Positions 1 through 64,000 of a stretch of 64,000 nucleotides of DNA are shown in pieces; the stretch's first letter is position 1; each line of letters begins with the position of its first letter. The position numbers and the translations under genes were made by a program. The DNA comes from a virus. Lineage: Duplodnaviria; Heunggongvirae; Uroviricota; Caudoviricetes. The stretch lies in the IMG/VR virus record IMGVR_UViG_3300021060_000024, positions 11,577 through 75,576 of that record; one strand, 5' to 3'. Below the pieces are notes generated by a model. That model had not been told where the DNA came from. It did no database searches and saw nothing but the letters and a program-made list of their open reading frames with translations.

Positions 1-1
1 C

Positions 2-481
2 GGCCAGCTTCGCGCGCTCGGCCAGCTCTGGCTGACCAAGGTCGCGGGCGACGGCGTGCGCACGGACTTCGGGCTGGTCTCCTGCCGCGTGGTGACCAAC
101 GCGGGCGTCAACTACATCGTGGACGCCTGGCAGAACCTGGTCGAGCTGGAGGACATGCGCTACCACGGCGTGGGCACCGGCACCACGGCTGAGGCCGCCA
201 CGCAGACCGCGCTGGTCACCGAGCTCACCACGCAGTACTCCACCTCGAACTCGCGCCCCCAGGGCACGCTCGGGGAGCAGTCCGGCGTGGCCAACGCCTT
301 CGAGTCCAGTGCCACGATCACCGTCTCCGCGGGCGTGGCCATCACCGAGCACGGCCTGTTCTCCCGCGCGGCCACCGGCGGCGGGGTGCTCATGGACCGC
401 TCGGTCTTCGCGGCCATCAACCTGGCCTCCGGCGAGAGCCTGCAGGCCACCTGGCGCCTCACCTTCCCCTCGGGCGGCTGA
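2..481 (+). CDS. phage structural protein (5' end beyond window); hypothetical
   Basis: Frame is open from the window edge; track shows 56..481. Lies directly upstream of the head-tail joining genes and shares their codon usage. No recognisable motif. Confidence 0.4.
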   Translation, partial: GQLRALGQLWLTKVAGDGVRTDFGLVSCRVVTNAGVNYIVDAWQNLVELEDMRYHGVGTGTTAEAATQTALVTELTTQYSTSNSRPQGTLGEQSGVANAFESSATITVSAGVAITEHGLFSRAATGGGVLMDRSVFAAINLASGESLQATWRLTFPSGG

Positions 482-525
482 GCCTCCCCGCTCGCCCGCC
501 TGTCGTCGTCGTGAGGAGGTAGCCC

Positions 526-1629
526 GTGGTCGCCGTCATCGCCTCGGGCAACGCCCCGAACAGCTACACCCTCACCGTCGACCGGCCCACCGGCGTGGAG
601 GCTGGCGACCTGCTGGTCGCCATGGTCTCCTCCGACGGGGACAACATCACCCTGGGCGCGCCCGGGGGCTTCGTCGACCTCGGCAACGTGACGGGCTACA
701 ACCGCACGGCGCGTGTCTGGTACAAGGTCGCCACGAATGCCGAGCCGGCCACCTACACCTTCACGTCCAGCTCGGGCAACGCCTACCGCGTGGCCATGGC
801 GCGCGTCACCGGCGCGCCCTCGTCCAACCCCATCGCGGCCCCGCTGGCCTGGAACGGTGCGAACGGCTCCACGACGTCGCTGTCGGTGCCCCAGCGCACC
901 GCGCCGACCGGCGGGGCCCTGCAGCTCGCCCTCGTCTCCTACGCGGCCGCTGGCGACATCACGCTGAACCTGCCCTCGGGGTGGAGCACGCCGCACCCGC
1001 GCACGGCCAACAACATGGCCCTGATCGCGGGGCGCGCCGTGGCCGCGGGCACTACGGCTGCCTCGACCTTCACGCTCACGAGCTCGCCGTACAACCACGT
1101 CATCGGCTCGCTGCTGATCGCCTCGGGCCAGGTCGTCTCGATCGCGCGCTCGATCACGCCCAACCGGGACCTGGTGCGCGGGCCCTTCACCAAGATCCTC
1201 GGGGGCTCGATCACCGCCGCGGGCGACAGCCTGCGCCAGCGCGTGGTGGTGCGCCTGTTCTCGCGCAGCATCGGCGGCACGGGCTCGACCGACGACAACT
1301 TCACCGACGCCTTCACCGACTCCTTCGCCACCGCGGGCGGCACGGCCAGCACGCTGTCGGCGACCCTGGCCAAGGTGCCGGTCAAGACCTTCGACCGCTC
1401 GATCGTCACCTACGGCGGCTACGCCAAGGTCACGGTCAAGGTGCTGGAGGCCTCGATCGCGATCACGGGCACCTCGCGCCGCGTGATCATCAGGGTCTTC
1501 CGCGCGACGATCGCGCCGGTGGCCACCTTCGTCAACTCCAACATCGGGCGCCTGTTCGGCACCCCCGGCATCGTCGACATCACCGTCCGCCTCGCGGGTG
1601 AGATCCGCGCGCGCGTCAGGAGGAGGTAG
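526..1629 (+). CDS. hypothetical virion structural protein (367 aa)
   Basis: GTG start preceded by GGAGG. Thr/Ser/Gly-rich beta-type composition. Sits in the head-to-tail part of the late operon. Confidence 0.45.
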   Translation: MVAVIASGNAPNSYTLTVDRPTGVEAGDLLVAMVSSDGDNITLGAPGGFVDLGNVTGYNRTARVWYKVATNAEPATYTFTSSSGNAYRVAMARVTGAPSSNPIAAPLAWNGANGSTTSLSVPQRTAPTGGALQLALVSYAAAGDITLNLPSGWSTPHPRTANNMALIAGRAVAAGTTAASTFTLTSSPYNHVIGSLLIASGQVVSIARSITPNRDLVRGPFTKILGGSITAAGDSLRQRVVVRLFSRSIGGTGSTDDNFTDAFTDSFATAGGTASTLSATLAKVPVKTFDRSIVTYGGYAKVTVKVLEASIAITGTSRRVIIRVFRATIAPVATFVNSNIGRLFGTPGIVDITVRLAGEIRARVRRR

Positions 1630-1631
1630 CC

Positions 1632-1949
1632 ATGGCCCAGGAGCTCACCGGCAGCATCGGCGGCGCCGTCGCCTACGTCGGCGCGCGCGTGCTGATCGAG
1701 GGCGACATCCGCGCCCGCGGTGTGCCGACGGACCCCACGCTGCTCATCTTCAAGATCCGCACGCCCTCGGGGCGCCACGTCCAGATCACCGTCCCCGACG
1801 ACGCGATCAACAAGCGCGACATCGGGCTGTACGAGGCCAACGTCGTGGTGGACGAGGCTGGCCTGTGGGGCTTCCGCTGGGAGGGTGCGGGCGTGGTCGA
1901 CGCGGTCGGCGAGGTCACCCTGCAGGTGATCGAGTCGTCCGTATCCTGA
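1632..1949 (+). CDS. small head-tail connector-like protein (105 aa)
   Basis: AGGAGG 7 nt upstream of ATG. Size and position fit a gp6-like connector. No motif support. Confidence 0.4.
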   Translation: MAQELTGSIGGAVAYVGARVLIEGDIRARGVPTDPTLLIFKIRTPSGRHVQITVPDDAINKRDIGLYEANVVVDEAGLWGFRWEGAGVVDAVGEVTLQVIESSVS

Positions 1950-1981
1950 GCCTGCCCGATCCGCACCACGAGAGGACCATC

Positions 1982-2200
1982 ATGGCTGCCAGCAAGTACA
2001 AGGACTCCGACCCGCTGACCGACAAGGAGGTCTACGGCAAGGTCGTGGAGCGCTCCTACCGCGAGGCCGTCACCCCCGAGCAGTACAAGCTGCTCAAGGC
2101 CCTGGGCCAGGAGCCCAGCGACGAGCAGACCGCTCAGGAGGCCGCCGACGCCCCCGTCGCTGACGCCACCGGCGGGGACACCTCGGGCCCGAAGGCCTGA
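1982..2200 (+). CDS. hypothetical small acidic protein (72 aa)
   Basis: RBS gagagga precedes ATG at 1982. Part of track ORF 1598..2200. Confidence 0.35.
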   Translation: MAASKYKDSDPLTDKEVYGKVVERSYREAVTPEQYKLLKALGQEPSDEQTAQEAADAPVADATGGDTSGPKA

Positions 2201-2203
2201 CCC

Positions 2204-2584
2204 GTGGGCGTGACGAGCATCGTCGCGGCGGGGCGCCGACTGGTCGCCACGACGCTGCTCGATCGCGCCGTGCGCCAGGAGCAGGTCACCACCCGCGACG
2301 GCATCGGTGGCTCCTGGTCGGGCTGGCAGGATGTCGGCCCCAAGGTCCCCGTGCGCTTCGGCGCCCTGTCGGAGGCCGACTCGGCCGGACGCTCTGTGCG
2401 CCCGGCCGCGGGTCAGCTCGACGGGGCGCCGGGCGGGATCATGCTGGCCCCCCTGGACAGCAAGTTCGCCGAGAACGACCGGGTGCGCGACGTGCGCACC
2501 GGGCGGATCTGGGTGATCCTCGGCGAACTCACCGCGCCGTCGACCCTGGCCGTGGTGCGCCGGCTCTACATCCGGGAGGCCTGA
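2204..2584 (+). CDS. head-tail adaptor / head closure protein
   Basis: 126 aa. Lies immediately before an HK97 gp10-like gene and a tail terminator-like gene, the typical siphovirus neck module order. Confidence 0.45.
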   Translation: MGVTSIVAAGRRLVATTLLDRAVRQEQVTTRDGIGGSWSGWQDVGPKVPVRFGALSEADSAGRSVRPAAGQLDGAPGGIMLAPLDSKFAENDRVRDVRTGRIWVILGELTAPSTLAVVRRLYIREA

Positions 2585-2958
2585 TGGGCAAGGTGCGCGT
2601 GCGCAACAACCGCCTGCCCGGCATCGCCCGGCGCCTGGAGCCGGAGATGGACCGCGAGGTCGACCGCGCCGGGGACGACCTGGCCAACGACGTCGAGGCT
2701 GCGGTGCGCTTCAACACCGGCGAGACGGCCGCCTCGACCAAGAACTACGAGCCGGGTGAGCTGCACGCCACGGTCGGCGTCGGCATCCGCGGCGGGCCCG
2801 CCTTCTACATCCGTTTCTGGGAGTTCGGCTGGCACAACCCCAACCGCTACGGCATCGGCCCCCAGGCCGGTGACCACACCGTGCAGCGCACCGGGCTGGC
2901 CTTCATGCCCGCCTTCCAGTCCCACATCGCCGACGCAGTCAGGAGGGCAGTCCGATGA
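2584..2958 (+). CDS. HK97 gp10-family neck/tail component
   Basis: 124 aa starting MGKVRVRNNRLPGIARRLE. Start overlaps the upstream stop (ATGA). Size and sequence style match HK97 gp10-like proteins. Confidence 0.5.
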   Translation: MGKVRVRNNRLPGIARRLEPEMDREVDRAGDDLANDVEAAVRFNTGETAASTKNYEPGELHATVGVGIRGGPAFYIRFWEFGWHNPNRYGIGPQAGDHTVQRTGLAFMPAFQSHIADAVRRAVR

Positions 2959-3386
2959 GCCACGGTCACGAGCCGCTGGAGGTCATCGAGCCGTACCTGT
3001 ACTCCACGCTCGCGGGCGACCCCTACCTGGCCTCCAGGGTCAACGACCGGATCATCAACACCCTGGCCGCGGCCGGAGTGGACGACCCCTACATCGTCTT
3101 CGCCCAGGCCCAGATCCGTGACCGCCGCATGGTCAGCGGCGTGCGCCTGTGGGTGGACGCGGTCTACGACGTCAAGGCTGTGATGCAGACGGCGAGCTGG
3201 AAGCCCATGCAGCCGCTCGCGGCTCGCTTCGACGAGCTGTTCGACCGCCAGGGCGAGGTCGTGCAGACCGCTGGCGGCAACCTGGAGATCTGGCGCGAGC
3301 GGCTGATCAGCTACCCCGAGATGGTGCAGGGCGTGCAGTTCCGCCACCTCGGCGCGCAGTACCACGTCCGGGCCTACATCCCCTGA
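2955..3386 (+). CDS. tail terminator / tail completion protein
   Basis: 143 aa. Last gene of the neck module and coupled to the upstream gene. Confidence 0.45.
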   Translation: MSHGHEPLEVIEPYLYSTLAGDPYLASRVNDRIINTLAAAGVDDPYIVFAQAQIRDRRMVSGVRLWVDAVYDVKAVMQTASWKPMQPLAARFDELFDRQGEVVQTAGGNLEIWRERLISYPEMVQGVQFRHLGAQYHVRAYIP

Positions 3387-3398
3387 CGGTCGCTCGGG

Positions 3399-3563
3399 TC
3401 AGATGCGGAACGCCCGGCGGCGTCGGATGCCGCCGAACCACCAGACGTTGCAGTCCCGGCAGCTGTAGGTCCGCCACCAGCGCGTCTCTGAGGTGACGAC
3501 CGCGTGGCAGGACGGACAGCGGTGCGGCTTGTTGCCGTTCCGGCGGACGAGGCGATCCGTCAT
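3399..3563 (-). CDS. zinc-ribbon peptide (54 aa, CxxC...CxxC)
   Basis: Hand-translated: MTDRLVRRNGNKPHRCPSCHAVVTSETRWWRTYSCRDCNVWWFGGIRRRRAFRI. Lies downstream of, and co-oriented with, the HTH gene. Confidence 0.3.
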   Translation of the reverse strand: MTDRLVRRNGNKPHRCPSCHAVVTSETRWWRTYSCRDCNVWWFGGIRRRRAFRI

Positions 3564-3682
3564 GGCCTGCTGCTACTCCGTCTTCTCGTCGAGCTCGTTC
3601 AGTACGAAGTCCTCCGCGGCGCGGCGCGTGCTGCGGTCGCTGGAGTGCGCGTAGGCGTCGACCATGGCCCAGTTGACCTCGC

Positions 3683-4069
3683 TCACGGCTGCACTCGCGG
3701 CCGCACGAGGATGGCCTCGCACAGCACGCAGATGTCCCGGCGGCACTGCGGCTTCGCGCAGGAGCAGCGCTCCCAGACGTGGTCGCACCCCGGGCTCGGG
3801 GCCAGGTCGTAGATGTCGATGTCGAGGTGGTGGGCCAGCAGGATGGCCTCCTCGAAACGCAGGCGCCGCGTGCCGAGCTCGATGGCGCCGTACTGGTCGG
3901 CGGCGAGGTCGCACAGCGCGGCCATCTCCACCCGCGTCATGCCCAGGCCGGTGCGCAGCGTGCGCAGACGCTCGGCCACGCCGCCGTCGAACTGGCTCCA
4001 GCTCTGGAGCTTCTGGCGGTTCGGGTTCGGCGCTCCTCCGGGCATGTAGAGATGATGACGAGTGGACAA
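3683..4069 (-). CDS. XRE-family HTH regulator with Cys-rich C-terminus (repressor-like); likely leaderless start at ATG 4045
   Basis: HTH_XRE signature VAERLRTLRTGLGMTRVEMAALCDLAADQYGAIELGTRRL. C-terminus CDHVWERCSCAKPQCRRDICVLC. TTGACT -35 (4080-4075), 17-bp spacer, CATCAT -10, then the ATG immediately at 4045. Confidence 0.65.
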   Translation of the reverse strand: MSTRHHLYMPGGAPNPNRQKLQSWSQFDGGVAERLRTLRTGLGMTRVEMAALCDLAADQYGAIELGTRRLRFEEAILLAHHLDIDIYDLAPSPGCDHVWERCSCAKPQCRRDICVLCEAILVRPRVQP

Positions 4070-4092
4070 GTCTTAGTCAACCCGGACATGAC

Positions 4093-4127
4093 GAGAGCCC
4101 CGGACCCTGAGGGTCTCCGGGGCTCTC
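4093..4127. terminator. GC-rich hairpin between the NlpC/P60 and HTH genes
   Basis: Perfect 12-bp inverted repeat GAGAGCCCCGGA ... TCCGGGGCTCTC with an 11-nt loop. Confidence 0.4.
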
Positions 4128-4163
4128 GCCAATCAGCCACCCACCACGGAGGCTGTCTGGATG

Positions 4164-4931
4164 CTACAGGACGCGACGGAACACGACCTCATCAGTCCAG
4201 AGCTTGCGCTCGCTGACCTCGCTGCCCGTGCGCGGCGCGTCGATGATCTTGCCGTTGCCGACGTAGATCGCGGCGTGGGCGTAGTCGTCGAAGAGCACCA
4301 GGTCGCCGGGGCGCGCCTCGGCGGCCGGGACCCGCGTGCCGAACGTGCGGAGCTGACCGGTGGTGCGCGGGGTGGCCACGCCCGCCGCCTTGCCGTAGAC
4401 GTACTGGATCAGGCCCGAGCAGTCGAAGCCGCGGCTCGGCGTCTCCTCGCCGTAGGCGTAGTCGATGCCGATCTGCTGGCGCGCCAGGGCGAGCACACCC
4501 TCAGCGCGCGAGGCCGCCGGGGCCGCCTGCTCGCGCTGGACGATGTCGCTGGCCTCCTCGGCCGGGGTTGCCACGGGCTGCGCGCGGCCGGGGATCACCA
4601 GGGTCTGGCCCGGGAAGATCAGCGTGCGTGCGCCCAGGCCGTTGGCCGCCAGCATGGCCGAGGTCGAGACCCCGGCGCGCCGCGCGAGCACGCTCACGGT
4701 GTCGCCCGAGCGCACGGTGACGGTGTCGCCGGTCAGGGCCGGCGAACTGGCCGGGCGCGGCGCGGCGCCCGCGGGCGCCTGGGCCATGGCCGGGGTGGCG
4801 AGCATGACCGGCACCACGGCGAGGGCGCCGGTGACGGCCGCGGCGCGGGCGATGTCGGTCTTGTGCAGGGCCAGGGTGTCGAGGACGGGCGTGGCGTCGG
4901 CCACGCGGTGACGGGCTGCGTTCCTGGTCAT
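4164..4931 (-). CDS. secreted LysM + NlpC/P60 peptidoglycan endopeptidase
   Basis: Signal peptide (AAAVTGALAVVPVMLATPAMAQA). LysM (TVTVRSGDTVSVLARRAGVSTSAMLAANGL). NlpC/P60 catalytic Cys (FDCSGLIQYVYG) plus downstream His. Start at the 29th codon of the track ORF, with AGGA upstream. Confidence 0.7.
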   Translation of the reverse strand: MTRNAARHRVADATPVLDTLALHKTDIARAAAVTGALAVVPVMLATPAMAQAPAGAAPRPASSPALTGDTVTVRSGDTVSVLARRAGVSTSAMLAANGLGARTLIFPGQTLVIPGRAQPVATPAEEASDIVQREQAAPAASRAEGVLALARQQIGIDYAYGEETPSRGFDCSGLIQYVYGKAAGVATPRTTGQLRTFGTRVPAAEARPGDLVLFDDYAHAAIYVGNGKIIDAPRTGSEVSERKLWTDEVVFRRVL

Positions 4932-5048
4932 GGTGGCGTCCTGGGTCGCGGGTGGCGTCCGGGGTGCCGGACCAGTCCATGGTGCGGTGTGGTGCGCGCA
5001 TCGGTGGTAGATCACCGGTCGTGCCCACCAGGATCACCCGCGTGGAGC

Positions 5049-5615
5049 ATGCTGTCCACCATGGCCTTCTCTGCGTCGACCGCGGCGCCCGACGACGTCC
5101 AGACGGCGCAGGGCTCCGGACACCTGCTGCACCACCAGCGGCTGCGTGCCGCAGTGCTGGAGCTGCGCAACGCGGGGCTCGCCCTGGAGGGCGACGTGCC
5201 CGAGCTCGCGCGCGATGCCGTCGCCGCGGCCATCCGGGCCACCGGTGGTGCCACGACCTCCAGCGACGACGCCGGTGACACGATCACGATCGACACCTCC
5301 GCGCTGGCCCGTCGCGGCCTGACGCAGAAGCCGATCACGGCCAACTACACCGTCATCGCAGCCGACCTGATCGACACCGTGCTGCACGTCACCGCCAACT
5401 CGGCCATCACGATCACCCTGCCGACGGGGCTGACCACGGAGATCGCGATCCCGTGGCGCCAGTTCGGCCAGGGTCAGGTGACCTTCGTGGCCGCCAGCGG
5501 TGGCTCGCTGCTGGCGCGCGGCGGGGCGAACAAGGCAGCCGGGCAGTACAGCGGGGGTGTGGTCACGGCGATCAACTCCACCGCCTGGCTGCTGGAGGGG
5601 GACATCACCTCGTGA
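5049..5615 (+). CDS. hypothetical protein (188 aa), translationally coupled to the GH6 gene
   Basis: Only the 3' end of track ORF 4161..5615 looks real (MLSTMAFSAS...GDITS). Its stop overlaps the next GTG (GTGA). Confidence 0.4.
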   Translation: MLSTMAFSASTAAPDDVQTAQGSGHLLHHQRLRAAVLELRNAGLALEGDVPELARDAVAAAIRATGGATTSSDDAGDTITIDTSALARRGLTQKPITANYTVIAADLIDTVLHVTANSAITITLPTGLTTEIAIPWRQFGQGQVTFVAASGGSLLARGGANKAAGQYSGGVVTAINSTAWLLEGDITS

Positions 5616-7822
5616 CTGCTCGCGTCTCGCGCCGCGGCGCCATCGGCGCGCTGCGCCGCCTGCTCACCGGCGTGGCCCCCGGCGCTCCGGGCTACCGCAC
5701 GAACTACGTGCCCAACCCCTCCTTCGAGGTCAGCGACGTGCCGGGCTCCCCGGACGGCCAGCGCTACGGCGGGGGCACGTTCTCGCGCGACACCACGGTC
5801 AAGCAGGTCGGCGCCGCCTCCCTCAAGCTCACCGCGACCAGCACCGTGGACTCCGGCCAGTGGGAGTCGATGGCGCTGGGCGCAGGCACCTACACGGCCT
5901 CGGTCTGGATCAAGACCGACAACGTCACGAACGCCTGCATGGTCCTGCGCGACCCGGGCTTCAACGACATCGGCAGCCAGACGCACCTCAGCGGCACCAA
6001 GGACTGGACGCGCTACTCCAACACCTTCACGCTGAGCGCGCCCACCACGGTGCAGATGCTCGTGGGCCTGGGCTCCTACGGCTCGACCAGCGCGGGCACG
6101 GTCTGGTTCGACGGCATGATGATCGAGGCTGGCTCCAACGTCGGCCCCTACTTCGACGGCGGCTACTCCGCGGCGGGCTCGACCGTGGCGTGGAGCGGCG
6201 GCTCCAACGCCTCCCCCTCCACCGAGAAGCGCCAGCCGGCCACGATCGCCACGCAGGCCGCGCTCAGTGCGAGCTCCACCCTCGGGGTCTCCCTGGCGAG
6301 CAGTGGCTCCGGTGCGAGCAACCCGCCGAGCATGTCCAACCTCTACAAGGCCTCGCAGCAGGTGGACAACTACGTCTCGGCCAACCCGAGCCTGTCGGTG
6401 ATCGCCGACCAGCCCCAGGCGCGGTGGATCAACACCCAGGGCGACGCAGACAACATGGGCGGCCTGGTCAGCGCTGCGGGCACCAAGACGCTGCTGATCT
6501 GCATCTACGCCATCCCCGGGCGCGACAACGGCCAGTACAGCGCTGGCGGCTTCCCTGACCGCGCCTCCTACCTGAACTTCCTGCAGACGGTCAAGACCAA
6601 GATCGGCACCAAGTCGGCCTTCATCTTCTTCGAGCCCGACGCGCTGGGCCTGACCAACGGCCTGAGCGCCTCGCTCAAGGCCGAGCGCATCGAGACGCTG
6701 CGCCAGGGCATCGACATCCTGGCCACGATCCCCAACGCCGAGACCTACATCGACGCCTCCAAGTGGATCTCGCCGTCGGACCAGGCCGGGCTGCAGGCCG
6801 CGGTCGACATCGCCAAGGTCTCGGGCATCGTCATGAACGTCTCGGGCTACGACTCCATGGACTCCTGCTACTCCTACGGCGAGGCGGTCCTGTCCGAGCT
6901 GGCCAACCGCGGCATCACCGGCAAGAAGTACATGATCGACTCCGGGCGCAACGGGGTCGGCCCGCTGACCGACGCCGATCGCCCGCTGGCCAACCCCTGG
7001 CTGGACACCTCCCAGGCCTGGTGCAACCCGCCCAAGCGCCGCCTGGGCCCGGTGCCTCAGGTGCCCTCGGGGCGGCCCAACTGCCGTGGCCTGGTGTGGG
7101 TCAAGAACCCCGGCGAGTCCGACGGCACGTTCCCCTCGACGTCGAACTCGACCTACTACGGCGAGAACGCCCCCAGTGCGGGCGCCTTCTGGCTCGTGCA
7201 GGCCAAGATGCTCGCGGGCACCGAGCCCAGTGGCGGCAGCGGCACCCCGGCCAACACCGGCTTCTCCGCTGTGGTGACGACCTTCGACGGCAACTACGGC
7301 GGCCTGAGCGACCGCTCGGCCGGGGTCAGCCTGGTGGGCGGGCGCGCGCGCCTGACCGCGGACACCTCCTACGCCAACATCTCCACGCCGGGCTCGTACA
7401 CGCTCAAGGAGTCCTCGGTCTACGCCCGGCTGTTCCCGCCGTCGGCCAGCGGGGCGACCCAGGCGGCCACGGTGCAGTTCCTGATCCGCTCCACCGCGGC
7501 CGCGGACGGCACCCGCCTGAACGCCGAGGTCAACACCTTCACCGGCAAGCTCACGATCGCCAGCGACTCGGGCTACTACGACGCCAACGCCGTCCAGCTC
7601 ACCTACGACGCCACGGCGCATGCCTTCCTGCGCTGGCGCGAGGCGGGCGGGACGGTCTACCTGGAGACGAGCTCGGACGGCAACAACTGGACCACGCGTC
7701 GCTCGCTGGCCACGCCCTCGTGGCTGACGGCGACCAACAACCAGCTCATGCAGTTCGTGGCCTACAAGGACGCCGGGGCCGCGGCCTACGCCGAGGTCGA
7801 CAACGTCAACACCACCTCCTGA
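5612..7822 (+). CDS. three-domain glycosidase: CBM4/9-like + GH6-like catalytic + ConA/LamG-like domain
   Basis: GH6 motifs LLICIYAIPGRDNG, IFFEPDALGL and LVWVKNPGESDG. N-terminal jelly-roll region (NPSFEVSD...WFDGMMIEAG). GTG start in a GTGA overlap with the upstream stop. Confidence 0.6.
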   Translation: MTARVSRRGAIGALRRLLTGVAPGAPGYRTNYVPNPSFEVSDVPGSPDGQRYGGGTFSRDTTVKQVGAASLKLTATSTVDSGQWESMALGAGTYTASVWIKTDNVTNACMVLRDPGFNDIGSQTHLSGTKDWTRYSNTFTLSAPTTVQMLVGLGSYGSTSAGTVWFDGMMIEAGSNVGPYFDGGYSAAGSTVAWSGGSNASPSTEKRQPATIATQAALSASSTLGVSLASSGSGASNPPSMSNLYKASQQVDNYVSANPSLSVIADQPQARWINTQGDADNMGGLVSAAGTKTLLICIYAIPGRDNGQYSAGGFPDRASYLNFLQTVKTKIGTKSAFIFFEPDALGLTNGLSASLKAERIETLRQGIDILATIPNAETYIDASKWISPSDQAGLQAAVDIAKVSGIVMNVSGYDSMDSCYSYGEAVLSELANRGITGKKYMIDSGRNGVGPLTDADRPLANPWLDTSQAWCNPPKRRLGPVPQVPSGRPNCRGLVWVKNPGESDGTFPSTSNSTYYGENAPSAGAFWLVQAKMLAGTEPSGGSGTPANTGFSAVVTTFDGNYGGLSDRSAGVSLVGGRARLTADTSYANISTPGSYTLKESSVYARLFPPSASGATQAATVQFLIRSTAAADGTRLNAEVNTFTGKLTIASDSGYYDANAVQLTYDATAHAFLRWREAGGTVYLETSSDGNNWTTRRSLATPSWLTATNNQLMQFVAYKDAGAAAYAEVDNVNTTS

Positions 7823-7900
7823 GTCATCCCACCCTCGCTGGGACTGATCGTTCACCACACTGGCGTCTGACCGAGAACCGCACCCGAGAGGAGCCCGGCC

Positions 7901-8905
7901 GTGCCCGAGCGCAGTACTACCTCGCAGACCGTCGCCATCGGCACCGAGGCGACCCCGGGCACCGCTGTCGCCGCGACGCGCCGCCTGGGTTCCATCGGCT
8001 TCCAGATGGGCGTCCAGACCGAGACGCAGAACCGCCGTCCCACCGGCCAGAAGTACGACTCCCTGGTCACCCTGGGTCAGGAGTGGACCGAGGCCGACAT
8101 CGAGGGTGCGCCGGTCTACCCGGAGCTGCCCTACATCTTCTCCTCGCTGATCAACGCCGCCACGGTCACGCAGATCATGGACGCGACCACGGCCACCGGC
8201 GCTTTCCGCTGGGTGTTCGAGTCCAACTCCTTCGGCGAGGACGCGCCCAAGACGTTCACCATCGAGCAGGGCTCCTCCTTCCGCGCCCACCGCGTGAGCA
8301 ACGGCATCATCACGGACTTCACCCTGGAGTTCGACCGCGAGGAGCTCTCCATCGAGGGCACCATGCTCGCCAAGGCCATCGAGGACGGCATCACGCTGAC
8401 CCCGGGCGCCACCATGCGCGACCAGGTGCCGGTGCTGCCCAAGGACGTGAGCGTCTTCCTGGACGCCACGGCCGCGGAGCTGGGCACCACCAAGCTCAAC
8501 CGCGCGCTGAGCGGCTCGATCGACATCGAGTCCCGCTACGCGCCGCTGTGGGTGGTGGACGCCTCTCAGCCCTCCTTCGTGACCACGCTGGAGAGCAACG
8601 AGGCCGAGCTCTCCTTCTCCATCCTGCAGATGGCCGACGCCCAGGCCATGGCCAACCTGACCGCCATGCGCGGTGGCCAGACGCGCTTCCTGCGCTTCCA
8701 GGCCCAGGGCCCGACGATCTACTCCGGCACCACGCCGATCCGCCACTCGTTCGTCATCGAGATGGCTGGCCAGGTGCAGGAGGTCGAGCAGTTCGACGAC
8801 GAGGACGGCGTCTACGCCATCGGCTGGACCTTCGGCGTGGTCCACGACCCGACGTGGAACAAGGCCTACCGCGTGGAGGTCGTCACCAACCACGGTCAGC
8901 TCTGA
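7901..8905 (+). CDS. major tail protein
   Basis: 334 aa. GAGAGGAG RBS then GTG. Followed by a strong hairpin, then the chaperone and tape measure genes. Confidence 0.5.
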   Translation: MPERSTTSQTVAIGTEATPGTAVAATRRLGSIGFQMGVQTETQNRRPTGQKYDSLVTLGQEWTEADIEGAPVYPELPYIFSSLINAATVTQIMDATTATGAFRWVFESNSFGEDAPKTFTIEQGSSFRAHRVSNGIITDFTLEFDREELSIEGTMLAKAIEDGITLTPGATMRDQVPVLPKDVSVFLDATAAELGTTKLNRALSGSIDIESRYAPLWVVDASQPSFVTTLESNEAELSFSILQMADAQAMANLTAMRGGQTRFLRFQAQGPTIYSGTTPIRHSFVIEMAGQVQEVEQFDDEDGVYAIGWTFGVVHDPTWNKAYRVEVVTNHGQL

Positions 8906-8914
8906 CCTGACCCG

Positions 8915-8951
8915 CAGCGCCCCAGCCGACTACTCCGCGGCTGGGGCGCTG
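8915..8951 (+). terminator. hairpin terminator after the major tail gene
   Basis: Perfect 14-bp stem CAGCGCCCCAGCCG / CGGCTGGGGCGCTG. Confidence 0.4.
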
Positions 8952-9042
8952 CTCTGTCTCGTAGCACAGCGTCACGGGCCGTGGCACACCGTGAGGCTAC
9001 GGTGTGGGCACCACGTCGGATCTCACCAAGGAGCCCCCACCC

Positions 9043-9399
9043 GTGAAGCTCTCCCAGGCCATCGCCAAGGCCCGCGACATCACCGTCCCCTTCGAGGGTG
9101 ACGACCTGCACGTCACCTACCGGCCGGCCTCGTTCACCATCCGCGAGCTCGACGCGCTGACCGAGGCGCAGAAGAAGGGCGACGGCAAGCCGACCCGTCA
9201 GCTCCTGGAGACCGTCAAGCGGGTCATCCTGGAGTGGGACCTCACCGATGAGGACGAGAAGGTCATCGCGCTCGACGCGAAGCTGGACGACGAGAAGGAC
9301 CCGCTGCGCGACGTCCCGTCGGTCGTGTTCACCGAGATCATGAAGAAGATCAACGAGGACCAGCAGCCGGGGGGGGACAAGACCTCCAGCGCGCGCTAG
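9043..9399 (+). CDS. tail assembly chaperone (G-like)
   Basis: AAGGAG then GTG at 9043. Acidic ~118-aa protein directly upstream of the tape measure gene. 3' end carries an 8-G run. Confidence 0.55.
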   Translation: MKLSQAIAKARDITVPFEGDDLHVTYRPASFTIRELDALTEAQKKGDGKPTRQLLETVKRVILEWDLTDEDEKVIALDAKLDDEKDPLRDVPSVVFTEIMKKINEDQQPGGDKTSSAR

Positions 9400-9593
9400 C
9401 CACTGGAGGTCAGGTCGGCGCGGTCCCGGAGTGGTACGAGACGCTCCAGGCCGCACGGTACATGAAGGTGCCCCCGTGGGAGTTGGCCGATCAGCCACTC
9501 TTCTGGCAGCGCGCGGCCCTTGCCGCCATGAAGGCTGAGAACGCCGCTCGCAACCGGAAGGACAAGCCCAGTGCCCACGGTCGCCGAGCTTGA
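9043..9593 (+). CDS. tail assembly chaperone GT product via -1 frameshift at G-run 9369-9376
   Basis: The -1 frame is open from the G-run to TGA at 9591-9593. It encodes ...WYETLQAARYMKVPPWELADQPLFWQRAALAAMKAENAARNRKDK. Confidence 0.45.
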
Positions 9594-12500
9594 GATCGAC
9601 CTCGACGCTCGTGACAACGCCACCGCTCAGCTCCTTGCCGTCAACCGGCTGCTGGAGCAGTTCGACGGTCGCGACGCGGACGCCAACCTCGGAGTCGACG
9701 GGGTGGGCCAGGTGCTCGCCGACATCCAGGCCGCCAACCAGGCCGCGCAGAGCTTCGCTGACCAGGATGTCCGCAAGGAGATCGAGGTCGAGAACGAGCG
9801 GGCCCTGCGCGCCCTGGAGCGCGTGCGCGCCGAGGCGGCGACGCTGGCCGACAACAAGATGCGGCTGGAGGTCGAGGTCGCCAACGCCAAGGCGCTGGCT
9901 GACCTGGCCGCCGTCGAGGCCGCCGCCGCGGCCCTGGCCGACCAGGTCAGCATGGACGTCGACATCGACGACGCCGCGGCCATGGCCAAGCTGGCCGGGC
10001 TGCAGCGCGCGGTCAACGCCATCGACGGCAACATCCGCGTGGACGCCGACACCTCCGCAGCGCGCGCGCAGATCGACGCCGTCATCGACTCGATCACGGA
10101 CCGCAAGGCCACCGTGAAGATGCTGGCCGACATCGCCGACGTCGAGCAGAAGGTGGCGCAGGTCGACGCGCTGACCTCGCGGCTGCGCGACCAGGTGGTG
10201 AGGTTCGACGGCGACGACGCGGGCGTGCGCGCCACGGTGGCTGCGGTCGAGGCCATGGTGCGTGACCTCAAGGCCAACGTGATCTTCGAGGGCGACACCA
10301 CCAACGTCGAGCAGGCCGTGGCGCTGGCCAACGGGCTGCTGCAGCAGTACGCCACCCAGCAGGCCGAGGCCAAGCTGGACGCCGACGCCGACGCCGCACG
10401 CGGGGCCATCGCCATGGCCATCGCTGACCTGCAGGCCTTCGACGGCCGAGTGGCCACTGCGCAGATCCGCGCTGACGTGGACGCTGCGGGCATCGCCCAG
10501 GCGCAGGCCCTGCTGGACTCCATCCCCAAGGAGGTCCGCAGCCGCATCACTGCCGACATCGGGGACCTGGTGGCTGGCGTCGCGGCGAGCAAGGCGGCGC
10601 TGGCCAGCCTGCCCGAAGAGATCAACATCCGCGTCGACACGCGCAACCTGTCCGACCTGGCCGACAAGGCGCGCTACGCCGGTGGCCAGATCGGCGTGCT
10701 CGGCATCGCCGTGTCCGGCCTGGGGGCGGCGCTGATCCCGCTGGGTGCGGTGGCTGTCGGCTCCGTCGGCGCGCTGGGCGCCGCCTTCACCGTCGCGGGC
10801 GGCGCGGCCACGGTCTTCGGCTTCGCGGCCGTCTCGGCCCTGGGTCCGGTGGCCGACGCCGTCGAGCAGATCCGTCAGGGCGAGCAGCAGTACAAGGAGG
10901 CCGTCACCGACCCGGCCAAGGAGGCCGCCCTCCTCAAGATCCAGATGGCCTACAACGCGCTCAGCACCGAGCAGCGCGCCGCGGTCGAGGGCGTGCTGGC
11001 CTACCAGAACGCCTGGCAGGGCCTGGTCACCAGCATCCAGCCGCAGATCTTCCAGGCCACGGCCACGGTGCTGCAGACGCTCACCAGCCTGTTCCAGCAG
11101 ATGAGTCCTGCGATCACCGGCGTGGCGAACGAGGTCGTCTCCCTGGCGAACAGCGCCGCGGCGGCTCTGGGCAACCCGGTCTGGCAGACCTTCATCAACA
11201 ACATGAACAACCTGGCCGGCCCCGTCTTCGGTGCGCTCGTGCGCGGCCTGGGCAACGTGGTCACCGGGATCATCGGCCTGGTCAACGCCTTCACCCCGAT
11301 GTCGGTCGGCTTCGTGCAGGGCTTCGAGCAGATGACGGCCGCCTTCGCGACCTGGTCGGCCGGGCTGGCCAACAACACCGGCTTCCAGAACTTCATCAAC
11401 TACATCCAGCAGAACATGCCGCGGGTGCGCGAGTTCATCGCTGACGCCGTGCAGGCCATCGTCGACTTCGTCCAGGCGACCGCACCGCTGGGCTCGACGG
11501 TGCTGGACGCGGTCAACCGGGTGCTGGAGGCGTTCAGTCGCCTGCAGGAGGTCAACCCTCAGCTCGCCGCCGTCGTGGCCTCGGTCGCGCTGCTGACCCC
11601 GGCAGTGCTGGGCGTCGCGGGCGCCGTGGCGCCGGTCATCTCCCTGTTCATCACCATGGCGGGCGCGGCCGGCGAGCTCGGCGGCGCGCTCGGCATCGCC
11701 GCGGGCGGCTTCACCGGCACGACCACCTCGGCCTCGGGCTTCGCCGGGGTCATGACCACGGTCGGCACCGCGGTGCGTACCGCGGGCGGGCTGCTGCAGT
11801 CGACGCTGGGCATCCTGACCCTGTTCGGTGGCGGCTTCATCACGGCCATCGCCGAGAGCCAGCGCTTCCGCGACACGATCGTGGACGGCTTCCAGTCGAT
11901 CGGCACGGCCTTCTCCGGCCTGGGCACGGCCTTCGCGGGCCTGTTCAGCGCGCTGGGCGAGATGGTCGGCGCCTTCAACGACGTGTCCGAGGCCGTGGTG
12001 ACCCTGGGCGGCTCCTGGGGTCAGTTCTTCGGGCCCATGGTCACCATCGCTGCGGAGTCGGCCTCGGCCGTGATCGAGATCCTCACCTCGATCGTGGAGG
12101 CCTTCTCCAACGTCTTCTCGGGCCTGGCCGCTGCGGCCAACCGGGACTGGCAGGGCGTGTGGGACGCGCTCAACGACGACGCGCCGCGCCAGGCCATCGA
12201 CCGCGCGCTGCAGAACGTCAAGAACGTGCTCAAGGCGCCCAGCCAGGACTACAGCGAGTACGGCAAGCGCTCGATGGACGAGGTCGGCCAGGGCTTCGAC
12301 GCGGGCGCAGGCCTGGTGGGCGGGCAGATGCCCAACCACGCCTCGATGCTCGCGCAGGCCTTCGGCTCCAACCTCACCGGCTTCGACACCGCGGGCCAGC
12401 AGGCCATGACCGCCGTCGGCACCGGCGCGGCCGCGGGCGTGCCCGGAGCCATCGCACCCTTCACCGGCCTGGGCACCCAGGCCAGCGGTGCTCTGACGGG

Positions 12501-15306
12501 CCTGGCGGCCATCGGCCAGCCCGCGGGTGCGCAGGCCATGGCCGGGGTCGGGGCGGGCGCGAGCCAGTCCGTGCCCCAGGCGCTGGCCCCCTTCGAGCAG
12601 CTCCAGCCCGGCATCCAGCAGGCCGTGGCCAACGTGGCCACCTCCACGCTGGCCGCGGGCACGGACGCCATGGGCAACTTCTCGGCCGGGGCGATCCAGA
12701 ACTTCACGGCCGCCATGGCCCCCTTCGAGCAGCTCCAGCCCGGCATCACCGCGGCCACGCTGAACGCGGCGCTGGCGGCGACTCCCGGTGGCCAGCGCGC
12801 CATGGCGGGCTTCGGCGAGGGCGCGCAGGCGAACATCGCCAGCGCCCTGACCCCCTTCCAGCAGCTCAACCCCCAGCTCGCCGCGGTCGTCATGGCCACG
12901 GTGGACTCCATCGCGCCCATGGGCGGGGCGACGATGGTCAGCTTCGGCGCCGAGGCGCAGGCCAACCTGGCCGCCGCGCTGGCGCCCTACGAGGCCATCG
13001 CCCCGGGGATCACCGCGGCGCTGACCAACGCGATCGTGGCCAACACTGAGCAGGGCCGCCTGGGCATGGAGGCCTACGGCCAGGGCGTGGCCTCGGGCGC
13101 GCCCGCGGTCACCGGTGCCGTGCAGCAGGTCACCACGCAGGCTCAGGCCGCGCTCGACGCGGGCAACGCCATGTACAACCCCTCGGGGGCCAAGGGCGCC
13201 GCAGAGTACAACGCGGGGCTGGCCTCGGGCGCGGCGGGTGCGGGGGCTGCAGCGGCGACCGTCACCACCGCGGTGCAGGGCGCCCTGGACTCCGGCTCGG
13301 CCATGTACAACCCCTCGGGCGCCAAGGGCGCCGCGGAGTACAATGCGGGCCTGACCACCGGTGGCGCCGGTGCCCACGCTGCGGCCATCTCGGTGACCGA
13401 CCAGGCGCGCATGGGCTTCATCGCTGGCGGCACCCTGACCGCTGAGGGCCTGGCCTCGGGCACGAGCTACGGCACCGGCATGACCGGCGCCAGTGGCGCA
13501 GTGAGTGCGGCGGCGGCGACGCTGCCCGCGGCGGCGCGCACCTCCTTCGGTGGCGGCGGCGACTTCACCCCTGAGGGTGCGCAGATCCCGACCAGCATGG
13601 CTGCGGGCATCAGCGCGGGCGTGGCCTCGGTGCAGGGCGCCATGATGCTGATCTCCAACGCCATCAGCGCGCAGATCGTGAACGCCCAGCTCCAGGGCAC
13701 CGACATGGGCACGCGCTTCTCGAACTCGCTGACCACGTCGCTGACGGGCGCGAGCACCGCAGTGCAGGGCTCGATGATGCTCATCACCAACGCCATGAGC
13801 GCCGGGGCGATCCAGGCCAGCACCGCTGGCACTGCGGTGGGGCAGAACTTCACCCAGGGCCTGACCACGAGCCTGACTGGCGCTGCCACCGCGGTGCAGG
13901 GCTCGATGATGATGATCACCAACGCGATGTCGGCTGGGGCGGTCCAGGCCTCGGTCGCGGGCACCGCGGTGGGTACCAACTTCACCCAGGGCCTGACCAC
14001 GAGCCTGACCGGCGCGGCCACCGCGGTGCAGGGCTCGATGATGATGGTGACCAACGCCATGAGTGCCGCGGCGGTTCCCGCCTCGGTCGCGGGCACGGCC
14101 ATCGGCACCAACTTCACCACCGGGCTCACCACGGGCCTGACGGCGGCCACGACCGCCACGACCACCGCCATGGCCTCGATCACCGCGGCCATGCAGACCG
14201 GCCTGGCTGGGGCGCAGGCGGCCGTGACGGCCGCCATGGCGGCGATGACGGCGGCCTTCACCACCGGCTTCACCGGCATGACCACCGCGGCCACCACGGC
14301 CATGGCGGCCATCGGCACGGCGATCACCGCGGGGCTGGCCACGGCGCAGGCGGCCGTGGCAGCGGCAGTCGCTGCCATGACGGCGGTCTTCACCACCGGC
14401 TTCGCGGCCATGCAGGCGGCGGTCACCGCGGCCATCACGGCCATCGGTGCCGCGATCACCGCAGGCATGGCGGCGGCCACCGCGGCTGTGACGGCGGCCG
14501 TGACGGCCATGCAGACCGCCTTCACCGCGGGCTTCACCGCGATCACCGCCGCGGTGACGCAGTCGATCACGGCGATCGTCCAGGCGATCACCCAGGGCAT
14601 GACCACCGCCCTGCAGGCCGTGACCACCAGCGTGCAGGCGATGGTGCAGGCCTTCACCAGCGGCTTCGCCCAGGCGCAGGCCGCGGTGCAGTCGGCCGTG
14701 GCGGGCATGGTGGCCGCGATCCAGTCGGGCATGAACCAGGCGCTCGCGGCGGTCAACAGCTTCGTGAACGCGGCCGTGGCGGCTCTGAACGGCATGGGCG
14801 CGCGCTTCCGGGCCGCGGGCGCGGCCGCAGGTGCAGACCTGGCCGCGGGCCTGCAGTCCCAGGTCGGTGCAGTCCAGGCCGCCTCGGCGGCGCTGGCGGC
14901 CGCGGCGGCCGCGCCGATGCCGGGCTCCCCGGCCAAGGTCGGGCCGCTGTCGGGCAACGGCTGGACGCGCATCCGTGGTGAGCACTTCGGTGAGGATCTG
15001 ACCGCGGGCCTGCTCTCCCAGGTGCGCGACGTGCGCGGGGCCTCGGGCGCGCTGGCCAGTGCGGCCAGCCGCGCGCTGGGCTCGGACATCGCTGGCGGCC
15101 TGTCGCTGTCGGGCTCGGGCTCGCTGGGCACGGCCAAGACGCTCTCGGGCTCGCTGTCGGGCAGCCGTGGTGGGATCACGATCAACGTGAGCGCCGACGC
15201 GGTCAAGGTGACCACGACCGGCGACGCCGCCAAGGCTGACTTCCGTGACGCGGGCAACGAGCTGGCGCACATCCTGAACGCCGCGCTCCGGCGCCGGACC
15301 TCGTGA
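9571..15306 (+). CDS. tape measure protein (1911 aa)
   Basis: Coiled-coil N-terminal region, transmembrane segments (GIAVSGLGAALIPLGAVAVGSVGALGAAF) and long Ala/Thr/Gly tandem repeats. Position after G/GT. Confidence 0.8.
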   Translation: MPTVAELEIDLDARDNATAQLLAVNRLLEQFDGRDADANLGVDGVGQVLADIQAANQAAQSFADQDVRKEIEVENERALRALERVRAEAATLADNKMRLEVEVANAKALADLAAVEAAAAALADQVSMDVDIDDAAAMAKLAGLQRAVNAIDGNIRVDADTSAARAQIDAVIDSITDRKATVKMLADIADVEQKVAQVDALTSRLRDQVVRFDGDDAGVRATVAAVEAMVRDLKANVIFEGDTTNVEQAVALANGLLQQYATQQAEAKLDADADAARGAIAMAIADLQAFDGRVATAQIRADVDAAGIAQAQALLDSIPKEVRSRITADIGDLVAGVAASKAALASLPEEINIRVDTRNLSDLADKARYAGGQIGVLGIAVSGLGAALIPLGAVAVGSVGALGAAFTVAGGAATVFGFAAVSALGPVADAVEQIRQGEQQYKEAVTDPAKEAALLKIQMAYNALSTEQRAAVEGVLAYQNAWQGLVTSIQPQIFQATATVLQTLTSLFQQMSPAITGVANEVVSLANSAAAALGNPVWQTFINNMNNLAGPVFGALVRGLGNVVTGIIGLVNAFTPMSVGFVQGFEQMTAAFATWSAGLANNTGFQNFINYIQQNMPRVREFIADAVQAIVDFVQATAPLGSTVLDAVNRVLEAFSRLQEVNPQLAAVVASVALLTPAVLGVAGAVAPVISLFITMAGAAGELGGALGIAAGGFTGTTTSASGFAGVMTTVGTAVRTAGGLLQSTLGILTLFGGGFITAIAESQRFRDTIVDGFQSIGTAFSGLGTAFAGLFSALGEMVGAFNDVSEAVVTLGGSWGQFFGPMVTIAAESASAVIEILTSIVEAFSNVFSGLAAAANRDWQGVWDALNDDAPRQAIDRALQNVKNVLKAPSQDYSEYGKRSMDEVGQGFDAGAGLVGGQMPNHASMLAQAFGSNLTGFDTAGQQAMTAVGTGAAAGVPGAIAPFTGLGTQASGALTGLAAIGQPAGAQAMAGVGAGASQSVPQALAPFEQLQPGIQQAVANVATSTLAAGTDAMGNFSAGAIQNFTAAMAPFEQLQPGITAATLNAALAATPGGQRAMAGFGEGAQANIASALTPFQQLNPQLAAVVMATVDSIAPMGGATMVSFGAEAQANLAAALAPYEAIAPGITAALTNAIVANTEQGRLGMEAYGQGVASGAPAVTGAVQQVTTQAQAALDAGNAMYNPSGAKGAAEYNAGLASGAAGAGAAAATVTTAVQGALDSGSAMYNPSGAKGAAEYNAGLTTGGAGAHAAAISVTDQARMGFIAGGTLTAEGLASGTSYGTGMTGASGAVSAAAATLPAAARTSFGGGGDFTPEGAQIPTSMAAGISAGVASVQGAMMLISNAISAQIVNAQLQGTDMGTRFSNSLTTSLTGASTAVQGSMMLITNAMSAGAIQASTAGTAVGQNFTQGLTTSLTGAATAVQGSMMMITNAMSAGAVQASVAGTAVGTNFTQGLTTSLTGAATAVQGSMMMVTNAMSAAAVPASVAGTAIGTNFTTGLTTGLTAATTATTTAMASITAAMQTGLAGAQAAVTAAMAAMTAAFTTGFTGMTTAATTAMAAIGTAITAGLATAQAAVAAAVAAMTAVFTTGFAAMQAAVTAAITAIGAAITAGMAAATAAVTAAVTAMQTAFTAGFTAITAAVTQSITAIVQAITQGMTTALQAVTTSVQAMVQAFTSGFAQAQAAVQSAVAGMVAAIQSGMNQALAAVNSFVNAAVAALNGMGARFRAAGAAAGADLAAGLQSQVGAVQAASAALAAAAAAPMPGSPAKVGPLSGNGWTRIRGEHFGEDLTAGLLSQVRDVRGASGALASAASRALGSDIAGGLSLSGSGSLGTAKTLSGSLSGSRGGITINVSADAVKVTTTGDAAKADFRDAGNELAHILNAALRRRTS
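13720..14115 (+). repeat. three tandem ~132-nt coding repeats inside the tape measure gene
   Basis: Repeated peptide LTTSLTGA(A/S)TAVQGSMM(L/M)(I/V)TNAMSAGA(V/I)QAS(V/T)AGTAVG(T/Q)NFTQG. A looser AAMTAAFTTGF... array follows to about 14700. Confidence 0.5.
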
Positions 15307-15313
15307 GGTAGCA

Positions 15314-18300
15314 GTGCCCAAGGTCGCATCCGCCCCGCATCACGACTCCCTCTCGGGCAGCCCCGAGAAGCGCTACGACATCGCCCCCGACGGTGGTGAG
15401 CACCTGCTGGTGGTGGCGCCCTACCGCGCCACCTTCCTGCGCTCGGTCGACGGCGGCAGCGTCTTCAACCCCTTCTCCTCCTTCGACCTGGGCCAGGACA
15501 CCGCGGTGCCCTCCTTCGTCATCGGCGACGACGGCACGGCCTTCGTCTCCTACTGCCAGTGGAACCGCGACCCCCAGGTCATCAAGCTGCGCCGCGGCCG
15601 CCAGACCTCCACGGGCTGGCAGTGGAGCGAGATCACCCTGGCCCCGGGCGGGCGCGTGGGCGTGGACACCGACCTGATCGTCTTCCGCCAGGGCGCGGGC
15701 TACGTGGTCTTCGTCTACTGGACGGCCATGGAGGGCGGCTACGTCGCGCGCGTGGACGTCTCCAGCGACGGCACCATGCGCGTGACCAGCCTGCGCCACG
15801 GCACCAAGGGCGGGCGCGTGGCCGGGCTGATCCAGATGGGCAGCCTGGAGTTCGCCCACAGCGGCGACGGCAAGACGCCGAGCTCGGCCCCGCACCTGTT
15901 CTGCACCACGGCGGCCTCGAACAACCCGCTGTACGTCCACCGCGCGCGCTTCGAGAGCGCGGGGGTGTGGACCTGGGAGGACCCGGTCGTGGTCGAGACC
16001 AACGTCTCGGTCAACCAGACCGCCATGACCACGGTGTGGGACGGCGAGCGGCTGTGCATCGCCTACGTGCTGAACAACTCCTCGACCATCCGGTTCGCGG
16101 AGTGGTCCGGCTCGGGTGCGGTCACCTTCCGCAACCCGCCGGCCTTCCCCTCCGGGCGCGGGGTGGTGCCGGGCATCACGATCAGCCACGACCCGGCGAC
16201 CGACGACATCTACCTGCTGGCCTACGGCTCCACGCAGGGCGACATCATGGCCTGCCGCCTGAACCGCGCCTCGGCCACCTGGGACTCGGCCTGGACCACG
16301 GCGGTGACCCGGCCCGCCTCCACCGCCGACGGCAAGGTCAACGCCGTGCGTCACCCCAGCCGCGACAGCGTGCAGTTCGCCTGGGCCACCCCCGGCGGGG
16401 CGGGCTGGGACGTGTACGCCAGCCAGCTCACCGCACTGGTGCGCACCCCCCAGGCGCCGGTGCTGCTGGACCCGCCCAGTGGTGCCACGCGCGACCTGGC
16501 GGCCGGGTACACCTTCCGCCACCGCTACCAGCCCGTGGGCCCCGGCGACAAGCAGCAGGGCTACTACTGGCGGCGCCAGTACACCTCGGGCGGCTCGGCC
16601 ATCACCGAGTGGTGGAACGCGGCCAGCCAGTCCTGGTCGAGCACCGCGGTGCTGAACACCGGGGAGACCTCGGCGGTGAGCTTCGCGCCGGGCAAGTGGT
16701 CCAACGGCTCGACCTACACCTGGTCGGTGGCCGCGCGCTCGCTGACGGGCTCGGTCTCGCCCTACTCCGCCCCGCGCACCGTGGTGGCCACCACCGCCCC
16801 GGCGCTGACGATCACCGAGCCGCTCGGCATCGTCTTCGGCACCACGACCCCGGCCGTGGCCTGGACCGTGGGTGGGCCCGACCCCCAGCGTGACTACCGC
16901 GTACGCATCGTGCCGGACGCGGCCAACGTGGACGCCAACGACCCCGGGCCTGCGATCTGGGACTCCGGGGTCATCGCCAGCGCGCTCGCGCGGCGCGTGG
17001 TCGTCGGCACCGACCTCACCCCCAACGTGGCCTACCGCGCCTGGGTGCGCGTGACTTCCACCGCGGGCATCGCCTCGGCCTGGGTCTCCTCGCCCTTCCT
17101 GCTCAACCTCAACCCGCCCAACGGGCCGCTGGTGGAGGTCGTCGACGAAGTCGCCTACGGCACCGAGGTGCCGCGCGTGCGCCTGGACCTGCTGGCGCGC
17201 TCCAACCTCATGGGCGAGGACCAGGCGCTGGGCCAGGCGGGCTGGCTGACCGACAACGCCAGCGTGGCGCCGGTGGGGGCCAACACCACCAGCCAGACCG
17301 AGAACGGCGTGGCGCTGACGAGCGCGGCCGGGGGTGCGATGAGCATGCTGAGCGCGCTCGGCACCCCGCCTGCCGCGCCGCCGGGGCGTCCCCAGCCGCT
17401 GGGGCCGCTGTTCTTCCCTGCGGTGCCGGGCCAGACTTACACGGCCATGGCGCACGGACGCAGCCCGGACAACAACCGCGCGCTGCGCGTGAGCATCCAC
17501 TGGTTCTCCGACGACACCGCCGCCGACGGCGCGCTGCCGGGCTCGGCCAGCTACATCACCACCGCAGCCGGGGAGCAGTTCAACATCGGCGCCGCGGCCT
17601 ACAACCAGGCCCGCCTCAGCGCGCGCGCCCCGGCCACGGCCCGCATGGGGCGCGTGGTCGTGGAGGTGCTGGGCGTGGCTGCAGCGGGGGAGGTCGTGTA
17701 CCTGTCGCGCTTCGCGGTCCAGCCCGGCGCGAGCACGGCCTGGCAGCCCGGCGGCTACACCGGCGGTCAGGTGCTGGTGCTGGAGCGCTCGGACGACGAC
17801 GGGGAGGCCTGGCGTCAGGTCGGAGAGCGGATCAAGCCCGACGTCTACCAGCGCGCCGTCACGCGCGACCGCTCGATGCCCATGGGGCGGCGCGTGCTCT
17901 ACCGCGCCTCCACCGTGGTCGATGTCTACGGCGCCTCGGGGGTCTCCACGCTGCGCTCGGTGATCTCCCCGGTGGCGGCCATCAACCTGGCCGGGCCCAC
18001 CTGGATCATGCGCGACCTCACCAACGAGTCCGACGACGGGGAGGTGCTGGCGTTCGTGACCGACTGGCAGGAGGAGGACGAGGAGGAGGTCGCGATCCAC
18101 AAGCCCACGGGTCGCTTCTACCCCGTGGTCGACTCCGAGGGCGAGCACGCCGGCTCGGGCTCGATGACCTTCTACGTGCCCGCGGCGCTGGTGGCCAAGA
18201 CCACGCGCCTGCTCACCTCCGGCAACGCGCTGCTGATGCAGTCCCCGCTGGGCCGGGTGCTCATGGCGCGCTTCTCCCGGCGCGAGTACGAGCCCGAGGT

Positions 18301-18349
18301 CGTGGGCGCGCGCACCATCACGGCCGACTACGTGGAGGTGGAGCGGTGA
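15314..18349 (+). CDS. minor tail protein (Dit-like, 1011 aa) with Asp-box-like motifs and two FN3-like domains
   Basis: First gene after the tape measure. SxDxG motifs (SVDGGSVF, SSDGTMRV). FN3-like segments (PQAPVLLDPPSG...YTWSVAARS and LTITEP...AYRAWVRVTS). Confidence 0.5.
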   Translation: MPKVASAPHHDSLSGSPEKRYDIAPDGGEHLLVVAPYRATFLRSVDGGSVFNPFSSFDLGQDTAVPSFVIGDDGTAFVSYCQWNRDPQVIKLRRGRQTSTGWQWSEITLAPGGRVGVDTDLIVFRQGAGYVVFVYWTAMEGGYVARVDVSSDGTMRVTSLRHGTKGGRVAGLIQMGSLEFAHSGDGKTPSSAPHLFCTTAASNNPLYVHRARFESAGVWTWEDPVVVETNVSVNQTAMTTVWDGERLCIAYVLNNSSTIRFAEWSGSGAVTFRNPPAFPSGRGVVPGITISHDPATDDIYLLAYGSTQGDIMACRLNRASATWDSAWTTAVTRPASTADGKVNAVRHPSRDSVQFAWATPGGAGWDVYASQLTALVRTPQAPVLLDPPSGATRDLAAGYTFRHRYQPVGPGDKQQGYYWRRQYTSGGSAITEWWNAASQSWSSTAVLNTGETSAVSFAPGKWSNGSTYTWSVAARSLTGSVSPYSAPRTVVATTAPALTITEPLGIVFGTTTPAVAWTVGGPDPQRDYRVRIVPDAANVDANDPGPAIWDSGVIASALARRVVVGTDLTPNVAYRAWVRVTSTAGIASAWVSSPFLLNLNPPNGPLVEVVDEVAYGTEVPRVRLDLLARSNLMGEDQALGQAGWLTDNASVAPVGANTTSQTENGVALTSAAGGAMSMLSALGTPPAAPPGRPQPLGPLFFPAVPGQTYTAMAHGRSPDNNRALRVSIHWFSDDTAADGALPGSASYITTAAGEQFNIGAAAYNQARLSARAPATARMGRVVVEVLGVAAAGEVVYLSRFAVQPGASTAWQPGGYTGGQVLVLERSDDDGEAWRQVGERIKPDVYQRAVTRDRSMPMGRRVLYRASTVVDVYGASGVSTLRSVISPVAAINLAGPTWIMRDLTNESDDGEVLAFVTDWQEEDEEEVAIHKPTGRFYPVVDSEGEHAGSGSMTFYVPAALVAKTTRLLTSGNALLMQSPLGRVLMARFSRREYEPEVVGARTITADYVEVER

Positions 18350-19437
18350 GCCTGTGGCCCACCTCGGCGGCCTTCAACACCGCGCTGGCCTCCGACCGGC
18401 GCCGCTGGTTCACCCAGGTCGAGATCATGCAGCAGAACCAGGTGCTGGCCACGCTGAACACCGTCGCGGACGGCTCGGTCACCCTGGCCGAGACCTCCAC
18501 GCGGCGCACCTGCGACCTGACGCTGGTGGACCCCAGCGGCACGCTGACCCCTACCTCGGCGCGGGACCTGCTGGCCCCGCTGCAGTCGGAGGTGCGCATC
18601 AGCCGCGGCCTGCGCCTGGCCGGGGGCGCGGTGGAGTACGTGCCGCTGGGCACCTTCGGGGTCATCGACCCCACGGTGGACTCCCTGGACGGCGCGGTGC
18701 TGATCCAGCTCAGCGGCGCCGACCGCTCCGACGCCGTGGCCTCGCGCCGCTTCGCCGAGCCCTGGACGGTCAAGGCGGGCACGCCCACCCACCAGGCGAT
18801 CATCGACATCGTCCGCTCGCGCCTGAACGTGCCGGTGCGCGTGACCGTCACCGGCTCCACGGTGCCCGAGACCGTCTTCGAGGACCTGACCAGCCCGTGG
18901 GACGCGGTGCAGAAGATCGCCGAGGCGGACGGGCTGACGGCCTACTTCGACCAGCTCGGCACGCTGGTGGTGGCGCGGGATGAGGAGGTGCCGACGGGGA
19001 TCTCCTACAACCCCGGCCCGGACAGCTTCATGCTGGAGGCCGGGCGCTCGATGTCGGCCGACACCACCTACTCGGGGGTGGTCGTCTCGGGCCAGCACCC
19101 CGACAACACCCCGGTGCGCGTGGTCGCCTGGGACAACGACCCCAAGAGCCCGACCTACTACCAGGGCCCCTTCGGGGCTCGCCCGTTCGGGTTCAACTCC
19201 CCCCTCATCACCAGTGCCGCCATGGCGAACGCTGCGGCGGCTACCCTGTTGCGCAGAGTGACCAAGATGCGACAGAAGGTGACTGTGCGCACTGTGGGGC
19301 ACCCCGGGCACGACATCGGGGACGTCATCCACGTCGAGCACCCCCTGAGCCGCATCAACGGGAACTACGTCATCACCGGTGCGCGCATCCCGCTGCGCAT
19401 CGGCTCGATCTCACTGACGGCGCTGGAGGCGGCATGA
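18346..19437 (+). CDS. minor tail protein (Tal/hub-like, 363 aa)
   Basis: GTGA overlap with the upstream gene. Size and position fit a gp27-like N-terminal tail tip protein. Confidence 0.45.
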   Translation: MSLWPTSAAFNTALASDRRRWFTQVEIMQQNQVLATLNTVADGSVTLAETSTRRTCDLTLVDPSGTLTPTSARDLLAPLQSEVRISRGLRLAGGAVEYVPLGTFGVIDPTVDSLDGAVLIQLSGADRSDAVASRRFAEPWTVKAGTPTHQAIIDIVRSRLNVPVRVTVTGSTVPETVFEDLTSPWDAVQKIAEADGLTAYFDQLGTLVVARDEEVPTGISYNPGPDSFMLEAGRSMSADTTYSGVVVSGQHPDNTPVRVVAWDNDPKSPTYYQGPFGARPFGFNSPLITSAAMANAAAATLLRRVTKMRQKVTVRTVGHPGHDIGDVIHVEHPLSRINGNYVITGARIPLRIGSISLTALEAA

Positions 19438-20195
19438 CGACGGAGGCAGCAGGCCCTACGCCCGCCGCCTCCTTCGACTCCACTACCTCGGCCGCGGACG
19501 ACTTCGTCGAGCGCATCCTGGCCAACACCGTCACCGGGGCTGAGCTGCGCGTGGCGCTGGTGACCGAGACCGAGAACTCCGGCGACTACCGCGTGAAGAC
19601 CTCGGCCACGGGCTCCTCCTTCTGGTGCGCCAGCCTGGACGCCAGCCTGCGGGTGGGCGACCGCGTGCTGATGCTCAAGCAGGAGAGCGCCTTCGTGGTC
19701 GTGGGCCGGCTGTCGGGGGGCGGCTCCACCGTGCCGATCGGGGTCGTGAACCCCTACGCGGGCGGGGTGGTCCCCAACGGCTGGCTGGTCTGCGACGGCT
19801 CGGCCGTCTCGCGCAGCGACTACGCCGCGCTGTTCGCCGTCATCGGCACGAGCTACGGCGGCGGCAACGGCTCGACCACCTTCAACATCCCCAACCTCGT
19901 GAACCGCTTCGCCCTCGGCGCGGGCTCGCGCCAGCGCGGCGCCACCGGCGGCGCCGAGAGCGTGACGCTGTCCCAGGCCCAGATGCCCAGCCACAACCAC
20001 TACCTGGACTCGGGCACCACCGGCACCGAGCCTGGCGGCACCGCCACGGTGCAGGCCGGCTCGGGAGCCACGGTCGCGGGCCTGGCCCGCCACAGCCACC
20101 AGGTCACGGCCAACACCGACTCCCGAGGCTCGGGCCAGGCCCACGAGAACATGCCCCCCTTCCAGGTGCTCCCCTACATCATCAAGGCGCGGTGA
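19434..20195 (+). CDS. tail fibre protein with phage tail-collar domain
   Basis: Collar signature NGWLVCDGSAVSRSDYAALFAVIGTSYGGGNGSTTFNIPNL...MPSHNHY. ATGA overlap with the upstream gene. Confidence 0.65.
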   Translation: MTTEAAGPTPAASFDSTTSAADDFVERILANTVTGAELRVALVTETENSGDYRVKTSATGSSFWCASLDASLRVGDRVLMLKQESAFVVVGRLSGGGSTVPIGVVNPYAGGVVPNGWLVCDGSAVSRSDYAALFAVIGTSYGGGNGSTTFNIPNLVNRFALGAGSRQRGATGGAESVTLSQAQMPSHNHYLDSGTTGTEPGGTATVQAGSGATVAGLARHSHQVTANTDSRGSGQAHENMPPFQVLPYIIKAR

Positions 20196-20683
20196 TCGCG
20201 GTGGCCCGACGTGCTCCCCGACGACTGGTGGTCGTCACCCGCAAGGACCCGATGCACTCCCTGCTGCTCAAGCGGATGCCCACCGAGGTGATCGAGTACC
20301 CGCTGGAGCTCGTGCTGAGCGTGTGGGCCTCGGTCTCGGGGCTGGCGCTGCTGGCGGGCGTCTCCGACCCGGTCTCGATCACCGAGACCCTGCCCGAGGG
20401 GCTGCAGGTCGCCTGGGGCGCCGCGCTGACGCTGTCCGGGGCCACCATCGGCATCGGCCTGGCGCTGCGCAAGTACGGCACCCTGGTGGCCCGGGGGCTG
20501 TCGCTGCTGGCGCCCGCGGCGCTGGTCTACGGGATCTCGATCTTCATCTGGGGCGGCATCGACCGCGCGGTGCCTGCGGGCCCGCTGCTGTTCTCCATCG
20601 CCATCCTGTGCTGGCTGCGCGCCTGGTGGCTCAACAAGCGCGAGGAGATCCTGCGCTACCTCGCGAAGGGCGGTGGGTCCTGA
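20192..20683 (+). CDS. membrane protein with 4 TM helices (holin-like)
   Basis: GTG in a GTGA overlap with the fibre gene stop. Four hydrophobic helices. Confidence 0.4.
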   Translation: MIAVARRAPRRLVVVTRKDPMHSLLLKRMPTEVIEYPLELVLSVWASVSGLALLAGVSDPVSITETLPEGLQVAWGAALTLSGATIGIGLALRKYGTLVARGLSLLAPAALVYGISIFIWGGIDRAVPAGPLLFSIAILCWLRAWWLNKREEILRYLAKGGGS

Positions 20684-21213
20684 TGCCGCCGAACGTGCTG
20701 AGCAACCCCTGGCTGTGGCTGCTGGGTCTGCTGATCACTTCGGGCTTCCTGCAGTACCTGGTGGGCGCTGCGCGCGACTTCCTCAAGAAGCGCGCCGAGG
20801 CGCCCAAGCCGGCCAGCCAGGAGGAGAAGTTCGTGGACCAGTCCCTGCTGGTGATGAGCAAGTCCAACGCCCAGCTTGAGGACGACAACGAGCGCCTGCG
20901 CCAGGCCAACCGCGAGCTCAGCGACATGCTCTCCACCGAGCGCACCGAGCGCCAGGCCGAGCGCCAGCAGCACCTGCGCGAGATCCAGGCGCTGGAGACC
21001 AAGCTGCGCGAGATGTCCAGCGAGATCGCCAACCTGCTGCGTCAGGTGGGCGACCTGCGCCAGCGCCACAACACCGACCCCCAGGGGCTGCGCGCCGTGG
21101 GTGGCGGGTTCAGCCGCACGCCCCCGGTCACCAACGACCCCTACCACCCCATGGACCACAGTCAGGGCCCCGGCGACCGGGCCGAGAAGACCACCGAGAT
21201 CCGAGAGGACTGA
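20683..21213 (+). CDS. N-terminal TM + coiled-coil protein
   Basis: ATGA overlap. TM segment NPWLWLLGLLITSGFLQYLVGAA then a heptad-rich region (LRQANRELSDML...LETKLREMSSEIANLL). Confidence 0.45.
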   Translation: MPPNVLSNPWLWLLGLLITSGFLQYLVGAARDFLKKRAEAPKPASQEEKFVDQSLLVMSKSNAQLEDDNERLRQANRELSDMLSTERTERQAERQQHLREIQALETKLREMSSEIANLLRQVGDLRQRHNTDPQGLRAVGGGFSRTPPVTNDPYHPMDHSQGPGDRAEKTTEIRED

Positions 21214-21215
21214 CC

Positions 21216-21392
21216 GTGAGCGAGCTCGACGCCACCTACACCCACCCCACCGGCGAGCACATCGACTGGAGCGCCTGGCCCGAGCCTGACGCCGCCGACG
21301 GTGACGGCTCGGAGTTCGGCGAGCGCCTGGGCGATGGCCCCGGCGCGGTGACCGACACCACCGTGGCCGCCACCCAGCGTCTGGAGTCCTGA
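21216..21392 (+). CDS. small acidic protein (58 aa)
   Basis: GTG start. Its stop overlaps the LysA ATG. Confidence 0.3.
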   Translation: MSELDATYTHPTGEHIDWSAWPEPDAADGDGSEFGERLGDGPGAVTDTTVAATQRLES

Positions 21393-22414
21393 TGGCCCTG
21401 AACCTCGATCAGGTCGTGCAGCGCGCGATCCCCTCCCCGAACTACTCCAGCCGCGGCGGCAAGGACGTGCGCCTGCTGCTGCTGCACACCGCCGAGGGCA
21501 GCCGGACCAACGCCTCCCTGGGCTCCTGGTTCGGGCGCAAGTCCACCAAGGCCTCCAGCCACGTCGGGATCGACGCCGACAGCGTGGTGCGCTTCGTGCC
21601 CGAGGCCTACTCGGCCTGGACCGCGCGCTCGGCCAACCCCGTGGCCTCCCAGGCCGAGCTCTGCGCCTGGGCCAAGTGGAAGGGCGCCGAGTGGGGCGCC
21701 CAGGACTCGATGCTGGAGAACGCCGCCCGCTGGCTGGCGGCCGCGGCGCGCTACCACGACATCCCCCTGGTGCGCCTGCGCGACGCCCAAACCAAGTCCG
21801 GGCGCGGCGTGGCCATGCACGTCGACATCACGCGCGGCTGGCGCGAGGGCTCCCACGCCGACTGCGGCCAGTGGTTCGCCGACCACCTCATGGACTCCGT
21901 GATCGAGCGCGCTCGGGTACTGGCTGGCGGCGCGGGCAGCCCCGTGGTCGTGCCCGCGGTGCCGGTCCCGATGCCCGCAGGCCGCGGCCCCTACGGGCTG
22001 CCGGTGCTGCGCTGCGACGGGGCCGAGTCCGGCTGGGCCTGGCTGATGCAGGAGGCGCTCATCCGCGCCGGGCACGCGCTCAGCCGCGACGGCAGGCCCG
22101 GAGCCCAGACCGACCGCGAGCTGCGCAAGTACCAGGCTGCGCGCGGGCTGGCCGTGGACGCGGTCTGCGGCGGCTGGACGTGGGCCTCCTTCATCAAGGA
22201 CGCGGGCGACCCGCTGCGCCAGGGCATGGCCAAGGGCCACCCCGGCGTCGAGGTGCTGCAGAACTTCCTCGGCATGCGCGGCGCCGACCTGGACCGCGAC
22301 TTCGGCGGCGGCACCGCGGCGCGCCTGCGGGCGGTGCAGTCCTGGGGCGACCTGAGCCCCGACGCGGTGGTCGGCTCCGACACCCGCACCCTGCTCGCGA
22401 CGCGGGCCTACTGA
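21392..22414 (+). CDS. endolysin: N-acetylmuramoyl-L-alanine amidase + two PG_binding_1 domains
   Basis: Amidase_2 motifs VRLLLLHTAEGS and SHADCGQW. Two peptidoglycan-binding repeats (DRELRKYQAARGLAVDAVCGGWTW and GVEVLQNFLGMRGADLDRDFGGGTAARLRAVQ). Confidence 0.8.
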   Translation: MALNLDQVVQRAIPSPNYSSRGGKDVRLLLLHTAEGSRTNASLGSWFGRKSTKASSHVGIDADSVVRFVPEAYSAWTARSANPVASQAELCAWAKWKGAEWGAQDSMLENAARWLAAAARYHDIPLVRLRDAQTKSGRGVAMHVDITRGWREGSHADCGQWFADHLMDSVIERARVLAGGAGSPVVVPAVPVPMPAGRGPYGLPVLRCDGAESGWAWLMQEALIRAGHALSRDGRPGAQTDRELRKYQAARGLAVDAVCGGWTWASFIKDAGDPLRQGMAKGHPGVEVLQNFLGMRGADLDRDFGGGTAARLRAVQSWGDLSPDAVVGSDTRTLLATRAY

Positions 22415-22424
22415 AAGGACGACC

Positions 22425-22670
22425 ATGAGCACCGACGACCCCAAGACCATCCCGACCCCGGTCAGCCCCAAGGTCTACTCCAGCACCGGCGCGGGTGCGG
22501 CGCTGCTGGCCCTGGGCTTCATCCTGCGCTACTACGGCCTGGACGTGCCCGACGCCGTCATCGGGGCCGTGGCCGTGATCGGCACGTTCGCCGCGGGCTA
22601 CATCACCCCCGACCGCCTGCGCGAGATCGGGGCCGTCTTCCAGCGCGGCCGCGGCGAGCACCGCGCGTGA
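22425..22670 (+). CDS. holin (2 TM, 81 aa)
   Basis: Helices GAGAALLALGFILRYYG and AVIGAVAVIGTFAAGYI. Lies immediately after the endolysin. Confidence 0.6.
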   Translation: MSTDDPKTIPTPVSPKVYSSTGAGAALLALGFILRYYGLDVPDAVIGAVAVIGTFAAGYITPDRLREIGAVFQRGRGEHRA

Positions 22671-22975
22671 TCACCCTGCTGGGTCAGCCTGCCGAGTGGA
22701 TGGATCGCGCAGCCTGCGCGGACCTGCGCACGAACATGTTCCCCTCGGTGCGCGACCCGGCAGGGCAGGCCGCGGCCAAGGCCGTCTGCAGGGGCTGCCC
22801 GGTGGAGGCCGAGTGTCGTGAGCTCGGCCTGGGCCAGGACAAGCAGGGCCGCGCCGAGGAGCGCTGGGGGGTCTGGGGCGGCCAGAACGGACCCCAGCGC
22901 GGGCGCACCGCGGCACGCCGCGCGAAGCACCCCACGAGGCGTTCCAAGATCATGCCCCCCACCCCCGAGGCATAA
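22667..22975 (+). CDS. WhiB-family [4Fe-4S] transcription factor
   Basis: Four Cys in AACADL...AVCRGCPVEAECRELGL, plus GVWGG and a basic tail. GTGA overlap with the holin. Confidence 0.7.
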   Translation: MITLLGQPAEWMDRAACADLRTNMFPSVRDPAGQAAAKAVCRGCPVEAECRELGLGQDKQGRAEERWGVWGGQNGPQRGRTAARRAKHPTRRSKIMPPTPEA

Positions 22976-22976
22976 C

Positions 22977-23070
22977 CGCAGGTCAGAGCGTTCTGGGGGG
23001 CACGGGGGCAGGGGCGTACACCCTCTGTCGCGCGCGTATGCAGGGGAAAGGGTGTAAACCCGTGCCCCCT
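22977..23070. repeat. structured ~94-bp element R1 (second copy at 46658..46752)
   Basis: 82-bp core is identical to 46658-46739 except for one C/T. Nested hairpins GGGGGCACGGG / CCCGTGCCCCC and GTACACCCT / AGGGTGTAA. Confidence 0.55.
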
Positions 23071-23140
23071 CGCCCCCTCAACCACTGCTTGAGGGTTGCG
23101 AGTCCACCACCCCGACGGCCTCCAGATCTACGCTCTGGCC

Positions 23141-24505
23141 ATGGGCCGACACGCCACCACCCCTCGTCCGCGAGGTCGTCTGCGCTCGCGTCACTGGGGC
23201 GTCCTGATCGGCACCCTGGCCGTGGTCGGCCTGGGTGCCACCGCAGGCCTGGCTGCCACCGGCGGCCTGCCCGGGGTGCGCTCGACGTCGGAGACTCCGG
23301 CCGCGGGCGGCAAGTACGTCACCACCGTCGAGGACGGCAAGCTCACCCGGCTGGAGTTCGTCCCGGACGGGTCCACCGCGGCCCCCAGCGCCACGCTGAG
23401 CCCCTCGGCCACGGCCACCGGCACTCCGAGTGCTTCGGCCTCCGCAAGCGCCTCAGCGTCCAGCGCAGCCCCCTCGGCGACCACCGCCGCCTCGGCGGCC
23501 CCGACCGGCAAGCCCCCGGCGGCCACGTCTGCGGCCCCCAGCGCCACGCAGAGCCCCTCGCGCAGCGCCAGCAGCACTCCGGCACCCCCGGCCACCTCCA
23601 GCCCCGCAGCGACGACCACAGCCCCTCCCGCCGTGGGCGCGGGCGACTGGCTCTCGGGCGTGGCCGGGACCGGCGACACCGACGGGCGCTTCGGCACCTG
23701 GCGCGGCACGCCGGTGGAGATCGTGGGCACCTGGGCCGACGCCGACGAGGCCAACCAGCGCCGCATCTACACCGTCACCGGCGGCTCGGGGCGCTTCGCC
23801 GGCCCGATCGACGTCGGGGTCGGCGCCCTGGTGCGCGGGGAGACCTGGGCCGCCGCGGCGCGCGGGGCCAACGACGCCCGCTGGCGGGAGTCCCTGACGG
23901 TGATGCGCGACGCGCGCGCGGGCAAGGGCACCACCTACATCCGCTTCGCCCACGAGATGAACGGCAACTGGTACCCCTGGGCCGTCAACGCCTCCAACCG
24001 GGCCGACTTCATCACCGCCTGGAAGCGCTACCGCGCGCTGCAGCGGGAGATCTTCCCCCAGGCCAAGCTCGTGTTCAGCGTCAACCGCGAGTCCGTGGGC
24101 TCGGGCATCGACTGGCGCACCACGTTCCCCGGGCCCGGCCAGGTCGACGTCATGAGCGTGGACTACTACAACTTCGCCGGGGTTTCCACGGCCGCGGAGT
24201 GGCGCAGCGAGATCGAGCGCACCGACCGCTTCGGGGCCCCGATCGGCCTGGAGCAGCACCGGCGCTTCGCGGCCTCGGTGGGCCTGCCGCTGGCGATCTC
24301 GGAGTGGTCCGGGCGCGCCTCCGAGGGCGATGACCCGGAGTTCATGACCCAGATGAACGCCTTCTTGCGCACCAACGGCGGCTCGGGGCCGGGCCAGATG
24401 CTCTACGAGATCGTCTTCAACATCGGCGGCTACGAGGGCAACTACCAGCTCTTCCCCACCACCAGCCAGCCCGCGGCCGCGGCACGCTACCGCGATGTCT
24501 TCTGA
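23141..24505 (+). CDS. membrane-anchored/secreted GH26-like glycoside hydrolase with Ser/Thr/Ala/Pro linker
   Basis: Signal anchor (VLIGTLAVVGLGATAGLAATG), low-complexity linker, YIRFAHEMNGNWYPW (GH26 acid motif) and LPLAISEWSG (nucleophile-like motif). Confidence 0.55.
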   Translation: MGRHATTPRPRGRLRSRHWGVLIGTLAVVGLGATAGLAATGGLPGVRSTSETPAAGGKYVTTVEDGKLTRLEFVPDGSTAAPSATLSPSATATGTPSASASASASASSAAPSATTAASAAPTGKPPAATSAAPSATQSPSRSASSTPAPPATSSPAATTTAPPAVGAGDWLSGVAGTGDTDGRFGTWRGTPVEIVGTWADADEANQRRIYTVTGGSGRFAGPIDVGVGALVRGETWAAAARGANDARWRESLTVMRDARAGKGTTYIRFAHEMNGNWYPWAVNASNRADFITAWKRYRALQREIFPQAKLVFSVNRESVGSGIDWRTTFPGPGQVDVMSVDYYNFAGVSTAAEWRSEIERTDRFGAPIGLEQHRRFAASVGLPLAISEWSGRASEGDDPEFMTQMNAFLRTNGGSGPGQMLYEIVFNIGGYEGNYQLFPTTSQPAAAARYRDVF

Positions 24506-24680
24506 GTCCTGCCCCACGCCGTTCAAGGCGGTCTACCCGACCAAGTTCGCCGCGCGGCGCGCGATCCAGAGCGCGCGCCACCGCGGCCCGGCCGCGGGCC
24601 AGGCGGGCAAGGTCGCGCCGTATGAGTGCGAGTGCGGGCACTGGCACGTCGGGCACCGCAAGGAGCGCCCGCGGCGGTAG
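24495..24680 (+). CDS. small zinc-ribbon-like protein (61 aa)
   Basis: YECECGHWHVGH motif. Overlaps the 3' end of the GH26 gene. Confidence 0.3.
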   Translation: MSSESCPTPFKAVYPTKFAARRAIQSARHRGPAAGQAGKVAPYECECGHWHVGHRKERPRR

Positions 24681-24830
24681 CCTGGCCGGATGGCTATCAC
24701 CACCTCCGTCCCCCTGCAGGTCCAGGCTGGCGAGGACGCGGACTGGCTCGACGTCGCCGCGGCCTGCAAGCTCGACGCCGACGGCAACGTCGACCCCGAG
24801 TGCGAGTCCTGCCAGTAGCGGTCGCTCTGG

Positions 24831-25016
24831 TCAGACCTCGTCGTGGGTCAGCACCTCGCCCCAGGGCTTCGTGATGACCTCGTTCTCCGCTGTGCGGAGA
24901 CGCGCCTTCTTCCGGTCGCCGCCGATGACCAGGGCCGTTCGCCTCTCGGTGCGGCTGCGGTAGTCGGGCCACCAGTAGTCGACGCGCTCGCCTCGCTGTC
25001 GCTCCACGTCTGCCAC
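24831..25016 (-). CDS. hypothetical protein (61 aa)
   Basis: Track ORF. First gene at the distal end of the leftward operon. Confidence 0.3.
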   Translation of the reverse strand: MADVERQRGERVDYWWPDYRSRTERRTALVIGGDRKKARLRTAENEVITKPWGEVLTHDEV

Positions 25017-25026
25017 TACTCCTCGC

Positions 25027-25224
25027 TCATGTCAGGCCGTCCATCAGCACGGCCGCGGTCACACACAGCACTGCGCCGATGAAGACGCCCACTGCGCCCC
25101 AGTGACGCTGGTCGGCACCGCCCGCGATCGTGGCGATGCCGACCAGCTCGATGAACGCGCCGAGGATGAACAGGCACACCAGGGCTGCGTTCACGGGGGT
25201 CTCCAGTCGATGTCTACCTGCCAT
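25027..25224 (-). CDS. small membrane protein (2 TM)
   Basis: Internal ATG of track ORF 25027..25356. Helices LVCLFILGAFIELVGIATIAG and GAVGVFIGAVLCVTAAVL. Confidence 0.35.
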   Translation of the reverse strand: MAGRHRLETPVNAALVCLFILGAFIELVGIATIAGGADQRHWGAVGVFIGAVLCVTAAVLMDGLT

Positions 25225-25399
25225 GGCGGCGCAGGCGGCGTCCCAGATCCTCCACCCAGTCCAGGTCGCGGGGGAAGCCCAGCTCGTCGGTGACGTCCTC
25301 GGCGCGCTCGACCTGGGTGACCATGTCCACCTCGCGGTAGTCGGGCCACTCCCCACGGTCCTCGCGCCCCGCGCGCAGCGTGAGCTGCAGCACGAACAT
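25214..25399 (-). CDS. hypothetical protein (61 aa)
   Basis: MFVLQ... start overlaps the upstream stop (TGATG coupling). Confidence 0.3.
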   Translation of the reverse strand: MFVLQLTLRAGREDRGEWPDYREVDMVTQVERAEDVTDELGFPRDLDWVEDLGRRLRRHGR

Positions 25400-25674
25400 C
25401 AGCGCGGCTCGACCGAGCACGAGGCGATCAGGACCGCCTCGACCTCGGGCATGAGCTCGGGCATCTTCCCGGCGGGGAACATGCCCTCGTACTGGGCACG
25501 GGTGGCGAAGACCTTGGTCAGCTTCGTCACGCGCCGGTAGGAGCCGATCCGCAGCCCCTCGGTGATCCGCTTCATAGCCGTGGGCAGCGCGGCCTGCTCG
25601 AAGGGGGTGCGGTCCTCGGCCTCGATGGCCGCGATCGGCACCGGCACGGCGACGGCCATGATCAGACTGCTCAC
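25399..25674 (-). CDS. hypothetical protein (91 aa)
   Basis: Track ORF with a coupled neighbour. Confidence 0.4.
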   Translation of the reverse strand: MSSLIMAVAVPVPIAAIEAEDRTPFEQAALPTAMKRITEGLRIGSYRRVTKLTKVFATRAQYEGMFPAGKMPELMPEVEAVLIASCSVEPR

Positions 25675-26030
25675 AGGATCTCCTCGTCAGTGACGCTGAT
25701 GACCTCACCGAGCACGGCGGGGCCCTGGTCGCGCGCCTGAGCAGGCTCGCGGTGGATCGGATAGATGATGAACCCCTCATCCTCGCCGTCGTCCATGACG
25801 TGGCGGTAACCGAAGGCGCCACCCTCGCGCGCCATCTGGCGCTCACGCTCGGTCTGCTCGATCTTGTCGCTCAGCCAGGAGCGCTTGGCCGCCGCCGCCA
25901 GCATGTCCATCAAGATCTCCCGGCTCTCGAAGAGCTCGTAGTCCCTCACCGTGGACCCTGGCGGTCGTTGAGCCGCTTCTCGATCAGGTCGGCCCAGACG
26001 TAGACGGCCAGGGCCGTGATCGAGATCCAC
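25671..26030 (-). CDS. hypothetical protein (up to 119 aa; true start may be internal)
   Basis: The C-terminal part (MDMLAAAAKRSWLSDKIEQTERERQ...) looks genuine. The N-terminal part is Arg-rich shadow frame. Confidence 0.35.
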   Translation of the reverse strand: MDLDHGPGRLRLGRPDREAAQRPPGSTVRDYELFESREILMDMLAAAAKRSWLSDKIEQTERERQMAREGGAFGYRHVMDDGEDEGFIIYPIHREPAQARDQGPAVLGEVISVTDEEIL

Positions 26031-26051
26031 TGCGCCACCTCGTTCATGACC

Positions 26052-26537
26052 TCAGCCCCCCAGGTGCAGCACGTTGAGCATCGGCGCGACCTGGCCGCCG
26101 TGGGTGGCCTCGACGCTGGAGTTGAACCAGAAGGCTGCCGCCAGCCCCGAGCCCTTGAGCAGGCGCTGGCACCCCGGACAGGGCGCGTCGGTGATGGCCA
26201 TCCACCCGCCGCGGCGCCGGACGGGGTCGGAGTACATGATCGCGTTCTCCTCGGCATGGATGGCCACGCAGGGGTGGGCCACGCCGGGGCCGGTGTAGGC
26301 GCTGTCGGGCGCGAGGTCGGCGTGGGTCATCGACCCCCGCGGGCAGCCGGCCGCGGTCAGGCAGCCCGGCGCCTCGGGGGGTGCGCCGTTGTAGCCCACC
26401 GAGAGCACCCGGCGGTCCGCGTCCAGCACGACGGCGCCGACCCTGCGGCGGGTGCAGTCCGCGCGCATCGCCACGGCCGTGGCGATGCCGATGGCCCACT
26501 GCTCCCAGGAGGGCCGACTCGGCGTCTGGACGATCAT
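26052..26537 (-). CDS. dCMP/cytidine deaminase-family zinc enzyme
   Basis: HAEENAI plus PCPGCQRL zinc-binding motifs. Start MIVQTPS at codon 48 of the track ORF. Confidence 0.7.
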   Translation of the reverse strand: MIVQTPSRPSWEQWAIGIATAVAMRADCTRRRVGAVVLDADRRVLSVGYNGAPPEAPGCLTAAGCPRGSMTHADLAPDSAYTGPGVAHPCVAIHAEENAIMYSDPVRRRGGWMAITDAPCPGCQRLLKGSGLAAAFWFNSSVEATHGGQVAPMLNVLHLGG

Positions 26538-26719
26538 GCGCCCGTCACCGTCAGGTAGCCGACGAAGCTGGCGACGGCCACGCCGACGACGGCGAGCGCG
26601 AGCAGCTCCCAGCCACCCAGGCGACGCCAGGCCAGGACGGCCTGCGCCGCAACCAGCAGGAAGCAGACCACCAGGCACCAGCCCCAGACGATGGCCAGTG
26701 CGCCACCTGTCGCGATCAC
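26534..26719 (-). CDS. small membrane protein (2 TM, 61 aa)
   Basis: GTG start in a GTGA overlap with the JAB stop. Its stop is in an ATGA overlap with the deaminase start. Confidence 0.35.
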   Translation of the reverse strand: MIATGGALAIVWGWCLVVCFLLVAAQAVLAWRRLGGWELLALAVVGVAVASFVGYLTVTGA

Positions 26720-27156
26720 GAGGGGCTCCCGAAGCCCATGGGCACCTCGGCCGCGCGCTCGCCGGGCTCGACCCACCAGGCGCGGTGGCGCTGGGACTCG
26801 TACTTGAGCGTGGCGCCCGAGGAGATCAGCATCAGCGGCACCTCGTCGTTGGCGTGGTCGGTCTCGCTCGGGATGGCCGCGCCGCTGGGGTGGGAGTGCC
26901 ACCAGGCCTGGATGTCGCGCCCGGCCGCGCGCTGGCGCTCCAGCACCGGCTGGAGCTGCTCGATGGTCACCTCGCAGCGCTTGTGAGCCTCGTGCGCCGC
27001 GGCCTCGTTGAACAGCGGCTCGATGATCCAGTGCTGGGGGTCCTCGTCGGGGGCGCCGAACAGGATGGCCACCCCCTCCTCCTCGTCAGCCTCCACCAGC
27101 AGCGCGTTCAGCAGCCTCAGGTGGGTCTTGGTCAGCGTCAGGCCCTCGATCACCAC
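26716..27156 (-). CDS. JAB/MPN (JAMM) metalloprotease domain protein
   Basis: JAMM motif HSHPSGAAIPSETD with an upstream Glu (ADEEEG). Confidence 0.6.
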   Translation of the reverse strand: MVIEGLTLTKTHLRLLNALLVEADEEEGVAILFGAPDEDPQHWIIEPLFNEAAAHEAHKRCEVTIEQLQPVLERQRAAGRDIQAWWHSHPSGAAIPSETDHANDEVPLMLISSGATLKYESQRHRAWWVEPGERAAEVPMGFGSPS

Positions 27157-29537
27157 GAACCTCCCGGGATCATCGGGTCACCGCTGCGCAGCAGCATGAC
27201 CCGCAGGTTGACGACCTGGCGGTCGCCCTTGACCTTCTTGGTGGGGTAGCCGATGCGCGCCAGGCGCTCGGTGAGCTCGGGGGCGGACATGCGCCCCATG
27301 CCGTTCTCCTCGCACCAGCGCTTGAAGGACTGGTACACGACCGAGGACTTCTCGGTGTGGCCCTCCTGGGTGGTGCAGCACTCCTTGGCCCAGGCGCGCA
27401 CGCGGTCGATGTCCTCCACGAAGGCGTCGAAGGCCTCGGCCACCGCGCCCTTGCGCTCGAAGCTGCGCCGCTCCAGCAGGCGCCGCAGCGCGACCACGGC
27501 CTTGGCCGCGATGCCGGGGATCTCACTCTCCAGCCGGTCGGAGAGGTTGGCGATCATGTCGGTCTCGGCGATCTTGCGGTTGAAGGGCACCACGATCCAG
27601 CGACGCGTGTAGCCGTCGGAGGTGTCCGAGGAGCCGGGGATCTTGTTGGCCGAGAAGATCGGGGTGGCCCAGGAGACGAAGTCGAAGGGCTGGCCGTACT
27701 TGTGCTGGGCGCGGTACTGGTCCTCGCCGGTGAGCATCTTGAAGCTCGCCGTGGACTCCTGGTAGGTGGCGTCGATGTCGCCCGCGATGTTGGCGATCTT
27801 GCCGAACAGGCCCGAGGGCGCGAAGCGGTCCCCGTTGAGGTCGTCCAGGGAGATCGAGGCGATGTTGGACCGGCCCAGCATCGTGGACAGCACCCGCAGC
27901 ACGGTCCCCTTGCCGTTGCCGCCGCCGCCGACGAACAGGATCGCCTTCTGCAGGGGGTTGCCCGAATAGAGCATGTACCCCAGCACCTCCCAGATCAGCT
28001 CCACGGTCTCCGGCTCAGCGATGCTGGCCAGGAAGGCGTCGAACTGGGGGCAGTCGTCCTCGGGGCGCCAGTCGTGGGGGAACTGGATGGTGGTGCGCGC
28101 CTCGGGGCTGTGCGCGCTGAGCACGCCGGTCTTCCAGTCCAGCAGCCCGTTGCGCCAGTTCATGATCGCGGGGGTGGGGTCGAAGTCCAGCCGCGGCACG
28201 CGGTGGCGGGTGTAGGCCTCCACGTTGGTCACGATGGAGCCCCGGAAGCGGCCCTGCAGCAGGCGCGTGGCGCGCCCCTCGACCACGTCCGGCTCGCAGC
28301 GCCACACCCCCGCGCGGTAGGCCCAGAAGTTGTGGTCGCGCCCGAAGGCCAGCGGGCCCAGGCGCAGCACGTCGTCGGAGAGCATGCGCACGTCCACCCC
28401 GGCGGCCTTGTCGAGGAAGTAGTCCCCCGGGTCGCGCACCGGCCCCAGCGTGACGCTGTCGACGGCCACCTCCGGCTCGGGGGCGCTGGCGCTGGTGACC
28501 TCCATCTCCGCGTTCGGGGCCCGCGGGGCTTCGGCGCGCACCAGGGCCTCGATGGCGGCCACGGGGTCGGCGGGGTCCAGCACGCCCGAGCCCGGCGGGG
28601 CCACCAGGGAGTCGTCGTTGATCGCCTGCCCGATGGCCCAGGCGACCACGCCGGAGAACTCACTCGCGGGGTGGCGCCCGGGGGTGGGCCGCTCGGCCAT
28701 GGCCTCCATGAACATGCCCTGCAGGGTGTCGATCGCCAGCGCCGCGGGGTAGAAGCCCTTGCGGGCCTCGCGCATGGCCCAGCAGGCCGCCTCCACCAGC
28801 GCCTCGTGGCGGCTGGCGCCGTCCTTGACCGCGCGGGCGAAGCGCTCCAGCACCGGGTCCAGCGCGCCGAGCTTGTAGTTGTCGACGTGCTCGGCCTTGA
28901 AGGCGGCGATCATGTCGTCGCTGGCGGGGGCGTCGCGCTCGGCGCCCTGGGGCAACAGCGCGTCCACGTAGGACGGCAGCAGCGGCACCTGGCCGTCGCT
29001 GTACCAGTGGTACTCGCCCGCGTCGTCGGGGTGGGGGCTGGGCTCGGCCATGACGAAGCCGTTCAGCCCACGCACCTCCCCCCAGGTGATGCGCCGCTCC
29101 CCGGGCTCCTGGCCGGAGTCGTAGAGCTGGCCGCGGCCGTTGCCCAGCACGCGCCCCGGCGGCACCCGGAAGATCAGGTGGCCGCGGTTGAGCTGGCCAC
29201 GGCGGGTCTGCTGGAAGGGCGGGGCCTCCTCGACCGCGGCGCGCTGCAGCGCCTCGGGCAGCACCTCGGGGTGGTCGATGTCGAAGATGACCAGGCCGCT
29301 GCGGCCAGCGTGGATGCCGACGCCGTGGTCGGTCCCGGCCCAGAGGGCCACGATCTCCTGCACGTCGCGGGTGGACTTCATCTGCCAGCCGTCGCCCAGC
29401 ACCGAGCCGGGGTGCTTGGTGTGCGACTTCACCGGCACGACGTAGAGCCCCGCCTTGGCGTACTTGATCGCCGCCGACATGGCGTCGTCCTCGGCGGTGA
29501 TCTCGGGGATGTAGATCGGGGTGGTGTCAGTGGTCAC
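27150..29537 (-). CDS. bifunctional primase-polymerase (AEP) fused to D5/P4-type SF3 helicase
   Basis: Prim-pol N-terminus (GLYVVPVKSHTKHP...LVIFDIDHPE). Walker A ILFVGGGGNGKGT. 795 aa. Confidence 0.75.
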   Translation of the reverse strand: MTTDTTPIYIPEITAEDDAMSAAIKYAKAGLYVVPVKSHTKHPGSVLGDGWQMKSTRDVQEIVALWAGTDHGVGIHAGRSGLVIFDIDHPEVLPEALQRAAVEEAPPFQQTRRGQLNRGHLIFRVPPGRVLGNGRGQLYDSGQEPGERRITWGEVRGLNGFVMAEPSPHPDDAGEYHWYSDGQVPLLPSYVDALLPQGAERDAPASDDMIAAFKAEHVDNYKLGALDPVLERFARAVKDGASRHEALVEAACWAMREARKGFYPAALAIDTLQGMFMEAMAERPTPGRHPASEFSGVVAWAIGQAINDDSLVAPPGSGVLDPADPVAAIEALVRAEAPRAPNAEMEVTSASAPEPEVAVDSVTLGPVRDPGDYFLDKAAGVDVRMLSDDVLRLGPLAFGRDHNFWAYRAGVWRCEPDVVEGRATRLLQGRFRGSIVTNVEAYTRHRVPRLDFDPTPAIMNWRNGLLDWKTGVLSAHSPEARTTIQFPHDWRPEDDCPQFDAFLASIAEPETVELIWEVLGYMLYSGNPLQKAILFVGGGGNGKGTVLRVLSTMLGRSNIASISLDDLNGDRFAPSGLFGKIANIAGDIDATYQESTASFKMLTGEDQYRAQHKYGQPFDFVSWATPIFSANKIPGSSDTSDGYTRRWIVVPFNRKIAETDMIANLSDRLESEIPGIAAKAVVALRRLLERRSFERKGAVAEAFDAFVEDIDRVRAWAKECCTTQEGHTEKSSVVYQSFKRWCEENGMGRMSAPELTERLARIGYPTKKVKGDRQVVNLRVMLLRSGDPMIPGGSW

Positions 29538-30118
29538 GCGAGGGCCTCCGGGCGGTACAGGGCGAGGATCTCCAACGCGAACGCCACCTTGTCCTCGACG
29601 CGCTGGCCCGCGGGCTGCGCGGTGTTCCAGAGCTCCAGGTTCTCCAGGCGGTTGTCGGCGCGGTCGCCGTTGATGTGGTGGACGTTCTCGTTCGCGGTCA
29701 GCATCCTGCCGAGCGCCTCGGACATCACGAGCCGGTGCTCAGCGACGTAGCCGTTCCGCTTGGCCATGGGGCTGTCGGGTCGCAGGACCAGCACGTAGCC
29801 GTCAGCCGTCACATGGCGCCTCGTGCCACGGTTCGGGACCTGCGAGATCGCCGGGTCAGTGTGCCGGCGCTTCCAGATCTGATAGTGGTTGTAGCACCAC
29901 TCGCGCGCGTACATGCCTGCTGAACACGTTTCGATCTTGCAGATCTTGTCAGTGCGGTTTCGCCGTGCGTAGGAGGCGTGGGTGTTGCAGAGGCGCACCG
30001 TTCCTCCGCGACGCTTCGACCTCTTGGTGCAGCCTTCAACCTTGCACGTCGGCCAGTCGACCTTGACTGCGCTAGCCTCTTCCATAGCGACCTCATCTCG
30101 CTCATCGCCCCCGGCCAC
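29534..30118 (-). CDS. HNH endonuclease
   Basis: NGYVAEHRLVMSEALGRMLTANENVHHINGDRADNRLENL, with upstream CxxC...C Cys cluster. Confidence 0.65.
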   Translation of the reverse strand: MAGGDERDEVAMEEASAVKVDWPTCKVEGCTKRSKRRGGTVRLCNTHASYARRNRTDKICKIETCSAGMYAREWCYNHYQIWKRRHTDPAISQVPNRGTRRHVTADGYVLVLRPDSPMAKRNGYVAEHRLVMSEALGRMLTANENVHHINGDRADNRLENLELWNTAQPAGQRVEDKVAFALEILALYRPEALA

Positions 30119-30163
30119 GTTCGCAGCGTGGCGCGGGGGCTCCTTCGTTGCGGGACCCTGACC

Positions 30164-30454
30164 CTAGCGCGAGCGGAGCGCGTCCAGGCCGGTCTCGACC
30201 ACGTCCTCCAGGGTCTGCCCGGGGGGCAGCTCGCCGTTGCTCAGGCCGAAGATCTTGTCCAGGGCCTGACGCACGACCTCGGCCCGCGAGATCTTGGCGG
30301 CGGCGCTGGCGGACTCCACCGCGGCGCGCTGGGTGGGAGTGCCCACCCACGGCATCTGCTTGGTCAGTCTCGCTTCGACGGCCACGGCGGCCTCCTCTCG
30401 GGTCGATGTCCAGGTCACAGTACGTGACTCGATGACCAGTTGACAACGCGTCAT
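30164..30454 (-). CDS. ribbon-helix-helix-like DNA-binding protein
   Basis: C-terminal QRAAVESASAAAKISRAEVVRQALDKIFGL. First gene of the leftward operon. TTGACA-like -35 in the 52-bp divergent intergenic region. Confidence 0.4.
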   Translation of the reverse strand: MTRCQLVIESRTVTWTSTREEAAVAVEARLTKQMPWVGTPTQRAAVESASAAAKISRAEVVRQALDKIFGLSNGELPPGQTLEDVVETGLDALRSR

Positions 30455-30506
30455 CCACTCGGGCAGTCTCCTCGGTGTCAGAACCACCACAGAACGGAGG
30501 AAGTCG

Positions 30507-30761
30507 ATGAGCCTGGTCGTGAAGGTCTCGATCAACGACGCGCCGACGGTGGCCGTGCTGGCCGCCACGCGCATGGCCGGCACCACCGACCCCGACAGCA
30601 TCGGCCAGTACAGCGTCAACGCCTGGCACGTCCCCCTGGGCGAGCCCGGCTTCACCCCGGTGCTGGAGAGCGCGTCGGTCGAGCACCGCTACGGCGACGG
30701 CGCCCTGGAGCTCGTCAAGAAGATGATCGCGGCGCTGCCGCAGAAGGAGGAGCAGTCGTGA
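30507..30761 (+). CDS. hypothetical protein (84 aa)
   Basis: GGAGGAAG RBS. First gene of the rightward operon. Confidence 0.4.
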   Translation: MSLVVKVSINDAPTVAVLAATRMAGTTDPDSIGQYSVNAWHVPLGEPGFTPVLESASVEHRYGDGALELVKKMIAALPQKEEQS

Positions 30762-31183
30762 AACTGATCAGTGGACGCCGCTACCGCGTCGTCGAGACCT
30801 ACGAGTCGGGCACCGTGCTGACCTACGAGGGCACGATCGTGAACAGCGCCGACACCCAGGACCACGGCGCCACCGTCGAGTTCCGCGACGCGGGCACCGC
30901 CTGGGTCGACGACCGCGAGGACTGCAAGGTCACCGTCGAGCCGCTGCGCGACCTGCTGCCGACCGCGCTCGGCTCGCTGATCCGCTACTACCCCTCGACC
31001 CGCGAGCACCCCGACGTCAACGTGATCCAGATGCGCGTGCCGACCACGCGCCAGGCGGTCACCGACGAGGGTCAGCCCGTGCGCCGGGTCGACCTGAACT
31101 GGGTTACGGCCATGTCCGGCCTGCGGGTCACCGACCCGCTGGACGACTTCGACGTCATCTTCGACGCGGGGGCCGAGCAGTGA
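30758..31183 (+). CDS. hypothetical protein (141 aa)
   Basis: GTG in a GTGA overlap. Confidence 0.4.
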   Translation: MKLISGRRYRVVETYESGTVLTYEGTIVNSADTQDHGATVEFRDAGTAWVDDREDCKVTVEPLRDLLPTALGSLIRYYPSTREHPDVNVIQMRVPTTRQAVTDEGQPVRRVDLNWVTAMSGLRVTDPLDDFDVIFDAGAEQ

Positions 31184-31482
31184 GCGACTCGATCGCCCAG
31201 GCCGTCGAGGCCCTGTACGGCCCCATCATCGTCGGCACTGCGCCGGTGGAGATGCTGACCGAGCCCATCGACGAGCGCGTGAAGCAGTTCGACGTCGTGG
31301 TCATCCTCTCCGCTCAGCTCGGTCCGGTGCCGGAGTTGGGCTTCGTGCTGGACTTCGAGGAGGGCCAGGCCCTGGTGGGCATCATGAACGACCCCGAGGC
31401 CAGGCTGCTCCCGATCGACGACCTCGTCGTCATCGCCTCCACCAACATCGCTCAGCAGGTGCGCGATGCTCGCGGAGACTGA
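31180..31482 (+). CDS. hypothetical protein (100 aa)
   Basis: GTGA overlap. Confidence 0.4.
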   Translation: MSDSIAQAVEALYGPIIVGTAPVEMLTEPIDERVKQFDVVVILSAQLGPVPELGFVLDFEEGQALVGIMNDPEARLLPIDDLVVIASTNIAQQVRDARGD

Positions 31483-32008
31483 GCCCGTCGGCACCGTCTC
31501 GATGGGCTGGTCGATGATCAAGGACGGCGACGTCGTCCTGGGTGCGCGTGACGGCGCCCAGTGGCAGGTCGACGGCACCCCCACCGACCAGCCCGACGGC
31601 TCGCGGCTGGTCAACCTGGTGAAGCTGGACGAGCAGGCCGTGCGCCACAAGAACATCCGGGTGCGCGGGGTGGTGCGTCGCGTGGCCACCGGCGCCCAGA
31701 TGCGCGAGCGCGCCCTGGCCATCGTGCAGGTCAAGCTCGGCGGGGAGGTGGTGGCCGTGGCCGATGACGGCGACGAGCGCGGCCACGCCTGCCCGGCCGT
31801 GTTCACCGACGCGGGCCACCTGGCCGCGCACCTGCTGCTCTTCCACGCCACCACCGCTACCAAGAACGTGGACGGCAGCGAGTCGACCTACAGCCAGGTC
31901 GACGGCGAGCACCGCGCGCTGCACCACGACATCGCCGCGGGCAACCCCAAGCCCGGAACCGTCACCCACTGGCACGACCCGAACTTCGACAAGAGGAGCT
32001 TCAGCTGA
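31466..32008 (+). CDS. hypothetical protein (180 aa)
   Basis: Track ORF with a 17-nt overlap. Confidence 0.4.
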   Translation: MLAETEPVGTVSMGWSMIKDGDVVLGARDGAQWQVDGTPTDQPDGSRLVNLVKLDEQAVRHKNIRVRGVVRRVATGAQMRERALAIVQVKLGGEVVAVADDGDERGHACPAVFTDAGHLAAHLLLFHATTATKNVDGSESTYSQVDGEHRALHHDIAAGNPKPGTVTHWHDPNFDKRSFS

Positions 32009-32469
32009 TGGCCACCACGACCACGATCAACGTGCTGGACGAGATCGCCCAGGAGCGCGAGAACCAGGACAGGAAGTGGGGCGAGCAGAACCACCCCAAC
32101 GGCACCGGCGAGGACTACGACGACAAGGCCGCTCAGGCCAAGACCGAGTGCGATCGGGCCACCTGGAACGAGCACCTGACCTGGGACCTGATCCTGCTGG
32201 AGGAGGTCTACGAGGCCCTGGCCGAGTCCGACCCGGCGCTGCTGCGCGCTGAGCTCGTGCAGGTGGCCGCTGTGGCCATCGCCTGGATCGAGAAGATCGA
32301 CCGTGACGAGCGCAGGGTGGCCCCCCTGGACATGCTGGCTGCCGCGCTGGCCGAGGCCGACGACGACGAGTTCGCCCAGTTCAACGACACCACCCAGAAC
32401 CTGCACCGCGAGAAGGCCCAGGCACTGCTGACGCGCATGGGCGCCGCCATCCCCACCGGAGGAAACTGA
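32008..32469 (+). CDS. hypothetical protein, possible MazG-like nucleotide pyrophosphohydrolase fold
   Basis: ATGA overlap. Motif ERENQDRKWGEQNHP (weak resemblance only). Confidence 0.35.
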   Translation: MATTTTINVLDEIAQERENQDRKWGEQNHPNGTGEDYDDKAAQAKTECDRATWNEHLTWDLILLEEVYEALAESDPALLRAELVQVAAVAIAWIEKIDRDERRVAPLDMLAAALAEADDDEFAQFNDTTQNLHREKAQALLTRMGAAIPTGGN

Positions 32470-32471
32470 TC

Positions 32472-32807
32472 ATGGACCACTACGACCGCAACCCCTACTA
32501 CCACCCCGAGCACCAGGGTGTGACGACCGTGGCGACGATCGACTGGCGTGAGCCCTGCTACGACTTCGACATGACCGTCGTGTGGCGCCGCGAGGACGGC
32601 ACCTACGCCATGGCGAGCGACTCGGGCTGCTCGCGCCCCTCCCCGTTCGAGAACACGGTCTTCGCCGACCTGCCGGTGATGACGCGCCAGGAGGTCATGG
32701 CGGCGCTGACCGCGGACTTCACCGAGCGCGCGGGCACCTACGGGCTGGACGAGTCGGGCAAGCGCTCGTACATGAGCGCGCTGGAGACGCTGGCGGTGGC
32801 CGCGTGA
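32472..32807 (+). CDS. hypothetical protein (111 aa)
   Basis: Track ORF. Confidence 0.4.
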   Translation: MDHYDRNPYYHPEHQGVTTVATIDWREPCYDFDMTVVWRREDGTYAMASDSGCSRPSPFENTVFADLPVMTRQEVMAALTADFTERAGTYGLDESGKRSYMSALETLAVAA

Positions 32808-33280
32808 GCAACGTCGAGATCCTGGCCGCCGAGCTGGCCGCGGCCGAGGGGCACTCCTGGGACGACCTGTCGGGAGAGGACCAGGAGTACTACGAGCAGC
32901 GCGGCCAGGCCGTGCTCGACCGGATGAAGGCGGGGCGCGCCCGCGGGGGCGACGACGAGCTGCAGGCGCGCCGGGTCGCGGTGCTCGCCAAGGCCTTCTC
33001 GGCGGGCAAGCCCATGGCCGCGGCCCTGCGCGAGTCCGAGCCGGACCTGGCGGCGAGCTACGTCCCCAACGCCGTCGCGCGCGCCTTCGAGTGGGACTAC
33101 GCCCACGACCGGGCGCTGGTGGGCGCGGGCTCGTGGGGACGCAAGGGCAACGAGGGGCTGCGCGTGGAGTGCAGGCTCACCACCCCCGATGGCCAGGTGG
33201 CCCGCTGGCGCTTCGCCACCCTGGCCGAGGCCTCGGAGTGGGTGCGCAGCCTGGATGGCCCCGAGGGCGGCTGGCTGTGA
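32804..33280 (+). CDS. hypothetical protein (158 aa)
   Basis: GTGA overlap. Confidence 0.4.
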   Translation: MSNVEILAAELAAAEGHSWDDLSGEDQEYYEQRGQAVLDRMKAGRARGGDDELQARRVAVLAKAFSAGKPMAAALRESEPDLAASYVPNAVARAFEWDYAHDRALVGAGSWGRKGNEGLRVECRLTTPDGQVARWRFATLAEASEWVRSLDGPEGGWL

Positions 33281-33546
33281 GCGACAACCTGCGCGAGCAC
33301 CTGCTGCGCGGCAAGGTCGATCGCTCCATTGAGCGGGCCATCGACGTCTTCTTGGAGGACGTCGACAAGCTCGTGACCTCCAAGGAGGCCACCGAGCAGG
33401 AGGTCACCGAGTTGCTCGCGGGCTGCTCCGACTTTCAGGACGCCTGGATCAACTACCTCGACATCACCGCCGAGGAGGCCGCCGCCGACGCCGAACGTGC
33501 AGGTCAGGCCGGGCTGTCCGACCCTCCTGGCACGGTGGGCGCATGA
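33277..33546 (+). CDS. hypothetical protein (89 aa)
   Basis: GTGA overlap. Its stop overlaps the exonuclease ATG. Confidence 0.35.
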   Translation: MSDNLREHLLRGKVDRSIERAIDVFLEDVDKLVTSKEATEQEVTELLAGCSDFQDAWINYLDITAEEAAADAERAGQAGLSDPPGTVGA

Positions 33547-34832
33547 GCGAGTTCGACGCCTTCTTCGACGCCGCCATCGCGGCGCCGGAGGCCCCGGCCA
33601 AGCCCGAGATCCGCACGCGCATCCGGCCCGACGACTGGGAGCCCGAGCCCGAGGCGCTCGCCGCGGGTCGCGGCACCGTCGGCACCGTGCTGCTGGGCAA
33701 GCACGAGCCCAACAGCCCGGCCTGGGACTACCTGCGCGCCACGCGCCTGGGCGGCTCGGAGGTGGCCGCGGTGGTGGGGCTGAGCAAGTGGGCCACGCCC
33801 TACTCGCTGTGGCACCGCAAGGCCGGCATGAGGCACGGGCACCCGCTGCTGCCCGAGGAGGACATCGGCGACTCCCCGATGATCGAGTGGGGCAACCGCC
33901 TGGAGGAGGTCGTCGGGGAGAAGCTGATCGAGAACCACCCCGACCTGTCCCTGGTGGCCAGCCCCGGCACCTTCGCCCACGTCGAGCGGGACTGGCAGCT
34001 CGCCAACCCCGACCTGCTGGGCGATGACCCGGATCTGCCCGACACCGACGGCCAGCCGCGGCCGGTCATCGGCGAGGTGAAGACGGCGGCCTACGGCCAC
34101 GCCTGGGGCGCCGACGGCACCGACGAGATCCCGCTCTACTATCGCTGCCAGTGCCAGTGGTACATGGACGTCATGGGCGCGGAGTACGCCATCCTGTGCG
34201 TGCTCATCGGCGGGAACGACTACCGCGAGTACAAGATCCCCTTCGACCTGGCTGACGCGCTGTATCTGCGCAGCCACGGCGAGGCCTTCATGAAGTCGGT
34301 GCGCGACGGCGTCGAGCCGCCGGTCACCGGGGGCTTCGTGGACAAGGACGCAGTCCAGGCCATGTGGGAGCCCGCACTGGAGGGCGGGGACGTGCAGATC
34401 CCGCGCGAGGTGGCGCTGGCCTACGCCCGCGCCGTGGCCGCGGAGAAGGCGGCCAAGATCGAGAAGGCCACCTGGGTGGCCAAGATCGAGTCCCTGCTCA
34501 AGGGTGACCGCCGAGCCATGCTCAACGCCACCCCGGTGGCCGCGCGCACCAACGGCCCGCACGGCATCTACCTGCGCCCGGACGCCAAGCTCAGCGCCAT
34601 CGCCACCGCGGCCTCCCTGGAGGCCGCACCGGGGCTGCCCTCGGCTATCACCCCCGACATCCCGCCGTGGGTGCGCCAGGCCCACATGGACTTCGAGGTC
34701 CAGCTCACCTGGCTGGTCGAGAACGTCCAGACCGCCGAGGACTGCGTGGCCATCGTGCGCATGCTCGGCCGCTTCATGACCAAGACCCAGAAGAACAACC
34801 TGCGCAAGCTCTGGAAGGAGAAGGCAGCGTGA
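33543..34832 (+). CDS. YqaJ / lambda-Exo / RecE-like viral recombinase exonuclease
   Basis: RLGGSEVAAVVGLSKWATPYSLWHRKAG and a PD-(D/E)xK-like core (IGEVKTAAY...YYRCQCQWYMDVMG). Confidence 0.7.
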   Translation: MSEFDAFFDAAIAAPEAPAKPEIRTRIRPDDWEPEPEALAAGRGTVGTVLLGKHEPNSPAWDYLRATRLGGSEVAAVVGLSKWATPYSLWHRKAGMRHGHPLLPEEDIGDSPMIEWGNRLEEVVGEKLIENHPDLSLVASPGTFAHVERDWQLANPDLLGDDPDLPDTDGQPRPVIGEVKTAAYGHAWGADGTDEIPLYYRCQCQWYMDVMGAEYAILCVLIGGNDYREYKIPFDLADALYLRSHGEAFMKSVRDGVEPPVTGGFVDKDAVQAMWEPALEGGDVQIPREVALAYARAVAAEKAAKIEKATWVAKIESLLKGDRRAMLNATPVAARTNGPHGIYLRPDAKLSAIATAASLEAAPGLPSAITPDIPPWVRQAHMDFEVQLTWLVENVQTAEDCVAIVRMLGRFMTKTQKNNLRKLWKEKAA

Positions 34833-35374
34833 AGATCAGCTACGGCCAGCTCGTGAGGGTGATCGCCGAGTCCGATGACAGGCCCAATCTCGTCGGCAAG
34901 GAGCTCTACGTGGACGAGATCGACCCCCCCGAGAGCAGGCTGCGCTTCTTCGTGGACAGCGACCCCAACCCGAACGACGTCAACGTCTCCAACGACAACG
35001 AGGACTACGGCTACGTCAGCGACGTCGAGCCGGTGATGCCCGAGCGGTTCGTCGACCGCGACCGCTACTTCGTGGACGGCATCAGGAAGTTCGCCCTGAT
35101 CGACGAGCCGGCCACCGTCGAGGCTGGCGAGCCCGACCTGCAGGCCAAGCTCGGCGCCGAGGCCGAGGCGGCCGTGCACGACCCCGTGGATCACCCCAGC
35201 CACTACACCAGCACCGCGGGGGTGGAGTGCATCGACGTGACCGAGCAGTTCAACTTCAACCGCGGCAACGCGATCAAGTACATCTGGCGCGCGGGCGGCA
35301 AGGGCGACGAGATCGAAGACCTGCGCAAGGCCGCCTGGTACATCAACCGCGAGATCGAGAGGATCTCGCGGTGA
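34829..35374 (+). CDS. DUF3310-domain protein
   Basis: C-terminal HPSHYTSTAGVECIDV...RGNAIKYIWRAGGKGDEIEDLRKAAWYINREIERI. Confidence 0.5.
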   Translation: MKISYGQLVRVIAESDDRPNLVGKELYVDEIDPPESRLRFFVDSDPNPNDVNVSNDNEDYGYVSDVEPVMPERFVDRDRYFVDGIRKFALIDEPATVEAGEPDLQAKLGAEAEAAVHDPVDHPSHYTSTAGVECIDVTEQFNFNRGNAIKYIWRAGGKGDEIEDLRKAAWYINREIERISR

Positions 35375-35565
35375 GCACGAAGTACCGCATGGAGGCGCGC
35401 CGCCCCGAGGTGCCGGACTTCCTGCTCACGCTGCGCATGGACTCCTGGGATGCGAGCCTGGACGCCGAGCACGAGCGGGCAATCGGCGCCATGGCCACCG
35501 GGCTGCAGCACGCCGGCTACACCACCGAGGTGACCGTCGAGACGACCACCGCGAGGCCGCTGTGA
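35371..35565 (+). CDS. hypothetical protein (64 aa)
   Basis: GTGA overlap. Confidence 0.3.
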   Translation: MSTKYRMEARRPEVPDFLLTLRMDSWDASLDAEHERAIGAMATGLQHAGYTTEVTVETTTARPL

Positions 35566-35756
35566 GCACCGCGCTGCTGACCCCGGCCGAGGTCGCCGAG
35601 CGCTTCGGCGTCAACGTCAAGACCATCACGCGCTGGGCCGACGCCGGCCTGCTGACCTGTCAGCGCACCCTCGGCGGTCACCGCCGCTTCTCGGCCGAGC
35701 AGGTCGAGCGCATGATCGCTGCCCAGAACACCACCCCGGAGGACCACGATGACTGA
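35562..35756 (+). CDS. excisionase/MerR-like HTH_17 DNA-binding protein
   Basis: LLTPAEVAERFGVNVKTITRWADAGLLTCQRTLGGHRRF. Confidence 0.5.
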   Translation: MSTALLTPAEVAERFGVNVKTITRWADAGLLTCQRTLGGHRRFSAEQVERMIAAQNTTPEDHDD

Positions 35757-36348
35757 GCCCACCCGCGCCCAGCGCCTGCTGATCAACAGGAAGGTGCGCA
35801 TCACCGACAGCGCTTGGCCCGACCACATCGGCTTCATCGGCCTGTCCGAGTGGGATTCCGAGGGCAACGGCACCGCGCCGGACCAGCACTGGGTCGTCCG
35901 CGAGCTCAACGGCACCGGCGGCCGCTACGGCAGCGCCGTCGAGCTCGTCGAGGATCTGGTCGTCGTCGAGCCCATCACCCCGGCCAACGTGCGCGCGCTG
36001 GCGCTGAGCCAGGCCAAGCAGCTCTACCCCGACGGCGACCTCCACGACCACATCACCGCGGCCGCATGGCTGCTGCAGGCTCCCGAGCCCGAGATCAAGC
36101 CCATCGCCCCGCCGATCAGTTCCGGGCCCACCGCTGAGACCGTCGAGACCCCCTGGCGCTTCCGCTGGACGGACTCCCAGGGGAACCGCAACCTGGCGTG
36201 CAGGCTGGACAGCCCCGACAGTGATGGCGACATCGCCTGGATGTCCACCCACGACGAGGACAAGGGGACCCGCACCGTCTACTTCAACCCCGCCCAGGCC
36301 GCGAGCGTGGTGGAGATCCTGCGGGAGACGCTGCGCGGAGGGAGTTGA
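35749..36348 (+). CDS. hypothetical protein (199 aa)
   Basis: Track ORF in the recombination operon. Confidence 0.4.
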   Translation: MTEPTRAQRLLINRKVRITDSAWPDHIGFIGLSEWDSEGNGTAPDQHWVVRELNGTGGRYGSAVELVEDLVVVEPITPANVRALALSQAKQLYPDGDLHDHITAAAWLLQAPEPEIKPIAPPISSGPTAETVETPWRFRWTDSQGNRNLACRLDSPDSDGDIAWMSTHDEDKGTRTVYFNPAQAASVVEILRETLRGGS

Positions 36349-36406
36349 CAAGGCTTCATCCACGACTGATAGAGTTTCACCACCCCACACGGAAGGACGC
36401 ATCATC

Positions 36407-37057
36407 GTGACCGTCACCAACGAGTTCGACACCGCTGCCGACAACGCCGCCACCGGAGGCATCGGCGGGCCCAGCTACAAGTTCGACGGGGTGGGCGACA
36501 CCATCACCGGCGAGATTGTCTCGGTCACCGGGATGGACGTCACCGTCTACGGCACCAACCCGGCCCAGACCGAGTTCCTCGCCGACGGCTCCCCGGCGCG
36601 CCAGATGGCGATCACCCTCAAGACCGACCTGCGCAACTGGGACCGCGTGGCCAAGCTGCCCACCAACCAGGACGGCACGGCCCAGCCCCCCTCCGAGGAC
36701 GAGGGCCTGCGCAACCTCTACGCCAACGTCACCGGCAAGGGGTCCAAGGCGCTCTTCACCGCCATCAGCCGCGCGATCAAGGACGCCGGCCTGGGCGGTG
36801 CGCCGAAGGTCGGCGCCCGCCTGCAGGTGAAGCTGTCCGAGCTGCGCCCGACGAACAAGGGCAACCCCGCCAAGCTCTTCGAGGCGCGCTACGCCCCGCC
36901 GGCCGCGGCCAGCGAGTTCGACGCGCCGGCCAGCTCGGCCGCCGCGGCCCAGCCCCCGGCGCCTGCGCCGCAGAACACCGGCGGAGCCAACCCGTGGGCG
37001 CCCTCGACCCCGCCGAGCCAGCCCTCGGGCGGCTTCTCGGGCGAGCCCCCGTTCTGA
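36407..37057 (+). CDS. putative ssDNA-binding protein with SSB-like acidic C-terminal tail
   Basis: GGAAGGA then GTG. Ends ...SGGFSGEPPF, like actinobacterial SSB tips. Gly/Pro-rich linker before the tip. Confidence 0.4.
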   Translation: MTVTNEFDTAADNAATGGIGGPSYKFDGVGDTITGEIVSVTGMDVTVYGTNPAQTEFLADGSPARQMAITLKTDLRNWDRVAKLPTNQDGTAQPPSEDEGLRNLYANVTGKGSKALFTAISRAIKDAGLGGAPKVGARLQVKLSELRPTNKGNPAKLFEARYAPPAAASEFDAPASSAAAAQPPAPAPQNTGGANPWAPSTPPSQPSGGFSGEPPF

Positions 37058-37203
37058 TCGGCTGACTCCCGCGGGCGCCGGGCGGTTCACAACCCCCGGC
37101 GCCCGCCGGGCCACACACGTCCTGTCGGGCGGTTCCGGGGAGGGGAAGCCCCACTCCGCCCGGCAGGGCTCCACCCGCCACCACGGCCACCACGGAGACA
37201 ATC

Positions 37204-38073
37204 GTGACCATGACCGACCAGACCCCCGCCATCGCGCCGCTGACCCACGAGTACGTGCTGGTCACCCCTGAGCTCGCCAGCCAGATGCTGGAGAACAACC
37301 CCTCCAACCGGCGCCTGCGTCCGCGTCAGGTGGCCGCGCTGGCCCGGGACATGGCCGCGGGCAACTGGACCGTGAGCAACGACGACGTCTGCATCGCCGC
37401 GGACGGCACGCTGCTCAACGGTCAGCACCGCCTCTCGGCGGTCACGCTGTCCAAGACGGCGGTGATGATGGGCGTGAAGCGCAACGTGCCCACCGAGGCC
37501 TTCCGCAACATGGACACCCCCATCATCCGCACCGCGGGGGACTACCTCACCGCACAGGGCTACGCGAACGCACGCAACGCCGCGGGCTGCGCGCGACTGC
37601 TGTTCCAGACCCGGCGCTTCATGACCAACCTCACGCGTGACCTGAACAACATCAACGTCACCGTGACCGAAGTCGAGCAGATGTTCATCGACGAGCCCGA
37701 CTTCATGCACAGCGTGGACGTGGCCATGGAGACCAACCGCGTTCCTGGCGGCCTGAAGCTCCGCATCCCGCCCCTGGCCGTGGCTCACCGCCTCATCGCT
37801 GACGCGGGCAACGACATCGAGGTGGTGGACCGGTACTTCTCCCACCTGGCCACGCCGGTGGACGAGCCCGCGGGCTCGCCGATCCACGCCCTGCGTGCTC
37901 GGGTGCAGTCGATGCGCGAGACCAAGCAGACCCTGCCCGCAGCCAACCATCTCTACATGCTGCTCAAGAACTGGAACTTCTGGGCCAAGGGGGAGTCGGT
38001 GGCGCGCGTGTTCGCGGCGCCCAACGGCGACTTCTACCTGCCCCGGCCGGTCGTGGCGCCCGAGGGTCGCTGA
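37204..38073 (+). CDS. ParB/Srx-like nuclease-domain protein
   Basis: LRPRQVAALARDMAAGNWTV...DVCIAADGTLLNGQHRLSA. Confidence 0.55.
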   Translation: MTMTDQTPAIAPLTHEYVLVTPELASQMLENNPSNRRLRPRQVAALARDMAAGNWTVSNDDVCIAADGTLLNGQHRLSAVTLSKTAVMMGVKRNVPTEAFRNMDTPIIRTAGDYLTAQGYANARNAAGCARLLFQTRRFMTNLTRDLNNINVTVTEVEQMFIDEPDFMHSVDVAMETNRVPGGLKLRIPPLAVAHRLIADAGNDIEVVDRYFSHLATPVDEPAGSPIHALRARVQSMRETKQTLPAANHLYMLLKNWNFWAKGESVARVFAAPNGDFYLPRPVVAPEGR

Positions 38074-38127
38074 GACCAGCGGTGCCCCGCTTTCCTCGCC
38101 AGGGGGAGGCGGGGCACACTGCTGTGC

Positions 38128-38733
38128 GTGCCCGCCGCGAAGCCCTGCGTCGACTGCCAGGTCCACCCCAAGCGGGCCGGACACCCCAAGTGGTGCGACG
38201 AGGACTGGCTGCGCCGCCAGCCCATCGCGGTGCGCAGCCAGGTCCGCGCACGCAGGCTCGCCGCGGCCCCCGAGGAGCTGCGGCGCTCTCGCGTGCCCGA
38301 GCGGGACTGGCCGGTGGGCCGGCGCTGGTGCTCGGGCTGCCAGAGCTTCGCGCGCCTGGTCGACTGCACCGGCTCGCGCTGCTCCACCTGCGCCTCCACC
38401 GCGGCCCACGCCAGCCGGATCAAGTCGACCTACGTCCTCGACGGGCGTCCCTTCACGGCCGAGGACTACGACGCCCTGGCTGCGCGCCAGGGCCACCGGT
38501 GCGCGATCTGTGGGCGACGCACCAAGAACCGCCTGACGATCGACCACGACCACGCCTCAGGCGAGGTGCGCGGCCTGGTGTGCGGCGGGGACTCCTCCTC
38601 GGGCGGCTGGACGTGCAACTGGTCGATCCTGGCCAGCTTCGACTCCCTGCCCGCCCCCCTGGCCGCGGCGCGCGCGCTGGTGGCCTACTACGAGCGCCCG
38701 CCCGCCCAGCGTCTGCTGCGCACGGCACGATGA
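38128..38733 (+). CDS. endonuclease VII-like Holliday junction resolvase
   Basis: CAICGRRTKNRLTIDHDHASGEVRGLVCGG...CN, with N-terminal Cys pairs. Confidence 0.6.
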   Translation: MPAAKPCVDCQVHPKRAGHPKWCDEDWLRRQPIAVRSQVRARRLAAAPEELRRSRVPERDWPVGRRWCSGCQSFARLVDCTGSRCSTCASTAAHASRIKSTYVLDGRPFTAEDYDALAARQGHRCAICGRRTKNRLTIDHDHASGEVRGLVCGGDSSSGGWTCNWSILASFDSLPAPLAAARALVAYYERPPAQRLLRTAR

Positions 38734-38770
38734 CTTGACAAGACTTTGATGAGTCGTTGACCATGGCCCG

Positions 38771-39178
38771 ATGAGCGCGACCTCCACGGCGGTGCCGGGC
38801 ATCACGTCCGAGCACCTCGCCGACATCCTGGCCGGCCCCAAGCCCGACGAGGCCACACGCCTGCCCATGCTGATGCACACGATGGTCTACGGCGCCCACG
38901 GCGAGCGCGACGCGGCCACCAAGACCCTCAGCGACTACGTCGAGCGCTCGGCCCGCCAGATCGCCGCTGCGCGCGCGGTGGCGACGAACCTGGGTGCGAT
39001 GAGCGATGCCGAGAAGGCCGCCGTCATCGCCGACGAGATGACCCAGGTGGCCGAGGTGGTCTCGGGCTACCGGGCCACCCTGGTCAAGGGCGGCTTCACC
39101 CCCGCCGTGGCCGAGCAGATGAGCATGCACATGCACGCCATGATGATGCAGAAGGCCGCGGGGGCCACGCAGGCATGA
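38771..39178 (+). CDS. hypothetical protein (135 aa)
   Basis: Track ORF. Confidence 0.4.
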   Translation: MSATSTAVPGITSEHLADILAGPKPDEATRLPMLMHTMVYGAHGERDAATKTLSDYVERSARQIAAARAVATNLGAMSDAEKAAVIADEMTQVAEVVSGYRATLVKGGFTPAVAEQMSMHMHAMMMQKAAGATQA

Positions 39179-39546
39179 CCGCCCTCGCACTGCCGATCGC
39201 GGCGGTCGAGCACCTCATCACCGGCAACGACGTCACGGTGGAGTGGGTGAGCTCGGCGGACCCGATGCGCACGACGACCACCATGGGCAAGGTGGTGGCG
39301 ATCTCCACCGAGACCGTCCACATCCAGCCCACCCTGAGTGCCCACCCCAAGATCATCAACCTCACCCGCGTCACCGGTGTGTGGGTCCACGGCCTGGGCG
39401 CCGCGGCCCTGCACCGCCAGGCCGCGGCCGCCGAGAAGCTCCACCACGCCGCGGACGCCATGGCGCGCGGGGACATCGCGGGGGCCGCGGCGATGCTGGC
39501 CACCGCCCTGCACTTCGCCCCCCACCTGCGCGAGGAGGCGCTGTGA
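39175..39546 (+). CDS. hypothetical protein (123 aa)
   Basis: ATGA overlap. Confidence 0.4.
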   Translation: MTALALPIAAVEHLITGNDVTVEWVSSADPMRTTTTMGKVVAISTETVHIQPTLSAHPKIINLTRVTGVWVHGLGAAALHRQAAAAEKLHHAADAMARGDIAGAAAMLATALHFAPHLREEAL

Positions 39547-39863
39547 GCACCGACCAGCACTGGCTGCTGGTGCCCGAGGACCCCGCCGCAGCGATGTCCC
39601 TGGAGCACCCCCACACCTGCCCGCGCGTGCCGCTGCGCATCCAGCACGGCACCTCCTGGGTCATGGGCTCCACCCCCGCCTGCACCGAGGCCCGCGTGGC
39701 CCGTGAGTACGGCCTGGAGACCTTCTTCCACCCGGCCGGGGCGCCGCCGAACGGCTACGAGTCTCCCGTGCGCGCCGAGCTGGCGCCGGGGGTGTACGCA
39801 GTGGGCCTGGAGGCCGACCCCGGGGACGCCTCGCTGTACCTGAACCGGCTCGTGGTCTGGTGA
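39543..39863 (+). CDS. hypothetical protein (106 aa)
   Basis: GTGA overlap. Confidence 0.35.
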   Translation: MSTDQHWLLVPEDPAAAMSLEHPHTCPRVPLRIQHGTSWVMGSTPACTEARVAREYGLETFFHPAGAPPNGYESPVRAELAPGVYAVGLEADPGDASLYLNRLVVW

Positions 39864-40435
39864 GCCCGTCCACGCGCATCGACCCGGCCGACTGGAACTT
39901 CTCCGGGCCCACCGACGCGGTGCCCTCGATGGTGGGCGGCCCGCCGGGCTCGGCTCCGCGCTACCCCCGCCACCTGGGCTACCGCCAGCCCTCGGTGGGC
40001 GGCTCGGGCTGCCTGGCGGCCGCGGTGGCCACCCTGGTGGGCCTGCGCGCGCCGCTGGTGGCCGCAGTCATGGGCGAGCGCCCTGACGTCGCGGCCGCCA
40101 CGCGCGCGGTGGAGCTCTGGAGCGGGGAGCACACCCTGGCCTACTGGGAGCGCCCGCTGGAGTGGACCCCCCGCGCCGGCAAGCTGATCCTGGTCTACCG
40201 CGCCGGGTCGGGCGCCGGGCGCCACCGCGACGAGGGCCCGGCGCGCGACCCGGAGTCGGGCCGCTTCATGAGCCAGCCCGTCCACGCCGCGGTCGTCCAC
40301 GGCGACGACGCCAGCCTCTACTGCGACCCCCACGCCGAGACCTGGACCGAGCCCGAGCCCGAGAACGTCATCGGCTACCTGCAGGTCGTCTCGGCCATCA
40401 CCCTCCCCTCCTACCTGGAGCGCACCACAGCATGA
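39860..40435 (+). CDS. hypothetical protein (191 aa)
   Basis: GTGA overlap. Confidence 0.4.
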   Translation: MSPSTRIDPADWNFSGPTDAVPSMVGGPPGSAPRYPRHLGYRQPSVGGSGCLAAAVATLVGLRAPLVAAVMGERPDVAAATRAVELWSGEHTLAYWERPLEWTPRAGKLILVYRAGSGAGRHRDEGPARDPESGRFMSQPVHAAVVHGDDASLYCDPHAETWTEPEPENVIGYLQVVSAITLPSYLERTTA

Positions 40436-40962
40436 GCACGCACACCGCCGTCGGCACCACTCGTCGCCTGCAGGGCCTGGCCGTGATGGGCTGGGACCTG
40501 GGGGCCGTGGCCGCGCGCACGGGGCTGACCGAGGCCGACCTGGGCGCCGCGCGCGCTGGCGAGCTGGCGATGGGCCCCTCGGCCGACGCCGTCATCGCTC
40601 GGGCCTACCGCACCCTGGTGGCGCTGCCGGGCCCGGACGGCGCCCTGCGCGCCTGGGCGCGCGAGCAGGCCTGGCACTCCCCGCTGGCCTGGGAGGCCCC
40701 CGATGACGAGGCGGCACTGCCCGAGCGCCCCACGGCGCCGCGCGGGGACCAGGAGGTGGACCAGTTCGCCATCGACCGGGCCCTGGCGCTGCGTGACGGG
40801 CGTGACCTGAACCGCGCCGAGCGCCTGGCCGCGGCCATCCTGCTGGGGATGCCGAACAGCCCCAACTCGGTGATCTCCACCAAGCTGGGGCTGTCGACGA
40901 CGGTCGCGAAGTCGCTGCGAGCGACGCTGGAGGCTATGCCGCAGGCCGCTCCGGCAGCGTGA
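40432..40962 (+). CDS. DNA-binding protein with C-terminal sigma-region-4/LuxR-type HTH (possible late activator)
   Basis: NRAERLAAAILLGMPNSPNSVISTKLGLSTTVAKSLRATL. Last gene of the rightward early operon. Confidence 0.4.
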   Translation: MSTHTAVGTTRRLQGLAVMGWDLGAVAARTGLTEADLGAARAGELAMGPSADAVIARAYRTLVALPGPDGALRAWAREQAWHSPLAWEAPDDEAALPERPTAPRGDQEVDQFAIDRALALRDGRDLNRAERLAAAILLGMPNSPNSVISTKLGLSTTVAKSLRATLEAMPQAAPAA

Positions 40963-41422
40963 AGCCCAGCTCCTGCAGCTTGGCCGCGAGGCTGTCCGCG
41001 CTCCTGAACGAGGCGTCGGTGAGGTTGAGCGCCTGAGCCATCCGCGTGCGCTCGGCCGCCTTGGGGTCGGTCGGCCACGGCTCGTGGCCCATCAGCACCC
41101 GGTAGAGCATCAGCGCGTTCGCGGCGTGCTGGAGCACCCAGTTCGGGTTCTCCCCCCGGCGCGCGCGGCAGGCCGAGACCCCCTCGCCCACCTCGACCGC
41201 GTCCACCCCGGCCCAGCGCACCTCCTCAGCGTCCTCGACCAGGAAGTCGCGCACGTCGGGGTGCAGGTCGAGGTAGTTGCCCTTCTCGTAGGCCTCGGTG
41301 AGCGCCGCCAGCACTGCGGCGCGCCAGCGCTGGGCCGGAGTGGAGATGTCGTCCGCCCACCAGGCCTTCCTGGCGGCCGCCGTGGCGGCGTCCACGAACT
41401 CATCGGACCAGACCTGACCCAT
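40934..41422 (-). CDS. hypothetical protein (162 aa)
   Basis: Track ORF. Most distal gene of the leftward block. Confidence 0.4.
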   Translation of the reverse strand: MGQVWSDEFVDAATAAARKAWWADDISTPAQRWRAAVLAALTEAYEKGNYLDLHPDVRDFLVEDAEEVRWAGVDAVEVGEGVSACRARRGENPNWVLQHAANALMLYRVLMGHEPWPTDPKAAERTRMAQALNLTDASFRSADSLAAKLQELGFTLPERPAA

Positions 41423-41829
41423 CAGGCGAACACCCCCGAGCGGGTCTGGATGGCGTCCGCCGTCGAGCGCATCAGCATGAGTACCGCCGCCTGGCTGGTC
41501 TTGGGCTCGTCGTTCCAGTTGGGGAAGTGACCCAGGTGGGGCGTGGTCGGGGTGTCCCGGGCCCCCACGGCCAGCGACAGCGCCTCCTCAGCCAGGTAGG
41601 CCGCACCGTGAGCGCGCTCGCCGGTGCCCTTCACGACCTCGATGGCGCCCCAGCCGCAGCAGGGCTGCGCGGAGCGCGGCGTCCCCTGCGAGATCGGGAA
41701 CAGGCCGCCCTTGTGCAGCCCCACGCGCTCCAGGTGGTCGGCGGCCTCGGTGAGCACCCGCGCGACCTCCTCGCGGCTGGCGCCCTCCTGGGCCAGGGTG
41801 TGCTTCCACAGCGACGGCGACATGCTCAC
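41422..41829 (-). CDS. AADH-PCC paralog family member P1
   Basis: LTEAADHLERVGLHKGGLF...PCCGWGAIEVV...FPNWNDEP...MRSTADAI. Confidence 0.45.
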   Translation of the reverse strand: MSMSPSLWKHTLAQEGASREEVARVLTEAADHLERVGLHKGGLFPISQGTPRSAQPCCGWGAIEVVKGTGERAHGAAYLAEEALSLAVGARDTPTTPHLGHFPNWNDEPKTSQAAVLMLMRSTADAIQTRSGVFA

Positions 41830-42167
41830 GACTGCTCCTTCATCCAGGCCTCGCGACGCACGCGCATGCGCCGCTGGATGGCCGCACTGATCCGGTCATG
41901 GGTACTCATCCACGGCCGCCCCAGCGCTGCGCTGGCGACGGTGGCGTAGATGCGGCTGGCCTGGGCCCTGTAGGCCGTGGACATGCCGTTGATGTCGACC
42001 TCGCCACTGCCCAGGCGCGCGCGGGTGCGCAGCTCCCACATGGCGTCGGCCGCGGCGTCAGCCGCGCGGTCCCCGGGCGGGGTGCCGCGGCGGTTGACGT
42101 AGACCCCGAGCTGCTCGATCGCGCGAGCCTCCAGGTCGGTCTCGGTGTAGTTGCTCAGCTCGGCCAT
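41826..42167 (-). CDS. hypothetical protein (113 aa)
   Basis: Internal ATG (MAELSNY...) of the track ORF. ATGA-coupled to the downstream gene. Confidence 0.35.
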   Translation of the reverse strand: MAELSNYTETDLEARAIEQLGVYVNRRGTPPGDRAADAAADAMWELRTRARLGSGEVDINGMSTAYRAQASRIYATVASAALGRPWMSTHDRISAAIQRRMRVRREAWMKEQS

Positions 42168-42406
42168 CAGCCGCGCCTCCTTCTCGTCGGCTTGAGGATG
42201 TGCCAGCCGTTCTCGGCCACGGCCACGGCCAGCATGACGAGGACGGCCAGGGCCATGATGATCAGAAAGAGCCCGGCGCTGACCCACAGCGGCGCGGTCA
42301 CCCACCACCAGGACCAGTCGATGAACCCGGTCAGCTTGAGGACCAGGAAGACCAGGAACAGCACCGCCCCCAGGCCCAGGCCGCTGGTGCGGCTCGCCTC
42401 GCCCAT
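42167..42406 (-). CDS. small membrane protein (2 TM, 79 aa)
   Basis: GAVLFLVFLVLKLTGFIDWSWWWVTAPLWVSAGLFLIIMALAVLVMLAVAV. Confidence 0.4.
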   Translation of the reverse strand: MGEASRTSGLGLGAVLFLVFLVLKLTGFIDWSWWWVTAPLWVSAGLFLIIMALAVLVMLAVAVAENGWHILKPTRRRRG

Positions 42407-42609
42407 CAGATGTTCTCCCAGACCTGCTTGGCGACCCCGATCAGGATCGCCAGGACGATGACGCCGACGACGAAGGCCAGCACCTGCAGCCAGGTGTCGG
42501 TGACGAAGCGCGCGGGGTGGTCCTCCGACCGGCGGCTCTGGATGGTCCAGAGCCGCCAGCCAGCGATCCCCACCAGCGCGAGCACCAGTGCGGGACCGAG
42601 GACCCTCAC
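42406..42609 (-). CDS. small membrane protein (67 aa)
   Basis: GTG in a GTGA overlap with the upstream gene. Hydrophobic LGPALVLALVGIAGW and VLAFVVGVIVLAILIGV. Confidence 0.3.
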   Translation of the reverse strand: MRVLGPALVLALVGIAGWRLWTIQSRRSEDHPARFVTDTWLQVLAFVVGVIVLAILIGVAKQVWENI

Positions 42610-42800
42610 CGCACGCACCCACCCGTGGTGCCGGACAGCCACGTGCCGCCGGCGGCGATGCACTCGCTCGCGAGCTTCTGAGTGATCTCACCGTTGGCCT
42701 CGCTGGTGGTGAAGAACACTCCGATGATCACCAGCACCACGATCAGGATCGCCGCGATGCCGACGAGGTTCTGGATGAAGTCGTTGTCGTAGCGGCTCAT
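42606..42800 (-). CDS. small membrane protein (64 aa)
   Basis: MSRYDNDFIQNLVGIAAILIVVLVIIGVFF. ATGA-coupled to the gene upstream. Confidence 0.35.
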   Translation of the reverse strand: MSRYDNDFIQNLVGIAAILIVVLVIIGVFFTTSEANGEITQKLASECIAAGGTWLSGTTGGCVR

Positions 42801-43309
42801 CAGCCCTCCTCGCCCTCGTGCAGCCACTTGGCCAGGGCCAGCACGTCGCGGGTCTCCGCAATGCCGCCGAGCAGGTCAGTGGCCCGCTCCCAGGAGCGCT
42901 CGCGCCCCGTGACTTCCGGGGTCGGCGGCTCGACGTCGGCCGGCTTCGGGTGGACGATCCCGATCGTGTCACCCGGGCGCAGCGTGTGCTTGCGCAGGGC
43001 GCCGTCGGGGCTGAGGATCTCGACCTCGACATAGGTGAGGCTGGCGCCGATCAGGCGCACCTTGGTCTCATTCGTGCTCACGGGCTTCTCCTCGATGTAG
43101 GGCTCCAGCTGGCTGGGGCGGATGTAGAACCGGCGCCCCAGGTTGTCCTTGCACAGCCACCAGTGCGCGGTGATGTCAGCCCCCTCGGGAGCCGTGGAGC
43201 CGTTGACGATGGTCAGCACGTCGCCCACCATCAGCGACAACTGAACGCCGCGGTCGTCGGTCAGCCGCACCCGGTCGTCGGTGCGGAAGATGTGCCAGGG
43301 GCTGACCAT
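42800..43309 (-). CDS. hypothetical protein (169 aa)
   Basis: Track ORF, ATGA-coupled on both sides. Confidence 0.4.
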   Translation of the reverse strand: MVSPWHIFRTDDRVRLTDDRGVQLSLMVGDVLTIVNGSTAPEGADITAHWWLCKDNLGRRFYIRPSQLEPYIEEKPVSTNETKVRLIGASLTYVEVEILSPDGALRKHTLRPGDTIGIVHPKPADVEPPTPEVTGRERSWERATDLLGGIAETRDVLALAKWLHEGEEG

Positions 43310-44172
43310 CAGGACGGGGCGCCCGGGTTGACGTTCAGCGCGGTGCCCTGCGGGACGGGGATCACGGTGACCTTGCCGTCCTTGATCGCCTGGTAGGTGT
43401 TGTAGCCGTCAGGGCCCAGCACCTCCACGAGCTGGCGGATGGAGTCCAGCTCGGACTGCACCTGCACGTTGCGCTGCTGCTGGGCCGTGTTCTGCTCGAT
43501 GGCCACCTGGGTCTGCTGCAGCGCGTTCGCGAGCTCGTCGGGCAGCGTGGGCGTCGACAGCGACACGGCGAAGCCCGTGAAGTAGTCCCCGCCGGCGAGC
43601 TGGTTCACGTAGCCGGGCAGGAGCTCGTTGACCCGGCCCTCGATGTCCTTGCGGACCTTGGCGTCGGCGTAGATGGTCTTCCAGTCCACGCCCTGGGCGG
43701 CCTCGGTCAGGCTGCGCTGCAGCGGGCCGCGCAGGTAGGTCTCCATGAAGCCGGACCAGTTCTGCAGACCGTCCTTGCCGGCGCCGTACTTGCGCCCGAT
43801 GTTCTCGTGGAAGGCGCGCAGCACGTCGCAGTCGGTGTTCAGCTCGAAGGTCAGCGTGCCGACCTGGGCGAGCTGGACCTGGGTGTTGGCGCCCTGCTCC
43901 CCCGAGCCCGCGGCGATGAGCGCGAGCGCCCCGCCGTCCTGCTTCTCGCCGGTGCCGAAGTCGTAGGTGCGCTGGCCGGCGGGGTACTTGTAGTGGTCGT
44001 CCCCAGGCCCGTCCCAGGAGCGCTGGCCGGGGTCGATGCAGTGGTCGAAGCTGACGTTGGAGATCACGCCGTTCTCGTACTGCAGGCCCACCTCATCCAC
44101 GTCGGTGCTCATCTGGCTGCAGCCCGCCAGGGCCAGCACGGCCAGGGGCGCCAGGAGGGTCATCTTCTTCAC
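43309..44172 (-). CDS. lipoprotein with SPFH/band-7-like domain
   Basis: Lipobox LAVLALAGC after VKKM. GAGAGGA RBS. C-terminal ...IEQNTAQQQRNVQVQSELDSIRQLVEVLGPDGYNTYQAIKDGKVTVIPVP resembles SPFH C-termini. Confidence 0.4.
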   Translation of the reverse strand: MKKMTLLAPLAVLALAGCSQMSTDVDEVGLQYENGVISNVSFDHCIDPGQRSWDGPGDDHYKYPAGQRTYDFGTGEKQDGGALALIAAGSGEQGANTQVQLAQVGTLTFELNTDCDVLRAFHENIGRKYGAGKDGLQNWSGFMETYLRGPLQRSLTEAAQGVDWKTIYADAKVRKDIEGRVNELLPGYVNQLAGGDYFTGFAVSLSTPTLPDELANALQQTQVAIEQNTAQQQRNVQVQSELDSIRQLVEVLGPDGYNTYQAIKDGKVTVIPVPQGTALNVNPGAPS

Positions 44173-44378
44173 GGGGCACTCGTCCTCTCGATGGTGATCT
44201 TGAACTTGGTCTGGTGCTGGTCGCCCAGCCCGGTCAGCGTCATGTCGACGTTGGCGACGTTGGCCCCACGGGTGCGCATCACGGCGCTGGCGAAGACGCA
44301 CAGCTCGTCGTCGTACTCCCCGTCCGCCGAGGCCACGAAGTGCTCCGCAGCCTCGGCAGCCGTGATGGGGATGGTCAC
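44169..44378 (-). CDS. hypothetical protein (69 aa)
   Basis: GTGA-coupled to the lipoprotein gene. Confidence 0.3.
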   Translation of the reverse strand: MTIPITAAEAAEHFVASADGEYDDELCVFASAVMRTRGANVANVDMTLTGLGDQHQTKFKITIERTSAP

Positions 44379-44755
44379 GCCTCAGTCGGAGAGAGCTCGT
44401 CGGCGGCCGCCCGCAGGGTGGCGACCACCTGCTCCTTGGTGCGCCGGTGGGCGTCGTTGTACCGAGCGAAGCCCAGCTGGTTGAGGTTGTGGCTGACCAC
44501 GAACCTCTCCAGCACCCGCTGAGCCTCGGCATAGGCCTCGGCGGCGGCGTTCTGCTCGGCCTCGGAGCGCTTGTCCGGAGCCGAGGGGCCGACGTAGAGC
44601 TTGGTGACCACGGCCACCGCGCCCAGACCGCAGCAGGGCAGCTTCTCCACCGGAACGTCCAGGTCGTCGTACTCGATCGGGAACATCTGGCCCTGGATCC
44701 AGCCCACCTGCTCGATGTGGTCAGCCGCCTCGCGCAGCACCTGCTCGGTGTTCAC
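44375..44755 (-). CDS. AADH-PCC paralog family member P2
   Basis: VLREAADHIEQVGWIQGQMF...LPCCGLGAVAVV...ARYNDAH...LRAAADEL. Confidence 0.45.
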   Translation of the reverse strand: MNTEQVLREAADHIEQVGWIQGQMFPIEYDDLDVPVEKLPCCGLGAVAVVTKLYVGPSAPDKRSEAEQNAAAEAYAEAQRVLERFVVSHNLNQLGFARYNDAHRRTKEQVVATLRAAADELSPTEA

Positions 44756-45159
44756 GATCCGAGCCTGTTCGCGGCCGCGCGCATCGCGGCGGCGACGTCG
44801 GCCGCCGTGGTGTCTGCGCTGTCGGACCACCGCGGCACGGTGAAGTTGCCCCCCGACTTCTCGTCCACCACCGCGGCCAGGGCATCAACGGCCGCGGTGT
44901 CGAGAGCGGCCGTCGCGTCAGCCTCCTGGCCACCCTCGAACGTGACGGTGGCGTAGATGCTCATCCAGCCGCTCGGGTTGTGCGGGTCCTCGATGAAGTA
45001 GCCGGAGCTGACCGCGATGGCCCCCAGTGCGCAGCAGGAACGTGCGGCCAGGGGCTTGCTGCCGCCCCTCTCGAAGAAGCTCCCCTTGTACAGACCCACG
45101 GTCTCGATGTGGTCGGCGGCCTCGGTGAGAACCTGTGCCGGCGTCTTGGTCTCGCTCAT
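44752..45159 (-). CDS. AADH-PCC paralog family member P3
   Basis: VLTEAADHIETVGLYKGSFF...SCCALGAIAVS...VPRWSDSAD...MRAAANRL. Confidence 0.45.
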   Translation of the reverse strand: MSETKTPAQVLTEAADHIETVGLYKGSFFERGGSKPLAARSCCALGAIAVSSGYFIEDPHNPSGWMSIYATVTFEGGQEADATAALDTAAVDALAAVVDEKSGGNFTVPRWSDSADTTAADVAAAMRAAANRLGS

Positions 45160-45503
45160 GCTGCAGCCTCCTCGGCCTTGAGGCGGTCGGCGGTGGCGCG
45201 CATCCGCCGCAGCACCACCTCCTGGGTGATCTGGGGGTCGTCGTTCCAGGCCACGATGCGGTCGTGGGCGTAGCGCTCGCCGTAGCCCAGGTCGCGCGCA
45301 ACCGCGGCGAGGGCGTCACGCGAGGCGGACTCGCCCACGAAGAGGCTGACCCGGGGCGTCACGACGCGGATGGCGCCGACGACGCAGCAGGGGCGCTGGC
45401 TGTCGGGAGCCTCCACCCCCGAGCGGTAGTAGTGCCCGTCCTGGTTCAGCCCCACGGTCTCGATGTGGTCGGCCGCGGCGCGCAGCACCTGCTCGGCGTT
45501 CAC
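45156..45503 (-). CDS. AADH-PCC paralog family member P4
   Basis: VLRAAADHIETVGLNQDGHYY...PCCVVGAIRVV...VAWNDDPQ...MRATADRL. Confidence 0.45.
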   Translation of the reverse strand: MNAEQVLRAAADHIETVGLNQDGHYYRSGVEAPDSQRPCCVVGAIRVVTPRVSLFVGESASRDALAAVARDLGYGERYAHDRIVAWNDDPQITQEVVLRRMRATADRLKAEEAAA

Positions 45504-46306
45504 GCGTTCACCGGCTCGGTCAGGGCGGCCACGGCGGCCTCGATGGCCATGACGGCGTCGACCTCGGTGGTGTCCTCGCTGGGGACGTCGGCCGGGTCGG
45601 GGCCCTCCAGGCCCAGCAGCGCCTCGGGGACCTGCGTCAGGGCCGCGAGGGCCTTGATCTCCTTGCCCACCATCGCCAGGGCCTCGCCCATCGACTTCAT
45701 GGCCTCGGTGGCCGCCTCGCTCGTCGGCGTCCAGGTCGCCTGGCTCTTGAGGATGCTCACCTCGGCCTCGGTCAGGATCGAGTGGCGCTTGGGGCGCTGG
45801 CCCATGCGCTTGTGGGTGGCCCGCTGGCGCAGCCCGGCCATGCCCCAGCGCTCCACGGCCTCAGCCGCGCCCTGGAAGGCCCCGACGACGGTCTCGACCG
45901 TGACGGCCCCGTGGTCGTTCCATACCGGCACCGCCTGGTCGGTGTTGAGCTCGACCTCCAGGTAGTAGCGCAGCGCGAGCGCGGCCTCGCTGTAGATGTG
46001 GCGGGGGTCGTCCTCGGGCAGGTGTCCCCAGCCGTGCACGCCCGCGCCCTCGGCACCGAGGAGCAGGTCCTGCACGCCCGCGGCGATGCCGATGGCGCCC
46101 AGCGCACATGCCGGGGCGTGCTCGTAGTCCAGGTACTGCTCGACCTTGACGGTCTGCTCAGCGGCGCCGGGGCCATAGAGGTCGATGGGGCCGGGCACCA
46201 CGCGCTGCTTGACGGCGGGGCGGTAGAAGGCCCCGCGGGTCCAGCCGTGGGTCTGGATGTGCTCGGCCGCGCCGCGCAGCACGCCCGGGATGGTCAGAGT
46301 CGACAT
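45500..46306 (-). CDS. AADH-PCC paralog family member P5 (longer, C-terminal extension)
   Basis: VLRGAAEHIQTHGWTRGAFY...PACALGAIGIA...VPVWNDHG. Start at codon 117 of the track ORF. Confidence 0.45.
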   Translation of the reverse strand: MSTLTIPGVLRGAAEHIQTHGWTRGAFYRPAVKQRVVPGPIDLYGPGAAEQTVKVEQYLDYEHAPACALGAIGIAAGVQDLLLGAEGAGVHGWGHLPEDDPRHIYSEAALALRYYLEVELNTDQAVPVWNDHGAVTVETVVGAFQGAAEAVERWGMAGLRQRATHKRMGQRPKRHSILTEAEVSILKSQATWTPTSEAATEAMKSMGEALAMVGKEIKALAALTQVPEALLGLEGPDPADVPSEDTTEVDAVMAIEAAVAALTEPVNA

Positions 46307-46383
46307 GCGCACTCCTTGGTGGTGGTCGCCTCCGGCGAACCCGGCGGCGTGAGTGGAACTCTCGCGCACTGGACAAGGGCTTG

Positions 46384-46578
46384 TCAACCCCGAAAGCCAG
46401 CCCGTCGCAGTCGGCTGAGCTCGTTCTTGCGGCTGCGCCAGTCGCTCGGCGTGGCCGACAGGATCGCCACGATCTCGCCCGCGGCGTTGCGCACCTTGTA
46501 GTGCCCGTTCCCCGCGCGCTGCACGGTGAAGCCCTGTGCCTCGATGGCCTTGAGTAGGTGTCGCGTCTCTTTGTGCAT
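46384..46578 (-). CDS. HicA/YcfA-like small protein (possible mRNA interferase toxin), no partner evident
   Basis: MHKETRHLLKAIEAQGFTVQRAGNGHYKVRNAAGEIVAILSATPSDWRSRKNELSRLRRAGF. Confidence 0.4.
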   Translation of the reverse strand: MHKETRHLLKAIEAQGFTVQRAGNGHYKVRNAAGEIVAILSATPSDWRSRKNELSRLRRAGFRG

Positions 46579-46657
46579 GTTCGCAGCATACATGGGGGGG
46601 CACAGGGGGCACAGCCCGGCCCAGAACTTTCTGTGCCCCCCAGCGAAATGGCATCGT

Positions 46658-46752
46658 CGCAGGTCAGAGCGTTTTGGGGGGCACGGGGGCAGGGGCGTAC
46701 ACCCTCTGTCGCGCGCGTATGCAGGGGAAAGGGTGTAAAGCCATGCCCCCTT
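46658..46752. repeat. structured element R2 (copy of R1)
   Basis: See R1. Lies in the divergent intergenic region between the HicA-like gene and the HNH gene. Confidence 0.55.
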
Positions 46753-47209
46753 GACCCTCTGCTGCATGATGACTTATCATCAAGCCATGGATGAGACGAC
46801 GAGGGCGTGGGTCCGCGCAGCCCTGGAGCGCAACGTGGCGCCGCCCAACCAGATGGGCTGCGCGCGCTGGCTGCGCGGAGTGGACGACCTGGGCTTCGGC
46901 CTGATGTGGGTGCCCGACCCTGAGCGGGTCTGGGTCTCTCGTCGGGCTCACCGCATGGTCTACGAGCTGGAGCACGGGCCCACGCGTCGCCTGGTGCGCC
47001 AGACCTGCGGGGACCGGCGCTGCACCACGCTGGAGCACCTGACGCCCGCCACCGTGGCGGGCCGGCCCACCGGGCGCCACATCGACCAGGAGGTGGTCGT
47101 CGCCATCCGGGAGGGCCACCACCGGGGAGAGACCCAGCGCGCCCTGGGGATCAAGTGGGGCGTGTCTCCCTCTCATGTCAGCCGCATCGTGAACGGGCTG
47201 GTCCGGTGA
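46751..47209 (+). CDS. HNH endonuclease with C-terminal HTH (start may be ATG 46766 or 46787)
   Basis: RRAHRMVYELEHGP...VRQTCGDRRCTTLEHL, then HTH ETQRALGIKWGVSPSHVSRIVNG. Confidence 0.5.
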   Translation: MTLCCMMTYHQAMDETTRAWVRAALERNVAPPNQMGCARWLRGVDDLGFGLMWVPDPERVWVSRRAHRMVYELEHGPTRRLVRQTCGDRRCTTLEHLTPATVAGRPTGRHIDQEVVVAIREGHHRGETQRALGIKWGVSPSHVSRIVNGLVR

Positions 47210-47343
47210 GTTCGGGCCCCGAAGCCGAGGGTGTTCGTGTGTTGCGCGGCATCCTCATCGGCATGGCGCTGGGCGTGGGCTGCTGGTGCGTGGCTGGCGC
47301 GTGGCTGGTGCTGGGACTCCTGGCCGTGGCCGCGTGGCGCTGA
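47206..47343 (+). CDS. tiny membrane peptide (45 aa)
   Basis: GTGA overlap with the HNH stop. ILIGMALGVGCWCVAGAWLVLGLLAVAAW. Its stop overlaps the next ATG. Confidence 0.3.
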   Translation: MSSGPEAEGVRVLRGILIGMALGVGCWCVAGAWLVLGLLAVAAWR

Positions 47344-47900
47344 TGGACTGGCGCGAGGAGTGCGCCGGGCCCTTCGAGATCTCTGGCGCCGAGATCGAGG
47401 CGGGGGAGCTGGCGGGGCGGGCCCTGCCGGCCTCGCTGCGCACCACCTACCGCCGCGGCGCCAAGCACGGCTGGGAGTGCCGGGTGGTGTCCTGGCGACG
47501 CCCGGCCCTGCGCCCCGACGGCAGCATCAAGCCCCGCACGCGTGATGAGCCTCGGTTCGACCCCGACTCCGGCAAGCCCCTGCTGACCGAGCGGGGCGTC
47601 CAGCGGGTGAGCAAGGTCGAGATCGAGGGCAGCGCGCTGATGCAGGACACGCTGCTGCTGCAGGCCACCACCGCCTGGGAGGGCCACGTCCAGCGCCTGG
47701 CCGTGGTGTGGACCGACGGCAAGTTCGACGCGGCCTGGCACCGCTGGCCCCACCTGGGGCCGCTGTCCAGTCCCGAGGTGAAGACGTTCATGGAGTCGGG
47801 CGGCATCCCGCCGCACCGTCAGCAGGGTGTGCCCACCACCGTGTGGGCCGAGCGCGCGGCCAAGGCCGCGGCGAAGGAGGAGGACGAGGATGGCGAGTGA
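47343..47900 (+). CDS. hypothetical protein (185 aa)
   Basis: Internal ATG of track ORF 47286..47900, coupled to the upstream peptide. Confidence 0.4.
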   Translation: MDWREECAGPFEISGAEIEAGELAGRALPASLRTTYRRGAKHGWECRVVSWRRPALRPDGSIKPRTRDEPRFDPDSGKPLLTERGVQRVSKVEIEGSALMQDTLLLQATTAWEGHVQRLAVVWTDGKFDAAWHRWPHLGPLSSPEVKTFMESGGIPPHRQQGVPTTVWAERAAKAAAKEEDEDGE

Positions 47901-48231
47901 GACCCCGACGATCAAGCTGGTGGCACCGACCCTGCCGCCTGGCCACTACTACGAGGTCGAGGAGGCCAAGAGCGGCTGGGTCAAGGTCGCCGTCATGGAG
48001 GCCAACACCGAGCGGGGCACCGCGGGACTGCGCCCTCCCAGGCGGGTCATGGGCCGGGAGGCCAGCGCCCAGAGCACCCTGGCCTGGGGCACCCTGACGC
48101 CGCGCGAGCGTGTCGAGCTGGTGATGCAGCAGGTGGGTCACGAGTTCCTCGACCGCTGGAGGGCCGACCAGGAGAGCGCGGAGATGAAGACCTACATCGG
48201 TCGCTACGACGGCTCGGGGACCAAGCTGTGA
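47890..48231 (+). CDS. hypothetical protein (113 aa)
   Basis: Track ORF tail (MASETPTIKLV...). Confidence 0.4.
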   Translation: MASETPTIKLVAPTLPPGHYYEVEEAKSGWVKVAVMEANTERGTAGLRPPRRVMGREASAQSTLAWGTLTPRERVELVMQQVGHEFLDRWRADQESAEMKTYIGRYDGSGTKL

Positions 48232-48569
48232 GCCGGGCCGAGCCCACCACGCAGTACGAGGCCCTGCGGGCGCTGGGGGCGCCCAAGCTGCCCGAGGGCT
48301 ACGCCTACGCCACGGACCGGACCGACTACTACGGCAGCCGCGTCGTGGCCCTGGTGCGCCTGCCCGACGCCAGCGCTCGTCGCCCGCGCGAGCACGTCGA
48401 GAACTCCTTCGTGGTCGACGGCATCTGGCGCATCCTGTGCCTGGGCGAGCAGCGCGCCATCATCCTGGGCTGCCACGTCATGCGGGCCCTGCTGGCTCAC
48501 GACCTGCGGGCTCAGGCTCGCCATGAGCGTCGCCAGGCGCGGCTCAAGGTCGACGGGCCGCTGCGGTGA
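48228..48569 (+). CDS. hypothetical protein (113 aa)
   Basis: GTGA overlap. Confidence 0.4.
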   Translation: MSRAEPTTQYEALRALGAPKLPEGYAYATDRTDYYGSRVVALVRLPDASARRPREHVENSFVVDGIWRILCLGEQRAIILGCHVMRALLAHDLRAQARHERRQARLKVDGPLR

Positions 48570-48919
48570 GCGGGGTGGTCTACGACGGGCTGCTGAGCAA
48601 CGGCGCCCCCGCGCTGCCGGATGAGCACTACTACGAGGTGCGCTGGCGCCACACCCTGGGGATGACCTACGTCAAGGCGCGGGTCAAGCGGCGGGTGTGG
48701 CTGCCCTGGCTGCCGGGGTATGCCTGGAGCCGTCAGGTCACGCCCTGGTACGAGGCCTACGTGCGTGACGAGGACGCGCGCAGCGCGATCAGCGCCTACG
48801 CCTACGTGTGCGCCCGCACCGTGCAGGAGGGTGAGCTCCTGAGCGCCAAGAGCAAGCGCGAGCGCCACCTGGCCGAGTTCGCGGGCAAGCATGGCCCCCT
48901 GCGGGGCCAGGGTGCCTAG
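48566..48919 (+). CDS. hypothetical protein (117 aa)
   Basis: GTGA overlap. Confidence 0.4.
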   Translation: MSGVVYDGLLSNGAPALPDEHYYEVRWRHTLGMTYVKARVKRRVWLPWLPGYAWSRQVTPWYEAYVRDEDARSAISAYAYVCARTVQEGELLSAKSKRERHLAEFAGKHGPLRGQGA

Positions 48920-49265
48920 GGCGCGGCGGTTGTGTCGCTACTCCAACCGCGACGGCATCGGGGCCCACGCCGCGGACCCGGGCCGGACCGACTGTGCCGA
49001 GCACCGCCAGGCCGAGGCCGCGGCGCGAGGCGGCACCACGGCGCGCGGCTACGGCGCGGCCCACCAGAACTCCCGGGCTGCCTGGGCCCCCCAGGTGGCC
49101 ACCGGCACGGTGACCTGCTGGCGGTGCCAGACGCTGATCAAGGCAGGCCGGCCCTGGGTGCTGGGCCATCGGGACGACCGCAGCCTGCCGAGCCATCCTG
49201 AGCATTTACATTGTAATCAGCGCGCCGCGGGGCTGTCCCGGCACGGGATCGGAGAGGGAGCCTGA
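48891..49265 (+). CDS. small HNH endonuclease (start possibly GTG 48907)
   Basis: CWRCQTLIKAGRPWVLGHRDDRSLPSHPEHLHCNQ (CxxC...GH...H...C..N pattern). Confidence 0.4.
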   Translation: MAPCGARVPRARRLCRYSNRDGIGAHAADPGRTDCAEHRQAEAAARGGTTARGYGAAHQNSRAAWAPQVATGTVTCWRCQTLIKAGRPWVLGHRDDRSLPSHPEHLHCNQRAAGLSRHGIGEGA

Positions 49266-49582
49266 TGGGCTGGCAGCAGAAGATCACTGAGCCGGAGCCG
49301 CCGCACCCCTGCAAGGTGCCCAGCGACACGGTGCTGGAGCGCGAGCGGGTGCTGGCGGGCTCGACGTGGAAGTGCGAGGAGTGCCAGGCGCTGTGGCGCT
49401 TCCAGGGCTGGGGCCACGGTTTCGGCGCCGAGCAGGGTGAGTCCTGGTCGAAGTGGGAGCGGCTGGCCCAGCCGCGGCCCCAGCCGGTCTTCGGCGGCTT
49501 CCAGGGTCGACCGGCCGCGGTGCGCGACGACCCGAGCACCCAGCCGGGCGGAGGTGCCGTCCAGCAGCAGTGGGAGCGCTGA
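49265..49582 (+). CDS. hypothetical zinc-ribbon protein (105 aa)
   Basis: ATGA overlap. PCKVP...WKCEECQALW. Confidence 0.4.
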   Translation: MGWQQKITEPEPPHPCKVPSDTVLERERVLAGSTWKCEECQALWRFQGWGHGFGAEQGESWSKWERLAQPRPQPVFGGFQGRPAAVRDDPSTQPGGGAVQQQWER

Positions 49583-49630
49583 GACACAGAAGGGCCCCGC
49601 CAGGATCGCCTGGCGGGGCCTCTCGCTGTC

Positions 49631-49972
49631 TCAGGCGGCCTGGGTGGTCCCCGAGGCCCGGGAGCGCTTGTCGGCCGCCACAGCGGCCGTACAGGGCCTG
49701 CAGCGGCATCCGTAGTCCCGATAGCCCGTGGCCGAGCCGTGGACGTGGTCGGGCGTGGGGGCCGCGCGCAGCCGAGCGCGGCGCTGGGCGGGGTAGCAGC
49801 CGGTGCAGCGACAGACCGGGGTCCGGTAGTGGCGCCGACCCAGCACCGGCGGCAGGCCGGGGCCCGCTCCGTCGCGACGCGCGGCGTGGGTGTCGGTGGC
49901 CTGGCCGCGCAGGGTGCGGCAGCGGTCCAGCGGCAGGGCCAGGCAGACCGGGCAGGGGTTGGCCAGGCTCAC
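49631..49972 (-). CDS. Cys-rich protein with two GCRCxxC-type motifs (113 aa)
   Basis: GTG in a GTGA overlap with the upstream stop. RHYRTPVCRCTGCY and GSATGYRDYGCRCRPCTAA. N-terminal CPVCLALPLDRC. Confidence 0.4.
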   Translation of the reverse strand: MSLANPCPVCLALPLDRCRTLRGQATDTHAARRDGAGPGLPPVLGRRHYRTPVCRCTGCYPAQRRARLRAAPTPDHVHGSATGYRDYGCRCRPCTAAVAADKRSRASGTTQAA

Positions 49973-50250
49973 GCGCTCAGCGCCTCCGGCGGCAGGGTCT
50001 GGTTGGCCGGGCGGACTGCGCCGGGCAGCAGCGGGGCCATCGGGCGCACCCCGCCGGGGCGGGTGTCGGCCTTGAGGTCGCGGCGCCGGTTCCAGGCCCG
50101 CACGCGGGCCCGCTCGTTGTCGCACACCATGCACTTCCAGGCACTCAGGGTGGTGCCGTCCGCGCGCAGGCCGTGCTGAGCTCGGGCGTGGGTCACGTCC
50201 CCGTGCAGCGGGCAGGGACGGGTCTCCTTGATGCGGGTGGAGCGGGGCAT
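49969..50250 (-). CDS. Cys-rich zinc-ribbon protein (93 aa)
   Basis: GGAGGA RBS. CPLHGDV...WKCMVCDNERARVRAW. Confidence 0.45.
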   Translation of the reverse strand: MPRSTRIKETRPCPLHGDVTHARAQHGLRADGTTLSAWKCMVCDNERARVRAWNRRRDLKADTRPGGVRPMAPLLPGAVRPANQTLPPEALSA

Positions 50251-50313
50251 GTCGTCCTCCGGGATGGGATGGCCCCGGCCCGCCGCAGCGAGCCGGGGCC
50301 GGTGGATGGGTGG

Positions 50314-50760
50314 TCAGTCCAGACTGACGGTCTCCCAGGGCTGGGCGCCCTGCTCGGCAGCGTCACGCTCCTTGGCCAGGCGGACAGCCTCGGCCCACGG
50401 CTTGCCGCAATCCTGGTACTCCTGAGCGCGGCGCAGCAGGTCGTGGGCTCGATCGTCCAGGCTGAGCAGGTCCCCGCCGGCCAGGCCGCCGACGGTGCAG
50501 CCCTCGTTGTAGGTGCCGACGTCGTCGATCGTCAGGCCGTTGTCGGCCAGCACCTGCCCGACGATGCAGCAGGGCTCGCCGGGGGCGTAGCGGGCGGCGA
50601 TGCCCTTGCGGGCGTTGGTGTCGTTGGTGGCGCCAGCGGTGTAGGTGTCGAAGAAGTACAGGCAGGTGCCGCCCATGTCTTCCAGGTTGCGCTCGGGCTG
50701 CTTGGCGGCGGCGGACTCCAGCGCGGTCAGGGCCTGCTCGAAGGTCAGGGACAGGGTCAC
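50314..50760 (-). CDS. divergent AADH-PCC paralog family member P6
   Basis: ...YAPGEPCCIVGQVLADNG... has the PCC-x-GA core. The N-terminal motif is divergent. Confidence 0.35.
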   Translation of the reverse strand: MTLSLTFEQALTALESAAAKQPERNLEDMGGTCLYFFDTYTAGATNDTNARKGIAARYAPGEPCCIVGQVLADNGLTIDDVGTYNEGCTVGGLAGGDLLSLDDRAHDLLRRAQEYQDCGKPWAEAVRLAKERDAAEQGAQPWETVSLD

Positions 50761-50792
50761 GGTGATCAGCTCTCTCTCGTGGTGGTGGTGGG

Positions 50793-51374
50793 TCAGGAGT
50801 TGGACAGGTCGACGTACTTCTCGGCGGACTCCAGCAGGGCCGCCAGCGTGGTGGTCGACAGAACGACCTCCCGGTCGCCGTGAGTGCCTTCGACCAGCGT
50901 GCGGCTGCTCTCCAGCACGGCCTGGGTGCGCTCGTTCAGAGCGGCGATGACGCCGGCGCGAGCGCGAGCGGCCTCGATCTCGATTCGCTGGACACGCTGG
51001 GCCCGCTCACGCTGAGCGATGCGAGCGGCCACCCCCTCGGCCCAGGGGCCGCGCAGGGTGGCCAGGCGCACCACCTCGACGGTGGTGCTCTCCTCGCCCT
51101 GGTCGAGGGTGTCGAAGCTGTACTTGGGCCCGGTCAGCCGGCACAGCACGCCACGGTCTGCGGAGGAGTCGTGGGACTCGGGCAGGCGTGCGGGGGCCTG
51201 CACGGTGGTGCCGTCCTCCAGTGTGATGACCACAGGCTCGGCGTCGCGGGTGATCCACGAGGAGCGCAGGCGCACGAACGGGCGCGAGTCCAGCACGGTG
51301 GCACGGGCGGGGTAGTCGTTGGTGCTGCGCTGGTAGGCGTAGACCTCGCCGACCTTGATCTCGGAACGCTTCAC
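50793..51374 (-). CDS. hypothetical protein (193 aa)
   Basis: Track ORF. A degenerate copy of the promoter cassette lies upstream (51385-51440). Confidence 0.4.
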   Translation of the reverse strand: MKRSEIKVGEVYAYQRSTNDYPARATVLDSRPFVRLRSSWITRDAEPVVITLEDGTTVQAPARLPESHDSSADRGVLCRLTGPKYSFDTLDQGEESTTVEVVRLATLRGPWAEGVAARIAQRERAQRVQRIEIEAARARAGVIAALNERTQAVLESSRTLVEGTHGDREVVLSTTTLAALLESAEKYVDLSNS

Positions 51375-51433
51375 AGTGATCTCCTCAGTGGTGGTGGTGG
51401 TGGGTAGAGCGTAGGCGGCGCGGGGTGGAGCGT

Positions 51434-51571
51434 CTAGTCGCGCAGGTGGTCGGGGTCGGGCTCGGTGGGCTCAGGGGCGTCGGGGCACCAGCCGTCGTTG
51501 TGGACGTAGTCGGGGCAGCCGCAGAGCAGGCAGTTGCCGTGACCGTCGTCGGTGAAGACGTAGTCGCTCAC
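51434..51571 (-). CDS. tiny Cys-rich peptide (45 aa)
   Basis: GTG in a GTGA overlap with the upstream tiny gene. GHGNCLLCGCPDYVHNDGWC. Confidence 0.25.
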   Translation of the reverse strand: MSDYVFTDDGHGNCLLCGCPDYVHNDGWCPDAPEPTEPDPDHLRD

Positions 51572-51702
51572 CAGCGGTACTCCTTCGGCAGGCTTCGGCG
51601 CAGCACGTGGCGCCGACGTCGGTAGGTGATCTCGCACGCGGCAGCCACCAGGACGGTTCCGCCGATCGTGACCATGGCCAGGGCGGCCAGGAACAGGCTC
51701 AC
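51568..51702 (-). CDS. tiny membrane peptide (44 aa)
   Basis: Hand-translated: VSLFLAALAMVTIGGTVLVAAACEITYRRRRHVLRRSLPKEYRW. Confidence 0.25.
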   Translation of the reverse strand: MSLFLAALAMVTIGGTVLVAAACEITYRRRRHVLRRSLPKEYRW

Positions 51703-51718
51703 AGTGATCAGCTCCAGG

Positions 51719-52258
51719 TCAGTAGCGGTCGGTGGCGGTGGAGATGGGCAGGGCCAGCCCCTGGGCCGTGGCCCACTGGCGGGCGGTGTACGAGCGCTCG
51801 GGGGTGCCGTCGGCGGCGTAGGTCACGACGTAGTGGAAGGCGACGCCGGGGAAGCGAGCGTCGTAGCGCACCTCGGGGCACGAGCGGTTGCCGTCCACGC
51901 GGCAGTCGAAGCGCGGATCGTCCTCCTCGACGACGGGCGCCGGCGCCGCGGGCAGCACCTCGGGGGCCACGACCTGCAGGCGCACGGCCGGCTGCACGAC
52001 GTCGGTGCGCAGGGCGGCGGTGGCCGCCTGCTGGGGGGTGGCCAGGGCCAGCACGGTCAGCAGGCCGGCGAGCAGGATCGGCAGCGTGGACAGCAGCGCG
52101 CGAGCGTGGCGCGGGGTGGGGCGACGGGTGGCGCGGTGACGAGCCGAGACGAGCCGCCCTGCGGATCGGCTCGTCGCGCGGTGACGAGCCGGGCGGGTGC
52201 GGCGGGTCAGGACGCGCAACGTGGCGGTGAGGGTGGGGGTGGCGGCGTGAGCAGACAT
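51719..52258 (-). CDS. secreted hypothetical protein (179 aa)
   Basis: Signal peptide LLSTLPILLAGLLTVLALATPQQAATAA. Driven by promoter cassette E1. Confidence 0.45.
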   Translation of the reverse strand: MSAHAATPTLTATLRVLTRRTRPARHRATSRSAGRLVSARHRATRRPTPRHARALLSTLPILLAGLLTVLALATPQQAATAALRTDVVQPAVRLQVVAPEVLPAAPAPVVEEDDPRFDCRVDGNRSCPEVRYDARFPGVAFHYVVTYAADGTPERSYTARQWATAQGLALPISTATDRY

Positions 52259-52288
52259 CAGGGGCCTCCGAGCGGTGGTGGTGGGCTT

Positions 52289-52355
52289 GTGGGTAGAACG
52301 TTACGGGGTAGAACGTGGCGGTGCAAGCATCGGCCCTGTGACCTACGTCACAGGG
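52289..52355 (-). promoter_or_regulatory. promoter/operator cassette E1 (variant)
   Basis: GTGGGTAGAACGTTACGGGGTAGAACGT plus perfect palindrome CCCTGTGACCTACGTCACAGGG. On the minus strand: TTGCAC, 17 bp, TAACGT. Confidence 0.5.
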
Positions 52356-52374
52356 CCGATAGCTGCGCGTCTGA

Positions 52375-52806
52375 TCAGATCGGCTGGCCCGCCAGAACGC
52401 GCGCCAACTCCTCCTCACTGACGACCCGGTCCTGGTCGAGCACCGGCTGGAAGTTGCCGCGGCGCGTGCGGACGACGTGATCCCAGCGGTTGCCGCGCAT
52501 GTTCGACAGGAGGATCTCGTGGTCTCCGGGGAGCGCCTTCACGTCGGCGGCGTCGAGCATCTCGCCGATGTAGATGTAGCGCCGACCAGCAGGGGCGCCG
52601 TCCGGCAGCCACTTCTCGTTGCCCTCGTCGTCCGTCCAGCGGACCCAGGTGCGCGCCTGGAGGCGCACCCCGAACCAGCGGCCGTCGTCGGGCATCTTCG
52701 GCAGGACGGCCTGTGGCGTGCCGCGTTCGACCTGCACCGAGGCGCCCTCCTCGCTCATGAACGACCCCGGGTAGAGGGGCGTGGCGTGGATGCGGTTCTC
52801 CTTCAT
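52375..52806 (-). CDS. hypothetical protein (143 aa)
   Basis: AAGGAGAG RBS. Track ORF. Confidence 0.45.
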   Translation of the reverse strand: MKENRIHATPLYPGSFMSEEGASVQVERGTPQAVLPKMPDDGRWFGVRLQARTWVRWTDDEGNEKWLPDGAPAGRRYIYIGEMLDAADVKALPGDHEILLSNMRGNRWDHVVRTRRGNFQPVLDQDRVVSEEELARVLAGQPI

Positions 52807-52843
52807 GGCCTTGCTCTCCTTCTGTCAGTAGTCCTGGGGATGG

Positions 52844-53059
52844 TCAGGTCAGGTACTGCAGGTCGATGCCGAGCATGTCGGCGAACGTGTCCACAGCGGC
52901 GGTGTTGCCGACGTCGATGCCCTCCTGCAGGCGGTCGACGGTGGCGCGGGTGGTGGCGTCCTCCAGGGCGAACCAGGGCGCGACGGCGTCGCGGACCTCG
53001 GTGGAGTCGACGGTGGCCGAGCCGGAGCCGTCGCGGGCGGTGACGCTGATCAGTGCCAT
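52844..53059 (-). CDS. hypothetical protein (71 aa)
   Basis: Internal ATG (MALISVTARDG...) of the track ORF. Its start abuts the Lsr2-like gene stop. Confidence 0.35.
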   Translation of the reverse strand: MALISVTARDGSGSATVDSTEVRDAVAPWFALEDATTRATVDRLQEGIDVGNTAAVDTFADMLGIDLQYLT

Positions 53060-53063
53060 GGGG

Positions 53064-53519
53064 TTAGTCCTCCAGGGTTGCGTTGGGGTTGCGCCGGCGC
53101 AGCCCGCCGAGGCGGTACTGACCGGCGCGGTGGGCGTCGAAGGTGTCCAGGGTGTCCCACTGGGTGCGGAACGGGCGCTCGGGGTGGGCCTGGTTGTAGG
53201 CCTTGACCAGCGCCAGGGGCAGCGTGCCACGGTCGGGCACATCCACCGGGGAGACCCGCCGCGCCCAGGCGCGCACCTCGGCGGCGCTGGCCCGGTCGGG
53301 CTTGACCTCGACGGGCTGGCGCGAGGTCTGGGTGTGGCCGGCCCAGCGGCCGGGGCCACCCTTGAGTCGTGGGACGGGTGTGGCGTAGGGCCGGCCGGGG
53401 TGGGCCCGGTTGTAGGCCTCGACGTAGACGTCGGCCAGGCGGCCGCGCGAGGTGACGGCGTCGGGCTCGATGTCGCGCAGCCAGGCGCGGACCTCAGCCA
53501 TGGTGGCGTACTCGCTCAT
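53064..53519 (-). CDS. protein with two tandem Lsr2-like C-terminal DNA-binding domains
   Basis: AEVRAWLRDIEPDAVTSRGRLADVYVEAYNRAHPGRP and AEVRAWARRVSPVDVPDRGTLPLALVKAYNQAHPERP, compared with Lsr2 [30 protein letters not shown]. Confidence 0.55.
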   Translation of the reverse strand: MSEYATMAEVRAWLRDIEPDAVTSRGRLADVYVEAYNRAHPGRPYATPVPRLKGGPGRWAGHTQTSRQPVEVKPDRASAAEVRAWARRVSPVDVPDRGTLPLALVKAYNQAHPERPFRTQWDTLDTFDAHRAGQYRLGGLRRRNPNATLED

Positions 53520-53521
53520 GG

Positions 53522-53944
53522 TCAGTAGCCGAACTGCAGCACGCGAATGGTCTCGGACTCCTCGGTGGTGGACATGACCGAGGCGATGAGCGCGATGGCC
53601 CAGGCGAACCGGCGGTAGGGGTCGGTGCGCTGGTCGGCCTTGAGCGCGTCCAGCAGTGCGCGGGCGGGGACGGCGGTGAGCCGGGCGCCGTACTTGTCCT
53701 CGGTCAGTACCTGCTGCGAGGCGCCCTCGGGGTCGAACATGGTCATGTCGCTGGGCACCTCGGTGCTGGTCTGGTAGAAGCGCTCGCCGGCGGCGCGGGC
53801 CTGGGCCAGCAGTGCACCGGTGGCGGTCTCGCGGCCGGCGTTGGCCAGGTCGATGGTGGCCAGTGTGCGGCAGTCGACCAGCGGGCCGTCCTGCATGTAC
53901 TCGGGGTACTCGCGGACGATGAACAGACGGGTGTCGTAGGACAT
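53522..53944 (-). CDS. hypothetical protein (140 aa)
   Basis: Track ORF. First gene downstream of cassette E2. Confidence 0.4.
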   Translation of the reverse strand: MSYDTRLFIVREYPEYMQDGPLVDCRTLATIDLANAGRETATGALLAQARAAGERFYQTSTEVPSDMTMFDPEGASQQVLTEDKYGARLTAVPARALLDALKADQRTDPYRRFAWAIALIASVMSTTEESETIRVLQFGY

Positions 53945-53987
53945 CGTGATCAGCTCCAGGTGGTGGGTGGTGGTGCTTGATGGGTAG

Positions 53988-54044
53988 AACGTTACGGGGT
54001 GGTGCGGGGCGGGTCAAGCCCCAGCTCTGTGACCTGCGTCACAC
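53988..54044 (-). promoter_or_regulatory. promoter/operator cassette E2
   Basis: Minus strand: GTGTGACGCAGGTCACAG ... TTGACC - 17 bp - TAACGT - TCTACCCATCA ... ACCACCACC ... GGAG - ATG. Confidence 0.55.
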
Positions 54045-54080
54045 CCGCCGGGGGCCGTGCTGGCCCCCGGCGGGCGGCGC

Positions 54081-55310
54081 TCACATGATGGCGTGGAGGA
54101 TGGCGGCCGCCATGAGCGGCGGTACGGCGTTGCCCACCTGCTGCTGCTGGGACGTCTTGCTGCCCTGCCAGGGGTAGTCGCGGTCGAAGGACTGCAGCAC
54201 GCCAGCCTCGGCCTGGGTCACGCGGACCGAGCCGGGGGTCTTCTGGCGCGGGGGGTCGCCAGCCTTGCGGTAGCCGGGCGCCGCGATGACGTCGCCCGCG
54301 AACGTGCCGACCACGGTCGGGGAGGTGTCGCCCTCGACGGCAGCCACGGGCTGCCAGCGCGTGCCGGTGGCGAGCGTGTCGCGCGGGTCGATGTCGCCCG
54401 ACTCCTGCCAGGTCACCGCGTTGCCGCGACCACCGAAATGGATCGTAGGGGCAGGAGTGGACTCGTGACGCACGGCCGTGTTGGCCTGGTTGCCGTTGTA
54501 GAACCACTGCCCGCGCGTGACCTTGCTGGTGACGGCAGCAGCGGGCTGCTCGGCGGTGCGCACGCCACGGGCGGCGGGGTCGCCGCCGGTGCCGTAGTTG
54601 GACCGGATGGCCTCGCCGTGGTGGGCGTCGAGCGCGTCGGCCATGGAGACCCACGAGGGCACGCCCTCGTCGCGGCGCTGGGGGTCGCGGGGGTAGTAGG
54701 CGCTGTGGGTGGGCTCAGGCAGGGACACCTCGCGCACCCGGGAGGCCACCAGCACGGCGCGGCGGCGAGTCTGCGGCACGCCGTACTGCTCGGACTTGAG
54801 CACGCCCGTGGCCACGCTGTAGCCCCACTCGCGCAGGTGCTCGGCGTAGGCCTCCCACACGGGCAGGACGGCGGGCACCTGCTCCAGCGCGACCCACTGG
54901 GGGCGCTGGTCGCGGATGACGGTCAGCGGGTGCAGGACCAGGACCGACCGGTCGTCGAGCGTGGCATCGGCCACGATCTCCACGGCCTGCTCGGGGCTGT
55001 AGCCGCAGCCGACCAGGTCGACAGCGTCGAGCAGGTGGCCCAGCGCAGCGCGACCGGCGCCCTTGCCAGCGGCCGTGAACGTCTGGCACGGCGGACTAGA
55101 GATGTAACCGACGTGGGCAATCAGATTGACCAGGCGCACGTCCCCGCGGATGCGCTGGTGACCAGCGGCCACGGCCGTGGCGCACGCGTTGGCGTCCCAC
55201 TCCACGCCCATGACACGGGCGGGGTCGACGCCGAGCAGGCGCAGCCCCTCGTCCCAGCCGCCGGGGCCGGCGAAGTCGTCGCGGATGTCGATGATCGTGG
55301 GGGTGGACAT
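54081..55310 (-). CDS. DNA (cytosine-5)-methyltransferase (orphan)
   Basis: Motif I FAGPGGW, motif IV SPPCQTFTAAGK, motif VI-like LEQVPAV, motif VIII QTRRRAVLVAS. Start MSTPTIIDI (the longer N-terminus in the track is promoter read-through). Confidence 0.8.
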   Translation of the reverse strand: MSTPTIIDIRDDFAGPGGWDEGLRLLGVDPARVMGVEWDANACATAVAAGHQRIRGDVRLVNLIAHVGYISSPPCQTFTAAGKGAGRAALGHLLDAVDLVGCGYSPEQAVEIVADATLDDRSVLVLHPLTVIRDQRPQWVALEQVPAVLPVWEAYAEHLREWGYSVATGVLKSEQYGVPQTRRRAVLVASRVREVSLPEPTHSAYYPRDPQRRDEGVPSWVSMADALDAHHGEAIRSNYGTGGDPAARGVRTAEQPAAAVTSKVTRGQWFYNGNQANTAVRHESTPAPTIHFGGRGNAVTWQESGDIDPRDTLATGTRWQPVAAVEGDTSPTVVGTFAGDVIAAPGYRKAGDPPRQKTPGSVRVTQAEAGVLQSFDRDYPWQGSKTSQQQQVGNAVPPLMAAAILHAIM

Positions 55311-55341
55311 GGTCGGTGCCTCCGTGGTGGGTGGTGCCGGG

Positions 55342-55409
55342 CTGATGGGTAGAACGTTACGGGGTGGCGGGGGGCCGGTCAACCCCTGGCAGCGTGACGT
55401 GCGTCACAC
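55342..55409 (-). promoter_or_regulatory. promoter/operator cassette E3
   Basis: GTGTGACGCACGTCAC palindrome, TTGACC, 17 bp, TAACGT. Confidence 0.55.
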
Positions 55410-55438
55410 CGGATGAGCCGGCCCCCCCAGCTGATGAT

Positions 55439-55942
55439 CTAGAAGCACGCCGAGCAGGTGCAGTGGCGGCGCTTGCCGGACTGGCAGCGGGGGGAGGGGT
55501 CGTGCGGGGGCAGCACCCCGTCGCGGCAGGACTGGCAGGGCTCGGACTCGCGCAGCAGCGCAGCCAGGCGCTCGACGTGGTTGCGCTGGTCGTCGGCGCG
55601 GGAGCGCAGCGTGGTGGCCAGGGCCACGGAGGATGCGTCGCGCATCTTGCGCAGGATGGTGCCGAGGTAGGCGCGCTCGCCCGCCAGGAGATCGGTGAGC
55701 CCGTCGCGGTCCAGCACCAGCAGCGTGGTGTCGTCGCTACCCACGTGCAGCACGACCGGCACACCGTCCAGCGTGGTGCCGTGGTGGGTGCCGACGGGGA
55801 GCATGCGGCCGGGGGTGGCGCGGGCAGTGCTGGCCAGCCCGTCGTGCAGCGGCATGCCGAACGTGTCGGCCGGGTCGGTGATCGTGACGTGCTGGTCGGA
55901 CAGGACGTGACCCAGGCGGGTGATGGTCTCGGACATGATCAT
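55439..55942 (-). CDS. hypothetical protein with Cys-rich C-terminus (167 aa)
   Basis: Starts MIMSE (ATGATCATG). C-terminal CQSCRDG...RCQSGKRRHCTCSAC. Confidence 0.4.
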   Translation of the reverse strand: MIMSETITRLGHVLSDQHVTITDPADTFGMPLHDGLASTARATPGRMLPVGTHHGTTLDGVPVVLHVGSDDTTLLVLDRDGLTDLLAGERAYLGTILRKMRDASSVALATTLRSRADDQRNHVERLAALLRESEPCQSCRDGVLPPHDPSPRCQSGKRRHCTCSACF

Positions 55943-56025
55943 GGCCTCCGTGGTGGTGGGTGGGTGGTGGGCGTGCCTGGCCCCGGTGCCGGTCCGGGTG
56001 CGCCCCACGGCGCCAGGCCAGTAGG

Positions 56026-56232
56026 TCAGTGCTGCTCGCGCCAACGGTGCAGGGAGAGGGCGGACTGAGCCGACCCGATGTCACCACCCACCTCGCCGAC
56101 GACGTGAGCCAGGCAGACCGGGCACAGCGTGTGCCAGGTGTTGTCACCAGCGTGGCTGATGCTGCCGACGCGAGCGACGATGATGGGGGTAGCGGGGGTG
56201 GCGGTGGGGGTGAGGGTCTTGGACATGATCAT
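56026..56232 (-). CDS. small zinc-ribbon protein (68 aa)
   Basis: Also starts MIMS. CPVCLAHV. Driven by cassette E4. Confidence 0.4.
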   Translation of the reverse strand: MIMSKTLTPTATPATPIIVARVGSISHAGDNTWHTLCPVCLAHVVGEVGGDIGSAQSALSLHRWREQH

Positions 56233-56258
56233 GGCCTCCGTGGTGGTGGGTGGTGGTG

Positions 56259-56327
56259 CCTGATGGGTAGAACGTTACGGGGTGGTGCGGGGCGGGTCAA
56301 CTCCTGGCGGCGTGACGTGCATCACAC
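56259..56327 (-). promoter_or_regulatory. promoter/operator cassette E4
   Basis: GTGTGATGCACGTCAC palindrome, TTGACC, 17 bp, TAACGT. Confidence 0.55.
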
Positions 56328-56397
56328 CCGGATGGGCCGGCCCCAGAGCTCTGGACCTTGGTCCCCGGGCCCGCGCGCGCGGGCCCGGGGTGGTGCC

Positions 56398-57078
56398 TCA
56401 CGCGGACAGCGCGTGCCCGTCGAACGCACCGGGGGCCCAGTAGTTGCGGCGCCACGCGATCCACGTCACGGCCTGCACCTCGCTGGCGGCCACGGGGCGA
56501 CCCATCTCACGCGAGAGGATGCGCGCGGCCCGTCGGTAGCCATCGGCCGCCCACGCGTAGCGGGTGCCGGTGATGCCCGGTCGCACAGGCAGGCTCTCGT
56601 CGCCGGAGATGGCGTCGTCGCGGTGGCGCGTGTTGGTCACGATGTCCCACGCGTGGCGGTCGATGCACACGGCGTCGAGGTCGGTGCCGCCCGAGACGAT
56701 GCACGCCCAGAAGTTGGTGATCTTGGGGGAGTTGAGCGTAGTCGGGATGTCGGCACCCGAGAGGATGGCGGCCGCCTTGCGCAGCCCGGTCCCGAGGTAG
56801 CCCGCCGTGGTGGTGATGCCCTCGGCGTGGTCGGCCAGGATGCGCCCGGCGAGGTTGACGTTCGCGCCCCAGGAGTTGAGCGGGCTGGTGGCCGCGATGA
56901 CACCGGCGGCCTGGGCCAGCGTGACGCCGTAGCGGGTGGCGAGCGCGTCCGCGATGCGCTGCGCGTCGGCATACCAGCCGATGCCGGTCACGATGCCGTC
57001 GGCGATGGCCAGCCGGTACAGGGTGGTGATGTTGCGGGTGGCGAGCGCGTCGGTGATGGGGGCGGTGAAGCGAGCCAT
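56398..57078 (-). CDS. hypothetical protein (226 aa)
   Basis: Track ORF. Driven by cassette E5. Confidence 0.45.
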   Translation of the reverse strand: MARFTAPITDALATRNITTLYRLAIADGIVTGIGWYADAQRIADALATRYGVTLAQAAGVIAATSPLNSWGANVNLAGRILADHAEGITTTAGYLGTGLRKAAAILSGADIPTTLNSPKITNFWACIVSGGTDLDAVCIDRHAWDIVTNTRHRDDAISGDESLPVRPGITGTRYAWAADGYRRAARILSREMGRPVAASEVQAVTWIAWRRNYWAPGAFDGHALSA

Positions 57079-57112
57079 GATCGTGAACCTCCGTGGTGGT
57101 GGGTGGGTCCTG

Positions 57113-57180
57113 CTGATGGGTAGAACGTTACGGGGTGGGGGCTGGGCTGTCCAGCCCCCACGGTGTGACCTGCGTCACAC
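57113..57180 (-). promoter_or_regulatory. promoter/operator cassette E5
   Basis: GTGTGACCTGCGTCACAC (on the plus strand) plus second palindrome GGGGGCTGGGCTGTCCAGCCCCC. TGGACA, 17 bp, TAACGT. Confidence 0.55.
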
Positions 57181-57549
57181 GATGCGGCCCGAGAGCGTGG
57201 CCCGGTAGGCCTGGCGCGCACGCTCCACGCGCACCTCGCGCTCACGGCTGCTCGGGCTGGTGTGGTCGCGCCACTCGATCGGGCGCCACGTGGTAGCCAC
57301 CCCGTCGATGGACGTGTCGGACAGGTGGCGCCCGGTCAGCGCGTAGTACTCCGTGGAGCGCACGGCCTCGCGTCGGTAGCCTGCCGCCTGCTGCGCGTAG
57401 TGGTCGGCCTGGCTGGCCATACCCATGATCCGGAACATGCGGGACTGCGTGATCGCGAACCGTGCAGCGTTGAGCGCGTAGTCGCGGCCGTGGGTGTTCA
57501 CGTCGTACGTGCGTGCGTCGCTGATCTTGGTGGCGAGGGTGGTGGACAT
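57175..57549 (-). CDS. hypothetical protein (124 aa)
   Basis: Track ORF. Driven by cassette E6. Confidence 0.4.
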   Translation of the reverse strand: MSTTLATKISDARTYDVNTHGRDYALNAARFAITQSRMFRIMGMASQADHYAQQAAGYRREAVRSTEYYALTGRHLSDTSIDGVATTWRPIEWRDHTSPSSREREVRVERARQAYRATLSGRIV

Positions 57550-57582
57550 GATCTTGACCTCCGTGGTGGTGGGCGGGTCGTG

Positions 57583-57650
57583 CTGATGGGTAGAACGTTA
57601 CGGGGTGGGGGCTGGGCTGTCCAGCCCCCACGGTGTGACCTGCGTCACAC
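57583..57650 (-). promoter_or_regulatory. promoter/operator cassette E6 (near-identical to E5)
   Basis: Same composite as E5. Confidence 0.55.
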
Positions 57651-57992
57651 CAGCCCGAGGACGAGGTAGGCCTCGGTGCCGTCGGTGCCGGGGTCACCCA
57701 CGGTAACGAAGTAGCGCGGGCCCTGCTCACCCTCGCAGAACGCCAGGGCCACCATGGTGCCCTCACTGTTGGGGGCGTAGTCGCGGAAGACGATCTCGCC
57801 CGTGGCGGGGTCGGTGGTCACGTAGGCGGTGCAGTCATCGGCGACCCGGATGCTCATCTCGTCGGCCGTGGTGGAGAACGTCACTCGGGCCTGTGCGGGG
57901 ACCGTGGTGGAGGCACTGGCGGCCGAGGCGCCGAAGATGGCCAGGGTGAGGAACGCGAGGGTGAGGGCGAGGGTGCGAGCGATGCGGGCCAT
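57645..57992 (-). CDS. secreted hypothetical protein (115 aa)
   Basis: Signal peptide MARIARTLALTLAFLTLAIFGASAASA. Driven by cassette E7. Confidence 0.45.
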   Translation of the reverse strand: MARIARTLALTLAFLTLAIFGASAASASTTVPAQARVTFSTTADEMSIRVADDCTAYVTTDPATGEIVFRDYAPNSEGTMVALAFCEGEQGPRYFVTVGDPGTDGTEAYLVLGLV

Positions 57993-58027
57993 GATCGTGA
58001 TCTCCTGTTCTCGGCCGCCCTGTGCGG

Positions 58028-58095
58028 CTGATGGGTAGAACGTTACGGGGGCCGAGGGTCGCTGTCCACCCCACACCGTGTGACCTGCATCACAG
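58028..58095 (-). promoter_or_regulatory. promoter/operator cassette E7
   Basis: CTGTGATGCAGGTCACAC palindrome, TGGACA, 17 bp, TAACGT. Confidence 0.5.
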
Positions 58096-58329
58096 AGCTC
58101 TGGGTGACCAAGCATCACTGTGGGTAGTGGCCGGCTCAGCCCCATACCTACCGTGCGCACACGCGCGTACCCGCGACCTACCACACCCATAGGTGTGTGT
58201 GCAATGCGTGGGTAGTGCATGGCCATGCATACCCACAACGGCCCTGTACGCCACGCTGCGCCCCTTTACCCCCGTAGTGGCACTACCACCCACGCATGCC
58301 CTGTTCGTGGCGCAGCGTGCATCGGTGCT

Positions 58330-58540
58330 GGTCACAGGCATGATCATTGTGTATGTAAGAACATTGTTTACATGTATGTCATGACATGTGATGCATACAT
58401 TGTGTTGCATGTGTATGCAATCACTACATGTAGTGATCACACTACATGTTGTTACATACGCATGTGATGTATGTATGTTGTGTGCGATGTAACACATAGT
58501 CATTGATCACTACACATAGTCATGCTCACTGTGTGTGTGC
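58330..58540. other. AT-rich palindrome/iteron island (candidate cos/pac or ori) between divergent blocks
   Basis: GC falls to about 35-40% over ~200 bp. Perfect 14-bp palindrome CACTACATGTAGTG. Repeated CATGTGATG(C/T)AT, ACATGT and TGATCAC(T)ACA. Flanked by direct repeats GTGGCCGGCT...ACCTAC(C/G)GTG at about 58127 and 58555. Confidence 0.45.
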
Positions 58541-58805
58541 CTATGCCTACCCACAGTGGCCGGCTACCTACGGTGATGGGTCATGCACGGAGAGCTCCGA
58601 CTACGGTGCGTAACGATCAAGAGCTCAGGGTGATGGGGGTGTGCATGGCCCTCCGCGTTTGTCAGGACATACCCCCACCCCTGGGGGGGTGACCCCTTGA
58701 TCAGCTTCGACGGCTGACCTGTGGAGAGGGGAAAAAACGGGCGGTCAAGTTCAAGAGCATCTGGCGTCACACCAGTAACACGGGCCACGCGGCTACGCTG
58801 CGGGC

Positions 58806-59162
58806 ATGCAGCTGGACGTGGAGGCCGCGGCCCGCATCGCCTACGGAGGGGTGCGCGCCCTGGCCATCGAGGCTGGTCAGGCGCATGTTCCGCTGTCCTG
58901 GGACAAGGCGCCGGAGTGGGCCCGCAACGAGATGCGCACCGAGATCGTCGAGGCTCTGGACGAGCCCGACGCCGAGGCGCGCTGGCGTCGCCTGCGTCGC
59001 GAGCGTCAGACCTCCGGCTGGCGCTACGGGCCCAAGCTCGACGGCCGCGAGAAGACCGACCCCCGCCTGGCTGAGGAGTACGACCGGCTCGACGACTTCT
59101 GGCGCCAGCGCGACGCCGTGGTCGGGGCCGCGGTCGCTGCGCTGCTGCCCTGGCTGCGCTGA
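58806..59162 (+). CDS. hypothetical protein (118 aa)
   Basis: First rightward gene after the AT-rich island. Confidence 0.4.
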   Translation: MQLDVEAAARIAYGGVRALAIEAGQAHVPLSWDKAPEWARNEMRTEIVEALDEPDAEARWRRLRRERQTSGWRYGPKLDGREKTDPRLAEEYDRLDDFWRQRDAVVGAAVAALLPWLR

Positions 59163-59332
59163 TGGCCGCGACCGGCTACAAGGTGGAGGTCACCTGCCCG
59201 CTCGGCTGCAAGATCAAGCTCACCGAGGTGCTGTCGTTCGCCGTGGTCACCAACGGTGCAGTACGGGTCGAGCTCGACGTCGATCGCTACGAGCTCGCCA
59301 TGCACGCCCACATGGTCGGGATGCACTCGTAG
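59162..59332 (+). CDS. hypothetical small protein (56 aa)
   Basis: Stop/ATG overlap. CPLGC motif. Confidence 0.3.
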   Translation: MAATGYKVEVTCPLGCKIKLTEVLSFAVVTNGAVRVELDVDRYELAMHAHMVGMHS

Positions 59333-59356
59333 CATCCTCATCAGGAGGTGGACAAG

Positions 59357-60049
59357 ATGCCGTCAGGTGGAGCACGCATGCGGTCGGGGCCGGCCAAGGA
59401 CCCGAACGCGCTGCGTCGTGTACGCGACGCCAAGGAGTGGGTGAAGCTCACGCGCGACGCGCGCGTCGGCATCCCCGCGCCCGAGTGGCCGCTGGACCCC
59501 CCGATCGCCGTGCAGGCGCACATCGACTTCCTGACCGAGCAGGTCGAGGAGCTGCGCGACAAGTGGGCCGCGGCCGAGGATGGCCGCACAGCCAACGCGC
59601 TCGCGAAGAAGCTCGACCGGGCCTCGGAGAACCTCAAGGTCATGGAGGCTGTGGAGGCCGCGCGTGAAGAGCGCGAGGGTGCGCTGTGGGTGAAGCTCTG
59701 GCAGTACCCGCAGGCCGCGGTCTGGGAGGCCGACTTCCAGCACCTCAACGTCGCGCTGTACGTGCGCATGTTCCTGGAGTCCAGCCAGCCCGGAGCGAAG
59801 GGCGCTGACCGCACGGTGCTGCGCCAGCTCGGCGACAGCCTGCTGCTGACCGAGCCCAGCCTGCACGCGCACAAGTACGTGATCGACGCCGACATCGTCG
59901 GCGGGGCTGACCCCGACCTCGTCGCGGACAAGGCCGGGCTGAACCCGGCCGACGAGGGCGAGGCCCCCAAGAAGAAGCGTGGCCGCACGTCGCGCTTCCT
60001 GACCGTGGCCCCCGAGCCGCCCACCGAGGACGAGGACGACGCATCGTGA
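59357..60049 (+). CDS. putative terminase small subunit (position-based)
   Basis: AGGAGG 8 nt upstream of ATG. Basic and acidic termini. Lies upstream of the large terminase, but two small genes intervene. Confidence 0.3.
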   Translation: MPSGGARMRSGPAKDPNALRRVRDAKEWVKLTRDARVGIPAPEWPLDPPIAVQAHIDFLTEQVEELRDKWAAAEDGRTANALAKKLDRASENLKVMEAVEAAREEREGALWVKLWQYPQAAVWEADFQHLNVALYVRMFLESSQPGAKGADRTVLRQLGDSLLLTEPSLHAHKYVIDADIVGGADPDLVADKAGLNPADEGEAPKKKRGRTSRFLTVAPEPPTEDEDDAS

Positions 60050-60318
60050 CCATGTTCCGCAAGAAGCCCGTCGTGATCGAGGCCCGCCACTACGACGGCG
60101 GCCGGGAAGCGGCATACTCGCTGATCGACTGGATCGACCAGGACGCGGAGGGCAACGACGCCGTCTACGACCCCGAGGACAACGGCGTCGCCATCAAGAC
60201 GCTGGAGGGTGTCATGACGGCAGTGCCGGGCGACTGGATCATTCGGGGCGTGCAGGGCGAGTTCTACCCGTGCAAGCCCGACATCTTCGCGGCGACCTAC
60301 GACGAGGTGACCCAGTGA
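60046..60318 (+). CDS. hypothetical protein (90 aa)
   Basis: Track ORF. Confidence 0.4.
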   Translation: MTMFRKKPVVIEARHYDGGREAAYSLIDWIDQDAEGNDAVYDPEDNGVAIKTLEGVMTAVPGDWIIRGVQGEFYPCKPDIFAATYDEVTQ

Positions 60319-60632
60319 AGGTCCAGAAGATCGACATTACGCTGGAGGTGCCCAAGGCTGACGTCGTCGCCATGGGCCGTGACGCCGCGGCGCGCTACTG
60401 CATCGAGAAGCTGCGCCACGGGGCCGAGGAGAAGGCCCACGAGGTCGGCGGGCACGTCATCACCGACCGCGCGCCGGAGTTCCTCATCGAGGAGGGCTCG
60501 CGCCTGGACATCGGCGGGGACTGGCTGCTCATGGCCGCGCGCTTCGAGATCGAGGTGCCCGACTCCTTCGACGCCCACGCCCAGCCGGGCTCGGTCGTCA
60601 CCTCGCGCAACCGCATCCTGCTGCCGGGCTGA
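60315..60632 (+). CDS. hypothetical protein (105 aa), alternative terminase small subunit candidate
   Basis: GTGA overlap. Its stop overlaps the terminase large subunit ATG. Confidence 0.35.
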   Translation: MKVQKIDITLEVPKADVVAMGRDAAARYCIEKLRHGAEEKAHEVGGHVITDRAPEFLIEEGSRLDIGGDWLLMAARFEIEVPDSFDAHAQPGSVVTSRNRILLPG

Positions 60633-62380
60633 TGGCCGCGCCGTCCAAGACGGTCGCGCTGCCGTTCGCCGCCGAGGTCGGCAGCCCCAAGGACGTCACC
60701 TGGCCCGTGCTGGAGGTGGCGATCGACTGGGTCGAGCGCCACTGCGTCGTCCCTGACCGCTTCGAGGCGGGCCAGCCCTACCGCCTGGCCTCCTACCAGC
60801 TCTGGTTCTACGCCAACCACTACCGGGTGCGCGAGGACGCCGAGCTGACCGAAGTGCCGGACAACCGCACCGACTCGTTCGGCAACGTCGTCAGCCACGG
60901 CATGAAGCTCGTGCCGACCGGCGCGCCCGCCTTCTACTACCGCCGCAGCCAGATCATCATGCCCCAGAAGGCGGGCAAGGGGCCGCTGACCGCGAGCCAG
61001 ATCTGCCTGGAGGCTGTGGGCCCGGCCATGTTCGCTGGCTGGAGCGACGGCACCGAGGTCTACCGCTGCAGCGACCACTTCTGCGACTGCGGGTGGGAGT
61101 ACGAGTACGCCGAGGGCGAGGCCATGGGCGCGCCCTGGCCGACCGCGCTGATCCAGGTCACCGCCTTCTCCGAGGAGCAGGCGGGCAACGTCTGGGACGC
61201 GCTCAAGCCGATGATCGAGCTCGGCCCGCTGGCGTCGGTGATCAACATCGGCGAGGAGTTCGCGCGCCTGCCCGGCGGCGGCCGCATCGACAAGGTGACG
61301 TCGAGCGCGAAGTCCCGCCTGGGTCAGCGCGTGACCTTCGTGCCCCAGGACGAGCTCGGGCTGTGGGTGAAGGAGAACAAGATGATCTCCGTCGCCGACA
61401 CCCAGCGCCGCGGCGCCGCGGGCATGCAGGGCAGGGTCGTGGAGACCACCAACTCCTTCGACCCGGCCGAGGAGTCCGTGGCCCAGGGCACGGCCATGGC
61501 CGCCATGAAGTCCAAGGACCTGTTCCGCATCCATCCCCAGGGCGACCCGAGCCTGCGCTTCGCCGACAAGCGCCAGCGCCGGCTGATCCTCAAGCACGTC
61601 TACGCGGGCTGCCACTGGATCAACCTGGACTCCATCGAGGCCGAGATGGCCGAGATCTTGGAGCGCGACCCCGCCCAGGCCGAGCGCTTCTTCGGCAACC
61701 GCGTGGTGGCTGGCCTGGGTGCCTGGGTCGAGTCCGAGGAGTGGGCCAAGTGGTCCCGGCCCGACATCGTCGTGCCCCAGGGCGCGGAGGTCTGCGGCGG
61801 CTTCGACGGCTCCGAGTCCGACGATTGGACCGCGATTCGCCTGCAGACCAAGGAGGGGCACCGCTTCACCCCGCTGTACGGGCCCGACCGGCGCCCCACG
61901 TACTGGGACCCGCGCGACTGGGGCGGCTCGATCCCGCGCGGAGAGGTCTCGGCCGCGGTGGACGAGATCAGCCGCGAGTACCGCCTGCGCCGCCTCTACG
62001 CCGACCCCCGCGACTGGGAGACCGAGATCGGCGACTGGGCGCTCAAGCTCGGCGAGGAGGTGGTCTTCGAGTGGGCCACCTACCGCATCATCGACATGCA
62101 CAAGGCGCTGGTGCAGGCCCGCACCGACCTCATCCAGGGCCGCTCGACCCATGACGGCGACGAGACCGTGGCCATCCACGTCGGCAACGCGCGCAAGATC
62201 GCCAAGCCGATGGAGCGCTACATCATCGGCAAGCCGGACCAGCACCGCAAGATCGACATCTGCATGGCCGACGTGCTCGCGCACCGCGCCGCCAGCGACC
62301 TGCGCGCCGAGGGCTGGATCGTGCAGGCGGCCAAGCAGAAGGCGCTCACGCGCGTGCGTGGGCTGGCGCGCTCTCGCTGA
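60632..62380 (+). CDS. terminase large subunit
   Basis: 582 aa. N-terminal ATPase-like region and C-terminal acidic nuclease-like region. Followed by the portal gene. Confidence 0.75.
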   Translation: MAAPSKTVALPFAAEVGSPKDVTWPVLEVAIDWVERHCVVPDRFEAGQPYRLASYQLWFYANHYRVREDAELTEVPDNRTDSFGNVVSHGMKLVPTGAPAFYYRRSQIIMPQKAGKGPLTASQICLEAVGPAMFAGWSDGTEVYRCSDHFCDCGWEYEYAEGEAMGAPWPTALIQVTAFSEEQAGNVWDALKPMIELGPLASVINIGEEFARLPGGGRIDKVTSSAKSRLGQRVTFVPQDELGLWVKENKMISVADTQRRGAAGMQGRVVETTNSFDPAEESVAQGTAMAAMKSKDLFRIHPQGDPSLRFADKRQRRLILKHVYAGCHWINLDSIEAEMAEILERDPAQAERFFGNRVVAGLGAWVESEEWAKWSRPDIVVPQGAEVCGGFDGSESDDWTAIRLQTKEGHRFTPLYGPDRRPTYWDPRDWGGSIPRGEVSAAVDEISREYRLRRLYADPRDWETEIGDWALKLGEEVVFEWATYRIIDMHKALVQARTDLIQGRSTHDGDETVAIHVGNARKIAKPMERYIIGKPDQHRKIDICMADVLAHRAASDLRAEGWIVQAAKQKALTRVRGLARSR

Positions 62381-62517
62381 ACCTGCCCCCACGCCGCGGC
62401 CGCGGCGGGGCAGCCTGGCGGTGATCTCCTGCAGCGCGAGGCGGGGAGGTCGCTGGCGAGACGGCGCGAGGCCCCTCGTCCCACGCGGCGCGAGGCCGCA
62501 GACCCGAGGAGCACCCC

Positions 62518-64000
62518 ATGGTCGTCAAGCTGAACCAGCCCGATGCCGTCGAGTCCCCGCAGTGGTGGACCAAGCGGCTGTACAAGCGGCTGACCGAGCG
62601 CCAGGACGAGATCGAGGTGCTGGACAACTACTACTCCGGCAACCACCCGATCCCGTGGATGCCCGAGGCGATGCAGGACGAGTTCAAGCACGTCCTCAAG
62701 ATCACCCGCTCCAACTACATGGGCCTGGTCGCTGACGCCCAGGTCGAGCGCATGGTCGTCGAGGGCTTCCGCATCGGTGACTCCCAGGTGGCCGACGCCG
62801 AGACCTGGGACCTGTGGCAGCGCAACAACATGGACGCGGACTTCGACCAGTGCCTGCTGGAGGCGACCATCGCCGGGCGCGGCTACACCCTCATCGCGCC
62901 CCCCGGGGACGAGGACGACTTCGCGCGCATGTACGTCGAGCACCCCAGCCAGTGCATCGTGGCCTACCAGCCGGGCAACCGCCGCAAGCGCGCCGCGGGC
63001 CTCAAGGCCTGGGTGGACGACTGGACCGGCGACGTCTTCGTCACGCTGTGGCTGCCCGACAAGATCTACCGGTTCAGCGCCACCCAGAAGCAGCTCAACG
63101 CGCTGCAGTCCGTCGGCACCGAGGGTCTGGTCAGCGGCGCCTACGAGTGGAAGCCGCGCTCGGGCAACGGCTACGAGGCCGTGGAGGACAACACCCTGGA
63201 GGAGGTGCCGCTGTTCGAGCAGCCGAACAACCCGCGCATGCTCACCGGCGGCGTCTCCGAGCTCATCGACCTGATCCCGATTCAGGACCGCATCAACAAG
63301 ACCCTCGCCGACCGCCTGATCACCCAGGACTTCGGCGCCTTCCCCCAGAAGTGGGCCACCGGCTACCCCAGCGAGGACGAGGCGGGCAACCCCACCCCTG
63401 GTGCGCGTGTGGGCCGCGATCGCCTGCTGGCCACGGACGTGGCCGAGACCAAGTTCGGCCAGTTCCAGGGCACGAGCCTGGACCCGTACTCCAACGCCAA
63501 GCGCGAGGACGTCAAGGACATCGCCAGCCGCTCGCGCACCCCCGCGCAGTACCTGCTGGGCGAGCTCTCGAACGTGAACGGCGAGACGCTGCGGGCCTCC
63601 GAGTCCGGTCTGGTGAGCAAGGTCCGCCAGCGCATGCGCGGCCACTCCGACCCGCTGGAGAGTGCCGTGCGCCTGCTGCGCAAGGCCGCGGGCCTCAAGG
63701 ACGTGAAGGGCCAGGAGGCCATGGAGGTGCTCTGGCGCAACCCGGAGTTCCGCTCCGAGGGCGAGCTGGTGGACGCGCTGGTCAAGCTGGCCCAGATCCA
63801 CGTCCCGGACAAGGCGCTGTGGGAGCAGTACGGCGCCACCCCGCAGATGATCGCGCGCTGGGAGGAGATGCAGACCCAGCAGGCTGCGCGCCAGGACGTG
63901 CTCGCGATGATGGCCGACCGCTTCCGCGCCGAGCAGGGCGGCGTCGCCGCCGGGGCTGACCAGCCCGCCTCGGGCTCGGGCACGCGCCAGGACCGCGGCT
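62518..64000 (+). CDS. portal protein (3' end beyond window)
   Basis: GAGGAG RBS. Frame open from ATG 62518 to the window end (hand-translated MVVKLNQPDAVESPQWW...). Position after the terminase large subunit. Confidence 0.6.
   Translation, partial: MVVKLNQPDAVESPQWWTKRLYKRLTERQDEIEVLDNYYSGNHPIPWMPEAMQDEFKHVLKITRSNYMGLVADAQVERMVVEGFRIGDSQVADAETWDLWQRNNMDADFDQCLLEATIAGRGYTLIAPPGDEDDFARMYVEHPSQCIVAYQPGNRRKRAAGLKAWVDDWTGDVFVTLWLPDKIYRFSATQKQLNALQSVGTEGLVSGAYEWKPRSGNGYEAVEDNTLEEVPLFEQPNNPRMLTGGVSELIDLIPIQDRINKTLADRLITQDFGAFPQKWATGYPSEDEAGNPTPGARVGRDRLLATDVAETKFGQFQGTSLDPYSNAKREDVKDIASRSRTPAQYLLGELSNVNGETLRASESGLVSKVRQRMRGHSDPLESAVRLLRKAAGLKDVKGQEAMEVLWRNPEFRSEGELVDALVKLAQIHVPDKALWEQYGATPQMIARWEEMQTQQAARQDVLAMMADRFRAEQGGVAAGADQPASGSGTRQDRG

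Follow-up and report, generated by a model that had tools for sequence, protein, structure and literature searches.

Enzymes of glycoside hydrolase family 26 (GH26) carry two catalytic glutamates, on strands 4 and 7, and act by a double-displacement mechanism; the characterised members are β-mannanases, β-1,3-xylanases, mixed-linkage xylanases and a lichenase, all of which act on plant or algal polymers (PMC10470212). The closest solved structure to the phage protein described here is CtLic26A, the GH26 module of C. thermocellum endoglucanase H, a β-1,3-1,4-glucanase (2bv9, 2cip, 2v3g, 2vi0).

Extracytoplasmic glycanases can also be encoded with a polysaccharide synthesis system and cleave that system's own product, as do PslG (GH39, a clan GH-A barrel) and BcsZ (GH8). 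Among phage enzymes, Bacillus phage PghP, a poly-γ-glutamate hydrolase, is a free, non-virion enzyme that clears an outer layer. Mycobacteriophage LysB is likewise a non-virion enzyme, encoded near the lysis genes, which clears an outer layer so that progeny escape or get to new cells (PMC6116114). In Actinoplanes, secreted clan GH-A hydrolases encoded beside a Wzx/Wzy cluster degrade the product of that cluster, and the GH5 enzymes GimA and GimB, barrels of the same clan, free spores from their matrix (PMC12691653). The Actinoplanes cluster wps-1, also of Wzx/Wzy type, holds a GH26 gene, WpsE; according to a 2026 paper, no GH26-bearing Wzx/Wzy cluster has been characterised (PMC13390465).

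It is routine to count viral CAZymes from soil viromes among the auxiliary genes of carbon cycling (PMC6460857). One such case is Caudovirales GX15bay (MK557849) from a mangrove soil virome, an uncultured phage predicted to infect Actinobacteria, whose "Mannanase (GH26)" was interpreted in this way without tests (PMC6460857). Here, a GH26 gene of another phage genome is compared with these systems.

A GH26 gene on a viral genome

The gene lies in a 64,000-nt stretch of DNA (the window) from a circular 75.6-kb contig that also carries terminase, portal, tail, endolysin, holin and primase genes; it thus sits on a genuine viral genome, flanked by viral genes. With about 50% identity to the terminases of Streptomyces, Gordonia and Arthrobacter phages, the terminase of this phage indicates no more than an actinophage. 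The G + C content of the GH26 gene by codon position (0.64/0.64/0.94) is typical of genuine genes in this window, whose overall G + C content is 71%, and a protein identical to its product is present on the 75.6-kb ENA contig ERZ27250785 k141_661892. The start was set at ATG 23141 because a 66% identical homologue (P0001) begins at the equivalent position (MARHTSRPTPRGRMRSRHWGVLIG). An alternative in-frame start, TTG 23096, was rejected, as it is absent from P0001 and a GAGGG directly abuts the codon. No recognisable Shine–Dalgarno sequence was found upstream of the adopted start. The coordinates of the gene, its parts and its neighbours are collected in Table 1.

Table 1. Features of the GH26 gene and the surrounding locus, numbered along the window
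Feature	Position	Strand	Evidence
Endolysin	21392–22414	+	Pfam Amidase_2 + PG_binding_1; PHROG endolysin
Holin-like gene	22425–22670	+	PHROG holin
WhiB-like regulator	22667–22975	+	Pfam WhiB; PHROG WhiB
R1, repeated hairpin between WhiB and GH26 genes	22953–23076	+	Repeat D8; copy 2 at 46634–46757
Small hairpin, CCCTCAA-N7-TTGAGGG then TT	23075–23097	+	Sequence; conserved, longer stem in L001
GH26 gene, 454 aa, stop codon (24503–24505) included	23141–24505	+	ORF listing; GC3 0.94; alignment to P0001
Predicted export signal: Arg-rich n-region (residues 1–18) and hydrophobic segment (19–41)	23141–23263	+	Hydropathy, composition
Three-strand β unit (residues 47–75)	23279–23365	+	AF2 model
Disordered Ala/Ser/Pro/Thr linker (residues 81–167)	23381–23641	+	Composition; pLDDT <50
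GH26 catalytic (β/α)8 domain (residues 168–454)	23642–24502	+	pLDDT >90; Foldseek, phmmer
E272 codon, predicted catalytic acid/base; HE motif right after strand 4 (residues 265–269)	23954–23956	+	CtLic26A E109
E388 codon, predicted catalytic nucleophile; within strand 7 (residues 384–390)	24302–24304	+	CtLic26A E222
61-aa Cys/His-containing ORF	24495–24680	+	ORF listing; phrog_16009, E 5e-9, function-unknown family

Homologue searches of databases returned 175 sequences, with E values down to 1e-193. Against PHROGs the full protein matched no family, against NCBIfam it gave only low-complexity noise from the linker, and against GenBank phages (INPHARED, tblastn at E 1e-5) there was no match. 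When the catalytic domain alone was searched against INPHARED at E 10, the sole match was a weak and partial one to GX15bay (34% over 120 residues). Megablast of a 20-kb portion of the window gave no cultured relative, and a BFVD structure search found no viral entry with a GH26 fold, the best match being a GH5.

Fold, catalytic residues and family

The AF2 model of the catalytic domain is of high confidence throughout, and its strands and helices alternate as in a TIM barrel. By phmmer against the PDB, the best solved relative was CtLic26A (E 4e-13), and a profile search against solved GH26 chains agreed with this result (E 9e-13). Foldseek of the model against the PDB also returned CtLic26A at the top (2vi0/2cip/2bv9, E 4e-14, TM 0.75); ranks 1–13 were all GH26 barrels, and the first non-GH26 structure, heparanase, appeared at rank 14. 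The Pfam GH26 model scores the phage protein at 16.6 bits, under its gathering cut-off of 20.2, and for this reason the assignment to family GH26 rests on the PDB matches, the fold and the homologues, the majority of which carry PF02156.

A HEMNGNWYPW motif begins at residue 271 and AISEWSG at residue 385. In the phmmer alignment, H271–E272 and E388 align residue for residue with H108–E109 and E222 of CtLic26A, and H271, E272, N274, E388 and W389 are invariant across 74 homologous sequences. E272 and E388 thus supply the two catalytic glutamates of GH26, in an HE motif at strand 4 and on strand 7. CtLic26A has the same acid/base motif, in the combined form HE(A/M)NG(D/N)WYPW, and likewise places its nucleophile on strand 7. 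The initial annotation had described GH26 acid and nucleophile motifs, clan GH-A and a TM/signal-anchor N-terminus; the alignment to CtLic26A, the invariance, the model and the Foldseek result bear out the first two, and hydropathy and composition fit the third. By sequence and model, the protein is an intact GH26-family (β/α)8 glycanase, best explained as a predicted retaining β-glycanase in which E272 would be the acid/base and E388 the nucleophile of a double displacement.

The further description of the enzyme as mannanase-type did not hold. CtLic26A is the closest relative by both sequence and fold, whereas mannanases matched the phage protein with E values between 3e-4 and 0.2 in the sequence search and near 1e-7 in the fold search, roughly nine and seven orders of magnitude weaker, respectively, than the lichenase. 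CtLic26A is a cellulosomal plant-glucan enzyme of a Firmicute, and the N-terminal third of the phage barrel is unaligned with it by sequence; as identity over the domain is only about 20%, its substrate is not transferable and no specificity is assignable.

An export-type N-terminus and a long linker

Residues 1–18 contain 6 Arg and no acidic residue, and are followed by a hydrophobic stretch of 21–23 residues (residues 19–41, WGVLIGTLAVVGLGATAGLAATG; Kyte–Doolittle 2.0 over 19 residues). On composition, this hydropathy and the positive-inside charge pattern fit extracytoplasmic anchoring, and AF2 confidence for the region is low; the segment would be either a signal anchor or a Sec signal, cleaved or uncleaved. 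A lipoprotein was ruled out, as the protein has no Cys, and so was Tat export, as the sequence has no twin-arginine (RR) pair. An N-terminal hydrophobic segment was present in 60 of 68 full-length homologues, and a lipobox in two. An internal start in the homologue P0002, considered as a soluble isoform, was rejected, the contig of P0002 being simply truncated.

The predicted export signal is followed by a small β unit (KYVTTVEDGKLTRLEFVPDG; strands 47–54, 57–64 and 67–75, pLDDT about 80–85), which is restricted to two phage proteins, P0001 being its sole match. Between the two phage proteins, identity is 76% over residues 1–80 and 70% over the catalytic domain. Of the 87 linker residues, 79 are Ala, Ser, Pro or Thr, and the linker holds an internal 95-nt duplication (direct repeat D12, 23378–23472 and 23531–23625). 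The N-terminal signal or anchor and the adjoining Ser/Thr/Ala/Pro linker of the initial annotation are supported by hydropathy and composition.

Position relative to the lysis genes

The gene had been placed just past the lysis cassette and R1. The endolysin gene, the holin-like gene and R1 do lie upstream, but a WhiB-like gene and two hairpins intervene between the lysis genes and the GH26 gene. R1 is present in only two copies in the window, which are 96.8% identical over 94 nt (fold z = −5.1); it matched no Rfam family, and no exact copy was found in IMG/VR. The smaller hairpin may be a late-operon terminator. A conserved TACGCT (23129–23134), 6 nt upstream of the GH26 ATG, could be the gene's own −10 element; a consensus promoter scan around the gene found no promoter. 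The sole terminator-like site in a terminator scan fell within the 3′ end of the GH26 gene and had no convincing T-tract. Downstream, the 61-aa ORF shares 11 nt with the end of the GH26 gene, and the two are probably translated together. A tRNA search found none.

The same order of endolysin, holin, WhiB, hairpin and GH26 was found in a sister phage (L001), in which a 62-aa gene occupies the site of the 61-aa ORF and whose assembly breaks inside the hairpin equivalent to R1. A search of IMG/VR for sister phages with the endolysin as query found nothing, and with the primase one distant, uninformative contig; homologues of the endolysin were all metagenome proteins.

An exolysin-type function had also been suggested, by which the enzyme would serve as a second cell-wall lysin, required for lysis itself and cleaving either peptidoglycan or the backbone of a wall-linked glycan. 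The gene is near the endolysin and holin genes, exported, signal-bearing phage lysins are known (PMC7143992), and mycobacteriophage LysB offers an analogy (PMC6116114). Nothing was found, however, that links the enzyme to peptidoglycan: this polymer is absent from the GH26 activities listed in PMC10470212, the protein has no wall-binding domain, and the phage already encodes an endolysin that combines amidase and PG-binding domains, as well as an NlpC/P60–LysM protein. We regard a lysin of this kind as scarcely credible.

GH26 domains on other viral contigs

The GH26 domain, with both catalytic motifs, was also found at the C-terminus of two larger proteins on viral contigs: one of 1243 aa that also contains a BppL_N baseplate domain (L005), and one of 660 aa encoded between head and endolysin genes (L004). 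These fusions are what would be expected of a virion-associated depolymerase, a tail enzyme drilling through the host capsule at entry as tailspike depolymerases do. In the present protein, an export signal and a disordered linker precede the GH26 domain in place of a tail-attachment domain, and a protein exported by Sec would have no access to capsids, whose assembly takes place in the cytoplasm. The tail module ends at 20195, and the gene lies outside it, after the lysis genes and WhiB; the protein has no PHROG match. The initial annotation had noted that the phage carries a GH6 as well as a GH26 enzyme, and an 847-aa GH6 protein is indeed encoded in the structural module (5279–7822, Pfam GH6 E 6e-38); it is the more plausible virion-type glycanase. 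A place in the tail is thus very improbable, and the phage GH26 is best read as a non-virion enzyme.

GX15bay resembles this phage in being an uncultured soil phage with GH26 genes, two of which are Pfam-positive (E 1.7e-10 and 1.6e-13). They differ from the present gene in being embedded among glycosyltransferase genes, with glycosyltransferases and a rhamnosyltransferase at their flanks.

Cellular homologues and their genomic context

Cellular homologues are 50–57% identical over the catalytic domain, come from Geodermatophilaceae, Kineosporiales and others, and are exported-type enzymes. Wzx/Wzy-type polysaccharide clusters are a frequent setting: 47 of 72 genomic loci have at least two cluster markers within 10 kb and 42 have at least three, as raw counts in which three of the genomes counted had themselves supplied the markers and tandem paralogues make up some of the 72 loci. 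Neighbours in Geodermatophilus, Blastococcus, Kineococcus and a metagenome contig include Bac_transf, GT2, GT4, RmlA/B/C-like, Wzy, Wzz, Wzx and acyltransferase genes. In myxobacterial loci a polysaccharide context was absent in six of six. No sugar-uptake or mannan-utilisation genes were seen in the cellular contexts inspected.

Cluster-borne proteins such as those of Geodermatophilus nigrescens (P0016), Blastococcus (P0009) and Kineococcus (a malectin–GH26 protein, P0031) share with the phage protein, besides this level of identity, the order of an N-terminal signal, anchor or lipobox, a low-complexity linker and the GH26 domain. They differ in being chromosomal and often tandem paralogues, and some have malectin, B_lectin or F5/8-C modules, which in the phage protein are replaced by its unique three-strand unit. 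They are uncharacterised; WpsE of Actinoplanes missouriensis is an analogous GH26 case, likened here from its literature description (PMC13390465).

In a simple NJ tree, the phage pair clusters with P0003, P0072 and P0008, none of which lies in a polysaccharide cluster: one has a ParA neighbour, one belongs to a TraG/T4SS element and one occupies a chromosomal site beside rpsB–tsf. The identity of the phage protein to cluster-borne homologues and to these tree neighbours is nearly equal (55–57% versus 52–62%). Close relatives on other mobile elements would suit a cargo (moron) gene, carried in a prophage or by chronic infection and serving to remodel the host's own exopolysaccharide, with biofilm dispersal, an altered surface or the exclusion of competing phages for which the polymer is the receptor as the outcome. 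The end of a late operon, behind hairpins, is a typical moron position, the TACGCT could provide the gene with its own −10 element, and the cellular architecture of anchor, linker and GH26 is preserved. Against this, no integrase or recognisable immunity gene was seen among ORFs of at least 300 aa in the window, the 11.5 kb beyond it sits between the portal and other structural genes, the contig is circular, as a free-phage-like assembly would be, and the promoter scan was negative. A cargo role is accordingly judged distinctly unlikely.

The context of the homologues also bears on whether the gene is an auxiliary metabolic gene, an extra secreted mannanase or glucanase digesting plant or algal β-glycans for the infected host or for the community after lysis. 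The substrates of characterised GH26 enzymes favour such a role, as does the presence of a GH6, a cellulase family, in the same phage; soil virome surveys propose it for viral CAZymes, Jin et al. 2019 list a viral "Mannanase (GH26)" CAZyme with Actinobacteria as predicted host (PMC6460857), and MK557849 has its two GH26 genes. On the other side, the inspected contexts point to polysaccharide synthesis and not to sugar uptake, and the GH26 genes of MK557849 are themselves set among sugar-transferase genes. A membrane-tethered enzyme with a short infection window would be ill-suited to foraging, and the L005 contig fuses the GH26 domain to a baseplate-type protein. A foraging role is rather unlikely on this evidence, and the gene probably does not act as an auxiliary gene for plant mannan. 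The host-glycan target suggested in the initial annotation gains support from the homologues in Wzx/Wzy clusters.

Proposed function

The reading we favour, with somewhat better than even confidence, is that the enzyme is a Sec-exported, membrane-tethered depolymerase of host surface polysaccharide, acting from the infected cell for progeny release or receptor destruction. The gene would have been captured from a host or a mobile element. Its product, made in the infected cell and not incorporated in the virion, would be exported by the host Sec machinery; the N-terminal hydrophobic segment would tether it to the outer face of the membrane, or cleavage would release it, and the flexible linker, 87 residues long, would allow the catalytic domain to extend through the wall. 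The substrate would most likely be a Wzx/Wzy-made surface heteropolysaccharide of the actinobacterial host, proposed because the cellular homologues sit in gene clusters of this type. By cutting this polymer around its host cell, the enzyme would release progeny from the matrix, and removal of receptors could also keep them from being lost on infected cells and debris.

The phage copy lies in a phage genome and not inside a polysaccharide biosynthesis cluster; by analogy, it can act like the glycanases of exopolysaccharide clusters even from outside one. Spore release by GimA and GimB is a functional parallel to virion release, although these enzymes, like PslG and BcsZ, belong to other GH families, are encoded by cellular genes and have tested activity. 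LysB (an esterase) and PghP (a peptidase) resemble the phage GH26 in attacking envelope layers beyond peptidoglycan and in not being part of the virion, but they are not glycoside hydrolases, have no export signal and exit through holin action or lysis.

A two-enzyme strategy can be put forward as a tentative possibility, in which the structural-module GH6 would open β-glucan at entry and the Sec-exported GH26, of Wzx/Wzy-cluster origin, would strip the infected cell's surface polymer outwards from within. If so, the GH26 would be a receptor-destroying and release enzyme made independently of the holin, and would represent a new class of lysis-associated accessory function in phages of Gram-positive bacteria. 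It would also give a first experimental handle on the substrate of actinobacterial GH26-bearing Wzx/Wzy clusters, and the close relatives on a conjugative element would indicate a general part in DNA transfer through a polysaccharide layer.

Taken as favoured above, as a depolymerase of host surface polysaccharide, the phage GH26 would be a sensible accessory function and not a new kind of system. It would provide a stand-alone enzyme to probe or degrade the uncharacterised surface polysaccharide of Actinobacteria of the Geodermatophilaceae and Kineosporiales type; the few non-virion enzymes with which phages clear layers beyond the peptidoglycan would gain an exported glycanase. Judging by the genomic context of its homologues, at least this GH26 lineage would act on the envelope of the host itself, and counts of viral CAZymes in soil viromes would then take on a different meaning.

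Features of the phage stretch and of the encoded GH26 protein (nucleotide positions in the window unless residues are stated)
Feature	Position	Strand	Remarks
NlpC/P60 endopeptidase with LysM	4164-5033	-	inside otherwise plus-strand structural module, beside GH6 gene
GH6-containing reading frame	5279-7822	+	847 aa; structural module
Tape-measure gene	9532-15306		1925 aa; 132-nt periodic direct repeats D3, D4, D9, D10 at 12588-14354
Tail collar protein	19434-20195	+	upstream of GH26 gene, followed by small membrane proteins
Amidase endolysin with PG-binding domain	21392-22414	+	
Holin-like protein	22425-22670	+	81 aa
WhiB-like regulator	22667-22975	+	
R1, copy 1	22953-23076	+	124-nt element; 3' of WhiB, 5' of GH26 gene
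GH26 gene	ATG 23141 to stop 24503-24505	+	454 aa (ORF listing)
Arg-rich N-terminus	residues 1-18		six Arg, no acidic residue
Hydrophobic segment WGVLIGTLAVVGLGATAGLAATG	residues 19-41		Kyte-Doolittle 2.0 over 19 residues
Small three-strand unit	residues 47-75		AlphaFold2 model, pLDDT ~80-85
Disordered linker	residues 81-167		79/87 Ala/Ser/Pro/Thr; holds 95-nt internal duplication
Cys/His ORF	24495-24680	+	61 aa
dCMP deaminase	26052-26678	-	
SPFH/Band-7 protein	43309-44751	-	early region
R1, copy 2	46634-46757	+	divergent intergenic region, just before weakly HNH-like ORF 46751-47209
73-nt repeat, seven copies	52280-58094		spacing 445-1691 nt; interspersed with early genes of the minus strand
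C-5 cytosine DNA methylase	54081-55403	-	early region
DUF7178 protein	56398-57174	-	early region
Portal gene	62425 to window end		

Family assignment and catalytic residues

The Pfam GH26 model scored the phage protein below threshold (16.6 bits; cut-off 20.2). By phmmer against solved structures, the best match was CtLic26A, the lichenase module of Clostridium thermocellum endoglucanase H (E 4e-13), with GH26 mannanases at E 3e-4 or worse; a 74-sequence profile left this order unchanged, CtLic26A again ahead of the mannanases. Both motifs quoted in the initial annotation were found, YIRFAHEMNGNWYPW at residues 266-280 and AISEWSG at residues 385-391. Counted along the printed alignment, H271-E272 pair with H108-E109 and E388 with E222 of CtLic26A, where E109 is reported to be the acid/base and E222 the nucleophile (Taylor et al. 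2005). Across the 74-sequence alignment, H271, E272, N274, W280, E388 and W389 were invariant.

An AlphaFold2 model built on the same alignment had pLDDT >90 over residues 168-454, with strand 265-269 immediately preceding the His-Glu pair and strand 384-390 containing E388; GH26 enzymes carry two catalytic Glu, on strands 4 and 7, and act by double displacement (PMC10470212). Foldseek against the PDB ranked CtLic26A first (E 4e-14, target TM 0.75), followed at ~1e-7 by GH26 beta-1,3- and mixed-linkage xylanases and mannanases, with other clan GH-A barrels below the GH26 enzymes. Together, phmmer, alignment, conservation, model and Foldseek bore out the proposed GH26 assignment and both catalytic residues. 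The protein is almost certainly an exported GH26-family retaining glycanase. The label "mannanase-type" was not borne out, as the lichenase matches far better than the mannanases in both sequence and fold. Since identity to any characterized enzyme is only ~20%, substrate is not readable from homology.

Reading frame and source genome

GC by codon position in the gene was 0.64/0.64/0.94, with GC3 up to 0.98-1.0 in the catalytic half, as is characteristic of genuine genes at the 71% GC of the window. The upstream in-frame TTG (23096), which would add 15 residues, was dropped as an alternative start because P0001, a full-length, 66% identical protein from a sister phage, begins at the equivalent of ATG 23141; the start originally chosen was therefore retained. 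An identical GH26 protein is encoded on ENA metagenome contig ERZ27250785 k141_661892 (75,580 bp), whose end maps to ~26372 of the window, within the dCMP deaminase gene. As this gene, split by the contig end, is intact in the window, the phage genome is circular, or else circularly permuted, with the window as a rotated 64-kb section of it. The ~11.5 kb absent from the window lie between the portal gene and the window start, flanked by portal and other structural genes.

Predicted export signal and linker

Hydropathy and composition agreed with the N-terminal signal or anchor and Ser/Thr/Ala/Pro linker first described. A lipoprotein was ruled out, the protein having no Cys, and a twin-Arg pair was absent. 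The hydrophobic segment may be retained as a type II anchor or else cut, for which ATA and LAA are candidate sites. Such a segment was present in 60 of 68 full-length homologues and lipoboxes in two, from which the homologue family appears to be extracytoplasmic; many homologues also have a linker of the same kind, and from these comparisons the signal-linker-GH26 design is judged to be inherited. The three-strand unit was restricted, among homologues, to the two phage proteins. Between these two, the first 80 residues are 76% identical, against 70% for the catalytic domain, which argues that the export module is important for the phage.

Gene neighborhood and expression signals

The 165-nt gap between WhiB and the GH26 gene holds R1, a smaller hairpin (CCCTCAA-N7-TTGAGGG, then TT) and a TACGCT hexamer 6 nt 5' of the ATG. 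The R1 copies share 94 nt at 96.8% identity, R1 folds as a strong, long hairpin (z = -5.1), and an Rfam search matched no family to it; TTGACC-N18-TATCAT comes after copy 2. No Shine-Dalgarno sequence was present before the GH26 ATG, and a consensus promoter scan found nothing. In the sister phage the same TACGCT precedes a leader of 46 nt that contains GGAGAGGG. A leaderless GH26 transcript from a promoter of its own is accordingly possible.

Downstream comes the 61-aa ORF, with an 11-nt overlap at the GH26 stop codon and a conserved counterpart in the equivalent position of the sister phage. It has the motif C-x-C-G-H-W-H-x-G-H and matches phrog_16009 and phrog_3424, both without assigned function. 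Past it, the strand switches to early/replication genes, including dCMP deaminase and primase-helicase. In that region the 73-nt repeat (GGGTAGAACGTTACGGGG ... GTGACCTGCGTCACA) resembles a promoter or operator unit that recurs and ends in a palindrome.

The nearby endolysin and holin genes bring to mind a lysin of peptidoglycan or wall, a role we consider very improbable.

The GH6 protein

The GH6 domain occupies residues 358-623 of its frame (Pfam E 6e-38), with Mycobacterium tuberculosis CelA1/Cel6 as best PDB match (E 7e-36). The true start of this frame is probably internal, near residue 115, and its last 170 residues match phrog_14065. Among GenBank phages, a similar GH6 domain was found only in Streptomyces phage Gilgamesh and one faecal contig, at ~30% identity.

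Viral relatives

The sister phage, from Logan sample SRR30758802, is represented by two contigs with a 13-nt overlap, its assembly being broken within the hairpin equivalent to R1. One (L091) carries tail genes, endolysin (76% identical), holin and WhiB; the other (L001) carries the GH26 gene (66% identical) with the small ORF and, further on, ThyX and dCMP deaminase. With this same arrangement, the GH26 gene is a stable, syntenic part of the lineage. Cultured GenBank phages gave no homologue of the protein at E 1e-5, PHROGs no family and BFVD no GH26-fold entry.

Two IMG/VR contigs carry the domain C-terminally in larger proteins: L005 (34% identity, both motifs intact) in a protein of 1243 aa that also bears a lower-baseplate domain (BppL_N), and L004 (39% identity) in a 660-aa protein between major head and endolysin-like genes. 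Phages have thus also adopted GH26 domains of this lineage in what are probably virion enzymes, a use that points to a host-surface substrate. That the 454-aa protein is itself a virion enzyme is very improbable; its gene lies outside the tail module.

Caudovirales GX15bay (MK557849, 5071-7518), deposited as a complete phage genome, has two tandem, Pfam-positive GH26 genes, annotated endoglucanase and mannanase and bordered by genes for GT2, rhamnosyltransferase and methyltransferase, so GH26 in a soil phage is not unprecedented. Its authors placed "Mannanase (GH26)" among auxiliary genes of carbon cycling and predicted an actinobacterial host (PMC6460857). The layout more closely resembles a polysaccharide cluster than a carbon-foraging module, and for the present gene an auxiliary role on plant or algal glycan is unlikely.

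Cellular homologues and polysaccharide clusters

Proteins sharing 50-57% identity with the catalytic domain come from Geodermatophilaceae (Geodermatophilus, Blastococcus, Modestobacter, Trujillonella, Goekera), Kineosporiales (Kineococcus, Quadrisphaera), Frondihabitans, Nakamurella, some Saccharimonadia and myxobacteria. Four loci were inspected (Geodermatophilus nigrescens, Blastococcus sp. HT6-30, Kineococcus aurantiacus and one metagenome contig), where the GH26 gene is often two tandem paralogues. Their neighbors encode a Bac_transf priming transferase, GT2/GT4 transferases, RmlA/B/C-like dTDP-sugar enzymes, Wzy, Wzz, a Wzx-type flippase, and an acyltransferase or deacetylase. Twelve marker proteins from these loci were then searched by tblastn within 10 kb of 72 genome loci; at least two markers were present in 47/72 and at least three in 42/72, counts in which the markers derive from three of the counted genomes and some loci adjoin each other. 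Myxobacterial loci had none (0/6). Wzx/Wzy-type clusters make up a few percent of a genome, and by that general figure the enrichment would be large.

In Actinoplanes missouriensis, the Wzx/Wzy cluster wps-1 includes a GH26 protein, WpsE, and deleting it causes a mild defect in sporangia; according to the authors, no Wzx/Wzy cluster involving GH26 has been characterized (PMC13390465). Secreted GH5 enzymes beside another Wzx/Wzy cluster of this species dissolve the matrix polysaccharide made by that cluster, leading to spore release (PMC12691653).

In a simple NJ tree (without support values), the phage pair grouped not with cluster-borne genes but with three homologues, P0003 (beside ParA), P0072 (on a TraG/T4SS element) and P0008 (chromosomal, beside rpsB-tsf), although identities of the phage protein to these and to cluster-borne homologues are nearly equal. 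This grouping is a caveat on the cluster link and a hint that the gene may travel on mobile elements. A phage-subclade GH26 gene at 10001-11371 of contig L017 (Logan SRR29694043) shares its element with a gene for a TraG/TrwB-type coupling protein, which suggests carriage by conjugative elements as well. Such mobility would suit a cargo gene expressed outside lytic growth, which we consider quite unlikely here; no integrase was found among window ORFs of at least 300 aa.

Proposed role

With moderate confidence, we favor an exported GH26 enzyme that cleaves a Wzx/Wzy-made surface polysaccharide of the host, aiding progeny release and/or receptor removal. Its observed basis is the intact catalytic pair, export-type N-terminus, flexible linker and gene position past the lysis genes, together with sister-phage conservation, cluster-embedded homologues and the same domain on baseplate-like proteins elsewhere. 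The protein would be exported by Sec from the infected cell and either membrane-held or released, its catalytic domain reaching through the wall to a beta-linked heteropolysaccharide. This may free progeny from matrix, strip infected cells and debris of receptor, or do both, by analogy with LysB, PghP and receptor-destroying enzymes.

The enzyme family and GH26 genes in soil viromes are already known, and the architecture matches cellular relatives. Less ordinary are the predicted exported, non-virion form adjoining lysis genes, the co-occurrence with a GH6 domain carried by a structural-module protein, and the apparent link of a phage GH26 to an uncharacterized class of GH26-bearing polysaccharide clusters.

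Follow-up and report, generated by a model that had tools for sequence, protein, structure and literature searches.

A phage SPFH/Band-7 protein with a predicted lipid anchor and its small membrane-protein neighbours

Gene order and operon structure

We analysed a stretch of 64,000 nucleotides (64 kb) of phage DNA, here called the window. The DNA is 71% GC and comes from an actinobacteriophage that is probably virulent. The genes of interest lie on the minus strand. The first, orfB (44169..44378), encodes a soluble protein of 69 residues without a transmembrane (TM) segment and with matches in no library. It is followed by the gene for an SPFH/Band-7 protein of 287 residues (43309..44172), which begins V/MKKMTLLAPLAVLALAGC and was recognized by Pfam, phrog_200, AF2 and Foldseek; a signal peptide and lipobox are read from its first part (44119..44172). 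The soluble orphan orfD (42800..43309; 169 residues) separates this gene from three small membrane-protein genes, namely orfE (42606..42800; 64 residues, a single predicted TM segment), orfF (42406..42609; 67 residues, a predicted two-TM hairpin that also recurs in synteny) and orfG (42167..42406; 79 residues, two TM segments, phrog_1374). The chain ends with orfH (41826..42167), a soluble protein of 113 residues that lies outside the range covered by the first-pass annotation. Gene calls made independently on the source contig were identical for the cluster.

The cluster sits in a paralog array, as had been proposed from the sequence. Four tandem DUF6197 paralogs lie upstream in the same operon and on the same strand (44375..46369; Pfam E=1e-16 to 3e-19 where scanned, with the DUF6197 tag on all four in precomputed gene calls), and a fifth lies downstream, again in the same operon and strand (41422..41829; Pfam E=1.7e-18). 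The genes had been described as joined by GTGA and ATGA overlaps. The overlaps are there and GTGA is found, but the second kind of junction is TGATG and not ATGA. Four-nucleotide GTGA overlaps join DUF6197 to orfB, orfB to the SPFH gene, orfE to orfF and orfH to DUF6197, and one-nucleotide TGATG overlaps join the SPFH gene to orfD, orfD to orfE, orfF to orfG and orfG to orfH. The SPFH gene itself starts with GTG, which overlaps the orfB stop codon, and orfB is translationally coupled to it. Overlaps of four nucleotides or one occur at 39 of the 84 same-strand junctions in the window and are therefore the norm for this genome and nothing special to the cluster.

The cluster as a whole belongs to a long operon that runs leftward and has at least 14 genes. 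No internal promoter was found from 46.4 to 40.9 kb, and the one terminator-like match there was weak and at chance level. Given the length of the operon and the absence of an internal promoter within it, the cluster genes do not form a stand-alone moron. No integrase domain was detected in the 20 ORFs scanned with Pfam or in the precomputed domains (window positions ~33,300-54,200), and Pfam and the precomputed domains revealed no protease gene near the SPFH gene. A megablast search of the 41-46 kb region against phage genomes gave no match. The lysis cassette, an amidase gene (21392-22414) beside a gene for a small predicted membrane protein (22425-22670), lies on the opposite strand at a distance of about 20 kb.

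Family, fold and predicted topology of the SPFH protein

The 287-residue protein matches Pfam Band_7 (PF01145) with E=1.8e-7 and 31.9 bits (cut-off 23.6), which provides the profile confirmation that the first-pass annotation had asked for. Its AF2 model (pLDDT 92.1) has a beta-rich N-terminal part, an SPFH core and one long helix (residues 212-264). A Foldseek search of the PDB with this model retrieved human stomatin as the best match (9oh9 and 9z7u; E~1e-7, 280 columns, probability 1.0), followed by flotillin (9bq2 and 9l3g; E 1e-6, probability 1.0). These alignments take in the long helix and cover full-length chains over ~280 columns. The matches in BFVD were viral Band-7 proteins. Pfam, AF2 and Foldseek thus confirm the SPFH assignment. 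The domain had been placed at the C-terminus, and this part of the description does not stand, as Band_7 spans residues 23-234. A sequence-based profile search of the PDB found stomatin only marginally (E about 0.2), so the fold search was needed for the stomatin and flotillin match.

By sequence similarity the protein is a member of the already annotated actinophage "band-7-like membrane protein" family (phrog_200 "lipoprotein", E=3.3e-16). A tblastn search matched 118 phage records, where the annotation reads "band-7-like membrane protein" or "lipoprotein", and we collected 119 homologs, most of which carry a precomputed PF01145 tag. PSonyx gp94 (Corynebacterium phage) and E3 gp172 (Rhodococcus phage) are 42-44% identical over >90% of the length, and the proteins of cluster L mycobacteriophages (Faith1 gp52, Vetrix gp52, LeBron gp49) are about 30% identical. 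These phrog_200 actinophage proteins have the same N-terminal lipobox or TM anchor, and their genes the same placement among early or non-structural genes. The only experiment that we found on a family member is the overexpression of LeBron gp49, which caused mild growth inhibition (PMC13148394). Nocardiopsis and Nonomuraea carry homologs on their chromosomes, mostly as stand-alone genes, those of Nocardiopsis sitting in conserved chromosomal synteny.

The earlier reading of an LAGC lipobox was correct, with Cys18 encoded at 44121-44119. The signal, MKKMTLLAPLAVLA-LAGC (MKK-MTLLAPLAVLA-LAGC), fits a basic n-region, a hydrophobic h-region and the lipobox pattern [LVI][ASTG][GA]C; the Pfam model LPAM_1 scored 17 bits, under its cut-off of 20. 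We therefore predict from the sequence that the protein is lipid-anchored through a lipoprotein signal. A lipobox is present in 83 of the 119 homologs and an uncleaved N-terminal TM anchor in 33. The mature part has an even number of cysteines (2 or 4) in 110 of the 119, and C45 and C115 are near-invariant. Given these anchors and cysteine counts, the SPFH domain looks extracytoplasmic, in an HflK/C-like orientation that may be new. The tail, a low-confidence coil from about residue 265 in the AF2 monomer model, contains a conserved stretch, LGPDGYNTYQAIKDGK-V-V-PVPQG, and the strong conservation of this tail hints at oligomerization.

The stomatin and flotillin cages (9oh9, 9z7u, 9bq2, 9l3g) match the fold nearly over its full length, core and wall helix included, at about 11-12% sequence identity. 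Their membrane attachment is lipid-assisted too, but they use a hairpin and palmitate to bind the cytoplasmic leaflet, whereas the phage protein is predicted to reach the outer leaflet by its N-terminal lipoprotein anchor. The beta-rich N-terminal part of the phage protein is also enlarged relative to theirs in the AF2 model. The HflK/HflC proteins of E. coli (SPFH3) are likewise anchored N-terminally with an extracytoplasmic SPFH domain, as is predicted here, and share the long helix and, at the C-terminus, a segment of the cage-building kind. They are, however, a heteromeric pair with TM helix anchors that associates with FtsH, whereas here there is one gene and a predicted lipid anchor.

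This orientation raises the question of whether the phage protein works as HflK/C does, with an SPFH dome enclosing the extracytoplasmic part of host FtsH, or of another membrane protease or quality-control factor, and thereby altering the set of membrane or phage proteins that is degraded in the infected cell. HflK/C is the only well-studied extracytoplasmic SPFH pair of bacteria (PMC12048511), SPFH families associate repeatedly with FtsH (PMC2636767), and some sources label homologs of the phage protein "regulator of protease activity HflC". Membership in HflK/C was nevertheless rejected, since an NCBIfam scan returned only a weak signal-peptide match and no HflK or HflC equivalog. The two-gene arrangement was rejected as well, because the operon carries one SPFH gene rather than a K/C pair and no protease gene is nearby. 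In the Foldseek comparison, moreover, stomatin and flotillin rank above HflK/C. We regard an HflK/C-like role as improbable.

Small membrane proteins beside the SPFH gene

Three or four two-helix membrane proteins of 64-79 residues had been proposed downstream of the SPFH gene. There are three (64, 67 and 79 residues); orfF and orfG have two TM segments as described, and the 64-residue orfE has one. Homologs of orfF, whose product is predicted to be a two-TM hairpin with a basic loop and has a conserved tail at its C-terminus (QVWENI), directly follow the SPFH gene in three related loci, L007 (with a 4-nt overlap), L006 and L081. In a fourth, L080, the orfF homolog has the same downstream order and the contig begins past the SPFH position; here the same series, orfD-like, E, F, G, H, DUF6197, is found with identities of 34-75%. 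The genes that separate the SPFH gene from orfF vary by locus. The orfF homologs were found by phmmer with E=4e-5 to 8.5e-4; the HMM values of E=1e-23 to 1e-35 were obtained against its own seed sequences and are hence circular. Only three further close relatives were found among 5.8 billion proteins. The family is detectable in five lineages only, and the two-TM proteins of L008, L012 and L016 have no sequence similarity to it.

The product of orfE has its TM segment at residues 12-30 and a short C-terminal tail with two conserved cysteines. A homolog 34% identical occupies the same position in L080, and in L006 the orfE slot holds a 69-residue lipoprotein with a similar Cys..GG..C tail. Judged by synteny, orfF stays with the SPFH gene, and orfE does so more loosely. 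This conservation suggests that orfF may be a partner of the SPFH protein in its closest relatives, and perhaps a new one; in this reading the two proteins would be in physical contact.

The other genes of the chain appear to be neighbours of a different kind. By profile similarity orfG, a two-TM protein whose loop is Trp-rich (DWSWWWV) and whose C-terminus is basic, is a member of a very large, SPFH-independent family of small Trp-rich membrane proteins. It falls in phrog_1374 (E=9.1e-22), it has 3,487 homologous clusters in phages and many bacteria, and its homolog in L080 is tagged PF27910 (Small_Trp_rich). A tblastn search of phages with orfG gave no match, probably as a result of low-complexity masking, while profile searches find this huge family. 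The Pfam model Tmemb_185A gave 21.8 bits, slightly under its cut-off of 23.1. For orfD no family was found in Pfam, PHROG, PADLOC or NCBIfam and no match by tblastn against phages, and a phmmer search of 1.84 billion representatives returned only the protein itself and spurious matches to repeat proteins. Its single-sequence AF2 model was poor (pLDDT 60). In L081 the position of orfD is taken by an HNH endonuclease, whereas L006-L008 have no gene there, and we regard orfD, on sequence comparison, as an orphan in a variable slot. Pfam gave weak SH3 and DUF6406 hints for this protein. No family was found for orfB (Pfam, PHROG, PADLOC, NCBIfam), which among the fetched loci is present only in identical contigs, or for orfH (Pfam, PHROG), which has a homolog 56% identical at the same position in L080. 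These four genes, orfB, orfD, orfG and orfH, are neighbouring mosaic genes and at most putative components. The first-pass annotation had taken the cluster as a unit, which remains valid for orfF and, more loosely, orfE with the SPFH gene, and not for orfG or orfD.

It could be that there is no functional module at all, only independent small mosaic genes packed into a dense operon, with a recognizable role for the SPFH gene alone. The commonness of overlapping junctions in this genome agrees with this, as do the huge independent family of orfG and the variable slot of orfD. Within the window, three small membrane genes in a row have p of about 0.012 when membrane proteins are called strictly (6 of 98 genes) and about 0.16 when they are called liberally, so that clustering within the window alone is not decisive. 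Many SPFH-carrying phages also lack neighbouring membrane genes; PSonyx, E3 and the cluster L mycobacteriophages have no membrane gene downstream and thus, unlike the present locus, no orfF-type hairpin there. On the other side, three independent contexts (L007, L006 and L081) have orfF beside the SPFH gene despite differing insertions, and the E-F-G-H synteny persists in L080 at the identities given above. A small TM gene lies directly downstream of the SPFH homolog in 12 of 23 cases against a background of 34 of 334 (Fisher p = 2.5e-6), in a sample of phage-like loci with an SPFH homolog that are related and not phylogenetically independent. This cross-locus enrichment is stronger support than the window statistics. 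At least 13 more distant loci have a different, bitopic partner family directly upstream of the SPFH gene, and PSonyx and E3 have a small single-TM gene in that position, unlike the locus described here. We consider the absence of any module unlikely, though it deserves to be kept in mind. Membrane genes may cluster in phage genomes generally.

The classical partners of SPFH proteins are small membrane proteins of the NfeD type (PMC2636767), and in those operons too the SPFH gene is translationally coupled to a co-occurring small membrane protein. The NfeD partner, however, has TM helices and an OB-fold (all-beta) domain, whereas orfF, encoded downstream of the SPFH gene, is a bare hairpin of 67 residues. 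In NfeD operons, moreover, the SPFH protein faces the cytoplasm, which differs from the topology predicted for the phage protein. None of orfB, D, E, F, G and H matched a Pfam NfeD model at E<=1, and NfeD identity was rejected for them.

A holin identity for orfG was likewise rejected. Its match to Phage_holin_3_6 (E=0.14) is far under the cut-off, and the lysis genes (21392-22670) are on the other strand; for orfG and orfF alike we found neither a holin family match (Pfam) nor a position in the lysis cassette (gene map). The faint holin resemblance bears on the idea that an SPFH scaffold and the small proteins stabilize the membrane, keeping it energized or restraining holin-type lesions until the end of the cycle. 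Bacterial SPFH proteins act in membrane-stress responses (PMC8581546), and the toxicity of LeBron gp49 is only mild. Those stress-response proteins, however, face the cytoplasm, and with the lysis cassette so distant we find a role in lysis timing very unlikely.

Possible roles during infection

The reading that we favour combines an outer-face, lipid-anchored SPFH dome with orfF as its partner and orfE as a looser companion, in an operon that is best explained as early or non-structural; taken together, we give it about an even chance. The SPFH protein would be exported by its lipoprotein signal and anchored to the outside of the host's cytoplasmic membrane, oriented as HflK/C and opposite to stomatin and flotillin. 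By analogy with every solved SPFH assembly, we infer that its long helix and conserved C-terminal tail most likely assemble it into a ring or dome, inside which an area of membrane would be enclosed. The conserved termini of orfF, a lineage-specific partner in this proposal, are predicted to lie outside, on the same side as the SPFH domain, while orfE would contribute a single-pass protein with a Cys-pair tail. In an infected cell, the three together could fence off or reorganize either a host membrane protein or a patch of the membrane.

The cluster had been suggested to be a superinfection-exclusion or abortive module. In the exclusion version, an early SPFH lipoprotein and small membrane proteins would block DNA entry by later phages, perhaps by caging or masking something in the membrane that genome injection requires. 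The SPFH domain is predicted on the outer face of the membrane, where incoming phages act, and the operon is of an early, non-structural type. Lipoproteins and small membrane proteins are found among the known exclusion proteins (T5 Llp, PMC9586334; P22 SieA, PMC10883804), and the SPFH family occurs in temperate (cluster L) and lytic (E3) phages alike. However, the seven cluster proteins had no match among the PADLOC defence models (E<=0.1) or to any PHROG family of the exclusion category, the cluster is not a separately transcribed moron, and no phenotype of this kind has been reported. The Nocardiopsis chromosomal synteny of homologs argues instead for a general membrane role. Because no integrase was detected in the scanned ORFs and precomputed domains, exclusion expressed from a prophage is unlikely; early lytic exclusion of the T4 Imm/Sp type may occur. 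With no PADLOC match, no integrase and overlaps that are the genome norm, an exclusion or abortive function is speculation, and we hold superinfection exclusion to be rather unlikely.

A bolder version of the favoured proposal would be an outside-facing actinophage SPFH system of two or three parts, in which an outer-leaflet dome and dedicated mini membrane partners fence a host membrane site. The partners would be orfF and orfE in this lineage and the bitopic upstream protein in others, and candidate sites would be the DNA-entry or cell-wall-synthesis machinery. If true, this would be an undescribed phage device for membrane compartments, distinct from the NfeD and HflK/C types, and in this full form we think it quite improbable.

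SPFH proteins are widely encoded by viruses, actinophages and giant viruses among them, and our literature search found no paper on the role of any phage SPFH protein in infection. The locus adds two testable points for the actinophage family, namely an SPFH domain that very probably lies outside the cytoplasmic membrane as part of a lipoprotein, and tiny dedicated membrane partners alongside it. If these are confirmed, two or three small genes would make a compact, tractable system in which to probe the effect of an SPFH cage on a membrane and the benefit of such a cage to phages. If they are not, the result is a routine annotation of a "band-7-like membrane protein" with unrelated small membrane genes. 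PM0222 of Pasteurella multocida, a prophage-encoded HflK/C-like protein, is also an SPFH protein on a phage-derived element; its host is Gram-negative, unlike that of the present phage, and it has been studied only as a virulence and TLR-stimulating factor (PMC9872710).

Identity and family of the SPFH lipoprotein

The first-pass annotation described an SPFH-like lipoprotein, which was borne out for the product of the gene at 44172-43309 (-), a 287-aa lipobox protein with the N-terminus MKKMTLLAPLAVLALAGC. The annotation had called for profile confirmation of the domain, and Pfam Band_7 provided it, matching residues 23-234 with 31.9 bits against a gathering score of 23.6. The protein also matched phrog_200 ("lipoprotein") at 3e-16. 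An AF2 model made with 44 homologs as input had a pLDDT of 92; in it, a beta-rich N-terminal part leads into the SPFH core, which is followed by a single helix of 53 residues and a tail modeled with lower confidence. The best Foldseek matches to this model in the PDB were full-length human stomatin and flotillin cage subunits (E 1e-7 to 1e-6, probability 1.0), and many viral Band-7 proteins were retrieved from BFVD; searching the PDB by sequence alone gave marginal matches. The NCBIfam scan of the protein returned no HflK/HflC equivalog. The SPFH assignment is solid.

The cluster belongs to a known, annotated, and functionally unexplored phage family. By tblastn the SPFH protein matched 118 phage records, including PSonyx gp94, a "band-7-like membrane protein" (44%), Rhodococcus phage E3 gp172 (43%), and homologs in the cluster L mycobacteriophages (about 30%). 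Overexpression of one member, LeBron gp49, causes mild growth inhibition (PMC13148394), and no other experiments on family members were found in the literature. What we add is modest: a predicted topology and small partner proteins that are conserved.

Genome scans located the family in Nocardiopsis, Nonomuraea, Thermobifida, Microtetraspora, Nocardia, Micromonospora, and Saccharibacteria. The chromosomal neighbor of the gene is constant in several Nocardiopsis species, so host copies of the family exist. Five of these species (L037, L041, L043, L044, and L045) have a common 255-aa, 8-TM neighbor upstream of the SPFH homolog, at about 4000-4900, which points to the chromosomal lipoprotein being a host-core copy of the family; a LapA-like two-TM protein lies near the homolog in three of the five loci. 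Two Candidatus Saccharibacteria MAGs (L051 and L078) carry SPFH homologs of 38% identity with a bitopic partner upstream. Some Saccharibacteria are epibionts living on Actinobacteria.

Among 119 SPFH relatives from a large protein collection, 83 carry a lipobox and 33 are anchored through an N-terminal TM segment that stays uncleaved. The mature part has two or four cysteines in 110 of the 119, with C45 and C115 nearly invariant. This pattern of anchors and cysteines fits an SPFH domain that would be exported, disulfide-bonded, and anchored at the outer surface of the cytoplasmic membrane. The predicted orientation is that of HflK/C and the opposite of that of stomatin and flotillin.

Gene order and conserved neighbors

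Six minus-strand genes fill the region: orfB (44378-44169, 69 aa), the SPFH gene, orfD (43309-42800, 169 aa), orfE (42800-42606, 64 aa), orfF (42609-42406, 67 aa), and orfG (42406-42167, 79 aa, with a Trp-rich loop). On the same strand, orfG is followed by orfH (113 aa) and then by a DUF6197 gene. The structural description in the first-pass annotation was essentially right. Three small membrane proteins of 64-79 aa are indeed encoded 3' of the SPFH gene, but only orfF and orfG have two TM segments, orfE having one. The genes are chained by 4-nt GTGA overlaps as described, but the other junctions are 1-nt TGATG overlaps and not ATGA. Overlaps of these two lengths make up 39 of the 84 same-strand junctions of the window and are thus no special mark of the cluster. 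We found no promoter-like site interrupting the operon, and a single weak terminator-like match was at chance level. The setting within a paralog array was also confirmed, with four DUF6197 genes ahead of the cluster (44375-46369, -) and one after orfH (41422-41829, -). All five paralogs have a conserved CC..GA motif, and the array brackets the SPFH cluster in one operon.

In the closest relatives, orfF homologs sharing the C-terminal tail (Q/x)-W-x-N-(I/LT) are recognizable directly 3' of the SPFH gene. The two genes are joined by a 4-nt overlap in locus L007, while the orfF homolog is preceded by a 69-aa lipoprotein gene in L006 and by an inserted HNH endonuclease gene in L081. In locus L080 the genes run in the same order as in the window (orfD-like, E, F, G, H, DUF6197), with identities of 34-75%; its contig starts inside the orfD-like gene, leaving the upstream SPFH position uncovered. 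In phage-like loci, 12 of the 23 genes lying immediately 3' of an SPFH homolog code for a small TM protein, compared with 34 of 334 background genes (p = 2.5e-6, the loci not being independent). Members of the orfG family (phrog_1374) are spread over many phages and bacteria and form at least 3,487 clusters. The orphan orfD occupies a slot whose content varies.

The L081 endonuclease (1006-1482) is of the HNH/NUMOD4 homing type and lies between an 84% identical SPFH relative and the hairpin gene, in the slot that orfD and orfE occupy in the window; this suggests that the SPFH-hairpin junction is a hot spot for insertions.

In at least 13 phage or prophage loci that are more distant (L014 3729-3992, L017 3702-3950, L050 4732-4998, L076 73-321, and at least nine more), the SPFH gene is instead directly preceded by the gene for another conserved bitopic protein, of 70-90 aa, that does not occur in the window. 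This protein has its TM helix at the N-terminus, a juxtamembrane stretch rich in Arg, and a tail that is helical and ends in ..IRxFH..P.

Possible role of the cluster

The best-supported reading is that the SPFH protein would be an outward-facing, lipid-anchored scaffold with orfF as a lineage-specific hairpin partner and orfE as a looser companion, all expressed from one long operon of early type. The analogy to every SPFH assembly solved so far makes it probable that the protein forms a ring or dome, which would set apart a patch of membrane or one of the host's membrane proteins. Such a structure might serve to exclude other phages, to control a membrane protease, or to stabilize the membrane. 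The exclusion or abortive label originally given to the cluster is unsupported; exclusion stays one candidate of the three. None of the cluster's proteins matched a PADLOC model. None of the cluster proteins matched NfeD in Pfam.

The surrounding phage genome

With 71% GC, the window appears to cover most of the genome of an actinobacteriophage. A GC3-based gene scan with Pfam identified a tape-measure-like ORF of 1,911 aa, an amidase/PG-binding lysin (21392-22414), and genes for Prim-Pol/D5 helicase, dCMP deaminase, YqaJ exonuclease, and DNA methylase; the ORFs near 60.6-64 kb fit the large terminase and portal in size and position. No integrase domain was found in 20 Pfam-scanned ORFs or in the precomputed domains of window ~33,300-54,200. 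A 75,580-bp metagenomic contig carries an identical copy of the region, where independent gene calls agree, and near-identical DNA was not found in the phage collection. The window coordinates fit this contig only when it is circular, and its end (window ~26232) lies inside the dCMP deaminase gene (26052-26537), which suggests that the source genome is complete and circularly permuted and that the window lacks about 11.6 kb of it.

In the structural/tail region, a 716-aa protein (5672-7822, +) has a glycosyl hydrolase family 6 (cellulase-type) domain (E=4e-38), unusual in a phage virion-region gene. A gene on the opposite strand within the plus-strand structural block (4164-4931, -) encodes a peptidase of the NlpC/P60 type, which also has a LysM domain and a hydrophobic segment at its N-terminus. 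Three successive ORFs of about 113-117 aa (47890-48919, +) have an "LPxGHYYEV"-like N-terminal motif in common and could represent another small array of paralogs.

Follow-up and report, generated by a model that had tools for sequence, protein, structure and literature searches.

The repeated cassettes of promoter and palindrome in the leftward arm of this uncultivated phage raise the question of what recognises the palindrome, and whether the recognising factor comes from the phage or from its host. The window, that is, the whole 64-kb stretch of DNA analysed, contains seven such cassettes (E1–E7) of about 100 bp each, all on the minus strand between positions 52259 and 58095. Each contains an 18-bp palindrome; a linker of 9 nt separates this from a -35 box, and a spacer of 17 nt separates the -35 box from the -10 box TAACGT, which is followed by a start region conserved as TCTACCCA in E1–E7. 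The host is a high-GC actinobacterium. An actinobacterial host is indicated by the WhiB-like protein encoded at 22415–22972 on the plus strand (domain at residues 95–162), and the best bacterial homologue of the phage wall hydrolase is from Quadrisphaera (45% identity).

The seven repeated cassettes described in the initial annotation are real and were all recovered in place. The palindrome GTGTGAC-N4-GTCACAC, with at most two mismatches, occurs seven times in the window against 0.51 expected occurrences, and none of 100 shuffled sequences reached seven. The 20-mer CGTAACGTTCTACCCATCAG, with at most three mismatches, also occurs seven times against 0 expected; each copy lies on the minus strand, offset downstream from the start of a palindrome by exactly 48 nt. 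Intergenic SigA-like promoter matches number nine across the window, and six of them are cassettes.

Conservation was measured as mean pairwise identity, from an alignment of E1–E7 and a segment analysis. It was 1.00 in the -10 box, in agreement with the TAACGT first reported, 0.93 in the start region and 0.86 in the palindrome arms, then 0.71 in the -35 box, 0.66 in the 17-nt spacer and 0.53 in the 9-nt linker, with 0.32–0.48 in the flanks. No copy has an indel from the palindrome through the start region, and the spacing from palindrome to -10 box is the same in all seven; the leader varies in length. Two details of the earlier description apply only in part: the palindrome is perfect over its 18 bp in E2 and E3 but has one or two mismatches in the other five copies, and the -35 box, given as TTGACC or TGGACA, is TTGCAC in E7, matching TTGACA at three of six positions. 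The spurious PRNVLPI N-termini attributed to the repeated leader were seen in the ORFs.

The cassettes lie in a leftward block of 17 genes (G1–G17, 49631–57992) with promoters E1–E8, all on the minus strand. E1 (57993–58095; palindrome CTGTGATGCAGGTCACAC at 58078–58095, -35 TGGACA at 58063–58068, -10 TAACGT at 58040–58045, then leader and ribosome-binding site) serves G1 (57645–57992), which encodes a signal-peptide-like protein. E2 (57550–57650; perfect palindrome GTGTGACGCAGGTCACAC at 57633–57650, -35 at 57618–57623, -10 at 57595–57600) serves G2 (57175–57549); its palindrome encloses the TGA stop codon of G1, and a GC hairpin (57607–57629) lies across its -35 box. E3 (57079–57180; palindrome 57163–57180, -35 57148–57153, -10 57125–57130, hairpin 57137–57159) is near-identical to E2 from palindrome to ATG, holds the stop codon of G2 inside its palindrome and serves the DUF7178 gene G3 (56398–57078). 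E4 (56227–56327; palindrome 56310–56327, -35 TTGACC 56295–56300, -10 56272–56277) is preceded by a GC hairpin (56363–56390) and serves G4 (56026–56226) and G5 (55439–55936). Upstream of G5 the CA-rich leader is repeated together with the ribosome-binding site and first codons but without a promoter (55937–55975); this copy has 96% identity to the E4 leader over 46 nt.

E5 (55311–55409; palindrome 55392–55409, -35 TTGACC 55377–55382, -10 55354–55359) serves G6 (54081–55310), a C5 DNA methyltransferase gene. E6 with its adjoining GC hairpin (53945–54073; hairpin 54045–54073, palindrome 54027–54044, -35 TTGACC 54012–54017, -10 53989–53994) serves G7–G10 (52375–53944), including the tandem Lsr2-like G8 (53064–53519). 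E7 (52259–52360; palindrome 52336–52353, weak -35 TTGCAC 52321–52326, -10 52298–52303), in which the palindrome is lengthened to a 14-bp stem (52329–52360) and the spacer has a duplicated ACGTTCTACCC, serves G11–G13 (51434–52258). A degenerate promoter without the palindrome, E8 (51375–51436, the promoter itself at 51401–51436), reads TAGACG, 17 nt, TACGCT, then CTACCCA, a CA-rich leader and a ribosome-binding site, and lies upstream of G14 (50793–51374). The last gene of the block (49631–49972) matches weakly to a helix-turn-helix (HTH) DNA-binding family, and a canonical stem-loop with a T-rich tail (49593–49620) ends the block at a convergent junction. With seven or eight promoters for 17 genes the array is partly monocistronic: the initial reading of single-gene units is right for four units, but E4 serves two genes, E6 four and E7 at least three. 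The cargo first listed (C5 methylase, tandem Lsr2-like protein, DUF7178 and signal-peptide-like proteins) holds throughout.

The cassettes are duplicated and recombined copies. The exact limits of the E2/E3 duplication are the palindrome and the ATG, E1 has a palindrome although there is no leftward gene upstream, and the spacing to the -35 box is fixed despite the drift of the linker; the palindrome thus behaves as part of the promoter module and not of the end of the upstream gene. As a part of the module with fixed spacing, it makes the proposed single-regulator regulon plausible.

The core of the palindrome, TGTGA-N6-TCACA, is the CRP/GlxR consensus. The fit is 16/16 in five cassettes and 15/16 in two, and with at most one mismatch the consensus has seven matches in the window against 1.07 expected, all seven inside cassettes. 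The positions GTGA...TCAC are invariant in E1–E7. The palindrome lies 9 bp upstream of the -35 box, and two helical turns (about 21 bp) separate its centre from that of the -35 box. Escherichia coli CRP has the same consensus and the Mycobacterium tuberculosis CRP motif is closely similar (PMC4117774, PMC10187061); the consensus is shared also by GlxR of Corynebacterium glutamicum, where a perfected site gave more binding and promoter activity (PMC7999487). Activation from a class I position is known for the CRP1 site of M. tuberculosis whiB1, at -58.5 (PMC2844151), and across the genome activation is associated with CRP sites located upstream (PMC4117774). The centre of the palindrome here would be at about -54, a value that depends on the predicted start site. 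It is 4 bp off the whiB1 site and, against a CRP reading, corresponds to neither the class I (-61.5) nor the class II (-41.5) position of E. coli.

We tentatively prefer the reading, to which we give slightly less than an even chance, that the cassettes are SigA-type promoter units and that a conserved CRP-family factor of the host gates them. The seven cassettes would be paralogous copies of one promoter module for the host RNA polymerase (SigA/sigma-70 type), and together with variable GC hairpins between the units they would split the leftward arm, which adjoins the packaging genes, into seven or eight separately initiated units of accessory genes. A dimer of the host regulator would bind the 18-bp dyad 9 bp upstream of the -35 box, at roughly -54, and from this class-I-like position co-activate or gate all units jointly, so that expression of the array would be coupled to host physiology. 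The position of the transcription start and the activity of the promoters are here predicted from the sequence, as are the nature of the binder and its action as activator or repressor. No CRP-family protein was found among the approximately 100 ORFs of the window that were scanned. Two observations count against a CRP-family factor: C6 and G11 (GTGAC...GTCAC) are conserved more strongly than in published CRP logos and could mark a protein other than CRP, and the palindrome is absent from the closest relatives (L015, L034 and L035), which have a repeated multi-promoter array with a different promoter sequence. An activator may also not be needed, the -35 boxes being already good and the spacing 17 bp.

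A scan of other phage genomes, proposed in the initial annotation, found the same geometry in 75 IMG/VR loci, often with two to four copies (maximum four per locus), and in 18 GTDB genome contigs. The pattern used was TGTGAC-N4-GTCACA, 10 nt, TTGACA, 17 nt and TANNNT, with 21 bases specified, for which a rough estimate gives less than one chance match. When IMG/VR was searched with the palindrome only, 11 of 128 sites were followed by exactly 9 nt, TTGACA/C, 17 nt and TANNNT, and among the other linkers from 5 to 15 nt none qualified except two weaker sites at 7. Altogether 74 of the 93 loci (75 viral and 18 genomic) form one protein-linked group, and 30 loci of this group encode a WhiB-like protein, which identifies them as actinophages. 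The module-bearing loci have only generic HNH, EndoVII and tail-collar matches in common with the window, and the one terminase compared, that of L103, is unrelated to the window's. The GC content of the module phages ranges from 35 to 71%.

The module was found also before chromosomal genes, upstream of a 3D-domain wall protein in Actinomycetes/Acidimicrobiaceae MAGs and of a solute-binding protein and a type IV pilin in MAGs of other phyla, with Clostridia and Chloroflexi among the matches; these come from a fixed-distance pattern search, and the binning of phage contigs in MAGs is unreliable. LexA-type SOS boxes numbered 80 in the module-bearing phages against five in controls, so these phages do embed sites of a host global regulator. 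Since many phages have the same palindrome-promoter geometry without a common regulator in the fetched stretches (1–15 kb), a conserved host factor is at least as likely as a phage protein, although a shared phage regulator could sit outside them. That so many unrelated uncultivated phages share the layout suggests that the regulator is conserved and probably of host origin. The initial choice of the window's own regulators as candidate binders is accordingly too narrow.

The main alternative, possible but in our judgement rather unlikely, is a dimeric regulator encoded by the phage that has the palindrome as its operator and switches the array on or off in a temporal programme, as in regulons of phage repressors and activators, the resemblance to CRP sites being coincidence or mimicry. 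Phage HTH dimers typically bind dyads of this kind, 18 bp long with 7-bp arms, and the repeated operators of Cluster A phages are established targets of phage repressors (PMC9283540). At least two clear HTH proteins are encoded in the window: an XRE-type protein (3683–4045, minus strand) and a small HTH_17/MerR-like DNA-binding protein (35562–35756, plus strand), which are candidate binders together with the weak HTH protein at the end of the array. Also the conservation of the GAC/GTC positions beyond what CRP requires fits such a regulator, as does the absence of the palindrome from close relatives, expected if a lineage-specific regulator was gained with its sites. However, the XRE gene, with an apparently leaderless start, has its own promoter (TTGACT-17-CATCAT, 4043–4080) without the palindrome, the dyad recurs at the 9-nt distance in many phages that have no regulator in common with this one in the flanks examined, and the dyad-promoter module stands at chromosomal promoters too. 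A site from -46 to -63 leaves RNA polymerase unoccluded, which makes simple repression awkward.

We consider it improbable that the palindrome acts by structure alone, as a 3'-end hairpin (terminator, insulator or RNA stabiliser) or as a recombination landmark that spread the cassette, with no sequence-specific protein. The position at or over the upstream stop codon in E2 and E3, the 14-bp stem of E7 and the evident duplication and recombination of the cassettes are in its favour, and each of the four internal mismatches becomes a G-U wobble in the sense RNA (95.9% paired cells); the covariation score was, however, reached by 251 of 500 shuffles. A plain terminator, the alternative raised in the initial annotation, is unlikely: the palindrome lacks a T-tract, no terminator call fell on any cassette, the folding energy of the palindrome by itself is modest (-5.9 to -10 kcal/mol), and in E2, E3, E4 and E6 it has beside it more stable GC hairpins with unrelated sequences. 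Moreover, E1 has no upstream gene to terminate, and preservation of both the sequence and the -35 distance across unrelated phages of such different GC content is unexpected for pure structure.

Binding by some other conserved regulator of the host whose operator has the TGTGA-type 7-4-7 form is very improbable; the main candidate is the redox sensor Rex (TTGTGAA-N4-TTCACAA). Rex operators have the same 18-bp geometry and TGTGA/TCACA core, and Rex occurs in actinobacteria and Firmicutes (PMC5355995, PMC2883068), which would fit the Clostridia, Chloroflexi and actinobacterial matches, but every copy departs from the Rex consensus at four of 14 specified positions (1, 7, 12 and 18, including the conserved A7/T12), against at most three mismatches in validated Streptomyces avermitilis sites (PMC5355995). 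Rex is also a repressor normally overlapping the promoter, and the chromosomal genes downstream of the module are not typical Rex targets. If Rex did bind, the array would be NADH/NAD+-responsive.

In Streptomyces phage phiC31 a conserved inverted repeat accompanies each member of a family of near-identical early promoters, and these promoters divide the early region into several units; they are said to differ from the main host consensus, and their repeats are bound by a phage repressor. The cassettes are likened to these promoters by description and not by sequence. The morons of lambdoid phages are individually acquired promoter-gene-terminator units with unrelated promoters. Here too accessory genes have their own promoters and a hairpin after the gene, but one promoter sequence has been copied seven times.

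The preferred host-factor reading likens the cassettes to actinobacterial CRP/GlxR class I promoters, in which the dyad lies upstream of, and not over, a SigA-type -35 box (PMC2844151, PMC4117774, PMC7999487). They differ in the inferred centre (about -54, against -58.5 or -61.5), in the near-consensus -35 boxes, in the additional conserved C6/G11 and in being seven copies in a phage instead of a chromosomal regulon.

The statement that this architecture is not recognised from described actinophages was too strong, as inverted repeats recurring between genes, together with several SigA-like promoters, are known in leftward right arms from Cluster O mycobacteriophages and from Microbacterium phage clusters EG, EC and EI (PMC4351075, PMC7302621) and operator arrays from Cluster A (PMC9283540). 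Cluster A has a similar leftward early right arm with Pleft and one protein-binding site repeated many times between genes, where a protein bound at gene ends could block read-through too (PMC9283540, PMC6550527); stoperators, however, are asymmetric 13–14-bp sites of a monomeric immunity repressor in temperate phages, whereas the dyad here is symmetric and 18 bp long. No integrase was found in the window. Microbacterium phages of cluster EG have an 18-bp repeat, GATCAACC-NN-GGTTGATC, and EC and EI have intergenic repeats (PMC7302621). [quoted passage not shown] In Cluster O mycobacteriophages (Corndog group) there are more than 30 copies of the 17-bp dyad TGTTCGG-N3-CCGAACA and 8–9 SigA-like promoters (PMC4351075). 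Common to both are a long leftward right arm, several predicted SigA-like promoters and an inverted repeat with 7-bp arms in short gaps; the sequence differs, and the Cluster O dyads far outnumber the promoters and keep no fixed distance to them, whereas the present dyad and promoter are joined in one unit. Earlier descriptions of repeated palindromes between genes of actinophage right arms thus exist for Clusters O and EG and for the stoperators, and what the present array would add is a testable host-factor angle.

The seven palindrome-bearing cassettes (E1–E7; minus strand, 52259–58095) described in the initial annotation were confirmed: the palindrome pattern was found seven times in the window against 0.51 expected, and a 20-mer covering the -10 box and the start region seven times against 0 expected. 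The distance from the palindrome (GTGTGAC-N4-GTCACAC, here called the dyad) to this 20-mer was exactly 48 nt in all seven copies. An ungapped comparison of E1–E7, expressed as mean pairwise identity, distinguished two conserved islands, the first formed by the dyad (arms 0.86) and the second by the -10 box (1.00) together with the start region (0.93). The parts between the islands were constant in length but diverged in sequence, with identities of 0.53 in the 9-nt linker, 0.71 in the -35 box, and 0.66 in the 17-nt spacer. The flanks were unconserved (0.32 in the 10 nt upstream and 0.48 past the start region), and the leader length was variable.

From the first palindrome base to the ATG, E2 and E3 differed by three substitutions and one indel, and outside this stretch they were unrelated. 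As the similarity is confined to it, the copied unit reaches from the palindrome to the start codon. A 46-nt stretch that covers the leader, the ribosome-binding site, and codons 1–6 was 96% identical before the array genes G5 and G4 (55918–55963 vs. 56208–56253), the copy in front of G5 consisting of leader and first codons without a promoter. Since this near-identity includes the first six codons, cassette recombination extends into coding N-termini. The heptamer CTACCCA of the cassette start region was counted 12 times across the window (2.95 expected); 11 of these lay within 51401–58553, three of them in the divergent gap without a recognisable promoter attached.

The leftward block (49631–57992), for which the source annotation and our own gene calls were concordant, diverges from the rightward packaging operon and is closed by a stem-loop with a T-rich tail at 49593–49620. 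Its proposed monocistronic character was upheld for E1, E2, E3, and E5, which serve one gene each (G1, G2, the DUF7178 gene G3, and the C5 methylase gene G6, respectively), and not for E4 with two genes (G4 and G5), E6 with four (G7–G10, including the tandem Lsr2-like G8), or E7 with three (G11–G13). The genes from G14 onwards are served by E8, a degenerate promoter without palindrome at 51401–51436. The proposed -35/-10 layout likewise applied to six cassettes, E1–E6 having TGGACA or TTGACC (5/6 positions), 17 bp, and TAACGT, whereas the -35 box of E7 is TTGCAC (3/6).

The cassettes have the form of SigA/sigma-70-type promoters (-35 close to TTGACA, spacing 16–18 bp, TANNNT), and their -35 box, 17-bp spacer, and TAACGT agree with the actinobacterial TTGACN/TANNNT pattern. 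Intergenic matches of the latter type numbered nine in the whole window, and six of these were cassettes. The three other SigA-like intergenic matches were located at 46775 (plus strand), 30422 (minus), and 49215 (minus); the one at 46775, TTGACC-18-TATCAT followed by CAAGCC and ATG, is predicted to transcribe the rightward block 46769–49582 without a leader. A promoter scan of the E. coli type misses the cassettes, because TAACGT agrees with TATAAT at only three of six positions. The conserved TCTACCCA sits where the transcription start is predicted, 6–9 nt past the -10 box. Strong GC hairpins, mutually unrelated in sequence, were present between the units, spanning the -35 box of E2 (57607–57629) and of E3 (57137–57159), upstream of E4 (56363–56390), and abutting E6 (54045–54073), while in E7 the palindrome itself is lengthened to a 14-bp stem. 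The cassettes are probably promoter units that function as such, with a dyad to which a protein binds.

Besides a terminase, an SPP1-type portal, tail proteins, and an amidase endolysin, the window (GC ca. 71%) encodes a primase-polymerase/D5 helicase, a YqaJ exonuclease, and endonuclease VII, and an ORF of 1,911 aa lies where a tape-measure gene would be expected. Directly past the endolysin, in a 551-nt gap of the gene calls, a WhiB-like protein was detected (22415–22972, plus strand; PF02467, E = 4.5e-12), which indicates an actinobacterial host; the homology of the wall hydrolase weakly points to a host of the Kineosporiales or Micrococcales type. No integrase was found among the ca. 100 window ORFs scanned. 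Near-identical relatives were absent from the cultured phages of INPHARED, and the terminase showed at best 51% identity to those of cultured actinophages. The window matched an ENA metagenome contig, k141_661892 (ERZ27250785; 75,580 bp), yet the coordinates did not map linearly. It seems to correspond to a rotated (circular) form of that contig from which ca. 11.5 kb with head genes (MuF-like, scaffold, capsid) is missing.

The gap from which array and packaging operon diverge (58100–58800) is lower in GC and rich in repeats. Its core (58330–58530) is dense in short palindromes such as ATCACTACATGTAGTGAT, and the two arms of a perfect inverted repeat of 12 nt flank it, CACTGTGGGTAG at 58116–58127 and CTACCCACAGTG at 58547–58558. 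As the contigs of related phages stop ca. 2 kb upstream of the terminase, the gap may be a genome end, a packaging site, or an origin. Elsewhere, a leftward island (3400–4904, minus strand) within the rightward structural module consists, in order, of a secreted NlpC/P60-LysM hydrolase, a hairpin, an XRE-type HTH protein, and small Cys-rich ORFs. The HTH gene is preceded by a separate promoter, TTGACT-17-CATCAT, and its start seems to be leaderless. The island resembles a unit of the immunity or moron type, in a phage for which no integrase was found. Five paralogous DUF6197 proteins form one leftward block (41422–46306, minus strand), interleaved with a Band 7/SPFH protein.

Terminase homologues of 60–80% identity defined a clade of phages of ca. 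75–78 kb. One of these relatives, L015, has an architecture like that of the window, in which gaps of ca. 100 bp lie between leftward genes adjoining the terminase operon, and a different repeated promoter, TTGNNN-17-CATGMT-GGTCACA, in six copies without dyad. The promoter core GTGCATNMTGGTCACA was present upstream of leftward genes in six copies in L015 and in three in L035, the terminase being ca. 63% identical, and hairpins abut or span the -35 boxes also in these two (1–7000 and 1–1400, respectively). In a further relative, L034, the promoter type differs again (TGnTACGCT-GTCAC). Multi-promoter arrays are thus a trait of the clade. The assemblies of several relatives break inside the repeated-promoter region. 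The cassette of the window was absent from L036 and L037, the closest DUF7178 homologues (64–65% identity), a DUF7178 profile scan of metagenomes gave distant matches only, and TGTGA-N6-TCACA was found in none of the five relatives L015, L034, L035, L036, and L037. Judged by this distribution, the dyad is an addition in the lineage of the window phage. Searches with the exact cassette were essentially empty, with only single chance matches in IMG/VR and none in JGI metagenomes or GTDB genomes, so the full cassette sequence is private to this contig.

The scan of other phages for the cassette motif, proposed in the initial annotation, was more productive. When IMG/VR was first searched with the dyad alone (GTGTGAYGNANGTCACA), linker length not being imposed, 128 sites were returned, and in 11 of them a linker of exactly 9 nt led to TTGACA/C, 17 nt, and TANNNT, against a chance total that we estimate at ca. 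0.3. Among linker lengths of 5–15, 9 was the sole one to qualify, except for two weaker sites with 7 nt. When the dyad pattern was relaxed, arrays emerged, such as that of L103 with four cassettes, each before a small leftward gene and divergent from the terminase, as in the window. The stringent 21-base module pattern (TGTGAC-N4-GTCACA, 10 nt, TTGACA, 17 nt, TANNNT) recurred in 75 loci of IMG/VR and 18 genome contigs of GTDB, giving altogether 124 exact modules in 93 loci other than the window (GC 35–64%); a scan with the -35 variant TTGACS gave only 16 single matches. By ORF clustering, 74 module loci formed one protein-linked group. A terminase of ca. 660 aa is common to 46 of the loci (that of L103, the one compared, is unrelated to the terminase of the window) and a WhiB-like protein to 30, while matches to window proteins were limited to generic HNH, EndoVII, and tail-collar types. 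E1–E7 have the module geometry with -35 variants, and the cassette represents, at high GC and in seven copies, a putative promoter module that is widespread.

Further dyad arrangements were seen in two IMG/VR loci. At L176:7270 (GC 62%), one dyad, CTGTGACGCAGGTCACAC, almost the sequence of E2, serves two divergent predicted promoters, both with the -35 box exactly 9 nt away. The second, L130 (GC 38%), contains more than 15 CRP-like dyads of the type GTGTGAT-N4-ATCACAC in 9.8 kb, most of them without an adjoining recognisable promoter.

The module was also present in groups distinct from the one of 74 loci. Among the cellular contigs, those of chromosomal appearance from Actinomycetes/Acidimicrobiaceae MAGs (L159, L160, L162, L167, and L174) have the module upstream of a conserved leader of ca. 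185 nt (GAGAAAAGACAAGG...GGTGACYGTCCYAGAGACCGCCG...), followed by a gene for a repeat-containing secreted protein with a 3D domain. The leader had no match in Rfam and may be an undescribed regulatory leader. The module also precedes a solute-binding protein gene in a Longilinea contig, a type IV pilin gene in an Elusimicrobia contig, and a MazE/AbrB-like gene in eleven short contigs of Clostridia MAGs.

Concerning the binder, the dyad contains the core TGTGA-N6-TCACA, which is the E. coli CRP consensus, is similar to the M. tuberculosis ChIP-seq motif, and is shared by the C. glutamicum GlxR consensus (PMC4117774, PMC10187061, PMC7999487). The core matched at 16/16 positions in five cassettes and at 15/16 in two, the single mismatch being a T-to-C change at the position that matters least, and within the window it occurred in the cassettes only; the dyad thus has the 16-bp sequence of a CRP/GlxR site. 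In M. tuberculosis, CRP reaches the abundance of nucleoid proteins (PMC4117774) and activates when bound upstream of the -35 box, as at the whiB1 site CRP1 (-58.5); activating positions are about -61.5 or -58.5 for class I and -41.5 for class II (PMC2844151). The inferred dyad centre of -54 ± 2 is clear of the -35 box and upstream, like class I, and lies 4–7 bp off the published positions. The match in sequence, the best obtained, and the upstream position make CRP/GlxR the best candidate, and the preservation of the dyad and its -35 distance across phages sharing nothing else is easily explained by a conserved cellular binder. Against it stand the centre of about -54, which is not a textbook position, the apparent strength of the promoters by themselves, and a conservation of the GAC/GTC positions beyond what CRP requires. 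Taken together, a host CRP-family factor may well bind the dyad, at a chance judged slightly short of even.

LexA-type SOS boxes (CGAAC-N4-GTTCG) were enriched among the module-bearing loci, with 80 boxes in 40 of these 93 loci (L041, L076, and L086 to L242, 803 kb in all), often near modules, against ca. 0.8 expected and five in 1 Mb of control loci; there were none in the window. The 80 boxes against five indicate that the module phages evidently use the binding sites of global host regulators.

A phage-encoded regulator, for which the XRE protein (3683–4045), an HTH_17 protein (35562–35756), or a weak HTH protein (49631–49972) would be the candidates, was considered rather unlikely: such a protein could be common to the module phages and encoded beyond the fetched flanks, but a rapidly evolving repressor hardly explains a dyad and spacing kept across otherwise unrelated phages. 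All Pfam scans of the window ORFs found no phage-encoded CRP-family protein. Rex or another host factor is a distinctly improbable binder. The Rex operator, TTGTGAA-N4-TTCACAA, shares the 7-4-7 geometry of the dyad (PMC5355995, PMC2883068), but every copy of the dyad has four mismatches to it (positions 1, 7, 12, and 18), while validated operators have at most three (PMC5355995). Sites of WhiA/WhiB, LexA, LacI-type regulators, TnrA (N7), and P2 Ogr (TGT-N12-ACA) did not fit in spacing or sequence.

That the palindrome would prove a generic terminator, the objection raised in the initial annotation, was not borne out. No terminator was called at any cassette, and the dyad alone, with a 7-bp stem, folds at only -5.9 to -10 kcal/mol without a T-tract, lacking the GC-rich stem with T/U tract of an intrinsic terminator. 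A promoter-associated, sequence-specific element is instead suggested by E1, which carries the dyad though no leftward gene lies upstream, by the duplication unit beginning at the dyad, and by the constant distance between dyad and -35 box despite the drifting linker sequence. The observed stem covariation score was reached by 251 of 500 shuffles, all four internal dyad mismatches are G-U in the sense RNA, and Rfam gave no family match within the array. Secondarily, the dyad might also act as a hairpin at RNA 3' ends or as a protein roadblock; that it serves as structure only is very doubtful, since its conserved sequence and -35 distance across otherwise unrelated phages would then be hard to explain.

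Returning to the host CRP-family factor, a broader reading is offered tentatively, as possible rather than probable: unrelated actinobacterial phages across the phylum would wire packaging-adjacent accessory arrays to host CRP/GlxR via a consensus box at a fixed distance, 9 bp, before a strong SigA promoter, reading metabolic state (and, via the LexA boxes, DNA damage) before committing genes, and the window would be the high-GC, seven-copy case of an undescribed conserved virus–host regulatory interface. Little is established about the scheduling of early and accessory genes in lytic actinobacterial phages, and the repeated intergenic motifs of many phage clusters lack an assigned binder. Here the candidate is a global regulator of the host whose consensus is known, and the rigid geometry is common to at least 75 uncultivated viral contigs, so that an otherwise anonymous repeat yields a hypothesis that can be tested with readily available proteins (Crp of M. 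smegmatis or S. coelicolor, GlxR of C. glutamicum). If true, accessory-gene expression of the phages would be coupled to host cAMP signalling, and the module would be a source of promoter parts for high-GC hosts that are compact, strong, and gated by a regulator, as well as a sequence signature by which the promoter regions of actinophages could be recognised in metagenomes. If a phage protein binds instead, it would have CRP-like specificity and possibly compete with host CRP.

A limited literature search found no description of the module or motif in phages. The architecture had been regarded as unfamiliar from described actinophages, which is only partly so. In Cluster O mycobacteriophages, the leftward right arms contain recurrent inverted repeats together with a number of SigA-like promoters (PMC4351075), start-associated repeats are present in the Microbacterium phage clusters EG, EC, and EI and in Cluster K (PMC7302621, PMC3203893), and Cluster A has operator arrays (PMC9283540). 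None of these clusters has a proposed host binder or, unlike the window, a dyad fused to a promoter at a fixed distance. The start-associated repeats (K, EC, EG, and O) lie 14–30 bp before the start codon, whereas the palindrome of the window begins 95–103 nt before the ATG and is thus of another kind. It also differs from the Cluster A stoperator, an asymmetric 13–14-bp site for the monomeric immunity repressor of a temperate phage, whereas that of the window is a symmetric 18-bp dyad.
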